DNA of 64,000 nucleotides from Candidatus Oxydemutatoraceae bacterium (GTDB lineage: Bacteria; Pseudomonadota; Gammaproteobacteria; Poriferisulfidales; Oxydemutatoraceae), in assembly GCA_965218975.1 (NCBI GenBank), contig OZ244717.1, positions 234,205-298,204 of the forward strand. The letters are read 5' to 3'. Shown here one piece after another: positions 1 to 64,000 of this stretch. The notes below the pieces were generated by a model, which worked only from the letters and a program-made list of their open reading frames with translations, did not search any database and was not told the DNA's origin. Every line of letters starts with the position of its first letter. Positions within the stretch are counted from its first letter, which is position 1. The position numbers and the translations under genes were made by a program.

Positions 1-217
1 CGATCACAATAATCCTTTCAACCTCTTCCGAGTGTACCGAAAAAGACACCGCAGAAAAAACGACAGCCAGCCCTGTCGTCAGGGTCCGCAGAAAAATTGA
101 CCTGCCACCCCCGTCACTACCTCCCATAACAGCTGTTCCTCTCCTTAATTATATTGTTAGTTGGGCATCCATTTGGCGGAGCGGACGAGGACGAATAATA
201 CCGTATGCTCATCCTGA

Positions 218-1096
218 CTAGTTGTTTCGTTCGAGCAGTTGCGCCACAGCGTGATGTCCCGCCGCGGCAGCCAGCTCAACGGCGGTTTTCCCGCTACGGT
301 CCTTAACGCTCGGGTCTGCCCTGTGCGCCAACAATAATTTCACCGTGCGCTCGGCGCCCGCCGCTGCGGCGAACATCAATGCACTGCGTCCGCGATTATC
401 CTGCAAATCCGGAACCGCACCGTTTCCCAGCAACGCCTGCGCGCACTCGGCCTGATCGTAAGCCGCGGCCCACATTAACAACGTCGTATCATTCCGATAA
501 CGCCGATTCAAATCGGGTATCTTTGCAAACAACAGACCAAATATGTCCATGTTGCACTGAGCGGCGGCATAAACAAGTGCCGATTTCCCGGTATCGTCTG
601 TCGCATCAACCGGCACGCCGTGACTTAGCAACAATTTAACCAACCCGATGTTTTGGTTATAGACAGCAACGGCAATCGGCGTCATTTTTTGAAGCGTCGC
701 ATGTTTCGGGTCGGCACCCATATCAATCAGCCAAGCGGCCATTTCCAAATGGCCATTTTTAACCGCACCGAACAATGCGGTTTCCCGGTTAACATTCGGC
801 CGGTCAAGTTTTGCCCCTTGTTTCAGCAACATCTTCGCAAGCGCCAGATGTCCGCCGCGCGCCGCATAAATTAAAGCAGTGTTGCCAAAACGGTTGCGCG
901 CCTCAACCGATGCGCCCTGTTCAAGCAACTGTTGTGCTCGCGGCAGGTCCCCTCCCTTTGCCGCGTCAAATAATGCAAAGTTCAGCTGCCGTTGTTCATC
1001 TGCTTGAGTCATGCATGTCGCAAACAAACAGTATACTGATAACAAGATTCGCACGGATAAAAATGCGGCAGGTTTAATGGAATGGCTGTACATCAT
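218..1096 (-). CDS. Secreted ankyrin-repeat protein. It has an N-terminal hydrophobic signal sequence and at least five ANK repeats.
   Basis: Repeated ANK consensus motifs (G-TALIYAARGGHLALAKMLLKQGA, ETALFGAVKNGHLEMAAWLIDMGAD, KSALVYAAAQCN, TTLLMWAAAYDQAECAQALLGNGA, RSALMFAAAAGAERTVKLLLAHRAD, KTAVELAAAAGHHAVAQLL). The N-terminus MMYSHSIKPAAFLSVRILLSVYCLFATC looks like a signal peptide. Confidence 0.7.
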   Translation of the reverse strand: MMYSHSIKPAAFLSVRILLSVYCLFATCMTQADEQRQLNFALFDAAKGGDLPRAQQLLEQGASVEARNRFGNTALIYAARGGHLALAKMLLKQGAKLDRPNVNRETALFGAVKNGHLEMAAWLIDMGADPKHATLQKMTPIAVAVYNQNIGLVKLLLSHGVPVDATDDTGKSALVYAAAQCNMDIFGLLFAKIPDLNRRYRNDTTLLMWAAAYDQAECAQALLGNGAVPDLQDNRGRSALMFAAAAGAERTVKLLLAHRADPSVKDRSGKTAVELAAAAGHHAVAQLLERNN

Positions 1097-1099
1097 TGT

Positions 1100-2086
1100 T
1101 TACGGTGCTTCCAACATAGTTTTCACGTGGATGGTTGCGGCGGCAGCCAAGCCCGGCAGGCTGTACCCGCCTTCCAGCAATGAAACCATACAGCCGTCGC
1201 AATACTCATCGGCAAACCCCTGCACGATGCGGGTCAACCTGGCAAAACCGTCATCCGTTACACTGAAGCAACCAAGTAAATCATCTTTGCGGCTGTCAAA
1301 CCCCGCGGAGATCAATATCAGGTCAGGCTTAAAACGCCGCACCGCCGGAGCCAATTTGTCATTGAACGCCGCCACGATATCGTCGTCGTTTGTATCGCAG
1401 CCAAGATGTACATTGATATTGTAGCCCACACCCCGACCGGCGCCAACTCTGGCGGGGTCGCCGCTCCTCGGATACGCATTATAGTCATGTGTTGAGAAAA
1501 AGAGCACCGATGGGTCTTCATAAAACGCCGCCTCCGTGCCGTTACCGTGATGGTAATCCCAATCCACTATCAGGATACGCTCGCGCCGATAGTGTTTCTG
1601 TGCATAACGGGCCGCAACCGCGACGTTATTGTAAAAACAAAATCCTTCTTCCTTGCCGGTATTCAATGCATGATGGCCGGGAGGTCTTGTTACACAAAAA
1701 GCACTGTTTTGATCACCGCTGCAAACCGCTCTGACAGCAGCCAGACCCGCACCGACGGCGCCTAACGCAACCTCGCCGGAACGGCCGTAATGCTGCTTGA
1801 TTTGTGCCACATGCTCGACAGTATGAATCTCTAATAATTCCGACTCAATTCCGGTCAGCAATTCCACCTTGGAAAGATTCTGCAGCAAACCGACTTTGGC
1901 GAAATTATCAACGATCGCCTGATATCGAAACGGCGACTCCGGATGCCCCGGTTGCAGCCAATGCTTAAAAAACAACGGGTCATAAACGACCCCGACTTTG
2001 CGGCGAGGTGCTGCACCGACATCCATACGGGTTGATGCAAACAAAGCCATGCTTGTTCCCATACTCAAAAACTGTCTTCGGTTCAT
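1100..2086 (-). CDS. Histone deacetylase / acetoin-utilisation (AcuC) / acetylpolyamine amidohydrolase family protein with a twin-arginine (Tat) signal peptide.
   Basis: HDAC-family signature block: FCFYNNVAVAARYA, ILIVDWDYHHGNGTE, FFSTHD, ISAGFDSRKDD, LEGGY. The N-terminus MNRRQFLSMGTSMALFASTRMDVGAA carries the Tat motif RRxFL. I chose the start at 2086 (MNRRQFL) rather than the ORF-track start at 2131. Confidence 0.7.
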   Translation of the reverse strand: MNRRQFLSMGTSMALFASTRMDVGAAPRRKVGVVYDPLFFKHWLQPGHPESPFRYQAIVDNFAKVGLLQNLSKVELLTGIESELLEIHTVEHVAQIKQHYGRSGEVALGAVGAGLAAVRAVCSGDQNSAFCVTRPPGHHALNTGKEEGFCFYNNVAVAARYAQKHYRRERILIVDWDYHHGNGTEAAFYEDPSVLFFSTHDYNAYPRSGDPARVGAGRGVGYNINVHLGCDTNDDDIVAAFNDKLAPAVRRFKPDLILISAGFDSRKDDLLGCFSVTDDGFARLTRIVQGFADEYCDGCMVSLLEGGYSLPGLAAAATIHVKTMLEAP

Positions 2087-2140
2087 TCCCAAGATTCCTA
2101 TAGAAAGGATAATGTAATACAAGCTGTACAAATTCTCAAT

Positions 2141-3110
2141 GTATTGTACGATGTATTGTACGATGCCACCCTAGTGGAATTCTTGAAGAGCTTCTAGGGA
2201 AGCGTTCGGCAGTAACATTCGGACCGGTGCTTTCTGTCCGTTGTCGGCATGAGGGCGGTGCAGGGTGAGACGCGCCCGGAAAACCGAACGGTTTTCAGCG
2301 GCAAACGACCCGACAAGGACGTCGGGCTGGTGCTCATTGACAGAACCAAGTCTCGTCATGGACGAGCAGGGTAAGACGCGCCCGGAAAACCGAACGGTTT
2401 TCAGCGGCGAACGACCCGACAAGGACGTCGGGGCTGGAGCTTGTTGACAGAACCCAATCGCGTCATGGGTGAGACGCGCCCGGAAAACCAATTGGTTTTC
2501 AGCGGTGAACGACCCGACAAGGACGTCGGGGCTGGAGCTTGTTGACAGAACCCAGTCCGTCATGGACGACAGGCACTTTGCCGACAATCCGGCACAATCC
2601 GCCGACAACCCACCAACAAACACAAAACGGTTTCACAACCGGTCATTGAATGCTTGCATATCGGTAAATAGCAGGTCTTCCGCATGATCGATACAATCTT
2701 CTTGGACCGTGCTGACAACGCACAATCGTATCCAGGGCGATGCAATGCCCAGGATTGCCGGATACTGTGCTTTGAAGTAACTCAGCTTGTACGTGCGACG
2801 ATGCTTGAACGGTCGTGCAAACTGCTCAACCCTCCCTGCCGATAGGCCAGGGGCGTCATGCATACAGGGTCGAACGACTGACCTTGAATGCGTTCGGGAG
2901 TTACAACTATCCCAAAATGAGGGCATCATATTTCTGTTGAAGCTTAGAGTGCTCATGAGCCTCCATTTTTGAAGCAAAATTGGCTCATATAGAAACCTTT
3001 GATGCGGTGGCCGATGTGCTGGTATTGCATGCCGGTCACCTTTTTATTGACGTCCAAGAATCCAGTATGTATCTGGGCACGTACACATAAGTGTATGAGT
3101 CCACCACAGC
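2141..3110 (-). mobile_element. Degenerate IS481-family element, minus orientation. Contents: a 3'-end inverted repeat with a duplicated tip (2141-2185), three internal palindromic repeat units, a transposase remnant with an internal deletion (2633-2977), a leader with RBS, and the left-end region at about 3040-3110.
   Basis: The 3' end ...HRPHADNGQKAPVRMLLPNASLEALQEFH followed by CCCTAGTGGAATTC / GGTGGCATCGTACA is the same terminus seen at 10801-10830, 16235-16262, 41680-41702 and 44960-44990. The rve C-terminal remnant VQEDCIDHAEDLLFTDMQAFNDRL matches 45266-45937. The 5' leader ...gggagttacaac...aatgagggcatcatatttctgttgaagcttagagtgctcatgagcctccat recurs at 44880-44950 and 46200-46300. Confidence 0.6.
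2265..2625 (-). repeat. Three tandem copies of a ~100-bp palindromic (REP-like) unit plus the conserved tail GCCGACAATCCGGCACAATCCGCCGACAA.
   Basis: Unit: ...GAGACGCGCCCGGAAAACCGAACGGTTTTCAGCGGCGAACGACCCGACAAGGACGTCGGGGCTGG.GCTTGTTGACAGAACC...GTCATGG. It contains two hairpins: GAAAACCG-AA-CGGTTTTC and CCCGAC-aaggac-GTCGGG. The same unit occurs at 7290-7990, 10640-10800, 41460-41600, 45060-45265 and 45820-46080. Confidence 0.8.
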
Positions 3111-3382
3111 TGCACATTAGCGTTGTTGGATGACAGCCTGAAACGGGGTTCAATCCCAGTCTTTGTGTGCGGGCATAATCCGTTGTACCGAACCAACCGG
3201 TCCGCCGGTTTTTCATTGAAACGATCAAGGTCCTCATGATAATCAACGTATTGCCTCTGAACGGTGTGATTAAACCGTGTTAGACGGGATGAGCGAAAGC
3301 AGCGCGTTTTGACAGAATGCTTGACTCTTTCTTGGGTAACATTCTTCCGGTAAAACTCCGAGTTTCGGACCTTCTATCTCTG

Positions 3383-4990
3383 CTACCGCTTCAGTAATAA
3401 CTTGCTTCGGGAAAGAAACGAGACAGTACGACTGCCAACAAGCAAGACAAGTCCTAATAACAATAGCAACCATAAATCCATGGCGCCGGAGCCTCCGCCG
3501 CCTCCACCGCCTCCGCTGCTATTGCTGTAAGCAGGACGTGCCCCATCATCGCAAACGGCAGTGTCATCAGGATAATAGTCATCGCCGTGTTCAAGAGCGC
3601 ATGCGACTCTCCCGTCTTCAAAGATTTTGCTCATCCTGGAAACCGTGCCTTCACAAGTATTAAGAATCTCATTAGTAAGCACGCCGGCAACTCGTGTGTT
3701 CTGCCTTAACCACATCGGACTCCCGGACGATCCTGACCCAGTACCCCCTGTTATATAATGGATTCCATAGTGGCTACAGTCGGAAGAGTTATTACAAGGA
3801 ACGAAAAGGCCATTTAACTCATGATGATACAACCCCACAATTTCCGCATTTAGGTAGTTTTGATCAGTACCTACCGCATGATGAAGCGTTTCAATTATTT
3901 CACCCCGAGACAAAGGAGCGAAGGTCAAACCTAATCGTGCAAATATTAAAACTGCTGTTGATTGGAACTCTAATGTATTCACTGACAGCAATGCATAATC
4001 TCCTAGCGTGTTAGCCGCAATGAATCTTGCGCCTGTCCCTCTAATCCTTTGATTAGCGGGAATGCAATCCGAAACACCGATCGTAAAAGAGATATTCACA
4101 AAAGTGCCTACCCGCATTTCAGGGCCAGTGCCACTGGCAATGCAGTGATACGCTGTCAAAAGATAAGCATGGTCATCATCGGCACCGGTGCCGGTATTCA
4201 GCAGTCCTGCAGTGCACTGCCTCCCGCTTCCTTGACCAGGGGGCGGAGTATAATTTATAAGGGCCACGCCTCTCCCTCGTTCAACTCCATCAGGAAAAGC
4301 ACACAGGTCGTTCTCAAAAGGGCAGTCGGAGTGGCTTTGCGGAACGGCAAAGGAGTGGCTATTGAGTTGCTGAATGTTACCGGCAGCATCTCTGAAGTGA
4401 TGGTCTAAATGATATATGGCAAACGGAAAAGCATCCGGGGACACAGCAGATTGAGTCCATACTTCAACAACCACTGTGTCATCCGGAATCAATGGCGACC
4501 AGAAGCCCGCGCCATCGGCCGGCCCTTTGCCGACATACTCACCGACAAAAGATGCGGGATTATCTTTCAGTCCATATACTTTTACAGACATTTCGTCATT
4601 CAGGTCAAACCCGGAAAACCATACCTTGACACCCAGCGCTTCGGGAGAATGAATGTGCAACTGCCAGATATTGAGACCATCTCGTTGTCCGACCGGATGC
4701 CAGTTGTTTTGATTAACACTTACCGCTCTGCTAATACTCGTATAGAGTTTGCGTTTATCTTGAATTAGACTGACAATTTTTCTCTCCTCATCTTCACTGA
4801 GTAAAGGCAACTCCAACCTGATGTCATCCGGGTATTTTGATGCCAGATCGCGGGCATGCTCTATCTCCTTCGGTTGCACTTCCACCTCTTCCGTTCTCAT
4901 TTCCGACATATCGGAATAAGCGATCTGAAAAAACGAAAGAATGAAAACCCCTGCCGGAATAAGCAAGGTTTTATATTTCATAGTATCCAT
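3383..4990 (-). CDS. Secreted trypsin-like (S1 family) serine peptidase with a C-terminal GlyGly-CTERM-like sorting signal.
   Basis: Signal peptide MKYKTLLIPAGVFILSFFQIAYS. The catalytic His context LLTAYHCI matches the trypsin TAAHC motif. The serine context GGTGSGSSGSPMW matches GDSGSP. The C-terminus is NSSGGGGGGGGSGAMDLWLLLLLGLVLLVGSRTVSFLSRSKLLLKR: a Gly run, then a transmembrane helix, then a basic tail. I moved the start to MDTMKYK (4990) or MKYK (4981). GGAGG lies at 4996-5000 on the minus strand. Confidence 0.6.
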   Translation of the reverse strand: MDTMKYKTLLIPAGVFILSFFQIAYSDMSEMRTEEVEVQPKEIEHARDLASKYPDDIRLELPLLSEDEERKIVSLIQDKRKLYTSISRAVSVNQNNWHPVGQRDGLNIWQLHIHSPEALGVKVWFSGFDLNDEMSVKVYGLKDNPASFVGEYVGKGPADGAGFWSPLIPDDTVVVEVWTQSAVSPDAFPFAIYHLDHHFRDAAGNIQQLNSHSFAVPQSHSDCPFENDLCAFPDGVERGRGVALINYTPPPGQGSGRQCTAGLLNTGTGADDDHAYLLTAYHCIASGTGPEMRVGTFVNISFTIGVSDCIPANQRIRGTGARFIAANTLGDYALLSVNTLEFQSTAVLIFARLGLTFAPLSRGEIIETLHHAVGTDQNYLNAEIVGLYHHELNGLFVPCNNSSDCSHYGIHYITGGTGSGSSGSPMWLRQNTRVAGVLTNEILNTCEGTVSRMSKIFEDGRVACALEHGDDYYPDDTAVCDDGARPAYSNSSGGGGGGGGSGAMDLWLLLLLGLVLLVGSRTVSFLSRSKLLLKR

Positions 4991-5415
4991 CTTAGCCTCC
5001 AAAGCACGTCGCACTTGAAAAGCGACAAAGTCGTGCGGCTGTTGAGTTTCGGGGTTGCCTGTGCCTGTGACCGGGACGCAGTGACTAGTTTATTACAAAA
5101 GAGTGATCTATAGCAACATTGATCGTCTATCATCTTCGTCCTCCTATTTAATTGGCAATGATATACTTGTTGACCCTGTATAGGTCCATAACATTTGGCA
5201 CTCCGGGTGGTGAGTCAGGAGCGATTGTATCGGGGATTGCCCCCCGTTCAAGCCGTCATTCAACAACATAGCGTGCGGTTGCAGCAGACCCATGCCTTTG
5301 TGCGACCTGCTATGCTATTATGCGTCCCGCACCTGGCTCAAACAGGGGAAGAGACTGTTCCGAAATCAAGCGGGCGCCGATAAATCGCCTGCATGAAAAA
5401 TAAAGGAGGCGCGAA

Positions 5416-6978
5416 ATGACGGTAAAGCGAACGAAGAGCAGTAAAACTGTTGAGGAAGAAACACAACCTGATTGGGAAAAGTCACCCGGGCGGGTGAGCC
5501 CAAGAGAGCGGCAACCGTTTATTACAGGCGTTGATTCTTTCGCCTTTGAAGCCCCCGTTCAAAGAGCAGGCGGTTCAACCAAGACGATGGGGCGAAAAAC
5601 GCAGCCCGCAGGAAGAATCGGAGGTTCGGAGAATATGCGCATCGCAGACGGTCGTCGTGCTGTTGATAACAGGGCTGTCAAGCGACACTCTGAACGGACC
5701 GACTCATGGCGGGCATCAATCAATCGTTTGAAGTCGGAAGCGGGCCTGCCAGATCAGGCGGCTTGTCGCGCCTCAAATGAGTTAAAGAGTCGGTCAAGCG
5801 GAAGAATTTCGGCGCTATGGTTATTATTGCTGATAGCGATCGTCGGCATCGGGCCTTGGCAATCGGGTATTTGCGATTCATTGTCCGAACCCGGTCAATC
5901 AGTCAAACAAGCGCAATGGCTGCTGAAAGAACTTGGCTACGACGTTGTGCCGGACGGTATCTTAGGCCCCCGGACGAAAGCCGTCATCCGCAATTACGAA
6001 CGCGAAAACAATATGGTTGAGACCGGGCAAGTCACTGTCGAATTAATTGCATCGCTGCAAGCAAAGCCTAAACAAAAAGGCAAAGTATTCCGGGATTGCG
6101 CGGAATGCCCGGAAATGATCGTGATTCCGGCCGGCTCATACCGGATGGGTTCGCCTGCGCATGAGGTGGGGCGCTATAGTGATGAAGGCCCGGTCCATCG
6201 CGTGACGATCGCAAAGCCGTTTGCAGTAGGACGTTATGAAGTCATGCGCGCCGAATTCGCCCATTTTGCGGATGAGGTGGGATTTTTGCAGGAGGACGAA
6301 AATTGCGATTGGTTGAATCCGCTGGAGCCGGAGTTCCGTCAAGGCGAGCGCGATCCTGTGGTATGCGTGATGGGATTTTGGCCGGAGGACGAAAATTGCG
6401 ATTGGTTGAATCCGCTGGAGCCGGAGTTCCGTCAAGGCGAGCGCGATCCTGTGGTATGCGTGGATTGGAACGACGCGCAGGCATATGCAGAGTGGCTGTC
6501 AAGGAAGACCGGAAAGGCGTACCGGCTGTTGAGTGAATCGGAATGGGAGTATGCGGCACGCGGAGGGACGAGCACGGCACGATACTGGGGGGAGCACGAG
6601 GATGAGCAGTGCCGGTATGCGAACGGGATAGATGCGGCTTATAAGAAACATAACCCTAGTTTGAAGTATCCAGTAGCTCCATGTAACGACGGCCATGTGT
6701 ATACATCTCCGGCGGGTTCGTTCTTACCGAACGAGTACGGTTTGTACGACATGCTCGGGAATGTCAATGAGTGGGTAGAAGACTGCTGGAATGATGATTA
6801 TGCCGCAGCGCCGTCCGATGGCAGTGCATGGTTGCAGGGTGATTGTTCCGCTCGTATGTTCCGCGGCGGGTCGTGGGGCGACATTCCGAGGTATCTGCGT
6901 TCTGCGATCCGCTACGCGTACACCACCGGAGACCGGGACGACTATATCGGTTTTCGAGTCGCTAGGACATTGGATTGA
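5416..6978 (+). CDS. Membrane-anchored protein with a peptidoglycan-binding domain and a formylglycine-generating-enzyme (FGE/SUMF1) domain. The N-terminal ~120 aa are disordered.
   Basis: RBS AAAGGAGGcgcgaaATG. Transmembrane segment ISALWLLLLIAIVGIGPW. PG_binding_1-like segment LLKELGYDVVPDGILGPRTKAVIRNYERENNMVETGQVT. FGE-domain blocks: GSYRMGS, VHRVTIAKPFAVGRYEVMRAEF, DAQAYAEWLSRKTGKAYRLLSESEWEYAARGG, YGLYDMLGNVNEWVEDCW, RGGSW, GFRVAR. Confidence 0.75.
   Translation: MTVKRTKSSKTVEEETQPDWEKSPGRVSPRERQPFITGVDSFAFEAPVQRAGGSTKTMGRKTQPAGRIGGSENMRIADGRRAVDNRAVKRHSERTDSWRASINRLKSEAGLPDQAACRASNELKSRSSGRISALWLLLLIAIVGIGPWQSGICDSLSEPGQSVKQAQWLLKELGYDVVPDGILGPRTKAVIRNYERENNMVETGQVTVELIASLQAKPKQKGKVFRDCAECPEMIVIPAGSYRMGSPAHEVGRYSDEGPVHRVTIAKPFAVGRYEVMRAEFAHFADEVGFLQEDENCDWLNPLEPEFRQGERDPVVCVMGFWPEDENCDWLNPLEPEFRQGERDPVVCVDWNDAQAYAEWLSRKTGKAYRLLSESEWEYAARGGTSTARYWGEHEDEQCRYANGIDAAYKKHNPSLKYPVAPCNDGHVYTSPAGSFLPNEYGLYDMLGNVNEWVEDCWNDDYAAAPSDGSAWLQGDCSARMFRGGSWGDIPRYLRSAIRYAYTTGDRDDYIGFRVARTLD
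6291..6462 (+). repeat. Perfect in-frame tandem duplication inside the FGE-domain CDS. Two identical 79-bp segments at 6291-6369 and 6384-6462 give a 93-bp (31-aa) period.
   Basis: GGAGGACGAAAATTGCGATTGGTTGAATCCGCTGGAGCCGGAGTTCCGTCAAGGCGAGCGCGATCCTGTGGTATGCGTG appears twice. The protein reads EDENCDWLNPLEPEFRQGERDPVVCV-MGFWP-EDENCDWLNPLEPEFRQGERDPVVCV. Confidence 0.9.
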
Positions 6979-7244
6979 ATCTTGAAGCTTGGTATCTTGC
7001 GATGGGTGACGGAGCCTTGCCCCGGCTGATTTCTCTGCAGCTGAGGATAGTTCGTTGAGGCAGGCTTCGTGTAGATGCGGGCATGCCTTGGCGCTGAGTA
7101 TTTTCATCTTGAGCGAGTAGTCGCATAACGCCGGATACATACGGGACTCACGGCTTAATCTAAATCGGTTTGCCGTTTCGGGGGAAACTACGGACCGGAT
7201 GTCACCGGGCGCATTCTCGGCAGCCCTAAGCTCTTCGAACCGAT

Positions 7245-7990
7245 GAAACCGTTTTGTGTTTGTTGGCGGATTGTGCCGGATTGTCGGCAAAGTGCCTGTC
7301 ATCCATGCCGCGACTAGGTTCTGTCAACAAGCCCCAGCCCCGACGTCCATGTCGGGTCGTTCGCCGCTGAAAAGCAATTGCTTTTCCGGGCGCGTCTCAC
7401 CCTGACGAGACTGGGTTCTGTCAACAAGCCCCAGCCTCGACGTCCTTGTCGGGTCGTTCACCGCTGAAAACCAATTGGTTTTCCGGGCGCGTCTCATCCA
7501 TGCCGCGACTGGGTTCTGTCAACAAGCCCCAGCCCAGACGTCCATGTCGGGTCGTTCGCCGCTGAAAAGCAATTGCTTTTCCGGGCGCGTCTCACCCTGA
7601 CGAGACTGGGTTCTGTCAACAAGCCCCAGCCTCGACGTCCTTGTCGGGTCGTTCACCGCTGAAAACCAATTGGTTTTCCGGGCGCGTCTCATCCATGCCG
7701 CGACTGGGTTCTGTCAACAAGCCCCAGCCCAGACGTCCATGTCGGGTCGTTCGCCGCTGAAAAGCAATTGCTTTTCCGGGCGCGTCTCACCCTGACGAGA
7801 CTGGGTTCTGTCAACAAGCCCCAGCCCCGACGTCCTTGTCGGGTCGTTCACCGCTGAAAACCAATTGGTTTTCCGGGCGCGTCTCACCCATAACGAGACT
7901 TGGTTCTGTCAATGAGCGCCAGCCTCGACGTCCTTATCAGGCCGTTCGCCGCTGAAAACCGATCGGTTTTCCGGGCGCGTTTCATCCCTG
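7245..7990 (+). repeat. Tandem array of palindromic REP-like units: three full 195-bp periods plus a partial one. Each period is two diverged ~97-bp half-units. The array is preceded by the conserved tail GAAACCGTTTTGTGTTTGTTGGCGGATTGTGCCGGATTGTCGGCAAAGTGCCTGTC.
   Basis: ATCCATGCCG recurs at 7301, 7496 and 7691, a 195-bp period with near-perfect identity between periods. Half-units carry the hairpins GAAAAGCAATTGCTTTTC / GAAAACCAATTGGTTTTC and CCCGACGTCC.TGTCGGG, then CCGGGCGCGTCTCA. This is the same family as 2265-2625, in the opposite orientation. Confidence 0.85.
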
Positions 7991-8250
7991 CCCGAGTGTC
8001 CGCACGATTGCGTGCCTGATCGCGGATGCGCCGAATAAAATGCGCTGTATTCCGCAGCGGCTGAATGCCAAAGGACAAACAAAACGACTGTTCAAGCACC
8101 GTTGCAGGGTACGCAAGCCGAAACACTTCAAAGCATAGTATCCGGGGCATTGCATCGCCCTGGATACGATTGTGCGTTATCAGCACGGCCGCATTCCTGC
8201 GCCTGGCAGAATTTCGGCAACAGTAAAGTCTTTGAGCTAATGAAACCATT
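7990..8250 (+). pseudogene. IS481-family transposase fragment. It covers the region homologous to ...KDFKAQYPEHCIALDTIVRYQHG...AAFLRL, has an in-frame stop and frameshifts, and ends at the junction ...TCTTTGAGCTAATGAAACCATT, where the IS1595 element is inserted.
   Basis: Translation K-H-F-K-A-stop-Y-P-G-H-C-I-A-L-D-T-I-V-R-Y-Q-H-G matches the 45266-45937 transposase. The tail matches 41420-41450. Confidence 0.6.
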
Positions 8251-8335
8251 CGTGATTGTATAGTTGACACAAGTACGAATACATGGTACCAATACTGCAC
8301 TAAAATAGTCAATGGGATAGGCCGCTTGACTACAA

Positions 8336-8695
8336 ATGCAGCACTTACTTCGCGAAATTATTATATCCGCTACTGGTTTAAGTTTTGTCTGCGGTGTTGT
8401 GTTGGGGGTGTTAGTCATGTGGCTCCCTAAATTCATTAAACGTAGACTTTTGCGTAAGAAGGTAGAAGCTGCATACTCAATGCTTAGGATGGTATGTGAG
8501 CCTAAAACTTTGAACCCTGCTCAACTTGGCAACAGAGAATACATGATTTCTGAATCCAGGGATCTTGTTAATGCAATTAGTCTTAAAAGCGCAGGTTTTC
8601 GTCCACCTCAAAAATGTGATCGTAGCGAAAAGTCTTTGAATGAATGGTTTACTTTTCTCCAAGATGTTCGAATTGAATTAGCATCTTGGTTTTGA
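8336..8695 (+). CDS. Hypothetical small membrane protein; passenger ORF 1 of the IS1595-family element.
   Basis: 119-aa ORF with one transmembrane segment (IIISATGLSFVCGVVLGVLVMWL). No family is recognisable and there is no strong RBS. Confidence 0.35.
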   Translation: MQHLLREIIISATGLSFVCGVVLGVLVMWLPKFIKRRLLRKKVEAAYSMLRMVCEPKTLNPAQLGNREYMISESRDLVNAISLKSAGFRPPQKCDRSEKSLNEWFTFLQDVRIELASWF

Positions 8696-8773
8696 TTTAT
8701 AAGGATGACTTGTTTTCCCTAATAGGATATTTAGGTACTCAGTTAATAGAAGTAAACATGAACTACAATTAAG

Positions 8774-9004
8774 ATGCATACGGGTTTGAGTGTACCAAAG
8801 GCTGATAACCAGACAATTCTAAATTGGAAGTATGATATTGAAAATGCTTCTGTGCTATATGGAACACGTATGGGTGATTTGAAAATCCGGTTAATCACTA
8901 CAAGAATGGTAACAGAGGATAGACAGGACTGGCTAACCAAGAATGACTTGTGGGATGTATTAGATTCATACAGGGGTAATCATGTGGGGGATGGGGGTAA
9001 GTAA
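8774..9004 (+). CDS. Hypothetical protein; passenger ORF 2.
   Basis: 76-aa ORF, weak RBS, no recognisable domain. Confidence 0.25.
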   Translation: MHTGLSVPKADNQTILNWKYDIENASVLYGTRMGDLKIRLITTRMVTEDRQDWLTKNDLWDVLDSYRGNHVGDGGK

Positions 9005-9008
9005 AAAA

Positions 9009-9575
9009 ATGAGAGTTATTTTGCTGGCCATGGTCATGATGATAGTGATCTTTGTTCTCTCTGCGTGTTACATCACACCTTACATCACACCGGACTGGCC
9101 CCGGTTGAAGGAATTTTCTGAACATCAGGTAAGGTGGAAATCATACGAGACCACGCGCTACCGGATGCGACTTGAGCGAAACTGTTTTTGCGGTGAAGAT
9201 TATCTACGGCCACTCATTGTTGAAGTTCAGGTGGGGAAGACGATGGAGTTGCCTGTATACGGCAGTAAAGAATTTTTACAGCCTCGTACAACTGTAGTCC
9301 GAATCGAAGATGTAGAGTCGGCCGTATACGAGGATGATGGAAAGCCAGTCCCTTTGGACGAGCTCCAAAGGATTGCATCAATCGATTCCCTGTTCCATAG
9401 GATATACATTGCAAGTTTACGGAATCCAAGCCTTACTCAGCGCATCATGGATGACCTGGTACAGGTTGATTACAATGCCGAGTACGGCTACCCAGAGTTT
9501 GTGGTATTTGATTCAGATGCGATGACTGATGCTTACATTAGCTACGATGTTGAACTTTTGGATATAATCCGTTGA
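9009..9575 (+). CDS. Hypothetical lipoprotein; passenger ORF 3.
   Basis: MRVILLAMVMMIVIFVLSAC has the LSAC lipobox. An SD-like GGGGGTAAG lies 8-10 nt upstream. The ORF is 188 aa with no recognisable family. Confidence 0.5.
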   Translation: MRVILLAMVMMIVIFVLSACYITPYITPDWPRLKEFSEHQVRWKSYETTRYRMRLERNCFCGEDYLRPLIVEVQVGKTMELPVYGSKEFLQPRTTVVRIEDVESAVYEDDGKPVPLDELQRIASIDSLFHRIYIASLRNPSLTQRIMDDLVQVDYNAEYGYPEFVVFDSDAMTDAYISYDVELLDIIR

Positions 9576-9702
9576 ATAAGTATGGCTATAGGTAAATACT
9601 TGAGCCTCGAAGAAGCTCGCAAAAAGAATTTGCTGGATCGTTTTGCCAAGGAACATCCATCCGTAGCGGACGGGCGTTTCTGGCCTTTGCTTAATTCTAT
9701 AA

Positions 9703-10560
9703 TTAAAGGGAAGCAATCAAGTCAGGAAACATCTGTTCAGGCTTGTCCCGATAGTTGTAGCGAAACTCAAACTCCTTCAGATACTTCCGAAGATGCTTCT
9801 TAGACACATGGATATGTGTACCACGAATGCTCAACTTAAGGCGTGCCCAAAAACCTTCAATGCTATTGACATGAGAGCCACCGCTTACCCATTTGCCAGC
9901 ACCATGATTGACCCTCTTATGCTCAAACCCTTCTTTGTCCAGCCCGGAGTAAGAACGAAGCTCATCCGTATGGACTGTGCTTCCCTGCTCAACATTTTCC
10001 TTAATGATCGACTGCAAAGTGCGCTTTTTGACGTTCGGAACAATTTTGGTCATTACATCCCCATCCCTGTCCAACATGCCAAAGGCTATAGCCTTGTTCG
10101 GAGCACCGCGACCGCGCTTTCCGCCAGAAGTCTTACCGCCAATATAGGTTTCGTCAGCTTCAACATGCCCGTCAAGAGGGTTTTCACCGTCCGTATCAGA
10201 CATGTGCTCACGTATCTTGTGAGCCATTCTCAAAGCAGTTGGATAGGCAACTCCAAGCTGGCGTTGCAGTTCCAAGGCGGGCACTCCGTGTCTTGTGGTG
10301 GTGAACAAGTAAATAGCATAGAACCACTTCTGCAAGGGGGTATGGGAGTTTTCAAAGATCGTTCCTACCATCGGATGAATTTGATGTCCGCACCAAGCAC
10401 ACCCATAAGCAGTGTCACGTTTGACTCTGTGAAACTTCCCGTGCTTCCCGCACTTGGGGCAGTCCATAGTCTCCCCATGCTGCTTGTGCATCAGGAACTC
10501 AAGACAGGCTTCATCATCCGGGAACTGTTTCATAAACTCTTGAATTGTTGTGGGTTTCAT
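9703..10560 (-). CDS. IS1595-family DDE transposase with an N-terminal zinc ribbon.
   Basis: CPKCGKHGKFHRVKRDTAYGCAWCGHQ zinc ribbon. Blocks DGHVEADETYIGG, VHTDELRSYSGL, HKRVNH, NSIEGFWARLK and FRYNYR are typical of the ISXO2/IS1595 group. RBS AGGAGatacaccATG. Confidence 0.85.
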   Translation of the reverse strand: MKPTTIQEFMKQFPDDEACLEFLMHKQHGETMDCPKCGKHGKFHRVKRDTAYGCAWCGHQIHPMVGTIFENSHTPLQKWFYAIYLFTTTRHGVPALELQRQLGVAYPTALRMAHKIREHMSDTDGENPLDGHVEADETYIGGKTSGGKRGRGAPNKAIAFGMLDRDGDVMTKIVPNVKKRTLQSIIKENVEQGSTVHTDELRSYSGLDKEGFEHKRVNHGAGKWVSGGSHVNSIEGFWARLKLSIRGTHIHVSKKHLRKYLKEFEFRYNYRDKPEQMFPDLIASL

Positions 10561-10626
10561 GGTGTATCTCCTATCGTTGAAGAAATATTACCATGAATAC
10601 TTACTTGTGTCAACTATATAATCACG

Positions 10627-10830
10627 AAACCATTTTGTGTTTGCTGCCGGATTGTCGGCGGATTGTGCCGGATTGTCGGCAAAGTGCCTGTCACCCATGA
10701 CGAGACTTGGTTCTGTCAATAAACCCCAGCCTCGACGTCCTTGTCAGGTCGTTCGCCGCTGAAAAGCAATTGCTTTTCCGGGCGCGGCTCACCCTGCAAG
10801 AATCCCATTTAAGGTGGCATCGTACAAAGT
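10627..10830 (+). repeat. One REP-like palindromic unit followed directly by the IS481-family 3' inverted repeat (AATCCCATTTAAGGTGGCATCGTACA). This is the distal part of the IS481 remnant split by the IS1595 insertion.
   Basis: The sequence continues the 8243-8250 junction. It carries the tail TTGTGTTTGCTGCCGGATTGTCGGCGGATTGTGCCGGATTGTCGGCAAAGTGCCTGTC, then a unit with the GAAAAGCAATTGCTTTTC hairpin, then the inverted repeat. Confidence 0.75.
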
Positions 10831-11031
10831 GTAGAGTTTCTCAATCAGTCATTGTACAATGCAAGGTTTATATTCGTGGTCGTACCACGAATAGAACATA
10901 AAGCACAAGTCCCTATGTTATTATTTCGTTCGTAATGAAGATTGCTGTTTTAGCATATAAATTATTGCTTATACATAACTTCGGCATTACATGATGCCTC
11001 TTTATAAGTACACTGATGCCCGTTTTTTAGG

Positions 11032-13968
11032 ATGACGCCTCCATTAAAGTCCTCCCGTGCTTTTAGCGAGTCTGCAAACGAGGGTAAATCGCTGCCCGAG
11101 TTTGAGAATCACGCACGGCAGGTAACTAAATACACGACCTGTTATATGTGTGCGTGTCGTTGCGGAATTAAAGTAACGATTGAAAATAATAAGGTGCGCT
11201 TTATACAAGGCAATCGCAGACACCCCGTTAATCAAGGCGTTTTATGTGCTAAAGGCAATGCCGGGATTATGAAGCAGGAGTCACCGGCGAAACTGCGCAC
11301 ACCGCTGCGCCGCAAGCCCGGCAGTGAACGCGGCACAAGCGAGTTTGAACCGATTTCTTGGGATGAGGCATTAGATTTACTCACTAAACGTTTACAGAAA
11401 ATCCGCGAAACCGATCCTAAAAAACTGGCATTTTTTACCGGACGCGATCAAATGCAAGCCTATACCGGACTGTGGGCACAGCAATTCGGTACGATTAACT
11501 GGGCGACACACGGCGGTTTTTGTTCGGTCAACATGGCCGCCGCAGGTCTATATACCATGGGGTATTCGTTTTGGGAGTTTGGTGACCCAGACTGGGATAG
11601 AACCAAATACTTTATGTTGTGGGGGGTGTCCGAAGATCATTCGTCCAACCCAATAAAAATTGGGTTGGAAAAACTCAAACGCTCGGGTGCAAAGTTTGTC
11701 GCAATTAATCCGGTACGTACCGGATATCAAGCGATTGCCGACGAATGGATTCCGATTAAACCCGGTAGCGATGCAATGCTTGCGTTATCTATGGTGCATG
11801 TCCTGCTAAAACATGAGTTGTTTGACTGGGAATTTTTGATTCGCTATACCAACGCGCCGAATCTGGTCTATTGTACTCCCGGAGAGAAAACCGACGGATT
11901 GTTTTATCGCAATGACAACGGTGAGGTGTTGGTTCATGACCAAGGCTCGGGGGAATTTCGTAGCGCGATGCAAAGCGGTATTCAGCCCGCTTTGCTTGGG
12001 GAATTTCAGACAGTTGAAGGAGATACTGTCAAGACCGCATTTACATTGCTTGCCGAGCGATATTTAGACCAACAGTATGCACCGGAAAATGCGGCGCGCG
12101 TGTGCGGGGTTGCGGCGGAAGACATTACGCGCTTGGCTTTGGAGATGGCGCATGTCGCATTCAAGGAGACAATTGAGATTAATTGTCAGTGGACGGACTG
12201 GACCGGTCGCCGCCACGACAAGTTTATCGGACGACCGGTATCAATGCATGCGATGCGTGGTATTTCAGCGCATTCCAACGGATTTCAGACATGCCGAGCG
12301 TTGCATTTTTTACAGATTTTACTAGGTACGATTGATTGCCCTGGCGGATACCGTGCCAAAGCACCCTATCCGAAGCACATTCCGCCGCCCATTAAGCCTG
12401 CCGTCAATACCGTCGCGCAGACACCGCTAAACTCGCCGCCATTGGGTTTCCCTACCTGCCCCGAGGATTTGGTTGTGGATGATGACGGTCGTCCCCGGCG
12501 AATTGACAAAGCCTATTCTTGGGAGGCGCCGCTGGCGATTCATGGGTTATTGCATATGGTAATTACCAACGCGGTCAATGGTGACCCATATCCGATTGAC
12601 ACCTTGATTTTGTTTATGGCAAACATGGCGTGGAACTCTTCCATGAACACAATGCAAGTGCGTGAAATGCTATCCGCCAAAGACGAACATGGCAACTATA
12701 AATTGCCATTTCTAGTAGTGGTTGATGCATTTTATTCCGAGACGGTTGCGTATGCCGATTTAGTGTTACCGGATACCACGTACCTCGAACGCTTTGACAC
12801 TATCTCTATTTTAGACCGTCCGATTGCCGAGCCTGATGCGGTCTGCGACGCAATCCGTGCTCCGGTGTTGGATGTCGACCGCGATGTTTGCGCATGGCAG
12901 GAAGTAATGACTGAGTTGGCGAGCCGTTTGCAATTTCCCGCTTTCACTAACGAGGATGGTAGTCGCAAATATAAAGATTATAAAGATTTCATTGTTCGCT
13001 TTGAAAAAGCGCCGGGGCTTGGTTTCCTTGCCGGCTGGCGGGGGGAAAACGGCGAATCGCATATCCGCGGTGCGCCCAACCCTAAGCAATGGGAGCGTTA
13101 CATTGAAAACGAATGCTTCTTTCACTTTCCTTTGCCGGAAAATCAAAGATTTTATCGTTTCGCCAATAAAGATTACCTTGCCTTTGCCAAGGAAGCAGGA
13201 TTCAATACTTGTGATGATCCGATCTTACTGTCGCTGTACTCGGAAGAGTTGCAGAAGTTCAGATTAGCGGCAGCGGGTTTGACCGACGGTCCTCAACCGA
13301 ATAACGATCAAGATCGCAAACGTATTCAAACTTTTTTTGACCCCTTGCCTTTTTATTATCAGCCCCTGGAACAAGTGCGCACAAATTTAGGGGAGTTTCC
13401 TTTTTTTGCACTGACTCAACGTCCGATGATGATGTATCACTCATGGGATTCACAAAATGCTTGGTTGCGGCAGATTCTGGCGCAAAACATGTTGTTCATG
13501 AATCGTGGGCGAGCACAAGCGCTTGGTATTGAAGATCTGTCGTGGGTTTGGATTGAATCGCGACAGGCGCGAGTATGTGCGCAAGTCAAGTTAATGGAAG
13601 GAGTGCAACGCGATACGGTATGGACTTGGAATGCTATTGGCAAACAACGCGGTGCTTGGGGGTTGGAACCGGATGCCAACGAATCAAACAGCGGCTTTTT
13701 GCTAAATCATCTGATCTCAGAATTACTGCCGCAAACTGACGGTGACCGTCCGATTACGAACTCCGACCCAATTACCGGACAAGCGGCATGGTACGATTTG
13801 CGCGTTAAAATTTACCCTGCCGATAAACCCGGCACAGCGCCGGTATTTAGTAGCATACCTCCGCTAGCAGGACAAGCGGCACAAGAATCAACCTTGCGTT
13901 ACCAAACGCATCCTGCGGTTAATTTGCGCCGCTCATTTCGGGACATTTTAAGTCGCGGGTGGAAATAA
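11032..13968 (+). CDS. soeA: Molybdopterin (bis-MGD) oxidoreductase catalytic subunit without a Tat signal: sulfite dehydrogenase SoeA-type.
   Basis: N-terminal 4Fe-4S motif CYMCACRCGIKV...CAKG. The 978-aa size fits. There is no RRxFL Tat motif at the N-terminus. It is followed by a 4x[4Fe-4S] subunit and an NrfD/DmsC-type anchor, and sits in a genome with reverse dsr. This is the architecture of cytoplasmic SoeABC from purple sulfur bacteria (established knowledge). Confidence 0.7.
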   Translation: MTPPLKSSRAFSESANEGKSLPEFENHARQVTKYTTCYMCACRCGIKVTIENNKVRFIQGNRRHPVNQGVLCAKGNAGIMKQESPAKLRTPLRRKPGSERGTSEFEPISWDEALDLLTKRLQKIRETDPKKLAFFTGRDQMQAYTGLWAQQFGTINWATHGGFCSVNMAAAGLYTMGYSFWEFGDPDWDRTKYFMLWGVSEDHSSNPIKIGLEKLKRSGAKFVAINPVRTGYQAIADEWIPIKPGSDAMLALSMVHVLLKHELFDWEFLIRYTNAPNLVYCTPGEKTDGLFYRNDNGEVLVHDQGSGEFRSAMQSGIQPALLGEFQTVEGDTVKTAFTLLAERYLDQQYAPENAARVCGVAAEDITRLALEMAHVAFKETIEINCQWTDWTGRRHDKFIGRPVSMHAMRGISAHSNGFQTCRALHFLQILLGTIDCPGGYRAKAPYPKHIPPPIKPAVNTVAQTPLNSPPLGFPTCPEDLVVDDDGRPRRIDKAYSWEAPLAIHGLLHMVITNAVNGDPYPIDTLILFMANMAWNSSMNTMQVREMLSAKDEHGNYKLPFLVVVDAFYSETVAYADLVLPDTTYLERFDTISILDRPIAEPDAVCDAIRAPVLDVDRDVCAWQEVMTELASRLQFPAFTNEDGSRKYKDYKDFIVRFEKAPGLGFLAGWRGENGESHIRGAPNPKQWERYIENECFFHFPLPENQRFYRFANKDYLAFAKEAGFNTCDDPILLSLYSEELQKFRLAAAGLTDGPQPNNDQDRKRIQTFFDPLPFYYQPLEQVRTNLGEFPFFALTQRPMMMYHSWDSQNAWLRQILAQNMLFMNRGRAQALGIEDLSWVWIESRQARVCAQVKLMEGVQRDTVWTWNAIGKQRGAWGLEPDANESNSGFLLNHLISELLPQTDGDRPITNSDPITGQAAWYDLRVKIYPADKPGTAPVFSSIPPLAGQAAQESTLRYQTHPAVNLRRSFRDILSRGWK

Positions 13969-14663
13969 TGCGTTTAGGACTTGCTATTGATTTAGACACT
14001 TGCGTCGGTTGTAACGCCTGCGCAGTCGCATGCAAACAGTGGAATACTTCGGGAACGACGGGGCCTTTGTCCGATTATCGTCCGTTTGGTAAAGACCCTA
14101 GTGGCGTATGGTTTAACCGCATCCGCAACTATGAAGTCGACGATTATCCGCACAGCAAGACGGTGCACTTCCCGATGTCGTGTATGCACTGCGAAGATGC
14201 CGATTGCGTCACCGTGTGCCCGACGGGCGCCTCATATAAACGTCCTGAAGATGGAATCGTGCTGGTCGATCAAGATAAGTGTATAGGGTGTAACTATTGC
14301 GCATGGGCGTGTCCGTACGGCGCACGTGAACTAGACGAAGTGGACGGGGTGATGAAGAAATGCACGTTGTGTATCGATCGAATTTACGATACGGAACTGC
14401 CTGAGGAGGATCGCCAACCTGCATGTGTGTTGACTTGTCCGACCCACGCACGTTTCTTTGGCGACTACGATGATCCGGATTCGGAAGTGTCGCGTTTGGC
14501 GCGAATGCGCGGAGGCAAACAACTAATGCCGGAGCTTGGTTACAACCCGACGAACCTATATTTCCCACCGCGCAACCAAGTAAACACTCCGATGCATGAT
14601 GCACAACCCAAAAGTTTGATGGATAAAGTCAAAGATTGGGTTAATCGACCTATTACTCGTTAG
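13959..14663 (+). CDS. soeB: 4Fe-4S ferredoxin-type electron-transfer subunit (SoeB / DmsB-like).
   Basis: Four Cys clusters: CVGCNACAVAC, CMHCEDADCVTVCP, CIGCNYCAWACP and CTLCIDRI...CVLTCP. The ORF-track start at 13959 is a GTG. An ATG at 13968 overlaps the soeA stop (TAATG). Confidence 0.75.
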   Translation: MEIMRLGLAIDLDTCVGCNACAVACKQWNTSGTTGPLSDYRPFGKDPSGVWFNRIRNYEVDDYPHSKTVHFPMSCMHCEDADCVTVCPTGASYKRPEDGIVLVDQDKCIGCNYCAWACPYGARELDEVDGVMKKCTLCIDRIYDTELPEEDRQPACVLTCPTHARFFGDYDDPDSEVSRLARMRGGKQLMPELGYNPTNLYFPPRNQVNTPMHDAQPKSLMDKVKDWVNRPITR

Positions 14664-14679
14664 ACCCATTTATAGACTC

Positions 14680-15609
14680 ATGCGTCCGGCGCTTTCGGTT
14701 ATTTTCTTCACGGTTATCTCGGGTGCGGGCTATGGCTTATTTATGCTTCTTGCCATTGTCGGGTTGTTTGATCAGTTTCTACCGGCACGTGTGGGTGTTC
14801 CGGCTAGTATTTTAGGATTGATTCTGGTTACACTTGGGTTATTTTCATCAATGTTACACCTCGCAAATCCGAAAAATGCTTGGCGCTCCTTTAGTCGATT
14901 CCGTACCTCATGGCTATCACGTGAAGGTGTATTTGCCATCCTATTTTATTTCCCCGCATTATTGTATTTAACGGGATGGTGGTTTTCCGGTTATCGTGGA
15001 AGTGGTTGGATGATCTTATCGTTGATCGTTTTTCTACTCGCAGCCATAGTCGTTTTCAGCACGGGGATGATTTATGCTTGCTTGAAAACCATCCGGCAAT
15101 GGAACACAGCATTGGTTCCGACTAATTATCTAGTGTTGGCGCTCATGTCGGGCGCGTTACTATTATTGTTCTTACAAACTCAACTGATGAATATACCGCT
15201 TGAGCCGTTGCGTTTGACAGTGTTGGCTATGCTTGCATTGGCATTAACAATGAAATGGATTTATTTTAGTTGGGCCGACCAACATGCGGGCTCGACTATC
15301 AATACCGCCACCGGTTTTACCCAAGCGCAAGTACGCTTGCTTGATGTCGGACATACCGGCGGCACTTTTCTTACTTCCGAGTTTGACTACCGGACTACGT
15401 TGACAAGGCCACTGAAATGGGCTTCGATGTTGTTTGCTTTTATCGCGCCTTTTATTTTGATCATAACCATTCCGTCGGTTGAATATCCCAATCTTGCTTG
15501 TTTTGCCGCGGTGGTATCGGCAGGGATCGGATTGTTCATTGAACGATGGCTGTTTTTTAGCCAAGCTCGCCATGTAGTCAATTTGTATCATGGCGCCAGT
15601 AGCGTTTGA
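14680..15609 (+). CDS. soeC: Integral membrane anchor subunit (DmsC/NrfD-like), SoeC.
   Basis: 309 aa with about 8 predicted transmembrane helices, immediately downstream of soeAB. Confidence 0.7.
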   Translation: MRPALSVIFFTVISGAGYGLFMLLAIVGLFDQFLPARVGVPASILGLILVTLGLFSSMLHLANPKNAWRSFSRFRTSWLSREGVFAILFYFPALLYLTGWWFSGYRGSGWMILSLIVFLLAAIVVFSTGMIYACLKTIRQWNTALVPTNYLVLALMSGALLLLFLQTQLMNIPLEPLRLTVLAMLALALTMKWIYFSWADQHAGSTINTATGFTQAQVRLLDVGHTGGTFLTSEFDYRTTLTRPLKWASMLFAFIAPFILIITIPSVEYPNLACFAAVVSAGIGLFIERWLFFSQARHVVNLYHGASSV

Positions 15610-15854
15610 TTTGTGTGATGCCTTATTTCATCTATCAAATTGATCGCACTCAAGATACTCCGGCCTTAACTTATTTGAAAACATTCGATAAATTTCGCGA
15701 TGCTAAAGCATATGCGCGACTACACCGCGCCGAGATGACACCGGAGGCGGCAGACCAACAGATAAAGATAATTTTTACTACCGATGCCCATGAAGCCGAA
15801 ACCCTTTTAACCGAACACCGTGAGGCGCCCATTTTGAAAGAGTGGGAGAAATAA
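15606..15854 (+). CDS. Small hypothetical protein. The ORF-track start is a TTG overlapping the soeC stop; the first ATG is at 15618.
   Basis: 82-aa ORF overlapping the soeC stop. No recognisable family. Confidence 0.3.
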   Translation: MICVMPYFIYQIDRTQDTPALTYLKTFDKFRDAKAYARLHRAEMTPEAADQQIKIIFTTDAHEAETLLTEHREAPILKEWEK

Positions 15855-15945
15855 TTGCTCTTAATCGTATCCGGTTTTGTTGCTGTACATCTATAAGCTT
15901 TAAGTTTCGCTGTTGCGTTTTTGCTTCGACGGCTAAATAAAAAAG

Positions 15946-16262
15946 ATGAATACTTTTGTATATCTTCTTAATGCGGCTTCCAATCCATGTGTCCGCTCAA
16001 GGCGTGGTTTCGTCTGTGGAATGCGATTCTTACCCCTTGAGCGTTTCAACCGTACTCTGCAAAAAGACTTTGCGGACCACAATGAGGAACTATTGTTTAC
16101 GAATTCGGATAAATTCAACGAGCGTTTATGGTCATATTCGGAGTGGTACAATATGCGCCGACTGCATGCCGACAACGGACAGAAAGCACCGATCCGAATG
16201 TTACTGCCGGGCGCTTCCCTCAAAGCTCTTTAAAAATCCCATTTAGGGTGGCATCGTACAGC
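15946..16262 (+). pseudogene. IS481-family transposase C-terminal fragment plus the 3' inverted repeat.
   Basis: ERFNRTLQKDFADHNEELLFTNSDKFNERLWSYSEWYNMRRLHADNGQKAPIRMLLPGASLKAL, then AAAATCCCATTTAGGGTGGCATCGTACAG. Confidence 0.7.
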
Positions 16263-16345
16263 TGATGGATTATAATGGATACCGACAAATTGTACTACTT
16301 AGGGCAAAGTTCGTTCGCCAAGGCGCTCCCGGATAACAGTGAGAT

Positions 16346-17440
16346 GTGAATTTATTGATGATTGAAACCATAGAAAAATCTTTAGGACAAATTCAGGACC
16401 CCAATACGCGCAAAGATCTGCGTGCCTCTAAATCCCTCAATAAAGTGCATATTGAAGGTAATAAGGTGATTGTTGATATCGTTCTTGGTTATCCGGCGAA
16501 ATCGTTTATTCCCGTATTAGAAAAACTGATCCGCAACGAGCTGAAGGGAATGACCGATGGCATGGAACCGGAGCTACATGTCCGTAGTGAAATTCAATCG
16601 CATACAGTGCAGAAAAACTTAAAGCCGTTGCATAATATTAAAAATATTATTGCGGTTGCTTCAGGCAAAGGGGGGGTCGGAAAATCAACCACCGCGGTTA
16701 ACCTCGCGTTAGCTTTATCGGTGGAAGGAGCTAATGTCGGAATGTTGGATGCCGATATTTACGGCCCGAGTCAGCCGAGTATGCTTGGTATAAAAGGGCA
16801 AAAGCCCGAATCAAAAGATGGTAAAACTTTAGAACCGATCAAAAGTTACGGATTGCAGTCGATGTCTATCGGATTTTTAGTGGAGGAGGACACACCTATG
16901 ATTTGGCGGGGGCCGATGGTGACACAAGCTCTGGAGCAGTTGCTTGTAGACACTAACTGGCGCGATTTGGATTATTTAGTTGTCGATTTGCCGCCGGGTA
17001 CAGGCGATGTACAACTTACTCTGGCACAAAAAATTCCGGTCAGCGGTGCAGTTATTGTAACAACACCGCAGGATATTGCGCTGTTGGATGCCCGCAAAGG
17101 TATCAAGATGTTTGAGCGTGTCGATGTGCCGATACTGGGCGTTGTGGAAAATATGAGCATTCATATTTGTAGCCAATGTGGCTACGAAGAGCACATTTTC
17201 GGTTCGGGCGGCGGCGAATTAATGGCGCGCGATCACAACATCCGTTTGCTGGGATGTTTACCTTTGGATCGTTCTATCCGCGAGCAAGCAGACGGCGGTA
17301 ATCCGACGGTGATCGCGGATTCGGATAGTCGTTGCGCTAGAATTTATTGCGAAATTGCTTGGCAGACAGCCGCGCAATTGGCGGTGCAGGGTAAAGACTA
17401 TTCGGCGAAGTTTCCTAAAATTGTTATTCAAAATACTTAG
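16346..17440 (+). CDS. apbC: Fe-S cluster carrier ATPase ApbC/Mrp (NBP35 family).
   Basis: P-loop IAVASGKGGVGKSTTAVNLALAL. CxxC motif CSQCGYEEHIFG. The N-terminal DUF59-like region is typical of Mrp. The ORF-track start is a GTG; the first ATG is at 16358. Confidence 0.85.
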   Translation: MNLLMIETIEKSLGQIQDPNTRKDLRASKSLNKVHIEGNKVIVDIVLGYPAKSFIPVLEKLIRNELKGMTDGMEPELHVRSEIQSHTVQKNLKPLHNIKNIIAVASGKGGVGKSTTAVNLALALSVEGANVGMLDADIYGPSQPSMLGIKGQKPESKDGKTLEPIKSYGLQSMSIGFLVEEDTPMIWRGPMVTQALEQLLVDTNWRDLDYLVVDLPPGTGDVQLTLAQKIPVSGAVIVTTPQDIALLDARKGIKMFERVDVPILGVVENMSIHICSQCGYEEHIFGSGGGELMARDHNIRLLGCLPLDRSIREQADGGNPTVIADSDSRCARIYCEIAWQTAAQLAVQGKDYSAKFPKIVIQNT

Positions 17441-17457
17441 ATTCTCATTAAGTTCGA

Positions 17458-18024
17458 ATGTCTGTTAAGCCCGATTCGTGGATCCGTGCTATGGCTCATG
17501 AGTATCGGATGATTGAGCCGTTTGAACCCCAACAGATCAGTCGTGTCGGCGACCGTCGAGTTATTTCGTACGGCATTTCAAGCTATGGCTATGACGTTCG
17601 TTGCAGCGACCGATTCAAAATATTTACGAATATCAACTCAGCGATCGTCGATCCGAAACATTTTGATGAAAATAGTTTTGTCGATCAACAATCGGAAGTT
17701 TGTATTATTCCGCCGAATTCATTCGCGCTTGCCGGAACGGTTGAATATTTTCGCATCCCACGGTCGGTACTAACGATTTGCTTAGGTAAATCAACCTACG
17801 CTCGTTGCGGCATTATTGTAAATGTCACACCGCTTGAACCGGAATGGGAAGGGCATATTACGCTTGAATTCTCTAATACGACACCTTTGCCGGCAAAGAT
17901 TTATGCCAACGAGGGCGTTGCCCAAATTGTTTTTTTTGAGTCCGATGAAGTTTGTCAAACTTCTTACAAAGATCGCGATGGGAAGTATCAGAAACAAGCG
18001 GGTGTAACCTTGCCGAAGGCGTAA
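17458..18024 (+). CDS. dcd: dCTP deaminase.
   Basis: 188 aa. Blocks [79 protein letters not shown] are a near-canonical Dcd signature. Confidence 0.9.
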
Positions 18025-18199
18025 ATCCCAGCCGGCGCGATATTCCTTACAGCGGTTCGCTACCGCCTCAGATTGATTCCTAGCGCGAAATAAGTTTACC
18101 GACACTGTACAGTTTTCGGTTTGTTTGGTTTACGGACGACTCATCTGCGGACCCTTTGTCATCAAGCAGTAGCTGACCCATCCCAAGGAGCCGAAAATG

Positions 18200-18440
18200 A
18201 ACGCGCATATCAAACGTTTGACCGAACCGTGCAGGAAGATTGTATCGATCAAGACCTATTATTCACCAATATCAAAGCATTCAATGACCGGTGATGTGAG
18301 TATTAGAGTTGACCGTAATCTGCACCCGTCCGCATGACGGCAACGGACAGAAAGCGCCGATGATCCGAATGTCGTGCCGGACACTTCCTCCGAAGCGCTG
18401 CAAAAATCCCATTTAGAGTGGCATCGTATAGTATTCATGT
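18200..18440. mobile_element. Scrambled IS481-family fragments: a transposase C-terminal piece (...DCIDQDLLFTNIKAFNDR) and a 3' inverted repeat (AAAATCCCATTTAGAGTGGCATCGTATAG).
   Basis: Sequence identity to the other IS481-family ends in this window. Confidence 0.55.
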
Positions 18441-18500
18441 TCCGTTTGTTAAAATTCGGTATAATTATGGGAAGTAGTAGTTGCTATAAGGAGGTCTATT

Positions 18501-19109
18501 ATGAAGAACCCTCTCAATTCCATTACAGGAACGATTGTCAGCGGTTTTATTCTTGCAGTTATAGTTAGTATAGTCCTTGCCGACGTAACCGTGACACCGA
18601 TCAATGCGCTCATTATATGGCTGCATGTGTTATTTGGTATTGTCTGGATTGGGTTATTGTATTACTTTAACTTTGTACAAATGCCGGCGGTCGCTAAAGC
18701 GTTGGAAGACGGGGACCCCGGCCCCGGTGCAATTAATCAATATGTTGCGCCTAAAGCATTGGCATGGTTTCGTTATACCGCTTTGCTAACTTGGTTAAGC
18801 GGCGCTGCCGCTATTGAAATTCTTTATGGTCCGGGTAGTTTTTTAAGCGTATTTGCCCTGCAAAAACAGGTTGTATTGGGCGTCGGAGCTTGGCTTGGAA
18901 CAATCATGCTATTGAACGTCTGGGGCTTGATCTGGCCAAACCAGAAAAAAATACTCGGGCTTGATGGAGTTAACGCGACCGATGAACAAAAAGCATCGGC
19001 AAAGAAAATTGCCATGCTGGCATCACGCACCAACACTTTGCTGTCTATTCCGATGATCCTATGTATGATCGGAGGCGGAATGGGACACGGCTTGCCTTTA
19101 GCGTTTTAA
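18501..19109 (+). CDS. Hypothetical integral membrane protein with 4-5 transmembrane helices.
   Basis: RBS TAAGGAGGtctattATG. Hydrophobic helices ILAVIVSIVLA, IIWLHVLFGIVWIGLLYYF, ALLTWLSGAAAIEILYG, LGVGAWLGTIMLLNVWGLIW. No confident family. It is followed by a strong terminator. Confidence 0.6.
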   Translation: MKNPLNSITGTIVSGFILAVIVSIVLADVTVTPINALIIWLHVLFGIVWIGLLYYFNFVQMPAVAKALEDGDPGPGAINQYVAPKALAWFRYTALLTWLSGAAAIEILYGPGSFLSVFALQKQVVLGVGAWLGTIMLLNVWGLIWPNQKKILGLDGVNATDEQKASAKKIAMLASRTNTLLSIPMILCMIGGGMGHGLPLAF

Positions 19110-19146
19110 TACGCTCTTCATTTATCTACCGCGCGAAACAAGCTGA

Positions 19147-19178
19147 CCGGCGGCTATGATAGCCGCCGGCTTTTTTTA
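19147..19178 (+). terminator. Rho-independent terminator.
   Basis: CCGGCGGCT-atgat-AGCCGCCGG is a 9-bp GC-rich stem. It is followed by TTTTTTT. Confidence 0.8.
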
Positions 19179-19200
19179 TTTATACAGCACACTGTTGACC

Positions 19201-20361
19201 ATGAGCTACCTATTCCCAAATTATGATCGCCTTCCGGTCACTTTTGCCAAAGGACAAGGTGTCTGGTTAGAAGACACTAACGGCAAACGTTATCTTGACG
19301 CATTGTCGGGTATCGCTGTATGCGGACTGGGACATGCTCATCCCACGATTGTTCAAGCGATTAACAACCAAAGTCGAAATCTATTGCATACTTCAAATAT
19401 CTACTATATTGACCGGCAAGAAGCGCTTGCCGAACGATTAACCGCTGTGGCAAACATGGATGCCGCTTTTTTCTGCAACTCCGGCACTGAAGCCAATGAA
19501 GCGGCAATCAAGTTGGCACGACTATATGCGCACCATCAAGGAAATAAGCGCCCGGCAATTCTGGTCATGCAGGGAGGATTTCACGGACGTACGTTAGGTT
19601 CACTGGCAGCTTCGGATATGCAAACCGATCAATTCGGGCCATTGCCGGACGGCTTTGTTCGCATTCCGTTTAACGACATTACTGCTGCGGAAAATGCGAT
19701 AGAAAGCGACAAGAACATTTGCGCCGTGTTGGTCGAACCGATACAAGGCGAAGGCGGTGTCCGTATTCCCGCACCGGACTACTTGCCCGCATTGCGGCAA
19801 TTATGTGATCAACACCAATTATTATTGATGCTTGACGAAGTGCAAACCGGCGTGGGAAGAACCGGGCATTGGTACTGCTATCAACAGTACGCATGGCGCC
19901 CCGATATCCTGACTACTGCAAAAGCGCTTGGTAACGGAATACCTATAGGTGCGTGCTTGGCAAATGAGAATGTTGCCTCAATCTTTACACCCGGCACCCA
20001 TGGTTCCACTTTCGGCGGTAACCCACTGGCATGCGCTGTCGGCTATTCCGTTTTAGAAACGATCGCAAACCGGAATCTATGTGTTCACGCCGGCAACATC
20101 GGTAATTATTTGTTAACGGAACTACAATCAAAACTCAGCGCAATGGATGGCATCGTTGAAATACGCGGTGCCGGATTAATGATCGGTATCGAACTCAAAC
20201 AAGCTTATCCGACTTTATCTTCGGCCGCACTGGAATCTGGCTTGCTAATCAATGTCATATCCGGTACGGTAGTCCGTCTATTGCCTCCGCTCATCATTGA
20301 ACATGAACACGCTGATATGATCGTTGAAAGGCTGGCGGAAAGCATACAAAAAGTCATTTAA
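19201..20361 (+). CDS. argD: Acetylornithine aminotransferase (class III PLP aminotransferase).
   Basis: Blocks LDALSGIAVCGLGHAHP, FFCNSGTEANEAAIKLAR, LLMLDEVQTGVGRTG, TTAKALGNGIPIGA, THGSTFGGNPLACA. Start taken at MSYLFPNYD (19201), downstream of the terminator. Adjacent to argF. Confidence 0.85.
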   Translation: MSYLFPNYDRLPVTFAKGQGVWLEDTNGKRYLDALSGIAVCGLGHAHPTIVQAINNQSRNLLHTSNIYYIDRQEALAERLTAVANMDAAFFCNSGTEANEAAIKLARLYAHHQGNKRPAILVMQGGFHGRTLGSLAASDMQTDQFGPLPDGFVRIPFNDITAAENAIESDKNICAVLVEPIQGEGGVRIPAPDYLPALRQLCDQHQLLLMLDEVQTGVGRTGHWYCYQQYAWRPDILTTAKALGNGIPIGACLANENVASIFTPGTHGSTFGGNPLACAVGYSVLETIANRNLCVHAGNIGNYLLTELQSKLSAMDGIVEIRGAGLMIGIELKQAYPTLSSAALESGLLINVISGTVVRLLPPLIIEHEHADMIVERLAESIQKVI

Positions 20362-20366
20362 TTATC

Positions 20367-21281
20367 ATGCAAACAAACCGACATTTTTTATCGCTTCTGG
20401 ATTTTTCACCTGAAGAATTGCAGGTTTTAATTCGGCGGGCAGCGGAATTAAAAAACATGTCGACTGATGCCGAATACATGCCGTTGAGAGGCAAATCATT
20501 GGTGATGATCTTTGAAAAATCTTCAACCCGTACACGTATTTCATTTGAAATCGCGATGCGTCAGTTAGGCGGGTACGCGATTTTTCTCTCAATGCGCGAT
20601 ACTCAACTCGGGCGCGGCGAGCTCATTGAAGACAGTGCGCGTGTTTTATCAAGACTCGCCGATGTGATTATGCTGAGAACCTTTGAACATCAGCGGTTGA
20701 TAGACTTTGCCGAACATTCGGGCAAGCCGGTGATTAACGGGTTAACCGACTACTTACACCCCTGCCAGTTGCTTGCCGACATGTTGACTTATTATGAAAG
20801 GAAAGGCGACATCAAAGGACGGATTGTCGCATGGGTAGGCGACGGCAACAATATGTGCCACTCATATATCAACGCGGCAAAACAATTCGGCTTCCGCTTA
20901 CGCGTTGCCTGCCCCAGCGGCTTCAGCCCGGACGATAAAATCCTCAGCGACAACCATGCCGTCGAGATCAGCGCTTCTCCTCAAGCGGCCGTTGCAGGGG
21001 CGGATTTGGTCGTGACCGACGTGTGGGTAAGCATGGGACAGGAAGCAGAACGCACCGAACGCTTACAAAAACTTGCTGATTATCAGGTGAACAGCAAACT
21101 AATGGCTAGCGCTGACAAAGATGCTATATTTTTACATTGCTTGCCGGCGCACCGCGGCGAAGAAGTCAGCGCCGAAATATTGGAAAGCGCACAAAGCGGC
21201 GTTTGGGATGCGGCGGAAAACCGGATGCATTCGCAAAAAGCGCTTTTGGAATTTCTATTGATCGGTCGAAACCAAACTTAG
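20367..21281 (+). CDS. argF: Ornithine carbamoyltransferase.
   Basis: Carbamoyl-phosphate binding motif STRTRISFE. Blocks HPCQLLADMLT and CLPAHRGEEV. 304 aa. Confidence 0.9.
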   Translation: MQTNRHFLSLLDFSPEELQVLIRRAAELKNMSTDAEYMPLRGKSLVMIFEKSSTRTRISFEIAMRQLGGYAIFLSMRDTQLGRGELIEDSARVLSRLADVIMLRTFEHQRLIDFAEHSGKPVINGLTDYLHPCQLLADMLTYYERKGDIKGRIVAWVGDGNNMCHSYINAAKQFGFRLRVACPSGFSPDDKILSDNHAVEISASPQAAVAGADLVVTDVWVSMGQEAERTERLQKLADYQVNSKLMASADKDAIFLHCLPAHRGEEVSAEILESAQSGVWDAAENRMHSQKALLEFLLIGRNQT

Positions 21282-21330
21282 CTTGTTAACTATCCTAAGC
21301 ACTTTGTCCGGGGCCGTTACGCCAACCTGC

Positions 21331-22077
21331 TCAATGCTTACCGGAAGTTTTGGGATGCTTTGTATGGCGAATATCTTTGCCCGCCAGCAAGTACACGGTA
21401 TATTCACTAATGTTCTTAGCGTGATCACCAATGCGCTCAAGGGCACGAACACACCAAATCACGCTTAAAAGCGGTTGAACATCGCTGGGACACTCGGACA
21501 TTTCGGATAGCAGGGCACTCATCACCGCCTGACACTCATCATCAAGCACTTGATCTTGCCGATGTAGCTTTGTGCTTGAATCTTCCAAACGCGCAAAACT
21601 ATCTAACGCGAGACGTAGCATACTAGTAACGGTATTACCAAGCACTTCCACTCGTTGCAGAAGGCTTTTTGCAATATGGCTTTGCTCAATAATCGCAACT
21701 TGCTTTGCAATTTTTTGCGCTTCATCGCCAATGCGCTCCAAGTCGGCGATCATCTTCAACGCAGTGGTTACTAATCTTAAATCGCGCGCAACCGGCTGAT
21801 GCAGAGCAAGTATCTTAGTACATTCGGCATCAACTCTGACCTCCATGATATTCACTTTATGATCAGACTGAGCAACGTGTTTCGCTTGCTTAACGTCTCC
21901 TTTATGCAATGCAGCAATCACTTCAGAGAGTCGCTTTTCAACTAGTCCGGCCATTTCCAAAACCAAACTACACATTGCCTCTAAGTCATCAGAGAATTGA
22001 GTCGCAGTATGGCTGCCGATCTCACCTATTGAATGAGGAAAATTGTCAATCGGATTTTTAATTTCACCTGAACTCAT
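21331..22077 (-). CDS. phoU: Phosphate signalling complex protein PhoU.
   Basis: Two PhoU repeats, each with the ERIGDxAxNI motif (DLERIGDEAQKIAK and LERIGDHAKNISE). Start taken at MSSGEIK. Confidence 0.85.
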   Translation of the reverse strand: MSSGEIKNPIDNFPHSIGEIGSHTATQFSDDLEAMCSLVLEMAGLVEKRLSEVIAALHKGDVKQAKHVAQSDHKVNIMEVRVDAECTKILALHQPVARDLRLVTTALKMIADLERIGDEAQKIAKQVAIIEQSHIAKSLLQRVEVLGNTVTSMLRLALDSFARLEDSSTKLHRQDQVLDDECQAVMSALLSEMSECPSDVQPLLSVIWCVRALERIGDHAKNISEYTVYLLAGKDIRHTKHPKTSGKH

Positions 22078-22201
22078 GCTGATATTGTTATATATTATAA
22101 GAAAAGGCACAAGCTTTACCGTGTCATGAATATGACACATTTATTACATAGAATTCATTTTTCAATCATTTGGCGCTTAACAATAGTGAAACTAATTTTC
22201 A

Positions 22202-23566
22202 GTGAATAGTTGGAACTTTATTATTTTGAGCTTGGCCGTCGGCACTGTTTGCTTCTTATTAAGCAATCGGCGCATCGTCGGCGCTGAGGCAAGCGGCGTT
22301 CAATTCCCCTCGCGTCCTATTTACTATAACTGGTATTGTGCTTTGTGGTGCATTGTCCCTGCACTGATCGTACTCGCAATATGGCACTGGGCTGAGACAT
22401 ATATACTTGATTATTTTATTTCGCTTGAATTGACAGAGGTTAAAAATCTTTCTAAACGAAGTATGCTACTCGGACAAATACCGCAGATGGCAGACGGCAC
22501 AATTAAGCCTAACCCTAAAGCCACAGCCGCTATTGCCGCCTACCAGAATTTGCGACATACCAGCAATGCTGCGCTTACGGTTGTTTTTCTAATCATACTC
22601 GCTATCGGAGCCGGCTGGGGATTAAGCCGAGTGCGGCAGAGTAGCATTAATGCACAAATAAAAATTGAGAAATTCCTGAAGCTGATACTTCTAACTTGTT
22701 CGGTCGTCGCAGTTTTTACCACCATTGGAATCGTGTTATCGGTTTTGTTCGAAAGTTTAAGATTCTTTCAGTTAGTATCCCCGTTTGAGTTTTTTTTCAG
22801 CACAACTTGGAGTCCGCAAACAGCAATTCGTCCGGATCAAGTCGGTTCCAGCGGTTCATTCGGTGCGGTGCCATTATTTACCGGCACGCTACTGATCACG
22901 GGAATCGTCATGTTGGTATCCGTACCCATCGGATTGATGACGGCATTGTACTTATCGGAACTTGCGCACCCGCGCACTCGCGCGATTGTCAAACCTCTAC
23001 TTGAAATACTTGCGGGGATACCAACCGTTGTTTATGGATTCTTTGCCGTACTCGCCGTTGCCCCGCTAATTCGAGATCTGGGCAATTCGCTGGGATTGCA
23101 AACCTCCTCGGAAAGCGCGTTAGCGGCAGGTTTGGTCATGGGTATTATGATTATCCCGTTTATCTCATCGTTATCCGATGACGTGATCAATGCCGTTCCT
23201 CAATCGTTGCGCGACGGATCTTACGCGCTAGGGGCGACACACGCGGAAACTATTCTGAAAGTTATCTTCTTGGCGGCATTACCGGGGATTGTCGGCAGTA
23301 TTTTGCTGGCAATTTCACGTGCAATCGGTGAAACTATGATCGTTGTTATGGCGGCAGGGCTTGCGGCAAACTTGACTGCTAACCCGCTGGAATCCGTCAC
23401 AACCGTCACAGTCCAAATCGTCACTTTATTAAAAGGCGATCAGGAATTTGACAGCCCCAAAACTTTGGCAGCCTTCGCGCTGGGATTGACGCTATTTTTT
23501 ATCACATTAGTACTCAATGTCATCGCATTAAAAGTGGTACGGAAATATCGTGAAAAATACGAATAA
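22202..23566 (+). CDS. pstC: Phosphate ABC transporter permease PstC (long form).
   Basis: ABC permease signature region around ALYLSELA. Multiple transmembrane helices. Position is upstream of pstA-pstB. Confidence 0.8.
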   Translation: MNSWNFIILSLAVGTVCFLLSNRRIVGAEASGVQFPSRPIYYNWYCALWCIVPALIVLAIWHWAETYILDYFISLELTEVKNLSKRSMLLGQIPQMADGTIKPNPKATAAIAAYQNLRHTSNAALTVVFLIILAIGAGWGLSRVRQSSINAQIKIEKFLKLILLTCSVVAVFTTIGIVLSVLFESLRFFQLVSPFEFFFSTTWSPQTAIRPDQVGSSGSFGAVPLFTGTLLITGIVMLVSVPIGLMTALYLSELAHPRTRAIVKPLLEILAGIPTVVYGFFAVLAVAPLIRDLGNSLGLQTSSESALAAGLVMGIMIIPFISSLSDDVINAVPQSLRDGSYALGATHAETILKVIFLAALPGIVGSILLAISRAIGETMIVVMAAGLAANLTANPLESVTTVTVQIVTLLKGDQEFDSPKTLAAFALGLTLFFITLVLNVIALKVVRKYREKYE

Positions 23567-24824
23567 CCAGTTGACCCAAACCGTTTTATCTCGTCAATTC
23601 CAGCGGCGTTTGGCAAAAAACCAACGTTTCAAATGGTATGGCGTCTTATCTATCGGTCTGGCAATTAGTTTCTTGTTGATAATTTTTATGGTTATTTTAG
23701 GAAACGGATACAGTGTCTTGCGACAAACAAGTATTGAATTGGAACTGGATTTTTCCGATCTTCGTTATGACCCGGCAAATCCGGCCCGAACCGATTTCAG
23801 CTTACCGATTAAACAAGCGCTATATAGGATGTTCCCGGAAGCGCAGTCGCGCGAAGATAAATTACAATTGCGCGCGTTATTGAGCCGTCATGCTCAATAC
23901 GAATTACGCAATGCGGTAGAGGATAATCCTTCCTTGCTCAATAAAAAAATAAATTTTCGTTTTACTGCGGACAGCGAAGTTGATTTGTACAGGAAAGGGA
24001 AAATAGATATTGATTTGCCCGAATCGGACCGGCGCATCAGCAATCGACAAATTGAATGGATAAACACATTGATTGCTGAAAACAAACTTCAACTATCATT
24101 CAATACTAATTTTTTTACCTCCGGATCATCGCGTAATCCGGAACAAGCCGGAATACTCGCCGCATTAATCGGTTCGCTTTATGCGATGATGATTACATTT
24201 GTACTGGCATTTCCTTTAGGCATCGGGGCGGCGATTTATCTTGAAGAATTTGCTCCTTCGAACCGATTCACCGATTTGATTGAAGTCAACATCAATAACC
24301 TCGCCGCAGTTCCTTCGATTATTTTTGGCCTGTTAGGGCTGGCAATTTTTATCAACTTTTTTGATTTGCCAAGATCCACTCCGCTAGTCGGCGGTATCGT
24401 GTTGGCATTGATGACATTACCGACAATCATTATTTCGAGCCGTGCCGCGATTAAAGCGGTACCGTGTTCCATACGCGAAGCGGCTTTTGGCCTTGGCGCA
24501 TCGCACATGCAGGTTATTTTTCATCACATCGTTCCGTTAGCAATGCCGGGCATGTTGACCGGATCAATTATCGGAATGGCGCAAGCTCTAGGTGAAAGCG
24601 CACCATTGATGATGATCGGAATGGTCGCATTTATCGCCGACATCCCCAACAACATCACTGACCCTTCAACAGCGCTCCCAGTGCAAATTTTCATGTGGTC
24701 AAAGTACCCGGAGGCCGGTTTTGCCGAACGAGCCGCAGGTGCGATTATCGTGCTTTTGATAATGTTGTTTACGATCAACGCATTTGCAATATTTCTTAGA
24801 AAACGTCTGGAAAAACGCTGGTAA
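23550..24824 (+). CDS. pstA: Phosphate ABC transporter permease PstA (long form).
   Basis: EAA-loop region AAIYLEEFAPSNRFTDLIEVNINNLAAVPSIIFG. Gene order is pstC-pstA-pstB. Confidence 0.8.
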   Translation: MKNTNNQLTQTVLSRQFQRRLAKNQRFKWYGVLSIGLAISFLLIIFMVILGNGYSVLRQTSIELELDFSDLRYDPANPARTDFSLPIKQALYRMFPEAQSREDKLQLRALLSRHAQYELRNAVEDNPSLLNKKINFRFTADSEVDLYRKGKIDIDLPESDRRISNRQIEWINTLIAENKLQLSFNTNFFTSGSSRNPEQAGILAALIGSLYAMMITFVLAFPLGIGAAIYLEEFAPSNRFTDLIEVNINNLAAVPSIIFGLLGLAIFINFFDLPRSTPLVGGIVLALMTLPTIIISSRAAIKAVPCSIREAAFGLGASHMQVIFHHIVPLAMPGMLTGSIIGMAQALGESAPLMMIGMVAFIADIPNNITDPSTALPVQIFMWSKYPEAGFAERAAGAIIVLLIMLFTINAFAIFLRKRLEKRW

Positions 24825-24833
24825 GGACAACAA

Positions 24834-25640
24834 ATGGAAATCATTGACGAAAACTTCGTGACAGTCGGCAATGTAAAAGCGGACAACCCGAGAATGCAAA
24901 TTCGTGATGTGAATGTGCACTATGGCGAAAAACATGCCATTAAAAATGCCACTCTGGAGATCGGTGAACATCAAGTAACCGCAATGATTGGCCCTTCGGG
25001 TTGCGGTAAATCAACTTTGCTGCGTTGCCTGAATAGAATGAACGATACGATACCTGATTGTCGAGTCACCGGCGACATTCTGCTGGACGGCAAATCTATC
25101 AACAGTGCGGAAACCAATGTTTTTGCATTACGCACTCGCGTCGGAATGGTGTTTCAAAAACCCAATCCTTTCCCTAAATCGATTTATGATAATGTCGCTT
25201 ATGGCCCGCGCATTCACGGTTTGGCAGCAAATCGTGCCGAATTGGATGATGTTGTCCGCACCAGTTTGGAAAAAGCCGGATTATTAGACGAAGTCGATAA
25301 TAGACTGGATTTACCCGGAACCAGCTTATCGGGCGGACAACAACAGCGTCTTTGCATTGCCCGAACTATTGCAATCAATCCGGAAGTAATTCTGATGGAT
25401 GAACCATGCTCGGCTTTGGATCCGATTGCCACCGCCAAAATTGAAGAATTAATTAATGAGTTGAGGGAAAACTATACCATCGTCATCGTGACGCACTCAA
25501 TGCAACAAGCGGCAAGGATCTCCCAACGTACCGCATATTTCCACCTTGGGCATTTGGTGGAGATGGATGATACCGACACAATATTCACCAATCCGAAGCA
25601 CCATTTGGCCGAGGAGTACATTACCGGCCGCTTCGGCTAA
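24834..25640 (+). CDS. pstB: Phosphate ABC transporter ATP-binding protein PstB.
   Basis: Walker [13 protein letters not shown] signature LSGGQQQRL. Walker B ILMDEP. RBS AAGGAcaacaaATG. Confidence 0.9.
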
Positions 25641-25666
25641 GGTTAAAACGCAAATAATCGTTCCCG

Positions 25667-26947
25667 TCAATTCAGGCGTAAATTGCTAGCGGAAAACTTA
25701 CACAGGAAGGTGCTACCCTCTCCCACAACGCTTTGGATGTCAAGCTCGGCGTTATGCCGCTTCAGCACATGTTTGACAATGGCAAGTCCGAGGCCGGTCC
25801 CTCCGGCTTCATGAGAACGTCCTTCATCAACGCGATATAAGCGTTCGGTCAGACGAGGAATATGTTTGGCGGCGATACCGCAACCTTCATCCGATACTGA
25901 AAAATAACCATGCGTATCATCGGTATGCCAACGCAAGGTCACCTTGCCTTGTGACGGCGAATAACGCAATGCATTATGTACTAAATTAAAAAATGCGCTT
26001 CTGAGCTCAAAAAAACTCCCGTAAAGACAAGCATCGGATTCTATCCGCTTTTCCAAAACACATCGTTTCTCAATGAAAAGCATCTTTGCACTACCACTCA
26101 CTTCGTCAACTAATCGAGCGACGTCGATAACTTCAAGCTCCTTATCGGTTAAGGGCGAATCTTCCAGTTTCTCAAGTGAAACCGTATCATTGATGATATA
26201 TTCCATTTGATTGACATGCCGGACGATTTCCTTGGTGGCTGCGGCCAATTGCTCAGGCTCAACCAATTGCTCAGGTTCGACAGGTAATGCATCCTTTAAA
26301 ATTTCCGCATACCCCTTAATAACTGTCAGAGGTGAACGCAACTCGTGTGACATATTGCTCAACAACTCGCGACGCACTTTTTCCAAATGATGCAAACGTG
26401 TCACATCTTGAATAATCACGAGTTGTCTATTCTGAAAGTCACTCACATGAACCATCAATTTTTTGGCGCCAAGACGCAGTACTACTGCTTCCTCACTTTG
26501 GCTAGTTTGCAGACATTCGGCAAAGTCCGGTTCTCTTAACAAGTGAGTGATATTTCTTCCCACATCTTGAGATTTGAGATTGATCATTTGCATTGCATGA
26601 TCGTTGAACCATTCGATATGATGATTTTCTGTAAGTTGAATGATACCGAAAGGCAAGGTTGCAATTCCATCGCGAAAATGTTGCAGAATTCTCGCTTGGT
26701 TCACTTTTAACTTTTCATTCTGCAGGCGGTTGATCCGGGCGCAGATTTCATTCCAGGCATGATGGAATGTCTCCGTCGGTTGATGTCCTAATTTCAAACA
26801 AGCAAGTACCCGGTGTAAACAACTGACGTGCCACAAGTGCAACAAAACCGAAGCAACCAACGCGCCTAGCAAGGAATAGCCGAATTGAAAACCGACCCAA
26901 TAACCTCCCGCTATAAAAACGGCATAAATAAAAATGTCTGAGATCAC
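25667..26947 (-). CDS. phoR: Phosphate regulon sensor histidine kinase PhoR.
   Basis: N-terminal transmembrane segment and PAS region. H-box SHELRSPLT. G-boxes DEGCGI and GGTGLGLAIV. Confidence 0.85.
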   Translation of the reverse strand: MISDIFIYAVFIAGGYWVGFQFGYSLLGALVASVLLHLWHVSCLHRVLACLKLGHQPTETFHHAWNEICARINRLQNEKLKVNQARILQHFRDGIATLPFGIIQLTENHHIEWFNDHAMQMINLKSQDVGRNITHLLREPDFAECLQTSQSEEAVVLRLGAKKLMVHVSDFQNRQLVIIQDVTRLHHLEKVRRELLSNMSHELRSPLTVIKGYAEILKDALPVEPEQLVEPEQLAAATKEIVRHVNQMEYIINDTVSLEKLEDSPLTDKELEVIDVARLVDEVSGSAKMLFIEKRCVLEKRIESDACLYGSFFELRSAFFNLVHNALRYSPSQGKVTLRWHTDDTHGYFSVSDEGCGIAAKHIPRLTERLYRVDEGRSHEAGGTGLGLAIVKHVLKRHNAELDIQSVVGEGSTFLCKFSASNLRLN

Positions 26948-26955
26948 TGATTGCT

Positions 26956-27663
26956 TTACACCGAAGAACCTTTTGTCAGGTTACGCATACGATAACCAAA
27001 TCCGTGTACGGTTTCGACGGCTGAATGCAAGCCATAGGGGTTCAGAACTTTTCGCAGACGGCGAATATGCACATCAATCGTGCGCTCCTCGATAAATTTA
27101 TTCACCCCCCAAACATGATCCAAAATTTGCGTACGTGAATAAGCCCGCCCGGGATGCTTGATGAAAAAGAGCAGTAAGTTAAACTCGGTTGATGTAATGG
27201 ACACAACGTGATTATTAATCATCAAGCAACGTTCCGCCGGCTGCAAAGTAATCGGACCGAAAATCACCTCATCGGTAACCGCATGCGGTTTTGCTCGCCG
27301 CAGAAGAACTTTAATCCGCGTCATGACTTCTCGTGGCGAAAACGGCTTGGTAATGTAATCGTCGGCGCCGCCGAGCAATGCTTTTATCTTATCCTCTTCT
27401 TCTGTTTTGGCAGTCAGCATAATGACCGGAATATGTCGTGTTGTTTCTTGCGAGCGCAAACGCATCATCGCGTCATAACCACTCATACCGGGCATCATCC
27501 AATCCAGCAAAATAATATCGGGCAATTTCTTATTGAGTAAATCAAAGGCTTGTTTTGCATCATTAGCGGAATAAACAACATAGCCTTCGCTTGATAAAAA
27601 AAATTTCAGCATCTGACGAACGCTAAGGTTGTCTTCAACAATTAAAGCTGAAGGACCGGGCAT
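26956..27663 (-). CDS. phoB: Phosphate regulon response regulator PhoB (OmpR family).
   Basis: Receiver domain ILLDWMMPGMSG. Winged-helix C-terminus VHGFGYRM. Immediately downstream of phoR on the same strand. Confidence 0.85.
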   Translation of the reverse strand: MPGPSALIVEDNLSVRQMLKFFLSSEGYVVYSANDAKQAFDLLNKKLPDIILLDWMMPGMSGYDAMMRLRSQETTRHIPVIMLTAKTEEEDKIKALLGGADDYITKPFSPREVMTRIKVLLRRAKPHAVTDEVIFGPITLQPAERCLMINNHVVSITSTEFNLLLFFIKHPGRAYSRTQILDHVWGVNKFIEERTIDVHIRRLRKVLNPYGLHSAVETVHGFGYRMRNLTKGSSV

Positions 27664-28673
27664 GAATCGGAAGATTTTTTATTGAAACGTGCAAACAGCA
27701 GAGAAAAATATTCATTTTTTGGAATGAAATGACGTACAATTTCACAGAAACTTGCGCTTAGCAAATTGTTTAATCTCTTGCAAGTGAATTTTTGGCTCAC
27801 TTCAGTCAAAACATGTTCTTCTTTGTCAAAATCAACGGATAAATTTAGATCTTTCAAGTGAACCGTATGTTGCAGATTAGAAACCAAATACATTTCAACG
27901 CGTTCTTTTTCAGTATTATAAACAGCGCAGTATGAAAAATTTTTCAGGGAAAAATTAGCATTTAACTTACGGTTGAGAACATTCAGCACATTCAGGTTGA
28001 ATTGCCTCGTAACACCTCCGGCATCGTCATAAGCCGCTTCGAGCACTTTCCCGGACTTAACGCGATCAACACCCATTAACAAATTGCTTCCGTCACCCAA
28101 CAGTTGTTGTATTTCGAGCAAAAACTTCAAGGATTCGTTCAGCGCCATATTTCCAATTGTGCTACCAAACAATAACGCCAAAGTGCGTTCCTGCGGAAGC
28201 TGAATATTGCTCAGCCCCGCATGATAATCACCTACCATCGGATAAACTTCCAACCACGAATAACGTTGACACAAACTCCGGCTTACTTCTTCCAATACTT
28301 CGGCACAAATATCCATTGGCCAGTATGTGCTATAGATTCCCTGACGTTCGCAGGCATCCAATAACATGCGGGTTTTACGCGACATGCCGCTACCAAACTC
28401 AATAATATGCTGAGGTTTTGCCAATGCAATAATTTCATCGGCGTTATCAAGTAAAAGCTTTTCCTCAGCACGGGTCAAATAATACTCTTCAGTATCACAA
28501 ATCTCATTAAATAAGCGTGACCCTTCCTCATCATAAAGATACTTAGGAAGGAGCCGGCGCGGAGGATATCTAAAGTTGTAGTAGATGTCTTGGGTGAGAG
28601 TTGTGTTTGGTATTGTAGGCTTGATGACAACACATTCGCCTTTTTTCTCTTTTCTCTTTAGTTTGCTTTGCAT
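27642..28673 (-). CDS. egtD: L-histidine N-alpha-methyltransferase (ergothioneine biosynthesis EgtD).
   Basis: The N-terminal block LPPKYLYDEEGSRLFNEICDTEEYYLTRAEEKLL aligns with the EgtD signature YDxxGSxLFxxIxxLPEYYxTRxE. SAM-binding motif EFGSGMSRKT. The true start is probably internal to the ORF-track call. Confidence 0.8.
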   Translation of the reverse strand: MQSKLKRKEKKGECVVIKPTIPNTTLTQDIYYNFRYPPRRLLPKYLYDEEGSRLFNEICDTEEYYLTRAEEKLLLDNADEIIALAKPQHIIEFGSGMSRKTRMLLDACERQGIYSTYWPMDICAEVLEEVSRSLCQRYSWLEVYPMVGDYHAGLSNIQLPQERTLALLFGSTIGNMALNESLKFLLEIQQLLGDGSNLLMGVDRVKSGKVLEAAYDDAGGVTRQFNLNVLNVLNRKLNANFSLKNFSYCAVYNTEKERVEMYLVSNLQHTVHLKDLNLSVDFDKEEHVLTEVSQKFTCKRLNNLLSASFCEIVRHFIPKNEYFSLLFARFNKKSSDSCPVLQL

Positions 28674-28745
28674 GATATTATCCGGTCTTGAATGCGAATA
28701 AAATATTATGAGCAGCAGCCGAGCTTGTTTATGTAAAAGTCCGTC

Positions 28746-29528
28746 ATGTGCAGATTAGTCGCTTACTGCGGGAATTCAATCGCTCTAAGAGGATTGCTAT
28801 TTGACCCGAATCATAGCCTGTATAAACAATCTTGGCAACCAAAGGAGATGAATTACGCGAAGCTGAATGCCGACGGTTTTGGCTTTGGTTGGTACAACTT
28901 AAACGGCAAGGCAGTAACTTACCGTAACCCAGCGCCTATTTGGACCGACATCAATCTCGAAACATTAAGCGATGTGCTACATGCACCGTTGTGGTTGGCA
29001 ATGGTACGTAGTGCGACTGCCGAATACGGCACTTCACCGCATAATCTGCAACCGTTTACGTACCGGAATTATTTATTTATGCATAATGGCTTTATTCGGG
29101 ATTTCAATCAGGGCATTTTGCAAAAATTGATCGCGATATTGCCGACGAATATTATCGACAATATCCGCGGGCTGACCGATTCGGAGTATTTATTCGGATT
29201 GATTTGCTATTATCTAAACAAAGCAAACGATGATTTGCAAGCAGCGCTGACACAAACGATCGAATGGTGCAAACAGCATCTCTCCGACCACAAAGCCATG
29301 TTAAACATTATACTCAGCGATGGCATCGAGATTGTCGCGGTACGGCTTGCCATCAACGAAACGCCACCGACACTATACCTCGCGTGTAATGATCAAACTC
29401 ATCTTCCCGAAGGTGCAAAAATCATTGCATCGGAGCCATTTTCAGAAACCCAAAATTGGCAAGAAATTCTGCCGGGGGAAATGATTATCTGCCATCAACA
29501 TCAGCGGCCGCGTGTTATCGGATTATGA
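28746..29528 (+). CDS. egtC: Class II glutamine amidotransferase EgtC (gamma-glutamyl-hercynylcysteine sulfoxide hydrolase).
   Basis: N-terminal nucleophile MCRLVAY.. (Cys2). NADGFGFGWY. Overall Ntn-hydrolase pattern matching EgtC. Confidence 0.75.
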   Translation: MCRLVAYCGNSIALRGLLFDPNHSLYKQSWQPKEMNYAKLNADGFGFGWYNLNGKAVTYRNPAPIWTDINLETLSDVLHAPLWLAMVRSATAEYGTSPHNLQPFTYRNYLFMHNGFIRDFNQGILQKLIAILPTNIIDNIRGLTDSEYLFGLICYYLNKANDDLQAALTQTIEWCKQHLSDHKAMLNIILSDGIEIVAVRLAINETPPTLYLACNDQTHLPEGAKIIASEPFSETQNWQEILPGEMIICHQHQRPRVIGL

Positions 29529-30706
29529 ATCTTGCCACGTCAAACGTCATGCGCAGGAAACACCCGATTGAGCATCTGGCATCATTACAATCCCGACTGA
29601 TTGCAATAACCGGTCGGTTCAACGACCGCGACTACCGCCGACAGTTCTATTCCGACACGAGTCCCGCCGGATGGCATTTGGGACATACCGTTTTTGTGGA
29701 AAATTTCTGGATTCATGAAACCATACTCGGCAAGCCGAGTTCACCTGCTACCCGACAACTATACTTGCCGGAAAACAGCCCTCGCAGTTGCCGCGGCGAG
29801 CAATTACCAAGTAAGAAGGAACTTCTGGACAGCAACGCAAAGCGACAACAAGAAAACCTGATTTTACTACAGGGTCCGCCGCGCGAACTGAGAGACCATA
29901 CGTTAATGAAAAACAACTATCTTGTTTTATTTTTAGCGCAGCATCATGCCATGCACCTGGAAACTCTGTATATGATTATGACCGAGCGCAATTTACGAAA
30001 TAATTATCGCGATTATCGCCCGACACAAAAGTTAAGCGCGCGAAAAATTGTCAGAGCAAGCGACAGCTTCACCGGCGGACAGTATCGGGTCGGAATGCAA
30101 AAACCTGAATGCTTTGATAATGAAATGCCGCCGTTTGAATGTAATTTGCCGGATTTCTCCATCCAAAAAACTCCCGTCAGCAATGCCGAATTTCTAGGGT
30201 TTATTCACGCCGGCGGATACTACAATTCTCATTATTGGAGCACCACCGGTTGGCAATGGCGAATTCAAACGAAAGTGTGCGCACCGCATCATTGGCGCGC
30301 TAACGATGCCGGTGATTGGTTCGGCATTAACGATACCGGACCTTATACTCTGTTACCCGATGCACCGGTATACGGTATCAGTTATTATGAAGCCGAAGCT
30401 TTTGCCGAATGGGCAAAAGCGCGCTTGCCGCATGAGCATGAGATTGAAGTCGCGCAACGATCCGGCAATATGCCTGTAACTACCACTGTATGGGAATGGT
30501 GCCGTAACACTTTTCATCCATACGCCGGGTTTAAACCGTTCCCTTATGAACGCTACTCAACACCCTGGTTTGATCACCGTCATTTCGTGCTTAAAGGCGG
30601 CAGCCACCACACCGATAAGATACTCAAACGTCCTTCTATCAGAAACTTTTATACGGCGGAAAAACGGCATATTTTCTCGGGATTACGGCTTGCTTTTGAC
30701 AAATGA
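29525..30706 (+). CDS. egtB: Hercynine oxygenase / sulfoxide synthase EgtB (DinB_2 plus FGE-sulfatase domains).
   Basis: DinB-like metal-binding N-terminal half (HLGHTVFVENFW, HHAMHLETL). C-terminal FGE-like half (NAEFLGFIHAGGYYNSHYW, YYEAEAFAEWAKARLPHEHEIEVA, LKGGS). The ATG at 29525 overlaps the egtC stop (ATGA). Confidence 0.75.
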   Translation: MNLATSNVMRRKHPIEHLASLQSRLIAITGRFNDRDYRRQFYSDTSPAGWHLGHTVFVENFWIHETILGKPSSPATRQLYLPENSPRSCRGEQLPSKKELLDSNAKRQQENLILLQGPPRELRDHTLMKNNYLVLFLAQHHAMHLETLYMIMTERNLRNNYRDYRPTQKLSARKIVRASDSFTGGQYRVGMQKPECFDNEMPPFECNLPDFSIQKTPVSNAEFLGFIHAGGYYNSHYWSTTGWQWRIQTKVCAPHHWRANDAGDWFGINDTGPYTLLPDAPVYGISYYEAEAFAEWAKARLPHEHEIEVAQRSGNMPVTTTVWEWCRNTFHPYAGFKPFPYERYSTPWFDHRHFVLKGGSHHTDKILKRPSIRNFYTAEKRHIFSGLRLAFDK

Positions 30707-30801
30707 CGGGAAAATAGCATATAAAAGGGAACCAAATAAAAGCACATACCGTGTAAAAGCTCTATTACTAAACAGATAAACGAACTGATCCGGAAAATAT
30801 T

Positions 30802-32190
30802 ATGGAGCAATCGCTGAACGATTTATTCAATCTGCTTGAGCGCGCTTTGATCGAAACCAACGAAATCGCTTGGGGACCGGTGATGCCGATCACGTTGCTT
30901 GCTGTCGGCACATACTTAACATTCGGCTTGCAGTTTATGCCCTGGCGCTATATCGGTGTTGGTTTCAAACAAGCTTTCTTGGGACACAAAGCGACCACCG
31001 AGAAAGGACAGATTACGCCGCTGCGTTCACTAGCTACGGCGTTATCGGCAACTATCGGCAGCGGCAATATTGCCGGAGTGACGGTTGCCATATTAATCGG
31101 AGGCCCCGGCGCTATTTTTTGGATGTGGGTGACCGCACTGCTTGGCATGGCAACCAAATATGCCGAAGCAGTCCTTGCAGTACATTACCGCGAAATCGAT
31201 ACCCAAAATAATTATATCGGGGGCCCAATGTATTACATTAAAAACGGACTCTCTGAAAAGTGGCATATTCTTGCTTTTCTGTTCGCTTTATTCGGAACGG
31301 TCGCGGGATTTGGTATTGGAAACATGACGCAGAGCAACTCGGTAACCGACTCGGTGCAATTTATCTTGCAACCCGCCGTGCAAATACCTGACTGGAGTAT
31401 CGGCGTATTCATGGCCGCTATTGTCGGCTTTGTTATCATCGGCGGCATCAAACGTATCGCTAGATTTGCGGCAAAGCTGGTTCCCTTGATGGCATTGATT
31501 TATCTTTCTATCGGAATTATCTATATTCTGATGAATCTTGCCGAAGTGCCGTCTGCGTTTACGTTAATTATTGACAGCGCATTTAACGGCATCGCCGCAA
31601 CCGGAGGATTTGCCGGTGCGACGGTTTGGGCGGCAATCCGCTTCGGTGTCGCACGCGGCATTTTTTCAAATGAAGCGGGATTGGGTTCGGCACCCATCGC
31701 CCATGCCGCAGCAAAAACGGATAGCCCGGTGCGGCAAGGCAGCATTGCCATGCTCGGCACTTTTATTGACACCATCATTATCTGCACAATCACCGCGCTG
31801 GTTATTCTGTTAAGCGGCGCATGGACGATGGGCAATGTCCTTGAAGGTGTCGCCATTGCCAATAAGGCATTTGAAACTATTTTCACCGGAGGGAGCTATG
31901 TTGTAACCGTTTCGTTGATTTTGTTTTCTTTTACCACAATTCTCGGTTGGAGCTATTATAGCGAACGCTGTTTTTGTTATTTGTTTAATGTGAAATATGT
32001 CGTCATATTTCGCGTCTTTTGGGTATTAGCAGTTGTTGTGGGGGCATCAATCCAGCTGAACTTCGTATGGCTGCTATCAGATACGATGAATGCACTGATG
32101 GCATTACCAAATCTGGTTGCATTACTGTTATTAAGTCCGATAGTCTTTAAGCTGACACGGCGCGACCTCCCTCTCCTGCGCACAAGCTGA
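30802..32190 (+). CDS. Alanine/glycine:cation symporter (AGCS family).
   Basis: AGCS blocks: MPWRYIGVGFKQAF, ITPLRSLATALSATIGSGNIAGV, GPGAIFWMWVTALLGMATKYAE, GLGSAPIAHAAAKT. About 11 transmembrane helices. Confidence 0.85.
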   Translation: MEQSLNDLFNLLERALIETNEIAWGPVMPITLLAVGTYLTFGLQFMPWRYIGVGFKQAFLGHKATTEKGQITPLRSLATALSATIGSGNIAGVTVAILIGGPGAIFWMWVTALLGMATKYAEAVLAVHYREIDTQNNYIGGPMYYIKNGLSEKWHILAFLFALFGTVAGFGIGNMTQSNSVTDSVQFILQPAVQIPDWSIGVFMAAIVGFVIIGGIKRIARFAAKLVPLMALIYLSIGIIYILMNLAEVPSAFTLIIDSAFNGIAATGGFAGATVWAAIRFGVARGIFSNEAGLGSAPIAHAAAKTDSPVRQGSIAMLGTFIDTIIICTITALVILLSGAWTMGNVLEGVAIANKAFETIFTGGSYVVTVSLILFSFTTILGWSYYSERCFCYLFNVKYVVIFRVFWVLAVVVGASIQLNFVWLLSDTMNALMALPNLVALLLLSPIVFKLTRRDLPLLRTS

Positions 32191-33056
32191 TGCAACTTGA
32201 ATGTGGCGCGCCCTCTGCCGCACTTCTCACATCCGTCATCAGACAAGTACGCCAAGCTCTGGAAGAAGACGGATACGATCATGATCTTTCAACGCTGGCT
32301 TTATCGGATCAAACTGCTCATGCTTCGGTCATTGTCTACGACCAAGGAATATTGTGCGGGACTATATGGTTTGATGAAGTCTTTGCCGAAATTGACGATA
32401 CTGTCGTCGTCGATTGGTTCGCAGTTGACGGAGATACTATCGTCGCAAAACAAAAACTGTGTACCCTAACCGGCCGGGCACAAAGCTTATTATGCGGAGA
32501 ACGTTGTGCATTAAATTTTTTGCAGAGCCTATCGGCAACCGCCACTGCTGCCGCAGCGTTTGTCAACCAAGTTAAAAAAGCAGCGCTAACGCCCAAACAA
32601 GTCGCCGTAACCGACACTCGAAAAACCCTGCCCGGATTGAGGTTGGCACAAAAATATGCGGTGGTGTGCGGAGGCGCAACAAACCATCGTCAAGGACTAT
32701 CAGACGCCATTTTATTAAAAGAAAATCATCTACGTGCTTATGGTTCGTTAATGGTCGCGGTACGAGCAATTCGTCGGCAATACCCCAATCTTTCGATTGA
32801 AGTAGAAGCGGAGAATTTAGACGAAGTCCGAGCAGCACTGGCAGCAAAAGTCGAGATAATTATGTTAGACAACTTCTCTTTGACAGAAATTCATGATGCG
32901 GTTGCGCTAATTAGCGGAAGAGCGGAAATTGAAGCTTCAGGTAACATCACGCTAGATAATATTGCCGCGATTGCACAAACCGGAGTCGACCGTATATCGG
33001 TCGGTGCAATTACCAAGCATATTCATGCGTTAGATATGTCAATGCGCCTTGATTGA
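32190..33056 (+). CDS. nadC: Nicotinate-nucleotide pyrophosphorylase (quinolinate phosphoribosyltransferase).
   Basis: Blocks CGERCALNFLQSLSATATA, DTRKTLPGLRLAQKYAVVCGGATNHR, LLKENH, IMLDNFS. The ATG overlaps the upstream stop (TGATG). Confidence 0.85.
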   Translation: MQLECGAPSAALLTSVIRQVRQALEEDGYDHDLSTLALSDQTAHASVIVYDQGILCGTIWFDEVFAEIDDTVVVDWFAVDGDTIVAKQKLCTLTGRAQSLLCGERCALNFLQSLSATATAAAAFVNQVKKAALTPKQVAVTDTRKTLPGLRLAQKYAVVCGGATNHRQGLSDAILLKENHLRAYGSLMVAVRAIRRQYPNLSIEVEAENLDEVRAALAAKVEIIMLDNFSLTEIHDAVALISGRAEIEASGNITLDNIAAIAQTGVDRISVGAITKHIHALDMSMRLD

Positions 33057-33131
33057 CAGGCTGCGAACGGCGTCTGCATAAAACTTATACCATTCATCAT
33101 ATACTTGAAGTAAGCGAAATCGAAAAAATCT

Positions 33132-34793
33132 CTATTTATATAATGGTTCCAACGGAGAAGAATAGGAAGTCTCCTTGGGCAATTTCGTTCCCGTCGCTTC
33201 CGCCGGTTCATACAACACCGCTTGCCACAAAGAATCGGGGTCCAACCGACCATGCCCGTAAGCCGCTTGATCAAATGCCTGAATGCGCTTTTTAAGACCC
33301 GGAGTGCATCGCTGCATAATATCATCTAAGCTCCGCGGCGGGTAATCCCGCCACATAACACGCGCCCACTTGAGCAAAGCATCACGTACGGCGCAAGTGT
33401 CTCGCGCCATGCAAGCGGCCTCAACATCCTTGCGAACTTTCTTCAATTCGACGGCATGTGACTGTCCCGCGCTACGCCGCTGTATATACTCAAGAAACCG
33501 CTCACGAGTAATCCAGATTAATGTTACAAGCCAGCCAAAACCCAATATACCGCTTATCCAAATCCAAATATAGTCGATAGCATCCACTTTAACGCTATCC
33601 TGATTCATCTCTTGCGGAAATACCGAAGGTGGTGTCTCCATCGTCAATTGGCCCACAGCCGCAGGTTGAATTTGCACATTTTGCTCGGCTAATATCGCGT
33701 ATTCCAGCTGATCCGTGCGTGTATTCCACCAAGGAATTTTGATTTCAGGGAACACATGTTCTCCGCTTTGTGTCGGAATAAGAACAAACTTTTGAGCCCT
33801 TTCGCCACGTAAACCGGAGCCATCAGGGATGGTCTGTAACACGGGCTTGGCATCGGTGTAAACGTTAAAGCCCTCCGGTTGCGGTATTTCCACCGCCGGT
33901 AGCTGGCTCGCCAACAGACTTTTACCGATTAGCTTAATTGTCCATGTCAACGGATCACCTTGCACCCATTGCGACAAATCGTCCGACCATTTCTGCTGCA
34001 ACCGTACTCCGTTCGCCGGTAGCCAAAAGCTGCCGGTAAAATCCAACGGAACCGGACGCACGTTCAACTGTAGCGTTTTCGATCGCTTAGTTACTGAAAA
34101 TCTTCTGCCCTTCTCAGTGTATTGCCCGGTCAGCACTATCGGATTAATTCTAACCGCTCCGCTCGCTTGCGGATATAGCATGTAGATGCGTTCATGGACC
34201 CGATAATTTCTACCCTTCCGATTGATCCGATAATTCTTCTCAGGCAAAGGTTCCGATGTAACATTCCCTTTGAACGAAGGCTGGGTTAAATTTCCTCTTA
34301 AATTCTTTGTCATAAATACCTTAAAAACAAACCGCACTTGCTGTTGCACATAAGGGTTGCGCGGACCAGCGGATACCTCGATGTAAATATCCTCCTTGCC
34401 TCGCTTTTTTGCCGAAGAGATTGATCGGACACGTATTTTCCGCGGTTTGCTCGCCTGTCGACCGAACAATAGTGACGGTAACATTAAATGACCGCTACGC
34501 CTCGGCATCAATTCAAGATTCCAAGCCGTGACCGATTGCTGCTGCCCGTTGATACTTTGAAAAGAGTACGATTTGCTTTTTTTTAATATTTTAAAATCCT
34601 GCCGCAAAGGCGTCCAATCCGGCTCAGCGGCATTTGTTGCGCTAAAAACCTTAAAAGTAACAAGAAATCTTTCATTTTCCGCAATATTATTTTTTTTTAA
34701 CTCAACATGAACCTCCGGTACGGCAACTATGGGAGTCGCCGCAAGCGCCATCGCGAGCAACAACAAACACTGAAATAGAAATCGTTTTACCAT
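33132..34793 (-). CDS. batD: BatD-family protein (aerotolerance operon) with a signal peptide and a C-terminal transmembrane segment.
   Basis: Signal peptide MVKRFLFQCLLLLAMALAATPIVA. Size and position after the vWA/TPR BatB-like gene. Single C-terminal transmembrane segment ISGILGFGWLVTLIWI. Confidence 0.6.
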   Translation of the reverse strand: MVKRFLFQCLLLLAMALAATPIVAVPEVHVELKKNNIAENERFLVTFKVFSATNAAEPDWTPLRQDFKILKKSKSYSFQSINGQQQSVTAWNLELMPRRSGHLMLPSLLFGRQASKPRKIRVRSISSAKKRGKEDIYIEVSAGPRNPYVQQQVRFVFKVFMTKNLRGNLTQPSFKGNVTSEPLPEKNYRINRKGRNYRVHERIYMLYPQASGAVRINPIVLTGQYTEKGRRFSVTKRSKTLQLNVRPVPLDFTGSFWLPANGVRLQQKWSDDLSQWVQGDPLTWTIKLIGKSLLASQLPAVEIPQPEGFNVYTDAKPVLQTIPDGSGLRGERAQKFVLIPTQSGEHVFPEIKIPWWNTRTDQLEYAILAEQNVQIQPAAVGQLTMETPPSVFPQEMNQDSVKVDAIDYIWIWISGILGFGWLVTLIWITRERFLEYIQRRSAGQSHAVELKKVRKDVEAACMARDTCAVRDALLKWARVMWRDYPPRSLDDIMQRCTPGLKKRIQAFDQAAYGHGRLDPDSLWQAVLYEPAEATGTKLPKETSYSSPLEPLYK

Positions 34794-36487
34794 GGCATAT
34801 CGCTATTGTTTTTCCGCTTGCCGCTTTTACGTTGCAATTGACGAAACTTACGCTTTAGCAAGGCATGCGGGTCATCTTGTACTCGTTGCAATGCCTGCTC
34901 AAGCGCTTGCGTCTGCTCATCCATTGTTTCTTCTGCGGAAGGAGGCGACATATCAGACTCTGGGTCCGACTCGTCCGATGTCGCATTACTACTCTCCTTA
35001 TTGTTATCCTTTTCGTCATTGCTATTCTCGTCATCGCTTTGATCCTGCGGAATCGACTTCCCATTCTCCGGCTGTTCGCTTGTCTGACTTTGCTCACCTT
35101 GCTCCTGCCTCTGCATATTTTGCTCTTGCAAAATCTGTTTTATTATCTGCTGATTATGAATAGCATCTTCCATTTTAGAGTTTAGTTCCAGCGCTTTGTT
35201 ATACGCTTTGAGTGCGGCTTGAAAATCTCCGGCATTAGCAAGCGCATTCCCTTTATTGTAGAAATCATCCACTTCTTGTAACGATTCTAATGTTTGCGCC
35301 GCAGCGGCATAATCACGATTACGATATTGCGCGACAGACTTCCACCGAGGGTCCTCAAACTCTTGCACGGCAGCACTTGCATCGTCTTCATTCAGCGATT
35401 GTAATCCGCGTTGATCGGGTTTTAACCATAGATCTCTCCATTCAAATGCTTCGCTAGGAAACGGGAACAATAAAATCAACATCGCAATGACCAACACTCC
35501 TCGACGAAAACTCAGCAATGCAATCGGCAATAATAATAAAACTAACCAAGGCCCTTGTTCGCGCCAAACATCGGTCAGACGATTAGTTTCGCTTACATCG
35601 GTATGGGTCGGCAAGATTAATTCCGACCATGCGAGCAATGTGTCAATGTCATCGTTTTGCAGACCGCTCAACCTACGATAAATACCCCGGCCTGCTGCCG
35701 CAAGACGTTGCAGTTCCTCTTCCTTTAATCGAGAAACAACTGTTTTACCTTGATCTTTTAGGATGTCGCCGGACGGTAAAAATATAGGCGACCCTTGCAA
35801 TGTCCCTACACCTAGTACCGTAACTTGAAAGTTCTCGCGCGCTAAACGTTGCGCCTCGGCGATCGCCGATTCGTCGGCAAAGTCGGTCACTAATAAAATC
35901 CGCCCATGCGTCAAACCCGTTCGTTTAATCAATTTACTTGCTTCCTGCAAAGCAATATCCGGGCGGCTTCCTTGGCTCGGCATCAAGCTCGTATCCACCG
36001 CTTGCAAAAATGTTTTGACTGACGAAATGTCATGCGTGAGCGGCACAACTGGAAATGCTCGATTACTATATACAAGCAACGCCACTTGGCCGCCCTGTCG
36101 TCGGGTTAAAAAGTCATCGATCTTAAACCGAGCACGCACAATCCGCGACGGTTCAACATCAACCGCGGACATTGACCGAGACAAATCCAGCGCAATGACC
36201 AAACCGGTTTCATCGCGCAGAACCGGCTGTGGCAAACGCTCCCATGCAGGTCCTGCCAGCGCAATGATGGTAACGACTCCGGCAATTCCGATACAATACA
36301 AGAAACCTCTATTCTCAGCCAACGATCCCTGTAATAAGACAAACGGCAACAAATGCACGTCACAGGCTTTACGCCAAGCATCCGCTGTCAAACGTTTATT
36401 TATCAGGTACCACATCAGCAAACCAAATGGTATCAGTGCAAAAAACCACAGCGGACGGACAAAGTTTAACTGAGACAAAATATTCAT
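34787..36487 (-). CDS. batB: vWA-domain plus TPR protein (BatB/BatC-like) with an acidic, low-complexity C-terminal tail.
   Basis: N-terminal transmembrane helices. vWA MIDAS motif DLSRSM...LLVYS...VTD. TPR block YNKGNALANAGDFQAALKAYNKALELN. An E/D/Q/S-rich tail. Confidence 0.65.
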   Translation of the reverse strand: MNILSQLNFVRPLWFFALIPFGLLMWYLINKRLTADAWRKACDVHLLPFVLLQGSLAENRGFLYCIGIAGVVTIIALAGPAWERLPQPVLRDETGLVIALDLSRSMSAVDVEPSRIVRARFKIDDFLTRRQGGQVALLVYSNRAFPVVPLTHDISSVKTFLQAVDTSLMPSQGSRPDIALQEASKLIKRTGLTHGRILLVTDFADESAIAEAQRLARENFQVTVLGVGTLQGSPIFLPSGDILKDQGKTVVSRLKEEELQRLAAAGRGIYRRLSGLQNDDIDTLLAWSELILPTHTDVSETNRLTDVWREQGPWLVLLLLPIALLSFRRGVLVIAMLILLFPFPSEAFEWRDLWLKPDQRGLQSLNEDDASAAVQEFEDPRWKSVAQYRNRDYAAAAQTLESLQEVDDFYNKGNALANAGDFQAALKAYNKALELNSKMEDAIHNQQIIKQILQEQNMQRQEQGEQSQTSEQPENGKSIPQDQSDDENSNDEKDNNKESSNATSDESDPESDMSPPSAEETMDEQTQALEQALQRVQDDPHALLKRKFRQLQRKSGKRKNNSDMPW

Positions 36488-37461
36488 TGTCGCCCCCGGC
36501 CTATTACTCGAATCAATAAAATCATCACCGCAATCAATGCCGACGCAAATAAGGGATAGTAGTACAGCGCCATTTGCGTTCGGAAAAACTCGGCATCGCG
36601 CTCAATCGGCTCCAATTGATCCAAAAGAGCGTATATTTTCCTTAATTCGGTTGTGTTCCTTGCTCGAAAATAACGTCCGCCGGTTTTATTTGCAATCATT
36701 TTAAGCGTTTTCTCATCCAAGGCATTATTCTGACGAACAAAAAAGCCTCTCTGCATTACATCAGAACCTACTCCAATCGTATAAATTTTCAAACCTTCTT
36801 CAGCAGCAAACTCTGCCGCTTCTTGCGGCGATATCCCGGCATTGCTTGCACCGTCCGTAAGCAAAATCAATACTCGGTTCGTTCTATCATGCTTTTGCAA
36901 CTGCTTTAAGCTCAAGAGAACCGCATCGCCGATAGCAGTCTTTGTTTCTTCAGCAAGCCCGATAAAAGTTTCTTCCAGCATTTCCTGTACCGCATGTAAA
37001 TCAAAACTAAGCGGCATCATTGAGTAAGGATGAAGAGCAAATACCGTTAAACCGATACGATCGCCTTGACGTTGCTCGATAAACTCTTTTGCGACCTCTT
37101 TAGCTGCTTCCAATCGTGTAACACGCCTACCGTTTAGTATAAAATCATCCTCTTCCATGCTACCGGATAAATCCAATGCCAGCATTAAATCGCGCCCGCT
37201 TATCGGCACTTGTCTTATTTCTCCGGTCCACTGCGGCCTTGCCGCCGCGGTAATCAGCAAAGCCCAACTTAGCAGCGCTAAAATCAGTAAAAGTTTTTTT
37301 GAAAAAATTCCGGCATGAGAGCGATGGGGGAGTTGGAAATCTCCGAGAAAAGGCAGACGCAACGCCGCCTGTTTCATCGGTTCGATCGGTTTGACGAATC
37401 GTCGCACTAAAAATGGCAACGGCAATAGCAAAAAAACCCAAATCCATTCAAATTCAAGCAT
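36484..37461 (-). CDS. batA: vWA-domain membrane protein BatA.
   Basis: Two N-terminal transmembrane helices. vWA MIDAS motif DLSGSM...ILLTDGASN. C-terminal transmembrane helix. Confidence 0.7.
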   Translation of the reverse strand: MLEFEWIWVFLLLPLPFLVRRFVKPIEPMKQAALRLPFLGDFQLPHRSHAGIFSKKLLLILALLSWALLITAAARPQWTGEIRQVPISGRDLMLALDLSGSMEEDDFILNGRRVTRLEAAKEVAKEFIEQRQGDRIGLTVFALHPYSMMPLSFDLHAVQEMLEETFIGLAEETKTAIGDAVLLSLKQLQKHDRTNRVLILLTDGASNAGISPQEAAEFAAEEGLKIYTIGVGSDVMQRGFFVRQNNALDEKTLKMIANKTGGRYFRARNTTELRKIYALLDQLEPIERDAEFFRTQMALYYYPLFASALIAVMILLIRVIGRGRQ

Positions 37462-37463
37462 TA

Positions 37464-37970
37464 CTATCTTTTATCTTTTTCAAAAACGATCTTCAACCAT
37501 TCTTCGCAAATTTGCAGAACGGCGTCCGCCTCGAATGCTGCATTTACTTGATAGTGCGCAGAAGCAAATACGCGACCTTTATCCGACATAAACAATACTT
37601 TACCCGCATGTTGATCCAGCCAATTCAACCATACATCACCGGTTAACTTTGCGACCTCCTCTCGTGTGCTAAGCGTCATTGCTGCTTGACGAATTAATGC
37701 TGATAATCCTGCCAGTAAACGAATCGTATCGGCATTATCGGCATAATTCGAACGCAAATGATCAAGCTGAATCCGTACTTGCTGGTAAGGAGCAATCGCA
37801 GGTCGGCGGCGCTTACGCCGACGTACGTATTGCCACAAAACGACTATCCCGAACAGCAACCCGATAAGCACCCACCAACCGGCTGCGGGCGGCCACCACG
37901 AAGGTTCCGGCGGCAAATGAAGATCGCGTAGCTGCTCCAACAAGTCGTGCGGGCCCGATACCATCAACAT
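37464..37970 (-). CDS. DUF4381-like small membrane protein of the moxR/bat operon.
   Basis: 168 aa. One transmembrane segment WWVLIGLLFGIVVLWQYV followed by an RRRKRRRP basic stretch. Position between the DUF58 gene and batA. Confidence 0.5.
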   Translation of the reverse strand: MLMVSGPHDLLEQLRDLHLPPEPSWWPPAAGWWVLIGLLFGIVVLWQYVRRRKRRRPAIAPYQQVRIQLDHLRSNYADNADTIRLLAGLSALIRQAAMTLSTREEVAKLTGDVWLNWLDQHAGKVLFMSDKGRVFASAHYQVNAAFEADAVLQICEEWLKIVFEKDKR

Positions 37971-38896
37971 GCACCAAAATTTCTACGTAAAATTTCAAAT
38001 GGCTCTTCGGTAGTCCGGCATTGAATAAAACCGATTCGCAATTTCCGCGCAAAAGACTTTAGATGCATTGCTCTTTTCCTAAATTGAGCGGTATATTTAC
38101 GCACAAAGTCGACATCGGTAGTGTTAATACAGATGCTATGTTCACCGTCGCTGATACTATACTCACCGGGCGGCGGGACTGTTTCTTCCAACGGATCATA
38201 TACTTGAATAAAAACAACTTCACTATGAGCGCTTAATCCACGAATCTGATTTTCAATTGTTTTTATCTCACGAAAATCGCTGATCAAAAAAATCAAACTG
38301 CCGGGACGCACAATATGTGCCAAACGCATCAATGCTTCGCTTCCGTCATTGCTGCGATCGGGATACGCTTTTGTCAACCCACTGTTTGTAAAATCAGCAA
38401 GTTGATGAATCAGCCGTAAAATTCCTTGTTTACCGCGCTGGGGTTTTATTTCGGTGTGTGTATCGTCACTGAATAAAATCCCACCGACACGATCTCCCTC
38501 ATGCACCGCGCTCCATGCAAGCAATGCAGCGATATTTGCCGCTTCAACCGATTTGAAACACCGCCGCGTAGCGAAAAACATCGGAGCACGATAGTCTACA
38601 CAAAAATATACCGGTCGTTCGCGCTCTTCACAGAACAGTTTTGTGTATGCTTCTCCGGTACGTGCCATAACCCGCCAATCGAGATGACGAACATCATCGC
38701 CAGGATAATACAAACGTGACTCGTCATATTCCATCCCCCGCCCCTTGAAGACCGAACGGTAGGCATCGGTTTTGCCGGCACGAATCCGATTGCGCCGCAA
38801 AGACAAGTTTCTTGCCGGATGCGCCAATGCGATTAGATTCTCTTGGCGAACTTGCACCGCGTCATTTGCAATTGGCTCCGGAAAAGTTTGACTCAT
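37964..38896 (-). CDS. DUF58-family protein (vWA-like, MoxR partner).
   Basis: 310 aa. Block YYPGDDVRHLDWRVMARTGE...KxFxEE is typical of DUF58. Immediately downstream of moxR. Confidence 0.7.
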   Translation of the reverse strand: MSQTFPEPIANDAVQVRQENLIALAHPARNLSLRRNRIRAGKTDAYRSVFKGRGMEYDESRLYYPGDDVRHLDWRVMARTGEAYTKLFCEERERPVYFCVDYRAPMFFATRRCFKSVEAANIAALLAWSAVHEGDRVGGILFSDDTHTEIKPQRGKQGILRLIHQLADFTNSGLTKAYPDRSNDGSEALMRLAHIVRPGSLIFLISDFREIKTIENQIRGLSAHSEVVFIQVYDPLEETVPPPGEYSISDGEHSICINTTDVDFVRKYTAQFRKRAMHLKSFARKLRIGFIQCRTTEEPFEILRRNFGAC

Positions 38897-38901
38897 CTCA
38901 C

Positions 38902-39864
38902 CTAAGGGACAGCGACACGCGCAACCAATTCATCAATCACTTTATCGGGAGTGACTCCTTCCGCTTCCGCCGCATAATCAAGGATCAGGCGATGGCGTAA
39001 AACATCGGTGCACACCGCTTGCACATCGTCAGGCGATACATAATCGTTGCCGTTTAACCAAGCATGCGCCCGAGCGCATCGATCAAGCGCGAGCGTCGCG
39101 CGAGGGCTGCCACCATACAATAGCCATTGCTTGAAGTCGTCACCATAAGCGCTGGGGTTGCGGGTCGCTAGCACCAGCTGTAACAAGTATTGCTCGACTT
39201 CCTTCACCATATGTATATTCAATATTTCCTGCCGTGCAATAAAAATCTGCTCTTGTAAAGCAACCGTTTCAATTTCCGCCGTCTCCGTTGATTTCTCCCG
39301 CTCCTCACTACGTACCAAATGCAAAATACGTTCTTCATCCGCCGCCGCCGGATAACCAATGCGAACATACATCAGAAACCGATCCAACTGTGCTTCGGGC
39401 AAAGGATAAGTCCCTTCTTGCTCAATCGGATTCTGTGTTGCCATCACTAAGAAAAGTGGGGGCAAGGAATAAGTAGTGCCGCCGACAGTAATTTGTCTTT
39501 CAGCCATTGCTTCAAGCAAAGCGGATTGCACTTTTGCCGGCGCACGATTAATCTCATCGGCTAAAACCAAGTTATGAAACAAAGGACCGCGGCGAAAAGC
39601 GAATGAACCTTCTTGCGGTCTATAAACTTCGGTGCCGGTTAAATCTGCGGGCAATAAGTCCGGAGTAAATTGGATCCTCTGAAAACTGCCCTCGATTACA
39701 TCGCCTAATGTCTTTATGGCGCGTGTTTTGGCAAGACCCGGGGCGCCTTCCACAAGTAAATGCCCGTCGGCAAGCAGTGCAATAATCAAGCGATCGATCA
39801 GTAGCTCCTGACCAATAATATGCGCGCGCATATACTCCCTTAAACGGCGGATCGCATTTTCCAT
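38902..39864 (-). CDS. moxR: MoxR-family AAA+ ATPase.
   Basis: Walker A LLVEGAPGLAKTRA. Walker B VLADEINRAPAKVQSALLEAM. 320 aa. Confidence 0.9.
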   Translation of the reverse strand: MENAIRRLREYMRAHIIGQELLIDRLIIALLADGHLLVEGAPGLAKTRAIKTLGDVIEGSFQRIQFTPDLLPADLTGTEVYRPQEGSFAFRRGPLFHNLVLADEINRAPAKVQSALLEAMAERQITVGGTTYSLPPLFLVMATQNPIEQEGTYPLPEAQLDRFLMYVRIGYPAAADEERILHLVRSEEREKSTETAEIETVALQEQIFIARQEILNIHMVKEVEQYLLQLVLATRNPSAYGDDFKQWLLYGGSPRATLALDRCARAHAWLNGNDYVSPDDVQAVCTDVLRHRLILDYAAEAEGVTPDKVIDELVARVAVP

Positions 39865-39947
39865 TTATCTTATTTGCCACACAAAAAATGACTTGAGAGA
39901 TAACTCCCCATCCGTTCACTTTACCTTTTTGCTAAGGTTATTTTAGG

Positions 39948-40973
39948 TTATTCCGCTGTTGCAGTGTAGGCGCCGTCCGATGCTGCACCGTTCATCTTTG
40001 CACGCCTCAGTACCGCTGCCTGCGCCACAGAAACATTCGCTGCGGAACCACCCCAAGTTTTCATCGCATGGTGTTGCAATGCGCGACCGTATGAAAAAGT
40101 AATCCGCCACGGCGACTGTCCGCGGTGTTGCCGCGCTAATAAATTAATCGTATTCAGATTAGCAGTGGCATCCTCATCGCTCATTCCGCCCGATAAGAAT
40201 GCAATCCCCGGAACCACTGCGGGCACAACATCTAATAAACAATGTAAAGTCAGCTTCGCGATTTCCTCAGTGCTTGCCTTGTGCGGACATTCGTTTCCTG
40301 AAACGACCATGTTCGGCTTCAACACAATACCGCGCAAATCAACCTTTTGACGCCGCAATTCGTTAAATACGCAAGTTTGTGCCGCCACAGTGGCTTGATA
40401 GCATTGATCAATCGTATGAGCGCCGTCCATCAATACTTCGGGTTCAACAATCGGCACCAATCCGGCCTCCTGACATAGCGATGCATATCGCGCCAATGCG
40501 TGAGCATTGGCGGAAATACAAGCACCCGACGGAATAATCTTGCCAATCGTAATTACCGCCCGCCATTTTGCAAAACGCGCGCCTAAGGCACGGTATTCTT
40601 CAAGCCGTTCACGTAAACCATCCAAGCCCTCAGTGATTTTTTCATTCGGAAATCCGGCAAGTGGTTTCGCGCCTTTATCGACCTTGATGCCCGGAATAAT
40701 TCCGGCGGCGGCAAGCTGTTCGGCAAAAGGGTTTCCATCAAGCGTGGTTTGCCGAATCGTTTCATCAAACAAAATCGCAGCCGAAATATAGCTGCCCAAA
40801 TCGCGAGTCGTTACCAACATACTGCGATAAGCGCATCGGTTTTCTTTGTTCATCGCAATACCTAATTTCTCAAATCGTTTTCGGCAAGTCGGATGACTTT
40901 CATCCATTGCCAAAATACCGCGCCTAGGAGCAACCATTGCCTGCGCGGTTTTATACAAAACCTCCGTATTCAT
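39948..40973 (-). CDS. fba: Fructose-bisphosphate aldolase, class I.
   Basis: GILAMDESHPTCRKRFEKLGI is the hallmark ILAADES-type block of class I FBA. LLKPNMV with the Schiff-base lysine context. 341 aa. Confidence 0.85.
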   Translation of the reverse strand: MNTEVLYKTAQAMVAPRRGILAMDESHPTCRKRFEKLGIAMNKENRCAYRSMLVTTRDLGSYISAAILFDETIRQTTLDGNPFAEQLAAAGIIPGIKVDKGAKPLAGFPNEKITEGLDGLRERLEEYRALGARFAKWRAVITIGKIIPSGACISANAHALARYASLCQEAGLVPIVEPEVLMDGAHTIDQCYQATVAAQTCVFNELRRQKVDLRGIVLKPNMVVSGNECPHKASTEEIAKLTLHCLLDVVPAVVPGIAFLSGGMSDEDATANLNTINLLARQHRGQSPWRITFSYGRALQHHAMKTWGGSAANVSVAQAAVLRRAKMNGAASDGAYTATAE

Positions 40974-41204
40974 TCAATTTCTCCTTGCTCAACTTATTAT
41001 TCGTCGGATTGTAATAGTATGCCGGCATCAATGCCGATGATTCCGACATTTCGGATTCAGGTAAACATATTAAAAGGAAATCCTCCGATCGTCCAGAACC
41101 ACGATCAAAATCGGACAATCGTACACCTCCGGCAGCAAAAGGAAAAGCACCGTCCTCTTTTACTACGGGCAAAATACAGACCGGATAAATGCTCTCCTAT
41201 AAAA

Positions 41205-41702
41205 CGAGATCAGATATGCAGTATCAACACATTGGCCACCGCATCACCTGTCTGCGTGGAACGCACAGGCAGATATGATGCCCTATTATTTTGGAAGAGT
41301 TGTAGCTCCCGAACGCATTCAAGGTCGGTCGCAGTACTTTGTACCGCTGGCGGCGGCGGACCTGGCCGCAATTGATTCAGCGTGAAATCAAACGTCTGCG
41401 CCAAGATCATTTGAATCTCGGCAGCAGTAAAATCTTTGAGCTAATGAAACCGTTTTGTGTTTGGTGGCGATGCTCGGCACAGTGTTTGTCATCCATGACG
41501 AGACTTGGTTCTGTCAACAAGCCCCAGCCCCGACGTCCTTGTCGGGTCGTTCGCCGCTGAAAACCGATCGGTTTTCCGGGCGCGTCTCACCCTGCACCGC
41601 CCTCATGCCGGCAACGGACAGAAAGCACCGATCCGAATGTTACTGCCGAACGCTTCCCTCAAAGCACTTCAAAAATCCCATTTAGGATGGCATCGTACAT
41701 GA
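41205..41702 (+). mobile_element. MITE-like deletion derivative of the IS481-family element: left-end region and transposase N-terminal HTH, one REP-like unit, the last ~35 codons of the transposase, and the 3' inverted repeat.
   Basis: ...FKVGRSTLYRWRRRTWPQLIQREIKRLRQDHLNLGSSKIFELMKPF, then GAAACCGTTTTGTGTTTGGTGGCG..., a palindromic unit, then HRPHAGNGQKAPIRMLLPNASLKALQKSHLGWHRT, then AAAAATCCCATTTAGGATGGCATCGTACAT. Confidence 0.7.
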
Positions 41703-41771
41703 ACACGTATAAAACAGTTGTAAAATGGTTAATGGTCTTTAATAGGACAATCCGTAGTTTAATGAAATAAC

Positions 41772-43196
41772 ATGAATCAATCAGCATTAAACAAACAAAT
41801 AAATAAAGAGCAGATTGATAGTTTGAAAAATGACGCAAAAGCTCTTTCAGCTTTTTTACAAGATCGGAGCGATGGCGCAATTATTTATGTACTAAAAAAG
41901 TTAGGGAGACTAAAGAATGGATATAACAAGCAGCCATTACTAAATCTTTTAAACAATAGTAACGAGACAATCAGGTCGCTTGCAATAAAAAATCTTGCAA
42001 AAATAAGTGATACTTCTTTATTAAACACTTTTATAGAATTTGCTAAACAAGATGAAAGCAGCGAAGTTAGACGGGAGTCCGTTTCCGCTATTGGGAGGTT
42101 AAGAAATGAAAAAACGATTCCGGTGCTGACTCAATTGTTGTCGGATAAAGATCCGAAAGTTGTCATGCAAGCTATAAGGGGATTACTTGTTTTTTCAAAA
42201 AAAAGCCAAGTAAGGGGAGAATTATCAAGATTGCTTGATCATCCGAATGAATTAATCAAAGAAGTTATCAGTAAAGAAATAAATGGGGCAAGCCATAGAT
42301 CGAAAGATAATGGGAAGCATGATGAGTTTCCGGTTTATCTTAAGAATACGATTGTTCACGGTAATGTTGTAGAGATATTAAAACACGTTCCTGATGAGTC
42401 TGTTCATCTCACTTTTACTTCACCACCTTATTATAATGCCAGAAATTATTCAATTTACCAAAGTTACAATGAGTATTTGCAGTTTCTAGAAGAAGTTTTT
42501 AAGGGAATTCATCGGGTTACAAAAGAAGGCAGATTTTTTATACTTAATACATCACCGATCATTATTCCAAGGATAAGCAGATCTCACGCTAGCAAAAGGT
42601 ACCCTATCCCTTATGATATTCATCCGTTATTAATAAAAATGGGATGGGAATTTATTGATGATATTGTGTGGGTAAAACCAGAAGCAAGTGTGAAAAATAG
42701 AAATGCGGGTTTTCTGCAGCACAGGAAGCCATTGGCTTATAAACCAAATGCGATTTCTGAAATGTTAATGGTTTATAGAAAAGAAACGGACAAGTTAATT
42801 GATTGGAATATGCATAAGTATGGTCGGGGTAAAGTTGAGAGGAGTAAGGTTACAGGCAAATATGAAACTACAAATGTTTGGTATATTGACCCGACTTTTG
42901 ATAGGGTCCATAGTGCAGTTTTCCCTTTAGAGTTATGTGATCGTGTTATCAAATATTATTCATTTGTTGATGATTTAATTTTTGACCCGTTTGCAGGGAG
43001 CGGAACTCTTGGCAAAGCAGCCGTTAATTTAAACCGACATTTCTTTTTAACGGAAAAAGACTCAAGATATGTCAGTTATATGAAAGAAGATTTAATTAAG
43101 GGGTATGGCTTATTTAACGGGAGAGACTCGCAACCGAACTTCGTAGATATTAATAGTTTCATAACTTTAATTAAAGAAAAATATGACAATAACTGA
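41772..43196 (+). CDS. Type II DNA methyltransferase (beta-class N4-cytosine/N6-adenine) with an N-terminal HEAT/PBS-lyase repeat domain.
   Basis: Motif IV LTFTSPPYYNARNY precedes motif I IFDPFAGSGTLGKAA. The N-terminal ~170 aa carry repeated HEAT-like units (NETIRSLAIKNLAKI, ESSEVRRESVSAIGRL, SDKDPKVVMQAIRGL). The gene is strongly AT-rich and overlaps the next ORF by 14 nt. Confidence 0.7.
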   Translation: MNQSALNKQINKEQIDSLKNDAKALSAFLQDRSDGAIIYVLKKLGRLKNGYNKQPLLNLLNNSNETIRSLAIKNLAKISDTSLLNTFIEFAKQDESSEVRRESVSAIGRLRNEKTIPVLTQLLSDKDPKVVMQAIRGLLVFSKKSQVRGELSRLLDHPNELIKEVISKEINGASHRSKDNGKHDEFPVYLKNTIVHGNVVEILKHVPDESVHLTFTSPPYYNARNYSIYQSYNEYLQFLEEVFKGIHRVTKEGRFFILNTSPIIIPRISRSHASKRYPIPYDIHPLLIKMGWEFIDDIVWVKPEASVKNRNAGFLQHRKPLAYKPNAISEMLMVYRKETDKLIDWNMHKYGRGKVERSKVTGKYETTNVWYIDPTFDRVHSAVFPLELCDRVIKYYSFVDDLIFDPFAGSGTLGKAAVNLNRHFFLTEKDSRYVSYMKEDLIKGYGLFNGRDSQPNFVDINSFITLIKEKYDNN

Positions 43197-44094
43197 ACAG
43201 ACAGTAAAAAATATAATAAGGAATCTTTTAAAAGGAAAGGATTACAGAATTGAAATTATTACTCTTATTGATACTAGATTTTTACAGTTCGCCATTTATT
43301 TTTTCAAGCTTATAGTTGACGCAAAATTAAAAAGCGAAGATATCACTGTCGATTGGTATAAAAAATCTTTTTTGAATCCGAGTTTGCCGACAAAAGAAAT
43401 CGCCATCAATTCCGGCTTAAATAAAAAGACAATTCATAACATGTTTAATTCCTCGACAAAAGAAATCGTCATTGATGCTTCAAATAAACATTATGATCTT
43501 TTACATAAATCCATTAAAGATTTAGTTGATGCTAAACACGAGATTGAATTAGTTTTAACAATTAAATTTAAAGGAATTAGCGTTGATCTTAATATCAATG
43601 AAAGCTTAATTGTAATAAATGCCTTAGCTGTGAAAAGATCAGAGTTGAGGGGTGGGTTTTGGAGCACTGCCGGGAAAAGAGTTGAAAAACCATTGATGCA
43701 GACACTTTGTAAGCTGTACAGTGTATCCGAAAGAAACTATTTTTTAAAAATAAAAGGAGAAAACACGAAAGATGACTTTGAGAGAGAAGTAGACTTTTAT
43801 TTGGTGGGCGGAAACAACCGACATAAATGCGAAGTAAAATTAATGGGACGAGGAAATCCGGAAAGTGCCGATGCCGTTATAGCAAGGGGGAGTAAGGTTT
43901 TTGTGGCCGATAAATTATCCGATACTAATAAAAAGCAGTTGGATAGTTTAAATGTTGAGTGGGTTGAATTAAGGAGTAGTGGTGGATTTGAGAAATTTGA
44001 TACGGTATTAGAAAATTTGAAAATTCCACATATAAGATCACTCAGTAACATAGATGAAAGATTAGAAGTAGCATTGAAAGAGATTTTTCATTAA
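43183..44094 (+). CDS. Candidate Type II restriction endonuclease, partner of the upstream methyltransferase.
   Basis: 303-aa ORF translationally coupled to the methyltransferase. Composition is AT-rich and foreign. No recognisable family, so the endonuclease assignment is by context only. Confidence 0.4.
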   Translation: MTITEQTVKNIIRNLLKGKDYRIEIITLIDTRFLQFAIYFFKLIVDAKLKSEDITVDWYKKSFLNPSLPTKEIAINSGLNKKTIHNMFNSSTKEIVIDASNKHYDLLHKSIKDLVDAKHEIELVLTIKFKGISVDLNINESLIVINALAVKRSELRGGFWSTAGKRVEKPLMQTLCKLYSVSERNYFLKIKGENTKDDFEREVDFYLVGGNNRHKCEVKLMGRGNPESADAVIARGSKVFVADKLSDTNKKQLDSLNVEWVELRSSGGFEKFDTVLENLKIPHIRSLSNIDERLEVALKEIFH

Positions 44095-44404
44095 AAAGAA
44101 TTTGCTGCCAAGCCAAGCAAGGTTTTGGATACTTTTAGTGCGGCCGCTAAGAAAGCTGTTCCCACTGTTGTTCGCCGTTAAGCACGAGAAAAAAATAAAA
44201 ATTTTCCAGTATTGGAGTTGAAGAATAGTGGAGAGGGAAGGGGTCGAACCCCGGACCCCGTGAAGGATCAATGGTTTTCAAGGCCATCGTTTCTTGACTT
44301 CGTAGGTTTTGGCTCATAAGCGATTGCCCATGAGTGATTGAGCCAGTGCCCTCAGGATTCTCAGGGGCACTACATTTATAGTGTTGCTTGCAACGCTCCC
44401 GTGC

Positions 44405-46420
44405 TCAGTTTCCTCCGGGGCGCGACTTGCTCGGAAGCGGGAACGGAGCTTCGTCCCATTTCAAACCTACGCTACGGTAGGTCCTGTTGACGTCCGCACT
44501 CGCGCCGGATCCGCCACCCTGTCCCGCTTGATAGACCCGGTCGAGATTCAGTAGAACGCCGCCGCTTCGCTCCAGCCCGTACACCGTGGCGCGCTTGCTC
44601 TGCGGCTGTGCGATACGCGCCAGTACCAGCTCGCGCAGGATGCGATTGGCCGCCATACGGCGCGCACCCAACACCTAGTTCCATCCGAGGTGCGAATAAA
44701 TCTGCGCGAACGCCTCGTGCACCCCAAGCGTCAGACGCGTTTCCTCACGGCATTTAGCCAGATCCGCCGATGCCTCTTGCACGGCGCTTTGCCGCGGTCA
44801 TGCAAGGCGCTGAGCCCAGTGCGGCGATAACGCTGGCGCCAGCGGTACAAAGTACTGCGACCGACCTTGAATACGTTCGGGAGTTATAACCTCCCAAAAT
44901 AATAGGGCAGTATATTTCTGTTGAAGCTTAGAATGCTCATGAGCCTCCATTATTGAAGTATACGATGCCACCCTAAATGGGATTTTTGAAGCGCTTCGAG
45001 AGAAGCGTTCGACAGTAACATTCGGGGATCGGTGTTTTCTGTCCGTTGCCGACATGAGGGCGGTGCGGGGTGAGACGCGCCCGGAAAACCAATTGGTTTT
45101 CAGCGGTGAACGACCCGACAAGGACGTCGGGGCTGGGGCTTGTTGACAGAACCCAGTCGCGTCATGGACGACAGGCACTTTACCGACAATCCGGCACAAT
45201 CCGCCGACAATCCGGCACAATCCGCCGACAATTCGCACAATCCACCACCAAACTACAAAATGGTTTCATAACCGGTCATTGAATGCTTCCGTATCGGTAA
45301 ATAGCAGGTCTTCTGCATGATCGATACAATCTTCTTGGACGGTGCGGCTGAAGCGCTTGATGTGCGCGTTCATTTTCGGACACTTGGGATAGGTCAGCCA
45401 CTGCTCAATCACGGGCGATTCCCGGATGAGCCGGGCAAACTGTCCTTGAAACTCACTACCGCCGTCCGTCAAGATATATTTTACCGGTGGCGGTAGCACC
45501 GCCAGGGTCAAGCGCAGAAATGCGGCAGCACTGCGGCTGTTACAGCAGTTGGTTGCCACTGCCGTTGCCATGCGGGTATAGACATCAATGGCCGTTAAGA
45601 CGGTGCGGCGCATCCCGTGCTGATAACGCACAATTGTATCTAGGGCGATGCAATGCTCCGGATACTGTGCTTTGAAGTCTTTCGGCTTGTGTGCCCTGCA
45701 ACGGCGCTTAAACGGTCGTTTTGTTTGTCCTTTGGCATTCGTGCGCTGCGGAACACGGCGCATTTTATCCGGCGCATCCGCGGTCAGGCGCGCAATCGTG
45801 CGGACACTCGGGCAGGGTGAGACGCGCCCGGAAAACCGATCGGTTTTCAGCGGCGAACGACCCGACAAGGACGTCGGGGCTAGGGCTTGTTGACAGAACC
45901 AAGTCTCGTCATGGGTGAGACGCGCCCGGAAAACCAATTGGTTTTCAGCGGCGAACGACCCGACAAGGACGTCGGGGCTGGGGCTTGTTGACAGAACCCA
46001 GTCGCGTCATGGACGACAGGCACTTTGCCGACAATCCGGCACAATCCGCCGACAATCCGGCAACAAGCGCAAAACGGTTTCACACTGAATCGGTTGGCTA
46101 GGTCCGTCGGCGCCTCTTGCGCGGCGCTCTGGTGCGGCCATGCAAGGCGCTGAACCCAATGCGGCGATAGCGCTAGCGCCAACAGCACTAAAGTACTGCG
46201 ACCGACCTTAAATGCGTTCGGGAGTTACAACCCTCCTAAAATAATAGGGCAGCATATTTCTGTTGAAGTTTAGAGCGCTCATGAGCCTCCATTCTTGAAG
46301 CTAAATTGGCTCATATAGAAACCTTTGATGCGGTGGCCGATGTGTTGATATTGCATATCGGTCACCTTTTTGAGTTAAGCCGTGAGTCCCATACGTATCT
46401 GGCACTATACAGTGCCAAGC
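44405..46420 (-). mobile_element. Two abutting degenerate IS481-family copies in minus orientation. The first is a full-length but disrupted copy (44960-46420: left end at 46420, transposase remnants, two REP-unit insertions at 45060-45265 and 45820-46080, 3' inverted repeat at 44960-44990). The second is a 5'-truncated copy (44405-44955) containing the transposase N-terminal HTH region.
   Basis: 3' end: ...HRPHVGNGQKTPIPECYCRTLLSKRFKNPI, then GGTGGCATCGTATAC. Left end: GGCACTGTATAGTGCCAGATACGTATGGGACTCACGG (reverse complement of 46384-46420). HTH-like translation FKVGRSTLYRWRQRY and ARRMAANRILRELVLARIAQP in 44405-44900. Confidence 0.65.
45266..45937 (-). pseudogene. IS481-family transposase integrase-core (rve) remnant, truncated by REP-unit insertions.
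   Basis: LTAIDVYTRMATAVATNCC...ILTDGGSEFQGQFARLI...VQEDCIDHAEDLLFTDTEAFNDRL is the DDE/rve core of IS481-type transposases. The N-terminus reads through repeat sequence. Confidence 0.65.
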
Positions 46421-46557
46421 ACTAATTCCGAGTAGTGCGCAATAGAGTGGCATTATGCAAAGGATCATAGCTAAATCATTAGGGCCATACGAAAGTTATC
46501 TCATCGTCTTGTGTAGACATTAGTAAATGTTTTTGACATTAAAGTTGACCTTGCCAC

Positions 46558-47748
46558 TTATTTTTTACTTGAAGATGTACCGGATAGCTTGTTCAATGCT
46601 TTATCTATTAAGGCTATTGCCTCATCAATGTTTTGATCGGAAGTATTAAATCCAAGACTGAATCTGATTGACGACTCAGCCTCATCACTTGTCAACCCTA
46701 TGGCTTTGAGAACATGAGATGGCTCTTGAGTGCCCGAAGCGCATGCCGAACCGATTGATGCCGCAAGACGTGGTTGCAACACATTCAGGATATCATGTGC
46801 TGTAAACCCCTTGAATCCGATGTTGGCATTGCCCGGGTGTCTGTATTCGACAGGGGGGCCGCACAGCGTCATGGGCCATGACAACGCCAACAGTTTGTCG
46901 ACAAATCGGTCCCGGTGTCTGCACAATTGTTCACGCTTATTCCTTGCTTGATCAGAACATAAGTATTCTGCTGCCGCTCCCATTCCAACGCATAACGGTG
47001 TAGGCAAAGTTCCGGAACGCAGTCCGTTCTGTTGTCCGCCACCGTAGATCAGAGGTTCAATGCTTTCTTGTAAGTCACGACGGATATAGAGCGCGCCAAT
47101 TCCCTTGGGACCATATATTTTATGCCCTGAAAGACTCAACAGGTCGGTATCATTTGCAAAGTTTTGCATATCTATCGCAATAGGCGCCTGAGCGGCATCA
47201 CAATGAAAGATGGCGCCGGATTGTCTGATTAAGCCGGATAAATTCGCGATATCCTGTATGGTTCCTATCTCATTGTTTACCGCCATAATCGAGACGATCA
47301 GCACGTCATCAGTGAGGCTGCGTTCCAAGTCCGGCAGTAAGATGTGTCCGGATTCGTCAACCGGAAGCAATTCGACCTGAAAACCGAGCTGCTCGTTCAA
47401 TACGCGCCCGACGGCGAGCACACTCTTGTGCTCAATTGCGCTAAGAAGGATTTTTTTTCTTGCAGCGCCCTCTGCCGCCGCATGTTTTGCTAACCCTAGC
47501 AAAGCTAAATTGTTGGACTCGGTTGCCCCGGACGTGAACACGATTTCATCGGCATCGGCGGCGATCAAGCGGGCAACTTGCTGCGCCGCTTTTTCCACAG
47601 CGCGAAAACTTTCCCAACCAGGCGCATGATCTGCCGAATGCGGACTGGCATAGGATTCCGAGAAGTACGGACGCATTTCACGCAACACTCTGTCGGAAAC
47701 CGGCGTCGTTGCCTGATAGTCAAAATACAGATATTCTGATGCGTTCAT
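46558..47748 (-). CDS. sspA: Cysteine desulfurase (class V aminotransferase, NifS/IscS-like). Candidate SspA/DndA-type sulfur donor of the adjacent phosphorothioation module.
   Basis: PLP blocks LSLSGHKIYGPKGIGALYIR and TSGATESNNLAL. Active-site loop GSACASG. Start taken at MNASEYLYFDY (47748). Divergent from the DUF4007 gene. Confidence 0.7.
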   Translation of the reverse strand: MNASEYLYFDYQATTPVSDRVLREMRPYFSESYASPHSADHAPGWESFRAVEKAAQQVARLIAADADEIVFTSGATESNNLALLGLAKHAAAEGAARKKILLSAIEHKSVLAVGRVLNEQLGFQVELLPVDESGHILLPDLERSLTDDVLIVSIMAVNNEIGTIQDIANLSGLIRQSGAIFHCDAAQAPIAIDMQNFANDTDLLSLSGHKIYGPKGIGALYIRRDLQESIEPLIYGGGQQNGLRSGTLPTPLCVGMGAAAEYLCSDQARNKREQLCRHRDRFVDKLLALSWPMTLCGPPVEYRHPGNANIGFKGFTAHDILNVLQPRLAASIGSACASGTQEPSHVLKAIGLTSDEAESSIRFSLGFNTSDQNIDEAIALIDKALNKLSGTSSSKK

Positions 47749-47849
47749 CGGTAAGTCTTCAATCTTGAAATATCCTATAATACCAGAGACAGTCTTCAGG
47801 AATATAACCTTGAGACTATAATACATGTTCCGATAACAGGACGACGAAT

Positions 47850-48824
47850 ATGACACGACGCGGCCCCCTATGTAGACAGGATTACAAACCGCACTTTTTA
47901 GGACACGAAACATTTCCCCTGCGCTATGGGTGGCTGAAAAAAGTCTATGACCGTGTGTCCCGCACCGAGAGAAATAAAAACAACAAAGCCCTGTGTTGGG
48001 GTGATAACGCTATTGCCTTGTTTGGTGTCGGTAAAAATATGGTTGCGTCAATGCGCCATTGGTCAATTGCGGCGGGAATAATTGAAGAGCCTTTAGGCGC
48101 AAATAAGGTGATTACAACCAAGATTGGCCGACAACTGTTCGGCAACGGCGGCCTTGATCCTTACTTGGAGCACCAAACATCTCTATGGCTAATCCATTGG
48201 AAGCTGGCAACGGAGTGGAAAAAAAAGACCACTTGGTTTTGGGCTTTCAATCACTACTACGCCGTACAGTTTGAGCAGGATAAGTTTGTCAAAAGACTTG
48301 AGCGCCTGGCAAAACATCTCGGGTGGCCACATGCCGCACATAGGACCATCAAAAATGACGTTGTCTGTTTTATTCGAACCTATACGACTCATCCCCTTGC
48401 CTCAAAAACGGGATGCGATGATTTACTCGGGTCGCCCCTAGCAGAGCTAGGCCTCATAAAGCCGTTCTCTCGAAAGGGTGAGTTCAGATTTGTTCACGGC
48501 CCGAAATCAACCTTGGGCAAAGGCGCTTTTGTTTATGCTCTTCTTGAGTTTTGGTCAAATTTTTCTCCCGCTACTTCAACACTTTCGTTTGAGGCGATTA
48601 CCTACGAGCCCGGGTCGCCGGGACGCGCTTTTCTGCTTGATGAGAACGACGCGGCCGAGAGATTATCTGACATTGACGATATTACCGGCGGTGCGCTGCG
48701 GTGGTCGGAGACGGCAGGATTGAAGCAGGTCGTGCGGAACCCCGGCTTTGCGATAGATTCTGATTATGCTCTTCGGCTCATAAAAAATGATTATGACGAT
48801 TCTGCTTGCATGAAGGCAGCGTAG
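47850..48824 (+). CDS. sspB: DUF4007-like protein; candidate SspB of a single-strand DNA phosphorothioation system.
   Basis: N-terminal GHETFPLRYGWLKKVYD and the overall 324-aa size match my recollection of the DUF4007 family that defines SspB. It is first gene of an overlapping three-gene operon with a large P-loop ATPase and a PAPS-reductase-like protein. An HMM search is needed to confirm. Confidence 0.55.
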   Translation: MTRRGPLCRQDYKPHFLGHETFPLRYGWLKKVYDRVSRTERNKNNKALCWGDNAIALFGVGKNMVASMRHWSIAAGIIEEPLGANKVITTKIGRQLFGNGGLDPYLEHQTSLWLIHWKLATEWKKKTTWFWAFNHYYAVQFEQDKFVKRLERLAKHLGWPHAAHRTIKNDVVCFIRTYTTHPLASKTGCDDLLGSPLAELGLIKPFSRKGEFRFVHGPKSTLGKGAFVYALLEFWSNFSPATSTLSFEAITYEPGSPGRAFLLDENDAAERLSDIDDITGGALRWSETAGLKQVVRNPGFAIDSDYALRLIKNDYDDSACMKAA

Positions 48825-51800
48825 TGGCACTAATTGATCAAATTCATATCGCGCGGCGTTTCCAAAAATCAATCCGCATTGATGCCGATTTCGGCGAACG
48901 CGATGCGCTGCACGGATTTATATGCCCTCGGTCATCGGGGAATACTCTGCTATCCATGGCCCGGCACGTGTCGGAGACCAACCAAGGCGCTTTTACTTGG
49001 ACCGGTCCGTACGGCAGCGGAAAATCTAGTCTTATCGTTGCTTTAAGCGCATTGCTCGGCGGTAATCCGCATTTGCGAGAACAAGCCGCCGCGATTTTTG
49101 GCCGAACGCTTACTAATGCGATACGAGGAATGCTTCCGGCAGGGATGAAGGGTTGGCGGGTAGTGCCGGTGATAGGGAGGCGAGATGACCCTGTTGATGT
49201 TATCGGACGCACCTTAGAGACAACGGGGCTTGTCGCTCGCCGGCCTCGCGGCGGCTGGACCGAAGATCTTCTTATTACCAATTTGATGGAAGGCGCGACA
49301 AACAAGGTTTACGGCGGGTTGATCTTATTCGTTGACGAGATGGGAAAATTCCTTGAGGCGGCCGCACAAGACGAGGTGGATATTTATATTTTCCAGCAAC
49401 TTGCCGAAACCGCCTCGCGAAGCAACGGGCGACTCCTCGTCATTGGTATATTGCACCAGGCGTTTGAAGAATATGCGCACCGCTTGTCTTACGAAATGCG
49501 CGATGAGTGGGCCAAGATACAAGGACGCTTCATTGATCTTCCGGTTAACACGACCGGCGAAGAACAAATTGACCTTATTTCCCGCGCAATCGGAAACAAC
49601 CGCCGTGCCGGTAAACCGAGCGCGCCATCTGTAACCGTGGCACAGTCGGTATATCGCGGTCGCACCGGCGATGCTCGGCAATTAGCCCGGATGCTGGAAA
49701 ATTGCCGGCCGTTGCATCCTGTTGTCGCGTGTTTGCTCGGGCCGATATCGCGCCGGCGCTTTGGCCAAAACCAACGCAGTATATTTGGCTTTCTCAATTC
49801 AGCCGAACCTCACGGTTTTCAGGATTATCTGCGCACCGCAAACGGAAACAGTCGCTACGGGCCCGAAAAGCTTTGGGATTATTTGCAGACAAATCTCGAG
49901 CCGTCCATTCTCGCCTCGCCGGACAGTCATCGATGGGCATTTGCGGCGGAAGCCATAGAGCGCTGTGAGTCTGTCGGGGGAGATATCTTCCATGTCAATT
50001 TATTAAAAACGATCGCGGTTATCGATCTTTTTAAGGAACGATCGGGACTCGTAGCCGGTTTCGATCTGCTTAAATCATGTTTTCCCGGTATCACGGCAAA
50101 ATCTTTAAAGCAAGGTCTAAAACGGCTGGACGATTGGTCGTTGACCGTATTCAAAAAATTTCAGGATGCATACGCCGTATTTGCCGGCAGCGACTTTGAT
50201 ATTGACCGGGCTGTCGGCAAGGCATTGGAGGAAATTGACGAAATTGATTTTGCCGCACTGAAATCGTTGGCGGGGCTTCAGCCGATTCTTGCCAAGCGCC
50301 ACTATTACGAAACCGGAGCAATGCGCTGGTTTGACGTAGATATCACTTCGGCGTGTGATGTTGCGGAATCCGTAGCTCGGTTCGAAACGAAAAACGATGT
50401 GATCGGTCAGTTCCTGTCGGTAATCCCGACAAAAGGAGAAGATGAAGATACGGTTAAAAAATTGTGCCGCGACGCAGCAAAGTCGCACGGTCAATGGGGC
50501 ATCATCGTCGGGTTTTCCGAGTACTCCCGGGCTGTTGTTGCCCTCGCGCGCGAGCTGCTGGCGACGGATAAAGTAAATAACGAATCTCCCGAGTTGGCGG
50601 GCGATACCGTTGCGCGCCGCGAAGTGTCCGCCCGTCTTGCTGAGTTGCAAGCCCTGCTTGAGCGCGAGCTGAATAAGTCTTTTGACCGAGCCGAATGGTA
50701 TCGCAAACATTGCGTTCCCAAGCCGTATCGCCGAGCCGATTTGAATAATCTGGTTTCTAAGCTTGCCGATAAGCGCTTTGATCAGTGCCCCAAGATTCGT
50801 AACGAACTTTTAAATAGACAAAAACCTTCCGGCAGCGCCGCCGGCGCGCGGAATGCCTTGTTACGTTGTATGGTCCGGAACGAGGGCAAGCCTCGCCTCG
50901 GAATAGAGGGCTACCCTGCTGAAGGCGGTTTGTTCGCATCTATACTCGAGACGACAGGCCTGTATTCCGAAGCGCGTGCAGGAAAATGGCATTTTACGGC
51001 ACCACCCCAAGGCAAGACTGACAAGTGCAGGATATTTCCTATGTGGAATGCGGCTGTCCGACACATCAAAAAAAATAATCAGCGTCCCGTGCCGGTATCG
51101 GAACTCTACGACAAGATTTGGTCTCAACCGCCCTACGGGGTCAAGGCGGGATTGGTGCCCGTTTTATCCGTTGCATTTATATTGTCGCAGCGTAACAACG
51201 TAGCGGTATATCGCGAGAGTATTTTTCGTGCCCGTTTTGACGATATTGACATGGAATATATGGTCAAGAACGCTGCGGCCATACAGTTGCGCTGGATGAG
51301 GCTCAACAGTACGTCGCGCCGCTTATTGTCCGATATGACCGAGGTCGTGCGCGACTTGAACAAGAACAACAAACTGCTTCATCCGGAGCCGATTGACGTG
51401 GCGCGCGGTTTGGTTGCAATTTACGAACGATTGCCTCAGTGGGCTAAGCGCACGATGAGGCTCTCGGCAAACGCGATCAGAGTGCGCGATATTTTTAAGC
51501 ACGCATACGACCCTAATAAATTCTTGTTTGACGATATTCCTACATTGTCGGAAGGGAAGAGGACGGGCCCTTCAGGCGCAAAAGCTATTCGGAAAATTGT
51601 TTCCTTGGTAAATGAAGGCTTGCAAGAGCTTGTGCAGGCCTATCCTTTGATGCTCCGTCGTATGCGCGACGTTATGTTGGCAGAATTGCAGGTTCCGAAC
51701 GCATCAAGGCAATCTCTTGCGGAATTAAGAGACCGAGCTACCAATATAAAAGAGTTGGCGGGTGATTTCCGTCTGGATGCTTTTATCGGGAGAATCGCCC

Positions 51801-52225
51801 GATACGACGGCAGCGACGCCGGATTTGAGGGGATTGCCAGTCTTGCAGCGAATAAACCGCCTCGCGACTGGGTTGATCCGGATTTGAACCGCGCCGCAAT
51901 AGAGATTGCGGACATGGCGCAGAAGTTTTTAAGAGCCGAAACTTTTACCCGTATCCGCGGACGGCCTGAGAAACGCCAGGCCATGGCTGTCTTTATCGGC
52001 GTGAAGGGGCGACCCGTGCCTTTGCTGGAAGAGTTTGATGTCATTGACTCCGACCGAGCGGCAATTGATGATCTTATTGAGCATGTCTCTGCCGTGCTTG
52101 AGACGGTTGATACAAATAGCCGGAGTATCGTATTGGCCGCATTGGCCGAACTTGGCGCCCGGTATATGCAAAAGCCGGACCAAGCCAAGCGAAAAAGGAA
52201 GAACGGAAAACCTACCGATGCCTGA
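48806..52225 (+). CDS. sspC: Large P-loop NTPase (1139 aa); candidate SspC.
   Basis: Walker A WTGPYGSGKSSLIVAL. Walker B LILFVDEMGKFLE. The start overlaps the DUF4007 gene and the end overlaps the PP-loop gene. No transmembrane segments. Confidence 0.55.
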   Translation: MHEGSVVALIDQIHIARRFQKSIRIDADFGERDALHGFICPRSSGNTLLSMARHVSETNQGAFTWTGPYGSGKSSLIVALSALLGGNPHLREQAAAIFGRTLTNAIRGMLPAGMKGWRVVPVIGRRDDPVDVIGRTLETTGLVARRPRGGWTEDLLITNLMEGATNKVYGGLILFVDEMGKFLEAAAQDEVDIYIFQQLAETASRSNGRLLVIGILHQAFEEYAHRLSYEMRDEWAKIQGRFIDLPVNTTGEEQIDLISRAIGNNRRAGKPSAPSVTVAQSVYRGRTGDARQLARMLENCRPLHPVVACLLGPISRRRFGQNQRSIFGFLNSAEPHGFQDYLRTANGNSRYGPEKLWDYLQTNLEPSILASPDSHRWAFAAEAIERCESVGGDIFHVNLLKTIAVIDLFKERSGLVAGFDLLKSCFPGITAKSLKQGLKRLDDWSLTVFKKFQDAYAVFAGSDFDIDRAVGKALEEIDEIDFAALKSLAGLQPILAKRHYYETGAMRWFDVDITSACDVAESVARFETKNDVIGQFLSVIPTKGEDEDTVKKLCRDAAKSHGQWGIIVGFSEYSRAVVALARELLATDKVNNESPELAGDTVARREVSARLAELQALLERELNKSFDRAEWYRKHCVPKPYRRADLNNLVSKLADKRFDQCPKIRNELLNRQKPSGSAAGARNALLRCMVRNEGKPRLGIEGYPAEGGLFASILETTGLYSEARAGKWHFTAPPQGKTDKCRIFPMWNAAVRHIKKNNQRPVPVSELYDKIWSQPPYGVKAGLVPVLSVAFILSQRNNVAVYRESIFRARFDDIDMEYMVKNAAAIQLRWMRLNSTSRRLLSDMTEVVRDLNKNNKLLHPEPIDVARGLVAIYERLPQWAKRTMRLSANAIRVRDIFKHAYDPNKFLFDDIPTLSEGKRTGPSGAKAIRKIVSLVNEGLQELVQAYPLMLRRMRDVMLAELQVPNASRQSLAELRDRATNIKELAGDFRLDAFIGRIARYDGSDAGFEGIASLAANKPPRDWVDPDLNRAAIEIADMAQKFLRAETFTRIRGRPEKRQAMAVFIGVKGRPVPLLEEFDVIDSDRAAIDDLIEHVSAVLETVDTNSRSIVLAALAELGARYMQKPDQAKRKRKNGKPTDA

Positions 52226-53048
52226 AAAGCATGTTTTAGGATTATCCGGCGGCAGAGACAGCGCTGCGTTGGCTGTTTACATGCGGCAACATTATCCCGA
52301 GCTTGAGTTGGAATATTTCTTTACCGATACCGGCAAAGAATTACCCGAAGTTTATGAGTATCTAGGACGGTTGGAAGGGTTTCTCGGGCAGCCGATTTTG
52401 CGCCTTAATCCGGATCGCGATTTTGACTTCTGGTTAAAGCAATATGACGGTTTCCTTCCTTCTCCTCAAACGAGATGGTGCACGAGACAATTAAAACTTC
52501 GTCCGTTTGAAGACTGGATTCGACCGATGCTTGAAAACGGAACAAAAGTGTATAGTTACGTCGCTATTCGCGGGGATGAGGCGTATAGAAAAGGGTATTC
52601 TCCTAAATACGAGAATTTGAAAATCAAATTGCCTTTTAAGGAGGCAGGTATAGACAAAGCCGGGGTGCTTGAAATTCTTGACGGTGCCGGGCTCGGCTTG
52701 CCCGAATATTACTCATGGCGGACTAGGAGCGGGTGCACGTTTTGTTTCTTTCAGCAGAAAATTGAGTGGGTGCGGCTGAAGGAGCGGCACCCGGACGCAT
52801 TTGAAGAAGCCAAGGCATACGAGAAAGACGCCGTTAACCACGGTTCCCCTTTCACCTGGAGTCAAGGTGAGTCCTTAGAAGAGCTGTCACAGCCGGAGCG
52901 TATTGACCAGATCAAAGAAGAACATGCGCGACGTCTTCTGCGCTTGAGGGGTAAAGTGCAGAATAATCCTTTGCGTTCCGATAGCGAGCCCTTGGATATT
53001 GACGATTTATACGGCAAGGCAAAAGTTTGCTTGGCATGCCATAAGTAG
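52218..53048 (+). CDS. sspD: PAPS-reductase / PP-loop ATP pyrophosphatase family protein; candidate SspD (DndC-like).
   Basis: PP-loop motif VLGLSGGRDSAALAV immediately after the start at MPEKHV (52218, 8-nt overlap with the previous gene). C-terminal CxxC motif CLACHK. Confidence 0.65.
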   Translation: MPEKHVLGLSGGRDSAALAVYMRQHYPELELEYFFTDTGKELPEVYEYLGRLEGFLGQPILRLNPDRDFDFWLKQYDGFLPSPQTRWCTRQLKLRPFEDWIRPMLENGTKVYSYVAIRGDEAYRKGYSPKYENLKIKLPFKEAGIDKAGVLEILDGAGLGLPEYYSWRTRSGCTFCFFQQKIEWVRLKERHPDAFEEAKAYEKDAVNHGSPFTWSQGESLEELSQPERIDQIKEEHARRLLRLRGKVQNNPLRSDSEPLDIDDLYGKAKVCLACHK

Positions 53049-53191
53049 ACTTTGACTGCTTTTCGGAAATAGTTGGTAGGCACTTCGGCAACGGCTTACT
53101 TGGGGATGTTCTTGCGGGGAGGTGTGCTTGAATCTTGAAACCGAACGGATTGTCGCATACGGACGTGCGGGCACACCCACAGCGATGCAAC

Positions 53192-53662
53192 TTAGTGCTT
53201 TCTCAGCATCTTGTCGATTGCCTCCGACAGATTCCAGATCGGTTCCGCACCACCGTCCTTCAGCATCTCCAAAACATGCGGCAGCCCGGCCGCGGCAAGG
53301 CCGTTTGCGAGCGTCATCATCTTTCGCGGTTCTGACACAATATCTACGTTACCTGATTTGCTGATCGCGATTAGCATGAGCGTGTGAATACGCCACGGAT
53401 CGCTGATGAATATCGACCCGTCAACTATCTTTTTTATCTTCTTCCGCGTACTGTGTTTCGCAGTGTCAGCAGGTTTTAAGCCTAGTCGTGCCGCGATGCA
53501 GACGGACAGAAACCAGAGATCAACCATGCGTGGAAACGGGCTTTGGTCTATTACGGTGTCGGCTTCGGCGCTTCGGCAATATCGCGTGAACGCCTCGTGG
53601 AATTCCACTGGCACGTTGATGTCAATGGTTTGAAAAGGATTGAAATATCGGTCTGCCATCAT
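53192..53662 (-). CDS. Hypothetical 156-aa protein; last gene of the four-gene operon convergent with sspBCD.
   Basis: The ORF starts 7 nt after the stop of the SMC-like gene. No recognisable family. Confidence 0.5.
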   Translation of the reverse strand: MMADRYFNPFQTIDINVPVEFHEAFTRYCRSAEADTVIDQSPFPRMVDLWFLSVCIAARLGLKPADTAKHSTRKKIKKIVDGSIFISDPWRIHTLMLIAISKSGNVDIVSEPRKMMTLANGLAAAGLPHVLEMLKDGGAEPIWNLSEAIDKMLRKH

Positions 53663-53668
53663 CGCCTC

Positions 53669-55810
53669 CTATGACGCCACGCCTGGTTCGACTCGCGGGT
53701 CTGGGCGGCGCCGGCAGAGCTGGCATTCGTCCTTGTGATCGCATTCGCAGCGGAGGACCCTGCGTTCTTCAATGCCGGGATCGTTCACGAGCATTTTCGG
53801 GTAGTGTGCGGAGTTCGTCAGGGTAAATACCACTCCGGCGGACTGATCGATAATTTCCTCGCAGCCCGTAATTTCATCGTGTGTCAGGAACAGAATCAGT
53901 TGCGCGCTTTCACGTACGGATGTGTGCAGGACCGAGCGCTTCACAAAGCCACTCGTCATGCCGAGCGGTGTGTCAATCACGTTCGGCGCTTCAACCTCGC
54001 TCACTTTCGTTAGGGCGAGGATGAATGCGAGCGTCAGCGCGCGGCGAGATGCGCCGTTTAGGTCGCGGTCGGGGTTGAGTGTCCTGTCATTCGGGCCGTA
54101 GGCGATGATGTCAAATTCCCGGCTGATCTCAGCGCGCTGGATAATCGCGCCCTGTTTCGGGTCCGCGCCGATCATTTCCAGGAATATGTTGTTCATTAAA
54201 TCGCTGACCTTCCGCAATTCCTTGTTGGTGATTCGCTCATACGCGCTTTGCAGCACCTTCCTGACGTCTTGCGTGACTTCAAGTTCGGCCCGAACCCGCG
54301 CTCCACTTTTCTGTTTGCGCAAGAGGCGGTCGCGCTCGGTTTCTAACTTTATGCGATCGCGGTGCAGCTCGGTGAGCTGGGTTTTGATGGCCGACTGTTC
54401 CGACAGGTAGTGGTCACGCCGGTCATTGAACTGGCGGCGCGCTTTGCGCAGACCCTGGATATCCGTGTTGGGAAGCGAGTCGAGTTGCAATTCCAGCGCA
54501 CGCAACTTCCGACCTTCTTCGTTGCGCAGGGTTCCGAGATCGTCGCGCCGCTCGGCGACTTTCTTGTAGTCCTCAAGCCATCCACTTGACCCGGCGTCAC
54601 CGCTGGTCTGTAAGGGCTTCGCGTAGTACAACAGTTCGGCGACGACCTCCTGGATTTCTTCGGGATGCCGGCTGTCGTTGATCAGCTTCTGAATACGTGC
54701 GCGGCGCTTGTCGCCGCCGGGACCGTCGGGTTCCAACGTTTCGCCGCAGATGCAGATTTCCGCTGAGAGACATCCCTCAAGCACCGGGATCGTTATGTAC
54801 GGGATCTTGCCCTGCTCGCGCAGCTCTTCGAGTTTGTCGAATGCCTGACCGAGCATCGGCGCAAGCAGGTCGGTTGCAACGGACCGGCTGCGAAACAGTG
54901 CTGAGTGTTCCTCGTTCGCCACCTTGACCCGTCTGTCGAGCTGACGGATCATGTTCTTCGCATATTCGAGGTCCTTGCGCAGCTTTTCCTTGTCACCTTT
55001 CTGGAGGGCCGCGTCAATCTCGCGGTCTCTCTTATTGACGTATTCATCGAACGTCCTGAACTGTTGTTTGGCGTCCGCAAGAGCGTCTTCGGATTTCTTG
55101 CAGTCGTTCTCTAGCGTTTCGAGGCGCGAGGCGGTCTTGTTCAGCTCACTGCCGGACCCGAGTTGCTTTGCTTGCTTATTCACTTCCGCCGCCGATTTGC
55201 CCACATGCTTGATCGCGTCGTTGATTACTTCGAGTCCCAGAAGAGAACATATCGCCTGTTCCACGCGGTCGCGTTTGGTGGATAGGATAACATCCGCTTC
55301 GATGAAGCTTAGCGCGCGGTCACCATCTGTGAAAAAGACCTCCCTTAGCTGCGGTGGCAGGTTTTCGTTGATGAACGCTTCTGGGGTGCTCATGGGACTT
55401 GCGCCGGTATCGTTCAGCTGAAGCAGGTCCACGGTCGAGGCGGAACGACGGGCCTGGCTGTCTATATCCTCGAACGCCGAGCGTACGAGGCGATAGTGCC
55501 GGCGGGTTTCGCGCCATTCCTCGCCGACTCGTCGGTGGGTCGTCAGCTCGAATTCAACCACGGCCATGATCGGGACCCGCTTCCCATCGCTCGCGACCCA
55601 GTCAATGGGATGCAGCCGAAATCCCTCGCCCTTGTCGGGCAGCGCCCCGTCGCCGTAAAGTGCCCATTGAAGGCCGTGCAGGATCGTGGTTTTCCCGGAT
55701 TCGTTCGCGGCGCGGATAACGGTTAGTTTTTTGTCGGGGTCGGTGGAGAATTCCAGCTCCAGATCGCGGAGCAGCCGGAAGTTCTTAAATTCGGCGCGGA
55801 GCAGCTTCAT
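53669..55810 (-). CDS. SMC/RecF/DndD-like AAA ATPase with a long central coiled-coil and Cys clusters.
   Basis: N-terminal Walker A IRAANESGKTTILHGLQWALYG. C-terminal signature/D-loop region RRALTLAFILAL...LILFLTHDE. About 400 aa of heptad-rich sequence between them. Central CLSAEICICGETLEPDGPGG and C-terminal CECDHKDECQLC Cys clusters. Start taken at MKLLRAEF (55810), which overlaps the upstream small-ORF stop as ATGA. Confidence 0.65.
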   Translation of the reverse strand: MKLLRAEFKNFRLLRDLELEFSTDPDKKLTVIRAANESGKTTILHGLQWALYGDGALPDKGEGFRLHPIDWVASDGKRVPIMAVVEFELTTHRRVGEEWRETRRHYRLVRSAFEDIDSQARRSASTVDLLQLNDTGASPMSTPEAFINENLPPQLREVFFTDGDRALSFIEADVILSTKRDRVEQAICSLLGLEVINDAIKHVGKSAAEVNKQAKQLGSGSELNKTASRLETLENDCKKSEDALADAKQQFRTFDEYVNKRDREIDAALQKGDKEKLRKDLEYAKNMIRQLDRRVKVANEEHSALFRSRSVATDLLAPMLGQAFDKLEELREQGKIPYITIPVLEGCLSAEICICGETLEPDGPGGDKRRARIQKLINDSRHPEEIQEVVAELLYYAKPLQTSGDAGSSGWLEDYKKVAERRDDLGTLRNEEGRKLRALELQLDSLPNTDIQGLRKARRQFNDRRDHYLSEQSAIKTQLTELHRDRIKLETERDRLLRKQKSGARVRAELEVTQDVRKVLQSAYERITNKELRKVSDLMNNIFLEMIGADPKQGAIIQRAEISREFDIIAYGPNDRTLNPDRDLNGASRRALTLAFILALTKVSEVEAPNVIDTPLGMTSGFVKRSVLHTSVRESAQLILFLTHDEITGCEEIIDQSAGVVFTLTNSAHYPKMLVNDPGIEERRVLRCECDHKDECQLCRRRPDPRVEPGVAS

Positions 55811-56051
55811 GAGTCCGGTTTCTCTGTTCCCGCGTCTTGACCGCGTTGAGACGCGAGGAACCGTGCAGCGGCATTGCACTTGTTGTTTATCTTCTGTTGT
55901 ATGTTTGTCGCTGAGATGCGATGCTCTCGTTCATATTCCCGAATATCGTTAATCACTTTGAAGATCTCTTTCCTATAGCCCTCACACCGTTCCTCTATCC
56001 CGGTGCACTCCTCAAGGATGATCGAGATTATCTTTTTGTCGTTTAGCGGCA
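55807..56051 (-). CDS. Small hypothetical protein (81 aa), translationally coupled between the helicase and the SMC-like gene.
   Basis: Strong RBS GGAGAGGGAGGacaaATG on the minus strand. The TGA stop overlaps the ATG of the next gene. The protein is charged and helical, with no family. Confidence 0.5.
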
Positions 56052-56068
56052 TTTGTCCTCCCTCTCCT

Positions 56069-58237
56069 TTACAAGTACGCGGCGTCAACCATTCTGTCAA
56101 TCGTCGCCAGCGGCCCGTCCGTCCGGCCCGCGTTTTTCGCTAGCCGGGCAAACTCCTGCGCCCGATGCAATTCTGAACGTACAAGGCTACGTGCATCAGG
56201 GTCAAGCTCCTCTTCCATCTTCGGCGGCAAAGCTAGTAAATCGTGAATAATGCTGTGCGTTTTGCCAATATTACTACAAGTGCGTAAAAGGCGTCCGCGC
56301 CGTTGCACCCATTGCCGTTCGACCGTCGTGCTCGCGAGAATGAACGCCTTGCATATCTGCGGGATATTCACTCCTTCGTCGAGCACGCGCTTTGCCGTCA
56401 GCATCTGAATTTCCCCGTCCTGGAAGGACTTGATGATCCGCTTAGTCTGCTCGCGGTTCGCCGTCTCTTCGGCGGTGAGCTGGTGGAATAAGATATTCCG
56501 GTCGCGCAGCAACCGATTCACGTCGTCGAGCTGATCCGGTCCCTTGTCGGAGGTGTAAACGAGCGTGTGCCGCAGGTTGCCGGTATCCTCTTTATCAAGC
56601 AGAGTCCTCAGCATCGAAACCTTGCCGGAGGCGGTTTCCAGCAACGCGCGCCGATCCCGCAAAAGCTTGGCGAGGTACTCGTCCGGCTTATCTCCGTCGC
56701 TGCGCCAAGCATTCCGCTTGATTTTGCCCGTCAGCTCGAACCAGTCGTCCATTTCGGTGTCTGTCAGGGACACGGGATGGACGTAGTAATCGTATTCGAC
56801 AAGACAGCGGCCGATGGCCTCTTCTAGTGCGAAACGGAAAACAATGGGTCCGAAGAATCCGAATAGCGCTTTTGTCCCTTCCTCGTCATACTGACGTATC
56901 GGTGTGGCCGAGAGACCGAGACGATGTTCAAAGAATTCCGGCGGATTCCTGACAAACGAGGCGCGGCCTAGATTGTGAGCTTCATCAGCAATGAGTAGGC
57001 GGTCGCAATCAAACTTCTCAACTGCGACGAGAAATTCTGGAGTGCACAACGTATCGTGACTGACGACGATGACTTCAACATCCGACAGATTGGTACGCAG
57101 TCGCCGTTTCAGTTTTTGCAGCTCGCGCGCACGCTTCGCCGCACCGCCAGCTGTCGTGAGATTGACCGGCTTTATCCCGAACGGAACGATTTCATTGCAC
57201 CACTGTTCAATCAATGGTACATAGGGCGCGGCGACGACGATGAATAGCGGTCTGCGCTCTTCGTAGAGACGGTGTGCGCTGATCATTGAAGTGATTGTCT
57301 TCCCTGAGCCGGTCGCCATTTCCAGAATGCCTCGATACCGGGTCTCGCACCATGCATTGACTGCCTTTCCCTCGTGTTTGAATGGCCCGTCTTCGTATCG
57401 AAGCCAGCTTGGTATTACGAATTCCGTCTTCGGGACCGGAACGGGCTCGTACAATGCGGGCTCTTCCGCAATGCCGGTTGCGCGCACGTAGAGAGCACGC
57501 AGATCATCTTCGGTCGGAGGCGATTCGGAGCCGTAGGTGCGCAAGAGACGCTGTCTGATGGCATCTGGCATCGCGATAACGATACAGTTGTCGTCCTTGT
57601 TTTCCCACAGTCGGCGGAACTCGTAATGAAGCTTATCGGTGATGTAATGTTGATTCGAGTCCTGCCATGACCTTGATATGGTGGTCTGTTCGATGTTCTT
57701 CCGAATGCCTGCAAAGGTTACGTTGCTCGAACCGTGCGCCGCGACGACATCGCTACCGTTCTCGAAGAGCCAAACCTTGGGATGAAAGAGAGCATCTTTC
57801 ATCAGGGCGGTCCTGATTTCGATTCGGTGCTTCCGAACCAGCCACGTAAGGCATTTTAGCGTGTAGCGTTGTAGTAGGTCTTCGGTGACGATCAGCTCTT
57901 CTAGAATCTTGTCGGCGACCTCTTCGGCTGACTTCAACCCGTCCTCAATTGCGGCTTTATCCTCGGCACGGAGCAGGGGACTCACAACAAGCCGGAAACT
58001 ATTTTGCGACCCTGCGATGTAGGTCGCTAGACCCGGGGCAAGCGAAGCTAGTACTTCGCTTGAAAAGAAACCGGTCATGCAATCTACGCTATCCGCTGCC
58101 CGGAATCCCGGAATCAACACTTCCTCGGCAAATGGGTCTGCCGGCAGCATGTAAAGCGGACGGGCCGACCCCAGCGACCGAAGCGTTTGTGTCACCACAG
58201 TCGCAGTTTTGTCCTGTATTGCCGTATCATGCACCAC
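56069..58237 (-). CDS. Fusion of a PLD-family (HKD) nuclease domain and an SF2 DEAD/DEAH-box helicase; a restriction-type effector.
   Basis: HKD motif FHPKVWLFENGSDVVAAHGSSNVT at about aa 150. Helicase motif I LEMATGSGKTITS, motif II LLIADEAHNLG, motif III SATPIRQ, motif VI QWVQRRGRLLR. 722 aa. Confidence 0.7.
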   Translation of the reverse strand: MVHDTAIQDKTATVVTQTLRSLGSARPLYMLPADPFAEEVLIPGFRAADSVDCMTGFFSSEVLASLAPGLATYIAGSQNSFRLVVSPLLRAEDKAAIEDGLKSAEEVADKILEELIVTEDLLQRYTLKCLTWLVRKHRIEIRTALMKDALFHPKVWLFENGSDVVAAHGSSNVTFAGIRKNIEQTTISRSWQDSNQHYITDKLHYEFRRLWENKDDNCIVIAMPDAIRQRLLRTYGSESPPTEDDLRALYVRATGIAEEPALYEPVPVPKTEFVIPSWLRYEDGPFKHEGKAVNAWCETRYRGILEMATGSGKTITSMISAHRLYEERRPLFIVVAAPYVPLIEQWCNEIVPFGIKPVNLTTAGGAAKRARELQKLKRRLRTNLSDVEVIVVSHDTLCTPEFLVAVEKFDCDRLLIADEAHNLGRASFVRNPPEFFEHRLGLSATPIRQYDEEGTKALFGFFGPIVFRFALEEAIGRCLVEYDYYVHPVSLTDTEMDDWFELTGKIKRNAWRSDGDKPDEYLAKLLRDRRALLETASGKVSMLRTLLDKEDTGNLRHTLVYTSDKGPDQLDDVNRLLRDRNILFHQLTAEETANREQTKRIIKSFQDGEIQMLTAKRVLDEGVNIPQICKAFILASTTVERQWVQRRGRLLRTCSNIGKTHSIIHDLLALPPKMEEELDPDARSLVRSELHRAQEFARLAKNAGRTDGPLATIDRMVDAAYL

Positions 58238-58479
58238 ACGTTCCTCCTGTTTTTCTAGTTGCCTAGAGATTCCGACCCGGGCCGATACAATGGGAAATTA
58301 ACCACGATGCCGTTGCAGTGCCGGTCCAAGAATTTCGCGACAACACGCCAGATCATCGGGTTGCCGACGGTTCGAATCCGGTGGCGAGGTATGTTGGTTC
58401 CTTGCGCACTCCTTCGTTGATGGTCTACAGAGAAGCGAACACCACATCTCTCGGGCTTTGAATACAGCAAGTTCCTTCA

Positions 58480-58545
58480 CTCCTCTTGAAACTTACCTTT
58501 TCGAGTCGTATCGTGAGTCCAATATGTATCCGGCACTATACATTA
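58480..58545 (-). mobile_element. Solo left-end fragment of the IS481-family element.
   Basis: CGTGAGTCCAATATGTATCCGGCACTATACA matches the 46384-46420 terminus (CGTGAGTCCCATACGTATCTGGCACTATACAGTGCC) in the same orientation. It lies immediately upstream of the dsrA promoter region. Confidence 0.55.
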
Positions 58546-58749
58546 CATTGTTATCCGGTAGTAGGCAATAAGATGTACATGCCATTAGTACGGAGCACAG
58601 AAATTAATCGGCGCCCTTATCTACATTGGGATATAAAGCTAGACTCAAAATATATTAGAATGGCAGTTTGTTTGAGAGGTTGATAGTCATAAAATGTGCA
58701 ACTCTCGAAAGTTTGTGAAACGATGATTAACACGGAGGAGGTATAAGTA

Positions 58750-60012
58750 ATGGCGAATAAACATCATGATACGCCCATGCTTGACGAACTGGAGAATGGC
58801 CCTTGGCCAAGTTTTATCTCCGGAATTAAACGGTTGAGAGATGAGCATCCTGATCAACGTGTCAGCGGTGTTGCCGACGATTTACTTGGGCAACTTGAAC
58901 ACTCCTATGAAACACGTAAAGGTTATTGGAAGGGTGGTACGGTTAGCGTATTTAGGTATGGCAGCGGTATCATTCCGCGGTTTTCGGAAGTAGGTCATGC
59001 TTTCCCAAAATCCAAAGAATTTCATACTCTGCGTGTACAACCTCCTGCAGGAAATTATTACACAACAGACATGTTGCGTAACCTTGCCGAAAGCTGGGAG
59101 AAATGGGGTTCGGGGCTAGTAACTTTTCATGGTCAGACCGGCAATATTATGTTTATCGGCGCAAATACTGAAAACACCCAACACTTTTTTGATGAAATCA
59201 ATGATTATGGTTGGGACTTGGGCGGTGCGGGCCCTTGTGTGCGGACGGGTCAGTCGTGTGTGGGTTCGGCGCGTTGCGAGCAGTCCAACATTGATGAAAT
59301 GAGAATTCATCGCACTTTGCTGAATAACTTTACCGATGATGTGCATCGTCCTTCTCTCCCGTATAAATTCAAGTTCAAAGTTTCAGGTTGCAGCAATGAT
59401 TGTATGAACTCGATTGAGCGTGCCGATTTCTCGATCATCGGAACTTGGTGCGATGATATGAAAGTAGATCAGAACGAGGTAAAAGCTTTCCTTAAGAAGA
59501 AAGGGCATCAGTATATGATTGACAACGTGATTACACGCTGCCCGACAAAAGCTTTGTCGCTGAGCGATGATGACGAACTAAAAGTTGATAACCGAAACTG
59601 CGTGCGATGTATGCACTGCTTGAACGTTATGCCGAAAGCTTTGTCGCCGGGCGATGATAAGGGTATTACCGTCCTGATCGGAGGAAAGCGCACGCTTAAA
59701 ATCGGCGACATGATGGGAACGGTGATTATGCCGTTTATGAAGCTGAAAACAGAGGAAGATTACGAGAAGCTTGTTGAGCTTGCTGAGGAGACGATTGATT
59801 TCTGGGCTGAAAACGGTTTGGAACATGAGCGTTGCGGCGAGATGATCGAACGAATCGGTTTGGTTAACTTCCTAGAGGGTATCGGTGTTGAAGTTGATCC
59901 GAATATGATTACCGACCCGCGTACCAGTTCCTATGTGCGCACCGACGGCTGGGATGAAGAAGCGATCAAATGGCTACAGCGTAAAGCCGAGAATAAGCAA
60001 GCAGTTGCTTAG
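58750..60012 (+). CDS. dsrA: Dissimilatory sulfite reductase alpha subunit (reverse/oxidative type in this gene context).
   Basis: RBS GGAGGAGGtataagtaATG. Siroheme/4Fe-4S Cys motifs CVRTGQSCVGSARC and CSNDC. Ferredoxin-like insert CPTKAL...CVRCMHC. 420 aa, followed by dsrB, dsrEFH and dsrC. Confidence 0.85.
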   Translation: MANKHHDTPMLDELENGPWPSFISGIKRLRDEHPDQRVSGVADDLLGQLEHSYETRKGYWKGGTVSVFRYGSGIIPRFSEVGHAFPKSKEFHTLRVQPPAGNYYTTDMLRNLAESWEKWGSGLVTFHGQTGNIMFIGANTENTQHFFDEINDYGWDLGGAGPCVRTGQSCVGSARCEQSNIDEMRIHRTLLNNFTDDVHRPSLPYKFKFKVSGCSNDCMNSIERADFSIIGTWCDDMKVDQNEVKAFLKKKGHQYMIDNVITRCPTKALSLSDDDELKVDNRNCVRCMHCLNVMPKALSPGDDKGITVLIGGKRTLKIGDMMGTVIMPFMKLKTEEDYEKLVELAEETIDFWAENGLEHERCGEMIERIGLVNFLEGIGVEVDPNMITDPRTSSYVRTDGWDEEAIKWLQRKAENKQAVA

Positions 60013-60058
60013 GCGCAATCGCGGTACTACAATCAATAATTCATAAGGATACTTAAGA

Positions 60059-61135
60059 ATGCCAACACAACAACATCGTGAACCTATTGAATCCGGTTGC
60101 CCCGACGGGTTTCAGTACATGCATCCCGTGATGCGTAAGAATTATGGGAACTGGGCATACCATGAAGACCCGCGCCCGGGTGTTTTGCGTCACGTTTCTA
60201 AAGACGGCGATGCGATTTGGACAGTACGTGTCGGTACACAGCGGATTCTTGACGTTTTTACTTTACGCAAGCTATGTGACATCGGCGACAAATATGCCGA
60301 AGGCTATGTACGTTTTACGATTCGCAGCAATATCGAATACATGGTCGCAGACGGCACGAAAGTCGAGCCTTTAATTGTAGCGCTGGAAGCCGAAGGATTT
60401 GTCGTCGGCGGAACGAAAAACTCGGTAGCGATGATTTCTCATACTCAAGGGTGGTTGCATTGTGATATTCCCGGAACGGATGCTTCGGGTGTGGTAAAAG
60501 CAATGATGGATGAGTTAATCGAAGAATTCAAGGGCTGGAACATGCCGAACCGCGTGCATATAACGACTTCATGCTGCCAGATTAATTGCGGTGGACAAGG
60601 TGATATCGCAATCAATGTGCAGCACACTAAGCCGCCTAAAATCAATCATGATCTGGTTTCTAACGTTTGTGAGCGCCCGTCGGTGGTCGCGCGCTGTCCG
60701 GTTGCGGCGATTCGTCCGGCAATGGTTAACGGCAAACCCTCGTTAGAGGTGGATGAGAAGAAATGCATTTGTTGCGGTGCTTGTTATCCGCCGTGCCCCC
60801 CGATGCAAATTAACGATCCCGAACATACCAAACTTGCGATCTGGGTCGGCGGGAATCATTCCAATGCACGCGGCAAGCCTACGTTTCAGAAGTTGGTTGC
60901 CGCCGGGATTCCGAATAACCCTCCGCGCTGGCCGGAAGCGACTGCAATTGTTAAAAGTATTTTGCAAGTGTATCGTGAAGATGCCAAAGATTGGGAACGG
61001 ATAAATGATTGGATCGAACGAATTGGTTGGCCGCGTTTCTTTGAATTGACCGAGCTGCCGTTTACTAAATTTCATATTGATAATTGGTTGGGCGCACGTC
61101 AAAGTCTGAATGCTTCAGCCCACATTCGTTTCTAA
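60059..61135 (+). CDS. dsrB: Dissimilatory sulfite reductase beta subunit.
   Basis: Cys motifs CCQINCGGQGD and CPVAAI...CICCGACYPPCP. 358 aa. Directly follows dsrA. Confidence 0.85.
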   Translation: MPTQQHREPIESGCPDGFQYMHPVMRKNYGNWAYHEDPRPGVLRHVSKDGDAIWTVRVGTQRILDVFTLRKLCDIGDKYAEGYVRFTIRSNIEYMVADGTKVEPLIVALEAEGFVVGGTKNSVAMISHTQGWLHCDIPGTDASGVVKAMMDELIEEFKGWNMPNRVHITTSCCQINCGGQGDIAINVQHTKPPKINHDLVSNVCERPSVVARCPVAAIRPAMVNGKPSLEVDEKKCICCGACYPPCPPMQINDPEHTKLAIWVGGNHSNARGKPTFQKLVAAGIPNNPPRWPEATAIVKSILQVYREDAKDWERINDWIERIGWPRFFELTELPFTKFHIDNWLGARQSLNASAHIRF

Positions 61136-61163
61136 AATTAATCGTTAGTTGAAGGAATGAAGT

Positions 61164-61556
61164 ATGAAGTTTGGCGTTTTAGTCAACGAAGGACCTTATA
61201 CACACCAAGCTACGGATACCGCCTACCACTTCGTTAAAGCAGCATTGGAAAAAGGACACGAAATATTTCGGGTCTTTTTTTATCACGACGGCGTTAATAA
61301 CGGCACCCGTTTGATGGTGCCGCCTCAAGACGAACGCAATATCACGCAGCTTTGGAGCGAACTTGCTGAGAAGCATCAGCTGGATTTGGTCTTGTGCGTC
61401 GCCGCGGCACAAAGGCGCGGTATGCTGGATGCCGACGAAGCAAAGCGACATGGTAAAGATACGGATAACATCGCCCCCGGGTTTCGCATTTCCGGTTTGG
61501 GGCAGCTGATTGAAGCCGGGATACAATCCGATCGGCTAATCGTGTTCGGAGATTGA
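61164..61556 (+). CDS. dsrE: Sulfurtransferase DsrE.
   Basis: 130-aa DsrE/DsrF-fold protein in dsrEFH order after dsrAB. Conserved Cys in LCVAAAQRRG. Confidence 0.8.
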   Translation: MKFGVLVNEGPYTHQATDTAYHFVKAALEKGHEIFRVFFYHDGVNNGTRLMVPPQDERNITQLWSELAEKHQLDLVLCVAAAQRRGMLDADEAKRHGKDTDNIAPGFRISGLGQLIEAGIQSDRLIVFGD

Positions 61557-61978
61557 CCCGAATGCCCGCAAGCGGCCAAGTCAAGAAGTTCCTATACGTA
61601 AATCGGAAAGCGCCGTACGGAACAATTTATGCTTTGGAATCGCTTGAAGTTGTACTGACCGGTGCTGCGTTTGAGCAGGACGTTAGCCTTGCCTTTATTG
61701 ATGACGGCGTTTATCAGTTAAAAAAGAATCAAAACACGCAAGGCATCAACATGAAGAATTTTTCACCGACCTATAACGCTTTAGGCGATTACGATGTCCG
61801 TAAGGTGTACGTAGAAAAAGAGTCGCTGGAAATGCGTGGTCTAACCAAAAGTGATTTACTAGACCTAAAATACGAGGATGAAGATGACGATTGGACGGAA
61901 AAAGACTCTATCCGTATCGTCGATAAAGAAGAGCTCGCCGGCATTATGGATGGTCAGGACGTGGTGTTGAGTTTCTAA
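61553..61978 (+). CDS. dsrF: DsrF (DsrE/F-like subunit).
   Basis: 141 aa. Overlaps the dsrE stop. Position between dsrE and dsrH. Confidence 0.75.
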   Translation: MTRMPASGQVKKFLYVNRKAPYGTIYALESLEVVLTGAAFEQDVSLAFIDDGVYQLKKNQNTQGINMKNFSPTYNALGDYDVRKVYVEKESLEMRGLTKSDLLDLKYEDEDDDWTEKDSIRIVDKEELAGIMDGQDVVLSF

Positions 61979-61979
61979 C

Positions 61980-62288
61980 ATGTCAGTGTTGCACACCGTC
62001 AATAAGTCCCCTTTTGAGCGCAATACTGCCGCTTCGTGCTTGCGTCTGGCAAAGCTCGGTAGCGCTATTTTGTTTATTGAAGATGGAGTCACTGCCGCAT
62101 TAAAAGAGACCAAGTTTGCGCAAAAAATAATTGTTGCCGATAACCGTTTCAAATTTTATGTGCTTGTTTCGGATTTAATAGCGCGTGGTTTTGATGAAAG
62201 CAATATAATAACGGGAGTAACGGCTGTCGATTATGGCGGTTTTGTTGACTTGGTTGCCGAGTATGACAGTGTTCACGCTTGGCTGTAA
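61980..62288 (+). CDS. dsrH: DsrH.
   Basis: 102 aa. N-terminal MSVLHTVNKSPFERN..L is typical of DsrH/TusB. Position is dsrEFH. Confidence 0.75.
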   Translation: MSVLHTVNKSPFERNTAASCLRLAKLGSAILFIEDGVTAALKETKFAQKIIVADNRFKFYVLVSDLIARGFDESNIITGVTAVDYGGFVDLVAEYDSVHAWL

Positions 62289-62332
62289 AGTGAATTATTT
62301 ATTTCTTTAATTTAATATAGGAGAACGAAATC

Positions 62333-62665
62333 ATGGCTCTGGAAGTAGATGGTAAAAGCTATGAGACCGACGAAGAAGGATATCTCGCCAACCTCAGCGA
62401 TTGGAGACCTGAGTTGGCTACGGCAATGGCAAAAGCCGATAATGCCGAACTAAGTGAGAATCACTGGAAAGTAATTAACTTTTTGCGCGAGTACTATGAA
62501 GAATATCAAATCGCGCCGGCAGTTCGTGTTTTAACTAAGGCAATCGGCAAGCGGCTGGGTAAAGATAAAGGGAATAGCAAATACTTGTACGAATTGTTTC
62601 CGTACGGTCCGGCAAAGCAGGCTTGCAAATATGCGGGTCTGCCTAAGCCGACAGGTTGCGTTTAG
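62333..62665 (+). CDS. dsrC: DsrC, sulfur-carrier substrate of DsrAB.
   Basis: C-terminal conserved arm ...CKYAGLPKPTGCV with two Cys residues (penultimate Cys). 110 aa. Confidence 0.9.
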   Translation: MALEVDGKSYETDEEGYLANLSDWRPELATAMAKADNAELSENHWKVINFLREYYEEYQIAPAVRVLTKAIGKRLGKDKGNSKYLYELFPYGPAKQACKYAGLPKPTGCV

Positions 62666-62728
62666 TTATCGATATTCGATTATTACAGTGGTGCTCTCAG
62701 TTTTGAGAGCGGTGAGTTGAGAGGAAGC

Positions 62729-63466
62729 ATGTCGGTTATGACGGTTGTGTACACGGCGCTTTTTTACATTGCGACTGCGGTGTTAGTGTTCGGTAGCGGG
62801 TGGAAAATTTGGTGCTACATGCGTATCCCCGCACCTCTGATAATTCCCACGACACCCGCGCCGACAAGTCGACGAGGAGTTGTTTTTAGAATTTTCAAAG
62901 AAGTGGTTATGTTTGAGAGTTTGTTTAAATCAAACAAATGGATTTGGTTATTCGGTTGGTTGTTTCATTTCGGTTTATTTCTTGTTCTGCTACGTCACCT
63001 GCGTTATTTTACCGAACCGGTTTGGTTTTGGGTTGAGTGGCTGCAGCCATTCGGCAAGTACGCCTCGTTTATGCTTATAGCCGGTCTTGTCGGATTGTGG
63101 TTGCGTCGTCTGGTTGTAGATCGGGTGAGGTATATTTCTTCTCCCTCCGACCACTTAATGTTGTTATTGCTGTTTGCGATCGGCGTCAGTGGGATGATGA
63201 TGACTTTCGCTTTCAAAGTCGACATCGTTGCGACCAAAGCGTTTTTTGTCGGTTTAATGCGGTTCGACTTGCATCCTTTGCCTACCGACGGATGGATGAT
63301 TTTTCATATTACTTTGGTTGCTTTGCTGATGATGGTGTTTCCGATAAGCAAGCTTTTGCATGCACCGGGGCTGTTTTTTAGCCCGACACATAATCAAGTT
63401 GATAATCCGCGTGAGAAGCGTCATGTTACTGCGTGGGCATTAAAGCTTGAATCAAAGGCAAAATGA
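62729..63466 (+). CDS. dsrM: DsrM, membrane dihaem cytochrome b (NarI-like) of the DsrMKJOP complex.
   Basis: About 5 transmembrane helices with His residues in helices (HFGLFLVLLRHLRYF, HLMLLLLFAIG, HITLVALLMM, LLHAPG). Start taken at the ATG at 62729 with a GAGG RBS; the ORF-track start is a TTG at 62717. Confidence 0.75.
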   Translation: MSVMTVVYTALFYIATAVLVFGSGWKIWCYMRIPAPLIIPTTPAPTSRRGVVFRIFKEVVMFESLFKSNKWIWLFGWLFHFGLFLVLLRHLRYFTEPVWFWVEWLQPFGKYASFMLIAGLVGLWLRRLVVDRVRYISSPSDHLMLLLLFAIGVSGMMMTFAFKVDIVATKAFFVGLMRFDLHPLPTDGWMIFHITLVALLMMVFPISKLLHAPGLFFSPTHNQVDNPREKRHVTAWALKLESKAK

Positions 63467-63478
63467 TAAGGAGAATTC

Positions 63479-64000
63479 GTGGCTAATACAGAGTTTCAAA
63501 CCCCCGAGTTTCGTGAATATCGCATCATTCCTAAATTACGGAAAAATGTGATGCGCCACAGCGCTCCATACACCGCCAAGCCGGAATTTCAAAAACCGCT
63601 TGGTTTCCCGGGTGAGTTGGTTGATAACTGGGAGGAAGTCGCGGTTACCAAGCTTGGCGAAATGACGCAAAAATATCGCTCGCTTAAGGTATTTCTTGAT
63701 TCGTGCGTAAAATGCGGCGCTTGCACGGATAAATGCCATTATTACTTGGGCACGGCTGATCCCAACAATATGCCGGTTGCGCGCCAAGATCTGTTGCGCA
63801 AAGTATACCGGCGTTATTACACTTTCAGCGGCAAGTATTTTCCGAAGCTAGTCGGTGCGGAGGATATGACAAAAAAAGTTTTGGACGAATGGTGGACCTA
63901 TTTTCATCAGTGTTCACAATGTCGGCGTTGTTCGGTTTATTGTCCGTATGGAATCGATACCGCAGAGATTTCTATGGCGGCACGTGAGATTATGGATCAT
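63479..64000 (+). CDS. dsrK: DsrK, catalytic CCG-domain/HdrD-like subunit. Partial: it runs off the window end.
   Basis: RBS AAGGAGaattcGTG. Two ferredoxin-type Cys clusters CVKCGACTDKC and CSQCRRCSVYCPYG. The reading frame is open to position 64000. Confidence 0.7.
   Translation, partial: MANTEFQTPEFREYRIIPKLRKNVMRHSAPYTAKPEFQKPLGFPGELVDNWEEVAVTKLGEMTQKYRSLKVFLDSCVKCGACTDKCHYYLGTADPNNMPVARQDLLRKVYRRYYTFSGKYFPKLVGAEDMTKKVLDEWWTYFHQCSQCRRCSVYCPYGIDTAEISMAAREIMDH

Follow-up and report, generated by a model that had tools for sequence, protein, structure and literature searches.

IS481-like left-end remnants at both borders of a defence island upstream of dsrA: probable scars of separate events

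In the stretch of DNA analysed in this work (64 kb, hereafter the window), an SspABCD-PbeABCD defence island lies upstream of a reverse-type dsr operon, and the same insertion sequence (IS) terminus is present at both of its borders. This arrangement raises two questions: whether the IS moved the island to the dsrA upstream region or only left scars at its edges, and whether the control region of the dsr operon was affected.

A repeated terminus at both edges of the island

The two edges carry a direct repeat of 48 nt (46364-46411 and 58495-58542), 81% identical (9 differences in 48 positions), with none expected by chance. Its 30-nt core matched at 27 positions, and no match was obtained in 100 shuffles. 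Both copies terminate in ACA (TGT on the minus strand), at 46411 and 58542 respectively, and inward the similarity runs to 46364 and 58495. The original prediction had located the repeat at 46384-46420 and 58507-58545; the repeat was real, though these coordinates were a few bases off. Both copies are on the minus strand and have, as predicted, the same orientation.

The left copy (minus strand, TGTATAGTGCCAGATACGTATGGGACTCAC...) is the left end, IRL plus leader, of a longer element named here copy C, and stops 8 nt short of the remnant transposase-leader ATG at 46355. The right copy (minus strand, TGTATAGTGCCGGATACATATTGGACTCAC...) is a solo left-end stump of the same IS481-like family: its outer end is oriented toward dsrA, its inner, broken end is 24 nt upstream of the start of a small ribbon-helix-helix (RHH) gene, and no IS sequence continues leftward of it. 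When folded, the 48 nt were no more structured than expected by chance (z = +0.8 to +1.0). Between the two copies lie 12,083 nt containing SspA, B, C and D, four Pbe genes (PbeD, C, B and A in map order) and the RHH gene, which places the ends at the two edges of the Ssp-Pbe island, where they had been anticipated.

Ends, family and decay of the IS481-like element

IS-derived sequence was found at eight places in the 64 kb. Four left ends (46411, 58542 and 3085 on the minus strand; 7122 on the plus strand) and six right ends were located, each set with a common boundary. One outer boundary was shared by the left ends at 46411, 58542 and 3085; the left end at 7122 was diverged in its outermost 8 nt, which blurs its own boundary. 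The left ends at 3085 and 7122, together with the six right ends, confirmed the repeat as an element terminus, and the two island-border sequences as left ends of an IS481-like element. Left and right ends together make up an imperfect inverted repeat (TGTA-N3-TGCCA...ATGGGA) that starts with TGT (IRL, TGTATAGTGCCAGATACGTATGGGAC; IRR, TGTACGATGCCACCCTAAATGGGAT). The right end was not detected by similarity to the left end; it was recognised through a fragment of the source genome (P0250), in which the “extension” segments encode the transposase C-terminus.

The transposase remnant in the window (an rve fragment) scored 75.3 bits against the IS481 profile (NF033577) vs. 36.8 against IS3, and the near full-length transposase of a related IS in an outgroup locus (L166; 50% amino-acid identity, ~1090 bp, IRR TGTATGATGCCAGGACATATTGGAC) scored 155.7 and 91.7 bits respectively, both IS481 scores being below the NCBI curated cut-off of 224 bits. 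Plasmid homologues with 37% identity are annotated as IS481 family. Judged by these scores, IS481 is clearly the best-matching family for the element, though below the curated cut-off.

Every copy found is dead. No intact transposase reading frame was present in any of the copies in the window, with stops and frameshifts throughout, and the eight gene products of the source contig that matched the transposase were all fragments of 100-157 aa. The outgroup IS has a 5-bp duplication (CTAAG) on both sides; no target-site duplication was found at the ends in the window for any plausible pairing, including the flanks of copy C (TTGAAG vs. GTGCC). Copy C (44959-46411, minus strand, 1453 bp) has both ends (IRR at 44959, IRL at 46411), a transposase gene broken by stops, frameshifts and 97-98-nt repeat units (45815-46012 and 45065-45167), and is nested against an older IS fragment (44754-44958). 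Fragment A (41213-41699, plus strand), an internally deleted derivative, lacks a left end, and its IRR ends at 41699. Fragment A and copy C are in inverted orientation, and between their inward-facing right ends lies a Type II restriction-modification (RM) pair (41772-44094, plus strand; 33-35% GC), encoding an N4/N6 methylase with HEAT repeats and a CfrBI-like endonuclease.

Composition of the SspABCD-PbeABCD island

Homologues of SspA-D and PbeA-D were all present and in the expected order (PADLOC, Pfam, NCBIfam). The SspABCD phosphorothioate-modification module (46558-53048), with near full-length PADLOC matches as well as Pfam and NCBIfam support, comprises SspA (46558-47913, minus strand; PADLOC 4e-127), SspB (47850-48824, plus; 1e-100), SspC (48806-52225, plus; E=0) and SspD (52035-53048, plus; 4e-136), the true start of SspD probably being later. 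The PbeABCD-type module (53192-58237, minus strand; PADLOC and TIGR04095, 364 bits) comprises PbeA, with an HKD nuclease and an SF2 helicase (56069-58237, minus; PADLOC 1e-190), a small ORF in the PbeB position (55807-56100, minus), PbeC, an ABC ATPase (53669-55879, minus; 1e-53), and a 156-aa protein assigned to PbeD by position (53192-53662, minus).

The same four Pbe genes occur in the same order in five related loci (L081-L085; 75-78% DNA identity), the whole island order recurs in these, in L099, L112 and others, and the convergent Pbe and Ssp architecture is found in many metagenome contigs. The IS of the window was detected in none of the 165 other loci (2.4 Mb). On the left side, the 146 nt between the IS end and the SspA stop codon had no homology to any fetched locus, and the genes beyond SspA differ from locus to locus in 16 related islands, which makes SspA a natural module edge. 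Regarding an origin from a tRNA or att site, ARAGORN found no tRNA and Rfam gave no match. Putative tRNA-like pieces were observed at about 44200-44290 and 58350-58395.

The Pbe operon is headed by the small RHH-type ORF (58255-58470, minus strand; 43% identity over 30 aa, E 1e-7). Homology to the RHH_1 genes that precede PbeA in relatives covers the C-terminal half, with DNA homology reaching 58357; the N-terminal half has diverged, and the ORF may be a pseudogene. Relatives have a conserved region upstream of RHH that the window lacks.

The dsrA upstream region

dsrA (58750-60012, plus strand; TIGR02064, 616 bits) is the first gene of a reverse-type dsrABEFHCM... operon, as also indicated by the downstream gene order. 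Its RBS (GGAGGAGG, 58734-58741) is 192 nt from the stump end at 58542, close to the ~200 bp that had been predicted for a diverged solo copy of the terminus, which the 48-nt stump indeed is; 208 nt separate the stump end from the dsrA ATG.

For comparison with relatives, DsrA was used to fetch 80 genome loci, complemented with an exact-protein look-up and a homologue search. The best DsrA match was 87% identical (in genome_contigs and in a set of 5.8 billion proteins), and no close relative showing an empty site was found. A tblastn search of all ORFs of the window against the fetched loci revealed no shared upstream genes, and blastn revealed no shared DNA in the intergenic region. In most relatives, the upstream neighbourhood consists of divergent TauD-family, Cas6-like and DsrC-like genes. 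Of 74 related dsrA loci, 58 have the TauD-family gene; the window does not, and the stump therefore marks a break in synteny as well as the edge of the island.

A motif conserved across related loci lies between the stump and dsrA (58618-58645, plus strand). It consists of a palindrome of the TATC-N8-GATA type (TATCTACATTGGGATA, 58618-58633) followed by CTAGACT (58639-58645). Of the 74 related loci, 40 have TATC-N8-GATA in the 320 nt preceding dsrA, whereas the entire 1.43 Mb of these loci contains only 57 occurrences; the window contains two. The palindrome is a candidate for a widely conserved, apparently undescribed dsr operator. The conserved promoter-proximal motif was thus retained here, although the palindrome and CTAGACT are spaced by 21 nt here and by 71 nt in the majority of relatives; the dsr control region consequently departs from the common type, possibly through remodelling. 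A sigma-70 scan of 58100-58800 scored no better than shuffled sequence, with no strong consensus between the scar and dsrA.

The island and its IS scars had been proposed to sit in the regulatory region of the dsr operon. The most conserved motif is intact and downstream of the scar, so the proposal holds in a narrower form: the scar abuts the promoter-proximal region without interrupting it.

Origin of the scars

The two ends are probably independent scars of separate insertion/deletion events, and not parts of a unit that moved the island. A divergent IS481-like element would once have spread through the genome, probably that of a sulfur-oxidising gammaproteobacterium with a small genome, leaving the copies that are now dead. 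The end at 46411 belongs to copy C, which is decayed but retains its two ends (44959-46411), and the end at 58542 would be what remained after a deletion that began inside the IS at nucleotide 49, just before the transposase leader, and took the rest of the IS and the intervening DNA up to 24 nt upstream of the RHH-PbeABCD operon. The scars would lie at the borders of horizontally acquired, dispensable DNA, namely the IS-flanked RM module and the SspABCD-PbeABCD island, and the stump would be the breakpoint at which the upstream genes of relatives (divergent TauD-family, Cas6-like and DsrC-like) were lost. The break would have halted about 75 nt before the palindrome and CTAGACT motif; stopping short of it, it most likely left dsr transcription to start at the native promoter, downstream of the scar.

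The stump could have been exapted, either as the promoter/leader of RHH-PbeABCD or as part of a hybrid outward promoter to dsrA, which would explain the retention of a 48-nt left end; this we regard as unlikely. The break coincides with the expected start of the transposase leader, the RHH start codon, with its own RBS, comes 24 nt later, the native RHH upstream region of relatives is gone, and a promoter-like site (TTGAAA-17-TATCGT, 58486-58514, plus strand) spans the junction. In Bordetella pertussis, neighbouring genes are driven by an inward and an outward promoter located near the left end of IS481 (PMC6161684). However, the site across the junction matches at 9 of 12 positions and shuffles of the region contain on average 1.2 such sites; inspection by eye gave no convincing sigma-70 match in the inward direction; and the outward promoter of B. 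pertussis IS481 overlies the transposase RBS, downstream of the inward promoter (PMC6161684), so that the part of the IS matching it is missing from the stump. It is improbable that the stump is a retained control element driving RHH-PbeABCD and perhaps perturbing dsr expression outward. If it were, expression of the defence island would be linked to the control region of a core sulfur-oxidation operon.

The ends had also been said to delimit the 12-kb island, which is correct as geometry but not mechanistically: no target duplication was found and the stump is not a copy of its partner. A mechanistic bracket would be a degraded composite transposon, in which the island moved to the dsrA upstream region between two complete direct IS copies and the right-hand IS then lost all but its first 48 nt. 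The same orientation of the ends and their exact placement at the two island edges fit such a composite too, and count to that extent against independent scars. The neighbouring RM module is itself IS-flanked in a composite-like layout, so the IS481-like family plausibly mobilised cargo. Against this, the outer ends (IRR 44959 and IRL 58542) are flanked by TTGAAG and TTACAT, which is no duplication, and the Ssp-Pbe island lacks the two usable outer ends and flanking target duplication that define a composite. The native sequence upstream of the RHH gene was also lost in the right-hand deletion, so that a deletion endpoint, and not an IS right end, forms the cargo edge; on one side the island adjoins the left end of copy C, whereas on the other it adjoins the inner, broken side of the stump. 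The stump did not derive from the same copy as C, as it agrees at variable positions with the copies at 3085 and 7122 and not with copy C, and relatives of the island occur without the IS. With these observations, a composite origin is doubtful.

Insertion of the island into a single IS copy upstream of dsrA, splitting it in two, would likewise leave the island between IS-derived sequences of the same orientation, but it is highly improbable: both sides have the same first 48 nt of the IS, whereas the two halves of a split element would complement each other, the two copies show 9 mismatches in these 48 nt, and the left element has a complete left end of its own. A chance similarity with no mobile element involved, which has only the shortness of the right-hand copy in its favour, is practically negligible given the absence of matches in 100 shuffles, an outer boundary of the stump that coincides with the left ends at 46411 and 3085, and its match to the IRR of the independent outgroup relative (L166) at 21 of 26 positions.

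Significance and comparison with known systems

Defence islands are commonly bordered by IS remnants; the finding is ordinary in this respect and the evidence points to passive scars in a genome that contains many dead IS copies. For annotation, both ends of a previously uncatalogued IS481-like lineage are now defined, about 17.5 kb between fba and dsrA can be described as accreted mobile and defence DNA, and the breakpoint at which the usual dsrA upstream neighbourhood was lost has been located. A by-product of the analysis, the palindrome that about half of 74 gammaproteobacterial loci carry upstream of dsrA, may be more useful, as a candidate operator for the poorly understood regulation of the reverse dsr operon.

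The element resembles the IS481 family (B. pertussis IS481 and the Klebsiella plasmid elements) in having a single rve/DDE transposase with IS481 as its best profile, imperfect terminal inverted repeats from TGT, a size of ~1.1 kb and numerous copies and remnants in a small genome, some of them upstream of operons; the intact-ended outgroup also has a short target duplication (5 bp). Unlike the members of the family, it scored 75 bits (155.7 in the outgroup) against a cut-off of 224, with ~37% identity to annotated members, all copies are dead and have no detectable target duplication in the window, and 97-98-nt structured tandem units are present inside the transposase gene.

As in composite transposons, cargo lies between two copies of one IS family, and fragment A and copy C flank the RM module in the classic inverted-IS layout; the Ssp-Pbe island differs in having a 48-nt stump as one of its “ISs”, no target duplication and an edge that is a deletion endpoint.

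The island itself is very similar to known SspABCD-PbeABCD islands, centred on a CxC ABC ATPase: all eight proteins match PADLOC profiles, the convergent arrangement of Pbe and Ssp is that of the metagenome contigs, and PbeA is an HKD-nuclease/SF2-helicase fusion, as in known systems (PMC10853773). Nothing notable differs: PbeD and SspD are not separated by a variable insert, and the RHH gene upstream of PbeA is diverged and without its own upstream region.

Finally, dsrA of Ca. Thiomargarita nelsonii contains a group I intron in which a MITE is located (PMC4853749). In the window, by comparison, the element precedes dsrA, leaves the coding sequence untouched and lies clear of the conserved control motif; in both cases, a core sulfur-oxidation locus lies amid mobile-element debris.

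Left ends of a decayed insertion sequence

A repeat search of the window revealed a direct repeat of 48 nt (81% identity) at 46364-46411 and 58495-58542, both copies of which began, on the minus strand, with TGTATAGTGCC. The second site differed from the 30-nt core, GTGAGTCCCATACGTATCTGGCACTATACA, at 3 positions, and no match to this core was found in 100 dinucleotide-preserving shuffles. The original prediction of a pair of IS left termini was thus right about both sites, its exact limits being out by a few bases on either side, and also about the roughly 200 bp to the dsrA RBS (58734-58741), which was 192 nt from 58542 (208 nt to the ATG at 58750). The right-hand copy was a solo left end (the “stump”, minus strand), and the left-hand copy belonged to a decayed element retaining both ends (copy C, 44959-46411, minus strand, 1453 bp).

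Self-comparison showed the repeat family at eight places: 2157-3085, 7122-8262, 10626-10826, 16154-16260, 18165-18430, 41213-41699 (fragment A, plus strand), 44754-46411 (copy C plus an older piece, fragment B, 44754-44958) and 58495-58542 (the stump). The left ends at 46411, 58542 and 3085, all on the minus strand, shared one outer boundary with unrelated flanks outside it; in a fourth, at 7122 (+), similarity ran from position 9 inward and the outermost 8 nt had diverged. About 56 nt inside every left end except the solo stump was a short conserved ORF (MQYQHIGHRIKGFY...), followed by remnants of a helix-turn-helix and rve (DDE) transposase, every one with stops and frameshifts; window copies of the ORF lay at 46355-46280 (-), 41207-41270 (+) and 3030-2960 (-). 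Apart from P0244, a transposase considered below, the matches in a set of 5.8 billion proteins were eight fragments of 100-157 aa, all from a single 2.08-Mb contig; neither its called proteins nor the window included an intact copy. One of these fragments, P0250, gave the native transposase C-terminus (...FNDRLWGYVAWYNLHRPHAGNEQQAPIRMLLPNASLEALQKSH). A tail of this type was encoded in the “extension” segments of the window copies, which then ended at a common boundary (...GGCATCGTACA), giving six right ends: 41699 (+), 44959 (-), 2157 (-), 16260 (+), ~18430 (+) and 10826 (+). The left and right terminal repeats (IRL, TGTATAGTGCCAGATACGTATGGGAC; IRR, TGTACGATGCCACCCTAAATGGGAT) formed an imperfect inverted repeat, with TGTA, TGCCA and ATGGGA common to both.

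Structured tandem units of 97-98 nt were present inside the remnants as arrays of up to 7 copies (7299-7990, 2263-2565 and 45815-46012) and as single units (41489-41595, 45065-45167 and 10691-10798). Their positions in the transposase gene were fixed at two sites, one after ...LMKPFC and one within the WYN..RPH motif. The units formed three hairpins with a terminal stem closing them (z about -2), and had no Rfam match. Elsewhere in the window, a 93-nt tandem duplication (6278-6462, two copies, 97% identical) lay within a gene for an FGE-sulfatase-domain protein (5416-6978), and an apparently intact IS1595-family transposase (9703-10560 (-); DDE_Tnp_IS1595 and zinc ribbon) represented a second IS type, possibly still active.

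The region upstream of dsrA

Eighty gammaproteobacterial dsrA loci (L001-L080), no close relative among them, were compared; 74 had enough upstream sequence for counts. A TauD-family gene was divergent from dsrA in 58 of the 74, its start lying 185-580 nt upstream in most, and beyond it were usually Cas6-like (PF09559) and DsrC-like genes, the trio occupying 0.2-2.7 kb upstream of dsrA (e.g. 7474-9762 in L002). None of these three genes was found anywhere in the 64-kb window. Of the 74 loci, 40 carried a palindrome, TATC-N8-GATA (typically TATC[CT]C-N4-G[GA]GATA), in the 320 nt preceding dsrA; Thioalkalivibrio denitrificans and Halochromatium glycolicum were among them, and its distance from dsrA across L001-L080 was about 100-300 nt. 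The pattern had just 57 matches in the 1.43 Mb spanned by these loci, and two in the window. Related loci often had CTAGACT exactly 71 nt past the palindrome, with a CCCCATGGAGGGG-like block in between. In the window, the palindrome (TATCTACATTGGGATA, 58618-58633) and CTAGACT (58639-58645) were 21 nt apart, versus 71 nt in relatives; in L001, the closest locus by DsrA, TAGACT also directly followed the palindrome. The palindrome is a candidate operator of reverse dsr operons, and no description of it was found in a literature search.

The conserved promoter-proximal motif has therefore been retained, with palindrome and CTAGACT both on the dsrA side of the stump. Ancestral synteny ends within the 75 nt separating palindrome from stump; the stump marks a genuine breakpoint upstream of dsr and lies clear of the motif, the only conserved one detected in this region. 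The proposal that IS scars lie in the regulatory region of dsr needs narrowing: they abut it and mark a break in synteny, with the conserved motif intact.

It is unlikely that the stump now serves as a promoter. Inward and outward promoters near the left end of Bordetella pertussis IS481 drive adjacent genes, but the outward one overlaps the transposase RBS (PMC6161684), a part that the stump lacks. A consensus promoter scan around the scar and dsrA gave nothing beyond chance; one match spanned the stump junction (TTGAAA-17-TATCGT, 58486-58514 (+), 9/12), and shuffles gave 1.2 such sites.

The closest DsrA relatives were from Ca. Oxydemutatoraceae and Ca. Porisulfidus MAGs with 1.6-2.1-Mb chromosomes. 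Together with an ankyrin-repeat protein (218-1096 (-)) and a SoeABC-like trio of molybdopterin, FeS and DmsC-type anchor proteins (11032-15609 (+)), this points to a sulfur oxidiser that lives in association with a host and has a small genome.

The defence island and its flanks

The phosphorothioate defence genes between the two left ends were SspA, SspB, SspC and SspD (46558-53048) and a PbeABCD-type module (53192-58237; in map order a 156-aa PbeD-position protein, PbeC, a small PbeB-position ORF and PbeA), with full-length PADLOC matches for all except the two small proteins. Just upstream of PbeA was a 71-aa ORF (58255-58470 (-)), whose C-terminal half was homologous to RHH_1 genes preceding PbeA in relatives. 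Its frame was open and its N-terminal half fitted relatives better in another frame (TINEG... vs. TLDEG...), suggesting compensating frameshifts and possible pseudogenisation; the RHH gene of L083, an island relative, was likewise decayed. Relatives of PbeA (~82% identity) and SspB (50-69%) lay in identically arranged islands on many metagenome contigs, where PbeA-B-C-D converged on SspD-C-B and SspA was divergent from SspB, with a variable insert between Pbe and Ssp in some and differing outer neighbours on both sides. The IS of the window was absent from all 165 other loci compared (2.4 Mb). The Ssp-Pbe island is a common self-standing unit with no intrinsic tie to the IS. GC content across the region was a mosaic: 33-35% in the neighbouring RM module, about 55% in IS copies, 48-54% in Ssp, 54-58% in Pbe and 44-50% in flanking genes.

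In IS orientation, the order was stump (IRL, first 48 nt only), RHH gene and Pbe, Ssp, and copy C (IRL to IRR), so the island adjoins copy C at its outer left end and the stump at its inner, broken side. It is unlikely that a degraded composite transposon carried the island. The flanks of its would-be ends (58542 and 44959), TTACAT and TTGAAG, differ, so there is no target duplication. Transposase acts at IS termini, not inside the element, and the inner break of the stump falls inside the IS, at nucleotide 49, where it looks like an ordinary deletion endpoint; consistent with deletion, a segment conserved in relatives immediately before the start of the RHH gene (cggcattggaaaa...tggtg.aaaactggtgg) was missing from the window. 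Stump and copy C differed at 9 of 48 positions, at several of which (e.g. CCGGATACATA vs. CCAGATACGTA) the 3085 and 7122 copies agreed with the stump; the stump is not a duplicate of the left end of copy C, and that the island split one pre-existing IS is scarcely credible. Given the geometry, the lack of duplication, the internal break and a stump unlike its partner, the ends probably do not “delimit” the island mechanistically, and bracket it without demonstrated mechanistic meaning. IS debris is so frequent (eight sites in 64 kb) that remnants flanking a block of dispensable DNA on both sides are no surprise.

A more convincing composite-like layout was that of a type II RM pair (41772-44094, 33-35% GC; HEAT-repeat N4/N6 methylase and CfrBI-like endonuclease) flanked by fragment A and copy C in inverted orientation, right ends inward (41213-46411), fragment A being without its own left end. 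The left end at 46411 would then bound an RM-carrying unit on its outer side just as much as it borders the Ssp island. Another transposase fragment (…LVLARIAQPQSKRATV…; ~44405-44720 (-)), by eye reminiscent of the IS4/IS1634 type, was wedged between the RM module and fragment B. A stretch at ~44200-44290 (-) looked like the 3' portion of a tRNA, with an anticodon arm, a long variable arm, a GGTTCGA T-loop and an acceptor, and a T-loop motif (GGTTCGAATCC) lay within the RHH gene at ~58350-58395 (+). Neither was reported by ARAGORN or Rfam, so these pieces may be chance or att-site relics.

Inferred history and relation to known insertion sequences

We propose that an IS481-like element entered the divergent intergenic region upstream of dsrA, left end towards dsrA, and that a later deletion would have run from within it leftwards to 24 nt upstream of the RHH-Pbe operon, taking the IS body and intervening DNA, plausibly including the TauD-family cluster. 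Other IS copies, the RM module and the IS4/IS1634-like fragment would have gathered separately on the SspA side, and all IS copies would finally have decayed. IS scars at the island are unremarkable in a genome with so many dead insertion sequences.

What is new here is limited to an uncatalogued IS481-like lineage. The predicted IS481-type identity of the left terminus was correct: the ends form an inverted repeat, the transposase remnants best match IS481, and an outgroup element of ~1090 bp in another locus (L166), lying between 5-bp duplications (CTAAG), had a right end (TGTATGATGCCAGGACATATTGGAC) identical to the stump at 21 of 26 positions. The short MQYQHIGHRIKGFY... ORF was common to the window IS and this 50%-identical outgroup (L166 2856-2960), and may be a leader peptide or small upstream gene of the IS lineage. 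The best-preserved transposase piece (45266-45812 (-)) scored 75 bits against the NCBIfam IS481 model and 37 against IS3, and its nearest annotated plasmid homologues (37% identity) were named “IS481 family transposase”. P0244, the only relative outside the genome of the window (50% identity), scored 155.7 and 91.7 bits respectively. Both IS481 scores lie under the curated cut-off of 224 bits, and the element is therefore best described as a putative divergent lineage of IS481-like insertion sequences.

Follow-up and report, generated by a model that had tools for sequence, protein, structure and literature searches.

The gene cluster at 46.5-58.2 kb of the window, by which we mean the whole 64-kb stretch of DNA that was analysed, raises the question whether it is a phosphorothioate (PT) modification module standing by itself or the marking half of a defence system. 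All eight ssp and pbe genes of the cluster are identified and intact. The original prediction had read the first part as an SspABCD module, and this interpretation is supported but incomplete, as it ends at the modification module and overlooks the pbeABCD effector. An SspABCD module alone is known and ordinary. Because a pbeABCD effector operon adjoins it here, the locus likely is a complete defence system, and judging from the sequence we think there is a good chance that it constitutes a two-module, PT-based system in which Ssp would do the marking and Pbe would be the effector.

The SspABCD modification module

Profile searches and a check of motifs identify a complete, intact SspABCD module at 46558-53048, with sspA divergent and sspB, sspC and sspD overlapping. 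The four open reading frames of the original prediction are all present, as are the motifs it quoted (GPYGSGKSS, LILFVDEMG and SGGRDS). The cysteine desulfurase gene that it had described as divergent, sspA (46558..47748), lies on the minus strand, and the layout of a divergent sspA homologue next to sspBCD is kept in 45 of 48 related loci. Its product, a dedicated desulfurase of 396 amino acids (Aminotran_5, 2.8e-79; PADLOC SspA, 4.3e-127), carries the residues of class V enzymes, namely the PLP lysine K210 in SGHK and the catalytic cysteine C336 in GSAC. The profile matches were first obtained with a longer frame (46558-47913), of which Met56 is most likely the true start, giving 396 amino acids as in homologues; sspA and sspB therefore do not overlap. 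Between them lies an AT-rich, divergent intergenic region (47749..47849), the presumed location of the promoters. Two TATAAT-like hexamers can be read there by eye, but since a consensus scan did not call them, we only infer this placement.

On the plus strand, sspB (47850..48824) encodes a DUF4007 protein of 324 amino acids. The DUF4007 match to 47850-48824, on which the original prediction had staked itself, is strong (Pfam, 3.3e-80, spanning 275 of 288 profile positions), and PADLOC SspB matches at 9.5e-101. SspB has been assigned roles in sequence recognition and as a nickase, and a winged helix-turn-helix (wHTH; PMC9646914, PMC10853773). The following gene, sspC (48806..52225, plus strand), encodes a BrxC-like P-loop ATPase of 1133-1139 amino acids, with GPYGSGKS as Walker A and LILFVDE as Walker B. 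It matches PADLOC SspC at full length (1318 bits, profile positions 1-1044 of 1045). Its start is probably the GTG at 48824, which overlaps the sspB stop by 1 nt, rather than the TTG at 48806. The ATPase had been called unusually large, which does not hold: the best-matching PADLOC SspC profiles have 1045-1104 positions and the median among 48 homologues is 1131 amino acids, such that 1139 is a normal SspC length.

The third gene of the plus-strand group, sspD (52218..53048), encodes a PP-loop, PAPS-reductase-like sulfurtransferase of 276 amino acids, whose profile matches come from the frame 52035-53048 (PADLOC SspD, 4.2e-136; Pfam PAPS_reduct, 6e-5). At its most likely start, the ATG at 52218, sspD overlaps the end of sspC by 8 nt. 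The protein has the PP-loop SGGRDS and cysteines at positions 88, 173, 176, 271 and 274. On the question whether it clusters with SspD/DndC or with CysH, which the original prediction had proposed as a check, it groups with SspD (451 bits) and not with DndC (1.5e-5, about 20 bits where the cut-off is 290) or CysH.

One could ask whether these genes serve housekeeping sulfur metabolism instead, with a desulfurase of the IscS/NifS type and a PAPS reductase of the CysH type beside the dsr sulfur-oxidation operon, the dsrAB genes of which lie about 500 bp from the locus. The desulfurase does have IscS-like similarity (1e-108), and the match of the PP-loop protein to PAPS_reduct, though weak, points the same way. 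However, the desulfurase, at 364 bits, falls short of the IscS cut-off (643) and is likewise below the NCBIfam cut-offs for NifS, SufS and DndA, and no NCBIfam CysH model matched the PP-loop protein. Furthermore, sspD is translationally coupled to the DUF4007 and SspC genes, and the whole gene set travels between phyla as a cassette. We thus regard a housekeeping role as extremely improbable and agree with the original prediction that this is not housekeeping Fe-S machinery.

BREX type 4, which has a BrxC-like ATPase, BrxP (a PAPS-reductase protein) and DUF4007 in common with the Ssp module and likewise yields PT (PMC12839542, PMC12914056), has to be considered as well. The homology of its proteins to Ssp has been described (PMC12839542), and it is reflected in matches of SspC to PADLOC BrxC (1e-111) and of SspD to BrxP (2.5e-11). 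Still, the Ssp profiles come out far ahead, with 1318 versus 372 bits for the ATPase and 451 versus 40 bits for the PP-loop protein. PglZ is present in 100% and BrxL in 96% of BREX type 4 systems (PMC12839542), whereas neither matched any open reading frame in the 64-kb window, which makes BREX type 4 a very unlikely identity for this locus.

The adjoining pbeABCD operon

Convergent to sspBCD lies an operon at 53192-58237 that Pfam, PADLOC and a search for open reading frames identify as pbeABCD, also called the CxC ABC ATPase-DndE system (PMC10853773). Its gene order, pbeA, a small frame, pbeC and a frame of about 150 amino acids, is the published PbeABCD order (PMC6459918; reinterpreted in PMC10853773). 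All four genes are on the minus strand. The first, pbeA (56069..58237), encodes a fusion of an HKD (PLD-family) nuclease and an SF2 helicase (PADLOC PbeA, 1e-190), with a length of about 700-722 amino acids, the 5′ end being uncertain by about 25-30 codons. Pfam finds ResIII, DEAD and Helicase_C in it and, weakly, PLDc_2 (1.3e-4). The motifs HPK...GSSN, GSGKT and DEAH are present, and the HKD motif (HxK...GSxN) is kept in all full-length homologues.

The small gene pbeB (55807..56052), found by the search for open reading frames, encodes 81 amino acids, and its stop overlaps the pbeC start in ATGA. PADLOC gave no match for PbeB; since no profile exists, the assignment is by position and size only. 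By tblastn, the protein is 62-75% identical in relatives, and a gene is called at this position in all nine sampled loci with a PbeD homologue (81 amino acids in eight, 79 in locus L056).

The third gene, pbeC (53669..55810), encodes a CxC-type ABC ATPase of 713 amino acids, a paralogue of DndD (PADLOC PbeC, 1.1e-53; DndD, 3.7e-29; Pfam AAA_23, 1.5e-16). It has the Walker A motif NESGKTT, a mid-protein CICG zinc-hook motif (residues 353-355) and a C-terminal CxC..CxxC cluster, and all 11 homologues compared keep the CxC motif. The operon ends with pbeD (53192..53662), which encodes a DndE-fold protein of 155-156 amino acids, a cognate of DndE. The structural model of PbeD is of moderate confidence (pLDDT 70). 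The statement in the original prediction that DndD and DndE are absent hence stands for 46558-53048 itself, but not for its surroundings, as the DndD-paralogous ATPase and the DndE-fold protein begin 144 bp downstream. Both are of the CxC/Pbe type. A DndABCDE core was also considered for the cluster and was rejected on these grounds and on the poor DndC match of the PP-loop protein; none of the Dnd modification genes dndB to dndE was found in the 64-kb window.

Linkage of ssp and pbe in related loci

Is the pbe operon a partner of the ssp genes or merely a neighbour in the same defence island? The SspABCD genes could be an orphan modification module with an epigenetic or redox role, and pbeABCD an independent system. 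In favour of this, 84% of sspBCD modules lack a recognised partner (PMC8092258), CxC/Pbe systems without PT genes exist (PMC10853773), and 165 solitary PbeAC pairs have been counted (PMC6459918). The island in the window also contains an unrelated type II restriction-modification system and IS remnants. Furthermore, the Ssp and Pbe phylogenies are discordant, and the closest SspC relatives of the window (L018, L001-L003) have no Pbe. This discordance fits modular shuffling, but plain clustering in a defence island would fit it too.

On the other hand, recurrent physical linkage of ssp and pbe is demonstrated. In about 11 of 48 species-level SspC loci, Pbe lies within 10 kb of ssp; a set of PbeA, PbeC and PbeD does so in 9, to which one contig-truncated and two distant cases can be added. 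SspFGH is present in about 10 of the same loci and SspE in seven. Conversely, sspD-sspC-sspB adjoins every one of nine PbeD homologues sampled from metagenomes, which had been picked without regard to genomic context. By their divergence, the Pbe modules beside ssp form three or more groups, with 68-76%, 28-48% and 20-36% identity to that of the window, and they occur in several orientations, such that several independent Pbe lineages have come to lie there. One of these lineages accompanies two very different Ssp lineages: in loci L056 and L058, identity to the window is 67-79% for the Pbe module but only 26-50% for the Ssp module beside it, and the association therefore outlasts module replacement. 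Finally, on a plasmid from Sphingomonadaceae (CP099618.1), sspA-B-C-D-pbeA-B-C-D form a single co-directional operon in which sspD and pbeA overlap in ATGA. Taking both sides together, we consider an orphan module with an unrelated neighbour unlikely.

We therefore favour pbeABCD as the probable restriction partner of SspABCD. Against a partnership speak the convergent arrangement of the two operons in the window, where they are not co-transcribed, and the accessory genes of unrelated kinds that frequently separate them in relatives. The spot between the operons also has the appearance of a docking site for more accessory effectors, as yet uncharacterised (an HATPase and a 633-aa protein; GmrSD_N and a kinase; DndB and a 173-aa protein). 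The pairing recurs in many bacteria, and we found no description of it in the literature searched, where published Pbe pairings involve only Dnd or methylases.

A proposed two-module system and its relation to known systems

We propose that the first module, sspA and sspBCD, would mark host DNA. SspA would take up sulfur from cysteine as a persulfide, and SspD, using ATP through its PP-loop, would place it on the backbone phosphate; SspB, with its DUF4007 and winged-helix parts, would choose and nick the target strand, and SspC would provide ATP-driven movement along the DNA. What this should leave on the host DNA is a single-strand PT, located at a short asymmetric motif (CpsCA, for example). 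The second module, pbeABCD, would be the effector, in which PbeC and PbeD might survey DNA and sense whether it carries PT, PbeB might be a regulator, and PbeA would move along unmarked invader DNA and either damage it or block its replication. We infer that PT is made, which kind of motif carries it, and that Pbe relies on the Ssp mark for its activity.

Pbe protection by Haloterrigena jeotgali genes in a heterologous host, Natrinema sp. CJ7-F, requires PT made by DndCDEA (PMC6459918), but it has been argued that CxC/Pbe systems can act alone or with methylases, and their role in PT-dependent restriction has been questioned (PMC10853773). A point against coupling is that Dnd, the partner known for Pbe, produces double-strand PT, whereas the Ssp mark would be single-stranded and its reading by Pbe is putative. 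If the coupling is real, Pbe would be a third class of restriction partner for Ssp modification, it would not be bound to Dnd-type double-strand PT and would have to read hemi-modified sites, and numerous database loci taken for "orphan" ssp or "solitary" pbe would turn out to be single systems. This would in part explain the high share of partnerless sspBCD modules, as well as the PbeAC pairs without dndCD (58% of 553), including those 165 that have no modification gene nearby (PMC6459918). The eight-gene plasmid operon, which comes from a cultured isolate, offers a tractable system for the dispute over the PT-dependence of Pbe.

Among known systems, SspABCD-SspE of Vibrio cyclitrophicus FF75 and E. 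coli 3234/A (Xiong et al. 2020, as cited in PMC9646914) has the same four modification families with sspBCD likewise tightly packed, but its effector is SspE, a DUF262-DUF1524 GTPase/HNH nickase, where the window has the four-gene Pbe module. SspABCD-SspFGH of Vibrio anguillarum FF-93 (PMC8092258) also joins Ssp to a multi-gene effector with an ATPase and a DNA translocase, and, as with Pbe, the partner type is patchy across the Ssp tree; none of SspF, SspG and SspH is related to PbeA-D, however. PADLOC models for SspE, SspF, SspG and SspH had no match among window frames of at least 100 amino acids, while the same models detect them in related loci (SspFGH in 10). DndCDEA-PbeABCD of Haloterrigena jeotgali A29 (PMC6459918) has the same effector architecture and gene order, also beside PT modification genes, yet its partner is the double-strand modifier DndCDEA and not the single-strand chemistry of SspB/SspC. 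Ssp-Pbe is probably a new defence configuration built on a known modification module, and we lean towards SspABCD-PbeABCD being a separate and widespread type of Ssp-based defence, the third besides those with SspE and SspFGH. In it, single-strand PT marks would be read by the HKD-helicase and by a pair of DndD/DndE-like proteins that scan the DNA.

The ssp genes and the adjoining pbe operon

The four open reading frames of the original prediction are all present at 46558-53048, and each has a strong profile match. The plus-strand ORF at 47850-48824 matches Pfam DUF4007 (3.3e-80), the family predicted for it, as well as PADLOC SspB (9.5e-101). The ORF at 48806-52225 on the same strand scores 1318 bits across the entire 1045-position PADLOC SspC profile, versus 372 bits for the related BrxC profile. 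Likewise in line with the prediction, the plus-strand PP-loop protein (long ORF, 52035-53048) is SspD-like rather than a CysH: it matches PADLOC SspD at 4.2e-136 and DndC at just 1.5e-5, and none of the CysH models matched it in the profile search. On the minus strand, the long ORF at 46558-47913 matches Aminotran_5 (2.8e-79) and PADLOC SspA (4.3e-127), with a score under the NCBIfam cut-offs of IscS, NifS, SufS and DndA.

For sspA, Met56 of the long ORF is the most likely start, which places the gene at 46558-47748 and makes its product 396 aa long, the length seen in homologues; the likeliest starts of sspC and sspD are GTG 48824 and ATG 52218, the latter overlapping the sspC stop. The catalytic motifs of SspA, SspC and SspD are intact. 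In SspA, SGHK holds the PLP lysine and GSAC the catalytic cysteine; SspC has GPYGSGKS as Walker A and LILFVDE as Walker B, and SspD carries the PP-loop SGGRDS together with five cysteines.

Despite the adjoining dsr operon, housekeeping sulfur metabolism of the CysH/IscS kind was rejected on profile scores and on the mobility of the cassette; the first reading, too, had thought housekeeping Fe-S machinery unlikely. BREX type 4 was rejected as well, since the window lacks PglZ and BrxL and its proteins fit the Ssp profiles far better. The impression that the ATPase is unusually large did not survive comparison: the median of 48 homologues is 1131 aa, and the best PADLOC SspC profiles have 1045-1104 positions. 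The ssp module of the window is an additional member of an already known family.

Convergent with sspD, a minus-strand pbe operon starts 144 bp beyond the sspD stop. In PbeA (56069-58237; PADLOC PbeA, 1e-190), an HKD motif (HPK...GSSN) precedes an SF2 helicase bearing GSGKT and DEAH. pbeB (55807-56052) is an 81-aa ORF that matches none of the PADLOC models and shares an ATGA overlap with the start of the next gene, pbeC (53669-55810), whose product matches PADLOC PbeC (1.1e-53) and DndD (3.7e-29). All 11 homologues examined keep the central CICG of PbeC, the CxC zinc hook by which CxC ABC ATPases are defined as a clade (PMC10853773). The PbeC C-terminus (residues 688-699; window 53669-53760) bears a further cysteine cluster, CxC...CxxC, which is kept in 9 of 11 homologues and is possibly a second zinc site besides the mid-protein hook. 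PbeD (53192-53662) drew no meaningful match from Pfam, from PADLOC or from a profile search of the PDB, and the sole informative evidence is a fold comparison.

Compared with the published PbeABCD, which consists of a helicase, a 66-aa protein, an ATPase and a 152-aa protein (PMC6459918), the window has a matching gene order and comparable sizes. PbeABCD has been recast as an HKD-SF2 helicase, a small protein, a CxC ABC ATPase and a DndE cognate (PMC10853773). It follows that the claimed absence of DndD and DndE is true solely inside the interval originally reported; beyond it, the adjoining operon encodes a DndD-like PbeC and a DndE cognate. Among window ORFs of at least 100 aa, no match was assigned to SspE, SspF, SspG, SspH, PglZ, BrxL or DndB-E, and SspE and SspFGH were rejected, on profile evidence, as partners of the window's ssp module.

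Linkage of Ssp and Pbe in other genomes

A scan with SspC, using one genome per species, yielded 48 loci of 37-72% identity in many phyla, many of them marine or sponge-associated MAGs, and 45 of these have the divergent sspA / sspBCD arrangement. Flanking ORFs were clustered, representatives annotated and partners counted within 10 kb. PbeA/C/D adjoin ssp in nine loci, plus one cut by a contig end and two with distant versions, as compared to about 10 loci for SspFGH and seven for SspE. By their identity to the window (68-76%, 28-48% or 20-36%), the ssp-adjoining Pbe modules form at least three divergence classes, and they lie variously upstream, downstream, convergent or co-directional, which points to repeated, independent origins of the Ssp-Pbe pairing.

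The linkage also holds in the opposite direction. From more than 1192 PbeD homologues, we took nine blind to their genomic context, picking them by the length of their contig or their place in the list, and in all nine a set of pbeA, a small gene (81 aa in eight sets, 79 aa in one), pbeC and pbeD adjoins sspD-sspC-sspB. In a Bacillota MAG (L056) and at a second locus (L058), Pbe proteins share 67-79% identity with those of the window, against just 26-50% for the adjoining Ssp proteins, so that one Pbe lineage is paired with two Ssp lineages that differ greatly. In the former (L056:1-4554), a single 1520-aa product, encoded immediately upstream of sspD and pbeABCD, combines the DUF4007 protein with the SspC-like ATPase, possibly as a true fusion and possibly as an artefact of gene calling.

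On plasmid CP099618.1 from a cultured Sphingomonadaceae isolate (L062, 102139-124178), sspA-B-C-D-pbeA-B-C-D are co-directional in one operon and the sspD stop and pbeA start overlap in ATGA. The eight genes carry generic names only in its GenBank record. This operon is an experimental model ready to hand.

The phylogenies of the Ssp and Pbe modules are discordant and some Pbe systems lack PT genes, both of which support the main alternative, namely that Ssp and Pbe are independent neighbours. We consider this unlikely, however, given that every one of the sampled PbeD homologues is linked to sspBCD and that a fused eight-gene operon exists. Taken together, the two-way linkage scans, module replacement and the plasmid operon argue that Ssp-Pbe forms a functional unit, as opposed to genes that cluster by chance in a defence island.

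The island and other modules beside ssp

The island that holds the Ssp-Pbe system spans about 16.5 kb (41.7-58.3 kb) and includes a type II RM pair and degraded transposase ORFs as well. The RM pair (41772-44094) consists of a 474-aa N4/N6 DNA methylase with an N-terminal HEAT-repeat region, overlapping a 303-aa CfrBI-like endonuclease. Its GC content of 34%, versus about 47-50% nearby, suggests a separate recent acquisition. As the modification partner of Pbe it was rejected, being 9 kb off, past IS remnants, of deviating GC and missing from every related Ssp-Pbe locus. Between this pair and sspA, at 44405-46188 on the minus strand, there are several short ORFs that look like degraded IS/transposase remnants; one of them weakly matches an integrase core (rve).

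A reverse-type dsr operon (58750-63466; dsrAB-EFH, with DsrE-family genes and a DsrM-like gene) borders the island at one end, and a BatA-D/MoxR/DUF58 operon together with a class I aldolase (33132-40973) at the other. No tRNA was found at the island border, and in a promoter/terminator scan promoters scored no better than shuffles. DsrA is 85-87% identical to proteins of Ca. Oxydemutatoraceae and Ca. Porisulfidus-type MAGs, which makes a marine or sponge-associated, rDsr sulfur-oxidising gammaproteobacterium the probable host. A PbeD 100% identical to that of the window (P0001) occurs on a 2.08-Mb public contig, whereas matches to the window's DsrA in that database do not exceed 87%; incomplete indexing could explain this, as could an island transferred very recently. 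In window 1-41000, the PADLOC scan gave single, tentative matches to the candidate-defence models PDC-M72A (2e-40) and mad3 (2e-31) and to AriA/PtuA-like ATPases.

Further recurrent modules, undescribed as Ssp partners, adjoin sspD in relatives from this Ssp clade. One is a pair of a 790-aa protein with HATPase_c/HATPase_c_3 and a 633-aa protein without family match, located directly beside sspD or pbeD (loci L001, L003, L005, L011, L012, L025, L027, L036, L051, L057 and L058; e.g., L012:17263-21533). It is absent from the window and may be a further, so far undescribed Ssp-associated effector. A three-gene set adjoins sspABCD in 8 of the 48 loci (L015, L016, L018, L024, L025, L030, L038 and L047; e.g., L025:14248-17698). 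It encodes a short PbeA-like SF2 helicase of about 545 aa without HKD domain, a 615-aa HATPase_c_3 protein that weakly matches MzaB and a PLD/DrmC-like protein of 307 aa, and looks like a split helicase-nuclease effector variant without the CxC ATPase and DndE pair. Other recurrent inserts next to sspD are a 420-aa DndB-like protein, accompanied either by a 173-aa protein or by GIY-YIG and SNF2 partners (L006, L009, L015, L018, L019, L021-L023, L037, L039, L044 and L060), and a GmrSD_N (DUF262) protein paired with a Ser/Thr kinase (L004, L031, L038, L048, L059 and L061). The site separating ssp from pbe looks like a hotspot for accessory genes.

Relation to known Ssp and Pbe systems

No description of the Ssp-Pbe pairing was found in the searchable literature; an earlier mention in Xiong et al. 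2020 (Nat Microbiol) or Krishnan et al. 2020 (NAR) is possible. It would fill part of two gaps, since 84% of sspBCD modules have no known partner (PMC8092258), and 58% of PbeAC pairs occur without dndCD, 165 being termed solitary (PMC6459918).

In the Ssp systems studied, SspA mobilises cysteine sulfur, SspD is the last sulfur donor, SspB nicks one strand at a site recognised via its winged-helix domains and SspC is the ATPase, yielding single-strand PT at CpsCA (PMC9646914, PMC12707154, PMC10853773). For the window, PT formation and its motif are putative. Pbe has been tested experimentally in one study, in which full protection required all four genes, loss of pbeA left weak residual resistance, protection was lost without the PT genes, a loss that was not toxic, and PT-modified virus escaped (PMC6459918). 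As for the predicted roles, PbeC and PbeD would scan DNA, PbeA would cleave it and PbeB would be a negative regulator (PMC10853773). In the window, Pbe would follow the logic of the published system, with a putative dependence on Ssp, a possible reading of hemi-modified sites and the Ssp mark as the self tag.

Follow-up and report, generated by a model that had tools for sequence, protein, structure and literature searches.

A divergent PbeABCD-type module beside SspABCD, the probable restriction/exclusion arm of Ssp phosphorothioation

The pbeABCD operon occupies positions 53192-58237 on the minus strand of the window, which is the whole stretch of 64,000 nucleotides analysed, and the ORF coordinates resolve it into four closely packed genes. 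Since sspD ends at 53048 and pbeD ends at 53192, the ssp and pbe operons converge tail-to-tail, in agreement with the initial annotation, which had described a tight minus-strand four-gene operon facing sspBCD in this way. The spacings between pbeA and pbeB, pbeB and pbeC, and pbeC and pbeD are 16, -4 and 6 nt, respectively. Specifically, direct reading of the sequence places the pbeA stop codon, TAA, 16 nt ahead of the 81-aa pbeB, while the pbeB TGA and the pbeC ATG overlap as ATGA at 55810-55807, as had been pointed out for the 81-aa and ATPase genes. The ATG start of pbeB is preceded by AGGAGAGGGAGG, and a strong Shine-Dalgarno sequence was read directly at this start; the longest ORF of pbeB encodes 97 aa from a TTG and that of pbeC 736 aa from a GTG. 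Gene packing thus predicts one compact pbeABCD operon. All four genes are full length compared with dozens of homologues and are therefore real genes rather than chance ORFs, and the A-B-C-D gene order is common to all related loci. Scanning the operon for promoters and terminators gave counts near the shuffle expectation, and no convincing terminator was found inside the 143-bp gap between sspD and pbeD.

Table 1. Genes and intergenic gap of the ssp-pbe region, in window coordinates.
Feature	Coordinates	Strand	Description
sspA / IscS-type cysteine desulfurase	46558..47748	-	divergent from sspB; PADLOC SspA 4e-127
sspB (DUF4007)	47850..48824	+	PADLOC SspB 9.5e-101
sspC (BrxC/PglY-like ATPase)	48806..52225	+	PADLOC SspC E = 0, 1318 bits
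sspD (PAPS-reductase-type sulfur-transfer enzyme)	52218..53048	+	PADLOC SspD 4e-136
convergent intergenic gap, sspD stop to pbeD stop	53049..53191	.	143 bp
pbeD	53192..53662	-	156 aa; DndE-like double ribbon-helix-helix protein, putative DNA binder
pbeC	53669..55810	-	713 aa from ATG; coiled-coil ABC ATPase, DndD-related 'CxC' clade
pbeB	55807..56052	-	81 aa, small helical protein; stop overlaps pbeC start
pbeA	56069..58237	-	722 aa, GTG start; HKD (PLD-type) nuclease domain and SF2 DEAH helicase/translocase, fused

Profile matches identify the neighbours of the pbe operon as genuine sspA, B, C and D. The PADLOC match of sspA begins at residue 63, with NCBIfam IscS and DndA matches at about 1e-105, and its start is likely Met56 of the 451-aa ORF. 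Likewise, the sspD match begins at residue 65 of the long ORF, and the likely start is the ATG at 52218, giving an 8-nt overlap with the sspC stop. Elsewhere in the window, no Dnd model of PADLOC was matched and neither SspE nor SspFGH gave a match; a genuine SspE from a related locus (L017) used as tblastn query also found nothing in the window. The defence island in the window additionally has an unrelated type II RM system, and dsrAB-EFH-C genes flank the region, suggesting that the host is perhaps a sulfur oxidiser.

PbeA matches the PADLOC PbeA model near full length (1e-190). In Pfam it matches ResIII, DEAD and Helicase_C, together with a weak, sub-threshold PLDc_2 match, and against NCBIfam TIGR04095 ('DNA phosphorothioation system restriction enzyme') it scores 364 bits (1e-108), below the cut-off of 600. 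Its motifs comprise an HxK...GSxN nuclease signature and SF2 helicase motifs I, II (DEAH), III and VI. Across 13 homologues there is no or almost no variation in H152-x-K154, G169SSN, GSGKT310, DEAH418, SAT443 and QRRGR645. The Pfam matches and conserved motifs bear out in outline the earlier description of a PLD(HKD) nuclease fused to an SF2 DEAH helicase. The Ssp-linked PbeA clade (13 homologues) lacks a conserved Asp at the canonical place in HxK(x)4D, and given also the sub-threshold PLDc_2 match, nuclease activity of PbeA is not assured.

PbeC matches the PADLOC PbeC model (1e-53) ahead of DndD (4e-29), and matches AAA_23 in Pfam; weak matches to SbcC and DndD were also seen. The ATPase had been labelled SMC/RecF-like, a description that we replace, since no SMC hinge or RecF match was found and PbeC, DndD and AAA_23 match best. 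By its sequence, PbeC is a member of the DndD-related 'CxC' ABC clade with a putative zinc-hook-like CxC where the hinge would be, and the same correction, to a CxC ATPase class rather than SMC/RecF, is made in PMC10853773. Conserved features include Walker A G39KT, DTPLG613 and THD643, as well as two Cys clusters, C353-I-C355 in the middle of the protein and C688xCx5CxxC699 at the C-terminus; Cys clusters had been noticed earlier in this ATPase. Of the distinct PbeC sequences that are complete (63), 62 have the CxC hook and 60 have the C-terminal Cys4. The hook motif CICGE is common to Dnd-linked and haloarchaeal PbeC and absent from DndD, whereas the additional C-terminal CxCx5CxxC is absent from both outgroups compared, the Dnd-linked and the haloarchaeal PbeC. 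Rad50/SbcC and DndD share with PbeC a split ABC head, a long coiled coil and an apex Cys motif. However, the Rad50/SbcC hook is CxxC rather than CxC, and PbeC has no Mre11/SbcD partner, pairing instead with a double-RHH protein and an HKD-helicase.

The two small proteins complete the set. Most related loci have a PbeB homologue of 72-83 aa at the corresponding place, and PbeB is helical and well conserved within the Ssp-linked clade (46-78% identity). Its size and place (81 aa, between pbeA and pbeC) fit the PbeABCD definition, in which PbeB has about 60-80 aa. In hhalign it shows a weak similarity to haloarchaeal PbeB (E 2e-4, probability 46%) and none to Dnd-linked bacterial PbeB, and no family match was found in Pfam, PADLOC or NCBIfam. 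For the product of the fourth gene, neither the protein by itself nor a profile, shallow or deep, returned anything meaningful from Pfam, PADLOC, NCBIfam and PDB. Its kinship to the Dnd-linked and haloarchaeal members is detectable by profile or fold comparison only, at E 7.5e-8 against Dnd-linked PbeD and 4.4e-10 against haloarchaeal PbeD. It is a PbeD homologue with the DndE fold and has the features of a DndE cognate, namely two ribbon-helix-helix repeats and a position directly after the ATPase gene.

Because of the PADLOC PbeA and PbeC matches, the PbeD homology, and a gene order and sizes as in PMC6459918, the four-gene operon is a divergent PbeABCD-type module rather than an unknown system, and is to be annotated pbeABCD. 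The initial annotation had recognised a defence-type module of nuclease-helicase and coiled-coil ATPase, with which the domains and motifs agree, but had considered its composition unfamiliar and unplaceable; PbeABCD was missing from its list of phosphorothioate (PT) partners, and it is to this characterised system that clear homology was found. The published description by Rakesh, Aravind and Krishnan (2024, PMC10853773), in which the same module is named the 'CxC ABC-ATPase-DndE anchored system', gives its parts as an HKD+SF2 PbeA, a small PbeB, a PbeC that is a CxC ABC ATPase, and the DndE cognate PbeD.

The closest characterised counterpart is DndCDEA-PbeABCD of Haloterrigena jeotgali A29, a four-gene cassette in which PbeB has 66 aa and PbeD 152 aa (PMC6459918). 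It is alike in gene order, in similar sizes, in its HKD+SF2 PbeA, small PbeB, CICGE-containing PbeC and DndE-like PbeD, and in adjoining PT-modification genes. The partner there is DndCDEA, whereas here it is SspABCD, which makes single-strand PT with the SspB/SspC machinery; dndC, dndD and dndE, the neighbours in the original DndCDEA-PbeABCD definition, were not found beside the operon, whose neighbours are sspA, B, C and D. Compared with Dnd-linked or haloarchaeal/methylase-linked Pbe, the present clade is about 30% identical in PbeA and about 22% in PbeC, and its PbeA falls under the TIGR04095 cut-off.

Other PT-linked restriction modules resemble the locus in layout and differ in their proteins. 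SspABCD-SspE and SspABCD-SspFGH (Xiong 2020; Wang 2021, PMC8092258) also combine an ssp module with restriction genes beside sspD. However, SspE is a single DUF262 (GmrSD_N) and DUF1524 (GmrSD_C) protein, and SspFGH consists of three genes, including the Walker-A protein SspF and SspH with an FtsK/SpoIIIE-like C-terminus (PMC8092258); an HKD-helicase, a CxC ABC ATPase and a DndE-like protein are all lacking from both. Conversely, Pfam places DUF262 and DUF1524 in none of the four Pbe proteins, and SspFGH was rejected on the grounds of four genes, the SF2 helicase with HKD, the lack of an FtsK-like domain in Pfam and the lack of any SspF, SspG or SspH match in PADLOC. DndFGH is likewise a multi-gene PT-linked restriction module with ATPase and translocase activities, but its proteins are unrelated to Pbe, with no sequence homology (PMC6459918), and no DndF, G or H model is among the PADLOC matches of the four proteins. 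As for Lamassu and Gabija, PADLOC gave no match for PbeA or the two small proteins at E up to 10, and neither system is among the 25 strongest of the 82 PADLOC families matched by PbeC.

To evaluate the association with ssp, we compared 97 non-redundant related loci. Where the flanks reach 5 kb or more on both sides, 27 of 31 loci carry sspC or sspD, and 51 of 60 do so where one side reaches this length; genome records and look-ups of the encoding contigs place ssp within 10 kb in 13 of 15 intact loci. Overall, ssp is the neighbour in 64 related loci, and the linkage is spread over several phyla. Two layouts occur, convergent as in the window (32 loci) and co-directional (30 loci), and in the latter sspD precedes pbeA on the same strand at a distance of 6-300 nt. 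A plasmid carries sspA-B-C-D-pbeA-B-C-D with all eight genes abutting or overlapping, a string that looks co-transcribed. At two loci (L006 and L018) PbeA is 73-79% identical, yet the paired SspC is only 26-28% identical, which indicates that the ssp and pbe modules have recombined and still remained linked; among linked loci SspC identity ranges over 26-67%. In related loci the slot between sspD and pbeD holds variable cargo, namely SspE, a DndB-like gene or a GHKL-ATPase gene pair, and it is empty here. In some related loci, among them L017, SspE and pbeABCD flank the same sspBCD, in the same way as SspE and SspFGH can share one sspBCD. No ssp is seen in the available flanks of three intact relatives (L005, L010 and L079), and IS elements lie just downstream of the operon in L005 and L010. 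Many related loci are found in ICE- or plasmid-like contexts, and one haloarchaeal Pbe relative adjoins methylases. The conserved linkage is observed directly, as are the identities of the four proteins and their conserved catalytic motifs. With this recurrence of ssp-pbe, the proposal of the initial annotation that the operon is a partner of the adjacent phosphorothioation genes very probably holds, and its suggested neighbourhood check returned ssp adjacency conserved in both layouts, in several phyla and with SspC down to 26-28% identity.

We therefore regard pbeABCD as a divergent PbeABCD-type defence module whose habitual neighbour is SspABCD rather than DndCDEA and which probably serves as the restriction/exclusion arm for Ssp phosphorothioation. 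In the proposed mechanism, SspABCD would place PT on host DNA; PbeC would dimerise via its CxC zinc hook; joined by PbeD, the double-RHH DNA binder, it would load on and scan DNA. DNA lacking the Ssp mark would be passed to PbeA, whose SF2 motor would translocate while the HKD domain nicks or cuts, unless the complex merely blocks replication, and PbeB would act as an obligatory small regulatory or adaptor subunit. 'PT-sensing' is a reasonable label for this putative sensor operon. We infer PT dependence, complex formation and the kind of damage done to invader DNA by analogy with the haloarchaeal system, in which all four pbe genes and PT are needed for about 10^4-fold protection (PMC6459918). 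That Dnd-linked system is the only one for which PT dependence is known, and a haloarchaeal representative of its group is as distant as described above; this, together with Ssp working by SspB/SspC rather than a DndD/DndE pair, counts against the reading.

Several observations could instead mean that pbeABCD is autonomous, reads no phosphorothioate and is a neighbour of sspABCD only through a common defence island or mobile element. CxC/Pbe systems frequently lack PT genes and may be autonomous, and the restriction-partner model has been questioned (PMC10853773); dndCD is missing near 320 of 553 PbeAC (PMC6459918). The three relatives without ssp, the methylase-linked haloarchaeal relative, the commonness of ICE- and plasmid-like contexts and the unrelated RM system in the island of the window point the same way, and the first of these, like the frequent lack of PT genes, also weighs on the partner reading. 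Nevertheless, we consider autonomy unlikely: ssp adjacency holds in 27/31 well-flanked loci over PbeA identities of 37-82%, the 30 closely spaced co-directional loci and the eight-gene plasmid string tie the modules together, the linkage is kept despite highly diverged SspC, and in two of the three exceptions the operon is directly followed by IS insertions. Pure island hitch-hiking is an unlikely cause of linkage that spans two layouts and divergent ssp lineages.

Rakesh et al. (PMC10853773) put forward for the Pbe family a suicide or abortive-infection scheme, in which PbeB is a labile inhibitor whose removal by phage unleashes the PbeA HKD domain on the cell's own DNA and any part played by PT would be to limit self-damage rather than to label invaders. 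It gains from the translational coupling of the small PbeB to PbeC through the ATGA overlap and from the haloarchaeal study, where viral DNA cleavage was not seen (PMC6459918), an observation that also counts against the restriction reading. In that system, however, pbeB deletion removed protection without toxicity and PT loss was not toxic either (PMC6459918), and PbeB here is a conserved helical protein, not a fast-evolving disordered decoy, so that we give this scheme a small chance. Slighter still is the prospect that PbeC-PbeD, as paralogues of DndD-DndE, target or regulate Ssp phosphorothioation without any restriction. The DndD-like PbeC and DndE-like PbeD, the lack of a DndE cognate in Ssp itself (PMC10853773) and the DndB-like regulator genes between pbe and ssp in some loci would suit such an accessory role, but PbeC-PbeD always occurs with the nuclease-helicase, its motifs intact, SspABCD alone is enough for PT in published systems (PMC8092258), and such a partner is missing from most sspBCD loci in the literature.

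The published PT-defence pairings that we found join Dnd with DndFGH, PbeABCD or DndI, and Ssp with SspE or SspFGH; in the openly accessible papers searched, including Rakesh 2024 and BREX 2026, no description of a Pbe-Ssp pairing was found. What appears to be new here is that Ssp, not the usual Dnd, is the partner of Pbe and recurs widely as such, the Pbe module itself being already known. Whether SspABCD-PbeABCD amounts to a distinct undescribed type of PT defence, in which a dedicated Pbe clade (with the PbeC Cys4 and about 30%/22% identity) is the standard restriction/exclusion arm of Ssp, we judge an even call. On this reading, since Ssp has no DndD/DndE-type recognition pair, PbeC and PbeD would have to read the PT mark, or the resulting DNA state, independently of its writer. 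If true, it would explain part of the 'solitary' PbeAC (320/553) and of the 'orphan' sspBCD (84%). In the PbeAC loci dnd genes are mostly absent from the surroundings (PMC6459918), and for most sspBCD loci a restriction partner is not known (PMC8092258); a conserved Ssp-Pbe pairing would partly close both of these gaps in the PT literature. It would also provide an experimentally tractable bacterial Pbe, a family whose mechanism is disputed, and sharpen two questions: does Pbe cleave DNA, and how does a DndD/DndE-like module sense a mark made by unrelated enzymes?

The minus-strand operon in the window consists of four close-set ORFs, pbeA to pbeD in order of transcription. All four are present as the initial annotation had claimed. 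Reading the DNA directly places pbeA and pbeB 16 nt apart and shows the stop of the 81-aa gene overlapping the start of the ATPase gene as ATGA. The operon converges with sspBCD across a gap of 143 bp. The composition had wrongly been called unfamiliar: it is that of PbeABCD as reported by Xiong et al. 2019, and the operon is homologous to this already characterised system. There, PbeA combines PLD, ResIII and helicase domains, the ATPase PbeC is SMC-like, and PbeB and PbeD measure 66 and 152 aa; protection of about 10^4-fold needed all four pbe genes together with phosphorothioate (PT) modification, and no viral DNA degradation was detected (PMC6459918). In the re-annotation of this cassette by Rakesh, Aravind and Krishnan 2024 (PMC10853773), the first protein joins HKD and SF2, the second is simply small, the third is an ABC ATPase with a 'CxC' zinc hook and the fourth is a DndE of clade 2; the window proteins fit each of these assignments. 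SspFGH, which comprises a Walker-A protein and an FtsK-like protein, was rejected as the identity of the operon, as were SspE, DndFGH, SMC/RecF, Lamassu and Gabija. Whereas PbeABCD as described is coupled to dndCDEA, the window pbeABCD adjoins sspABCD; elsewhere in the 64-kb window, neither Dnd genes nor SspE or SspFGH could be detected. The operon is real and intact; PbeABCD is already known, and its Ssp-coupled clade appears to be a new variant.

Features of the window and of related loci (L-numbers) that carry pbe genes
Feature	Location	Strand	Remark
pbeA (gene 1)	56069-58237	minus	722-aa ORF
pbeB (gene 2)	55807-56052	minus	81 aa from ATG with strong RBS AGGAGAGGGAGG; longest ORF 97 aa from TTG
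pbeC (gene 3)	53669-55810	minus	713 aa from ATG; longest ORF 736 aa from GTG
pbeD (gene 4)	53192-53662	minus	156-aa ORF
sspA	46558-47913	minus	longest ORF (451 aa), divergent from sspB; very strong PADLOC Ssp match
sspB	47850-48824	plus	very strong PADLOC Ssp match
sspC	48806-52225	plus	very strong PADLOC Ssp match
sspD	52218-53048 (likely)	plus	very strong PADLOC Ssp match
Type II RM pair	41772-44094		474-aa methyltransferase (long N-terminal extension) and 303-aa endonuclease
Repeat-bracketed rve region	44754-46300		degenerate integrase-core fragment at 45266-45937
dsr row	58750-63466		dsrA-dsrB-dsrE-dsrF-dsrH-dsrC-dsrM-like (sulfite-reductase, DsrEFH/DsrC families)
GHKL-type pair	L021:15146-19425		790-aa GHKL-type ATPase (HATPase_c_3) and 636-aa protein without Pfam match on record; also in L004, L006, L020, L022, L024, L028, L032, L036, L040-L042, L045, L051, L058, L079, L088
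SspE	L017:15092-17395		true SspE (PADLOC 2.5e-207)
DndB-like genes	L016:15116-16378; L023:15686-18017		L023 adds an HNH gene
DUF262/NsnA-like gene and Ser/Thr kinase	L010:15025-17059		Halioglobus ICE
SspB-SspC fusion	L018:4574-9956		1520 aa, Bacillota MAG

PbeA matches the PADLOC PbeA models over near-full length (1e-190) and carries the Pfam domains ResIII, DEAD and Helicase_C, with a sub-threshold PLD match; against NCBIfam TIGR04095, 'DNA phosphorothioation system restriction enzyme', it scores 364 bits, under the curated 600. Across 13 homologues, H152-x-K154, G169SSN and the SF2 motifs I (GSGKT), II (DEAH), III (SAT) and VI (QRRGR) are invariant or nearly so, and the Asp of canonical HxK(x)4D shows no conservation. 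PbeC matches many PADLOC PbeC models (best 1e-53), DndD more weakly (4e-29), and also Pfam AAA_23; a standard PADLOC run would name these two window genes PbeA and PbeC. PbeC contains the motifs Walker A, Walker B and THD and a signature-like GASRR; its hook, C353-I-C355, is invariant and lies at mid-length, and its C-terminus carries a Cys4 motif, C688xCx5CxxC699. The CICGE hook is common to the Ssp-linked PbeC and both outgroups, Dnd-linked L105 and haloarchaeal L106. Cys4 occurs in all but one of the 61 Ssp-linked PbeC sequences (60 of 61) and in neither outgroup; since there are only two outgroup members, Cys4 is a provisional clade marker.

Gene 2 yielded no family and resembles haloarchaeal PbeB only weakly, and its slot holds a homologue of 72-83 aa in most related loci. 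Gene 4 had no sequence-family match at all; searching 1.84 billion representatives with a profile gave a family of 264 members, 83 of which formed the AlphaFold2 input alignment. The resulting model is confident (pLDDT 94.8) and comprises two strand-helix-helix units. The PbeD family profile aligned with haloarchaeal PbeD (probability 96.7%, E 4.4e-10) and with 'DNA phosphorothioation-associated protein 4', the protein encoded at the place of PbeD in an operon linked to dnd (94.5%, E 7.5e-8), and gave no alignment with canonical DndE. Compared with 31 homologues, the window PbeD has a four-residue insertion, KKIK, at about residues 75-78 (53417-53428), a local duplication in ...RKKIKKIVDG... 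within the loop before the second ribbon-helix-helix (RHH) strand.

Close homologues were collected from genome records and encoding-contig look-ups (PbeA identity 60-82%), with hosts among Alpha- and Gammaproteobacteria, Opitutales, Bryobacterales, Rhodothermales, Vicinamibacterales and Bacillota; 13 of 15 intact loci have sspBCD at most 10 kb away. A metagenome scan added 80 further loci, with PbeA identity down to 37%. Within the available flank, sspC or sspD occurs in 64 of 97 non-redundant loci. Where the flank reaches 5 kb or more on one side the figure is 51 of 60, and where it does so on both sides, 27 of 31. The four full-flank exceptions are L007 (pbeC decayed, pbeD missing), L008 (pbeA truncated), L005 (IS elements directly downstream) and L079. 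In the Halioglobus ICE copy (L010), too, an IS66 element closes the locus, and the contig end follows it. The layout is convergent, as in the window, in 32 loci and co-directional in 30, with the sspD end 6-300 nt upstream of pbeA. The clearest case for ssp and pbe co-transcription is a Sphingomonadaceae plasmid (CP099618.1, 2766-13864), where sspA-B-C-D-pbeA-B-C-D form eight abutting or overlapping genes on one strand (e.g., sspD 8108-8941, pbeA 8938-11109). The next PbeA relatives in the plasmid collection share about 30-33% identity; that of L105 adjoins dndC-D-E-A and is annotated as a PT restriction enzyme, and that of L106 adjoins DNA methyltransferases.

The pbeD-sspD slot carries variable cargo. 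In 17 related loci, pbeD is directly followed by a GHKL-type two-gene pair, which usually fills this slot and is absent from the window; the pair may be a third module of these Ssp-Pbe islands, and PADLOC gave one weak REase_II match for its ATPase and none for the 636-aa partner. The slot is taken by SspE at L017, where one sspBCD is thus flanked by both SspE and PbeABCD, by the DndB-like genes at L016 and L023, and by the DUF262/NsnA-like gene with its Ser/Thr kinase at L010.

In the window, the ssp-pbe pair sits in a foreign-composition island (roughly 41.7-58.3 kb) just upstream of dsrAB-EFH-C-M. Apart from the island, the region is one of housekeeping genes, and no tRNA gene occurs in the whole 64 kb; in relatives, the module is often in ICE- or plasmid-like DNA. 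The dsr row, directly beyond pbeA, suggests that the host is a sulfur-oxidising bacterium. The type II RM pair (34% GC versus about 47% around it) seems to be a part of the island that was acquired on its own. Between it and sspA, the rve fragment is bracketed by direct repeats (copies of 51-150 nt, 81-99% identical, about 1.34-kb spacing, and 21-nt tandem units, GCCGACAATCCGGCACAATCC), and this region is apparently what is left of an IS or transposon. The longest sspA ORF runs 64 nt into the sspB start; since profile matches begin at residue 63, sspA probably starts at Met56 (47748), which would leave a putative 101-bp divergent sspA/sspB promoter region.

The analysis shows what the four proteins are, that their motifs are conserved and that the genes are linked; the mechanism itself is inferred. 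Host DNA would receive single-strand PT from SspABCD, and PbeC, probably a dimer via its CxC hook, would scan DNA with the DNA-binding double-RHH PbeD. PbeA would then engage unmarked DNA, which its SF2 motor and HKD site would damage or immobilise; having a single HKD motif, it would need to dimerise. PbeB would be a required small subunit. An autonomous pbe system merely co-resident with ssp is improbable: two loci combine PbeA at 73-79% identity with SspC at only 26-28% (L006, L018), and modules that re-assort yet stay linked argue for functional coupling rather than simple island hitch-hiking. In L018, the fused SspB-SspC is preceded by a 1220-aa SMC_N/AAA_23 protein and followed by sspD and, 45 nt downstream, pbeABCD. 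We consider a suicide device gated by PbeB less probable still, and a role of pbe as a modification accessory very improbable.

The partners named in reviews and original papers up to 2026 are DndFGH, PbeABCD and DndI for Dnd, and SspE and SspFGH for Ssp; in the searchable literature of that period, which is incomplete, we found no description of a Pbe-Ssp pairing. One year before Ssp was described, 320 of 553 PbeAC were reported without dnd genes (Xiong 2019; PMC6459918). Later, 84% of sspBCD were noted to have no known partner (Wang 2021; PMC8092258). The Ssp-Pbe pairing plausibly fills part of both gaps, the dnd-less PbeAC and the partnerless sspBCD.
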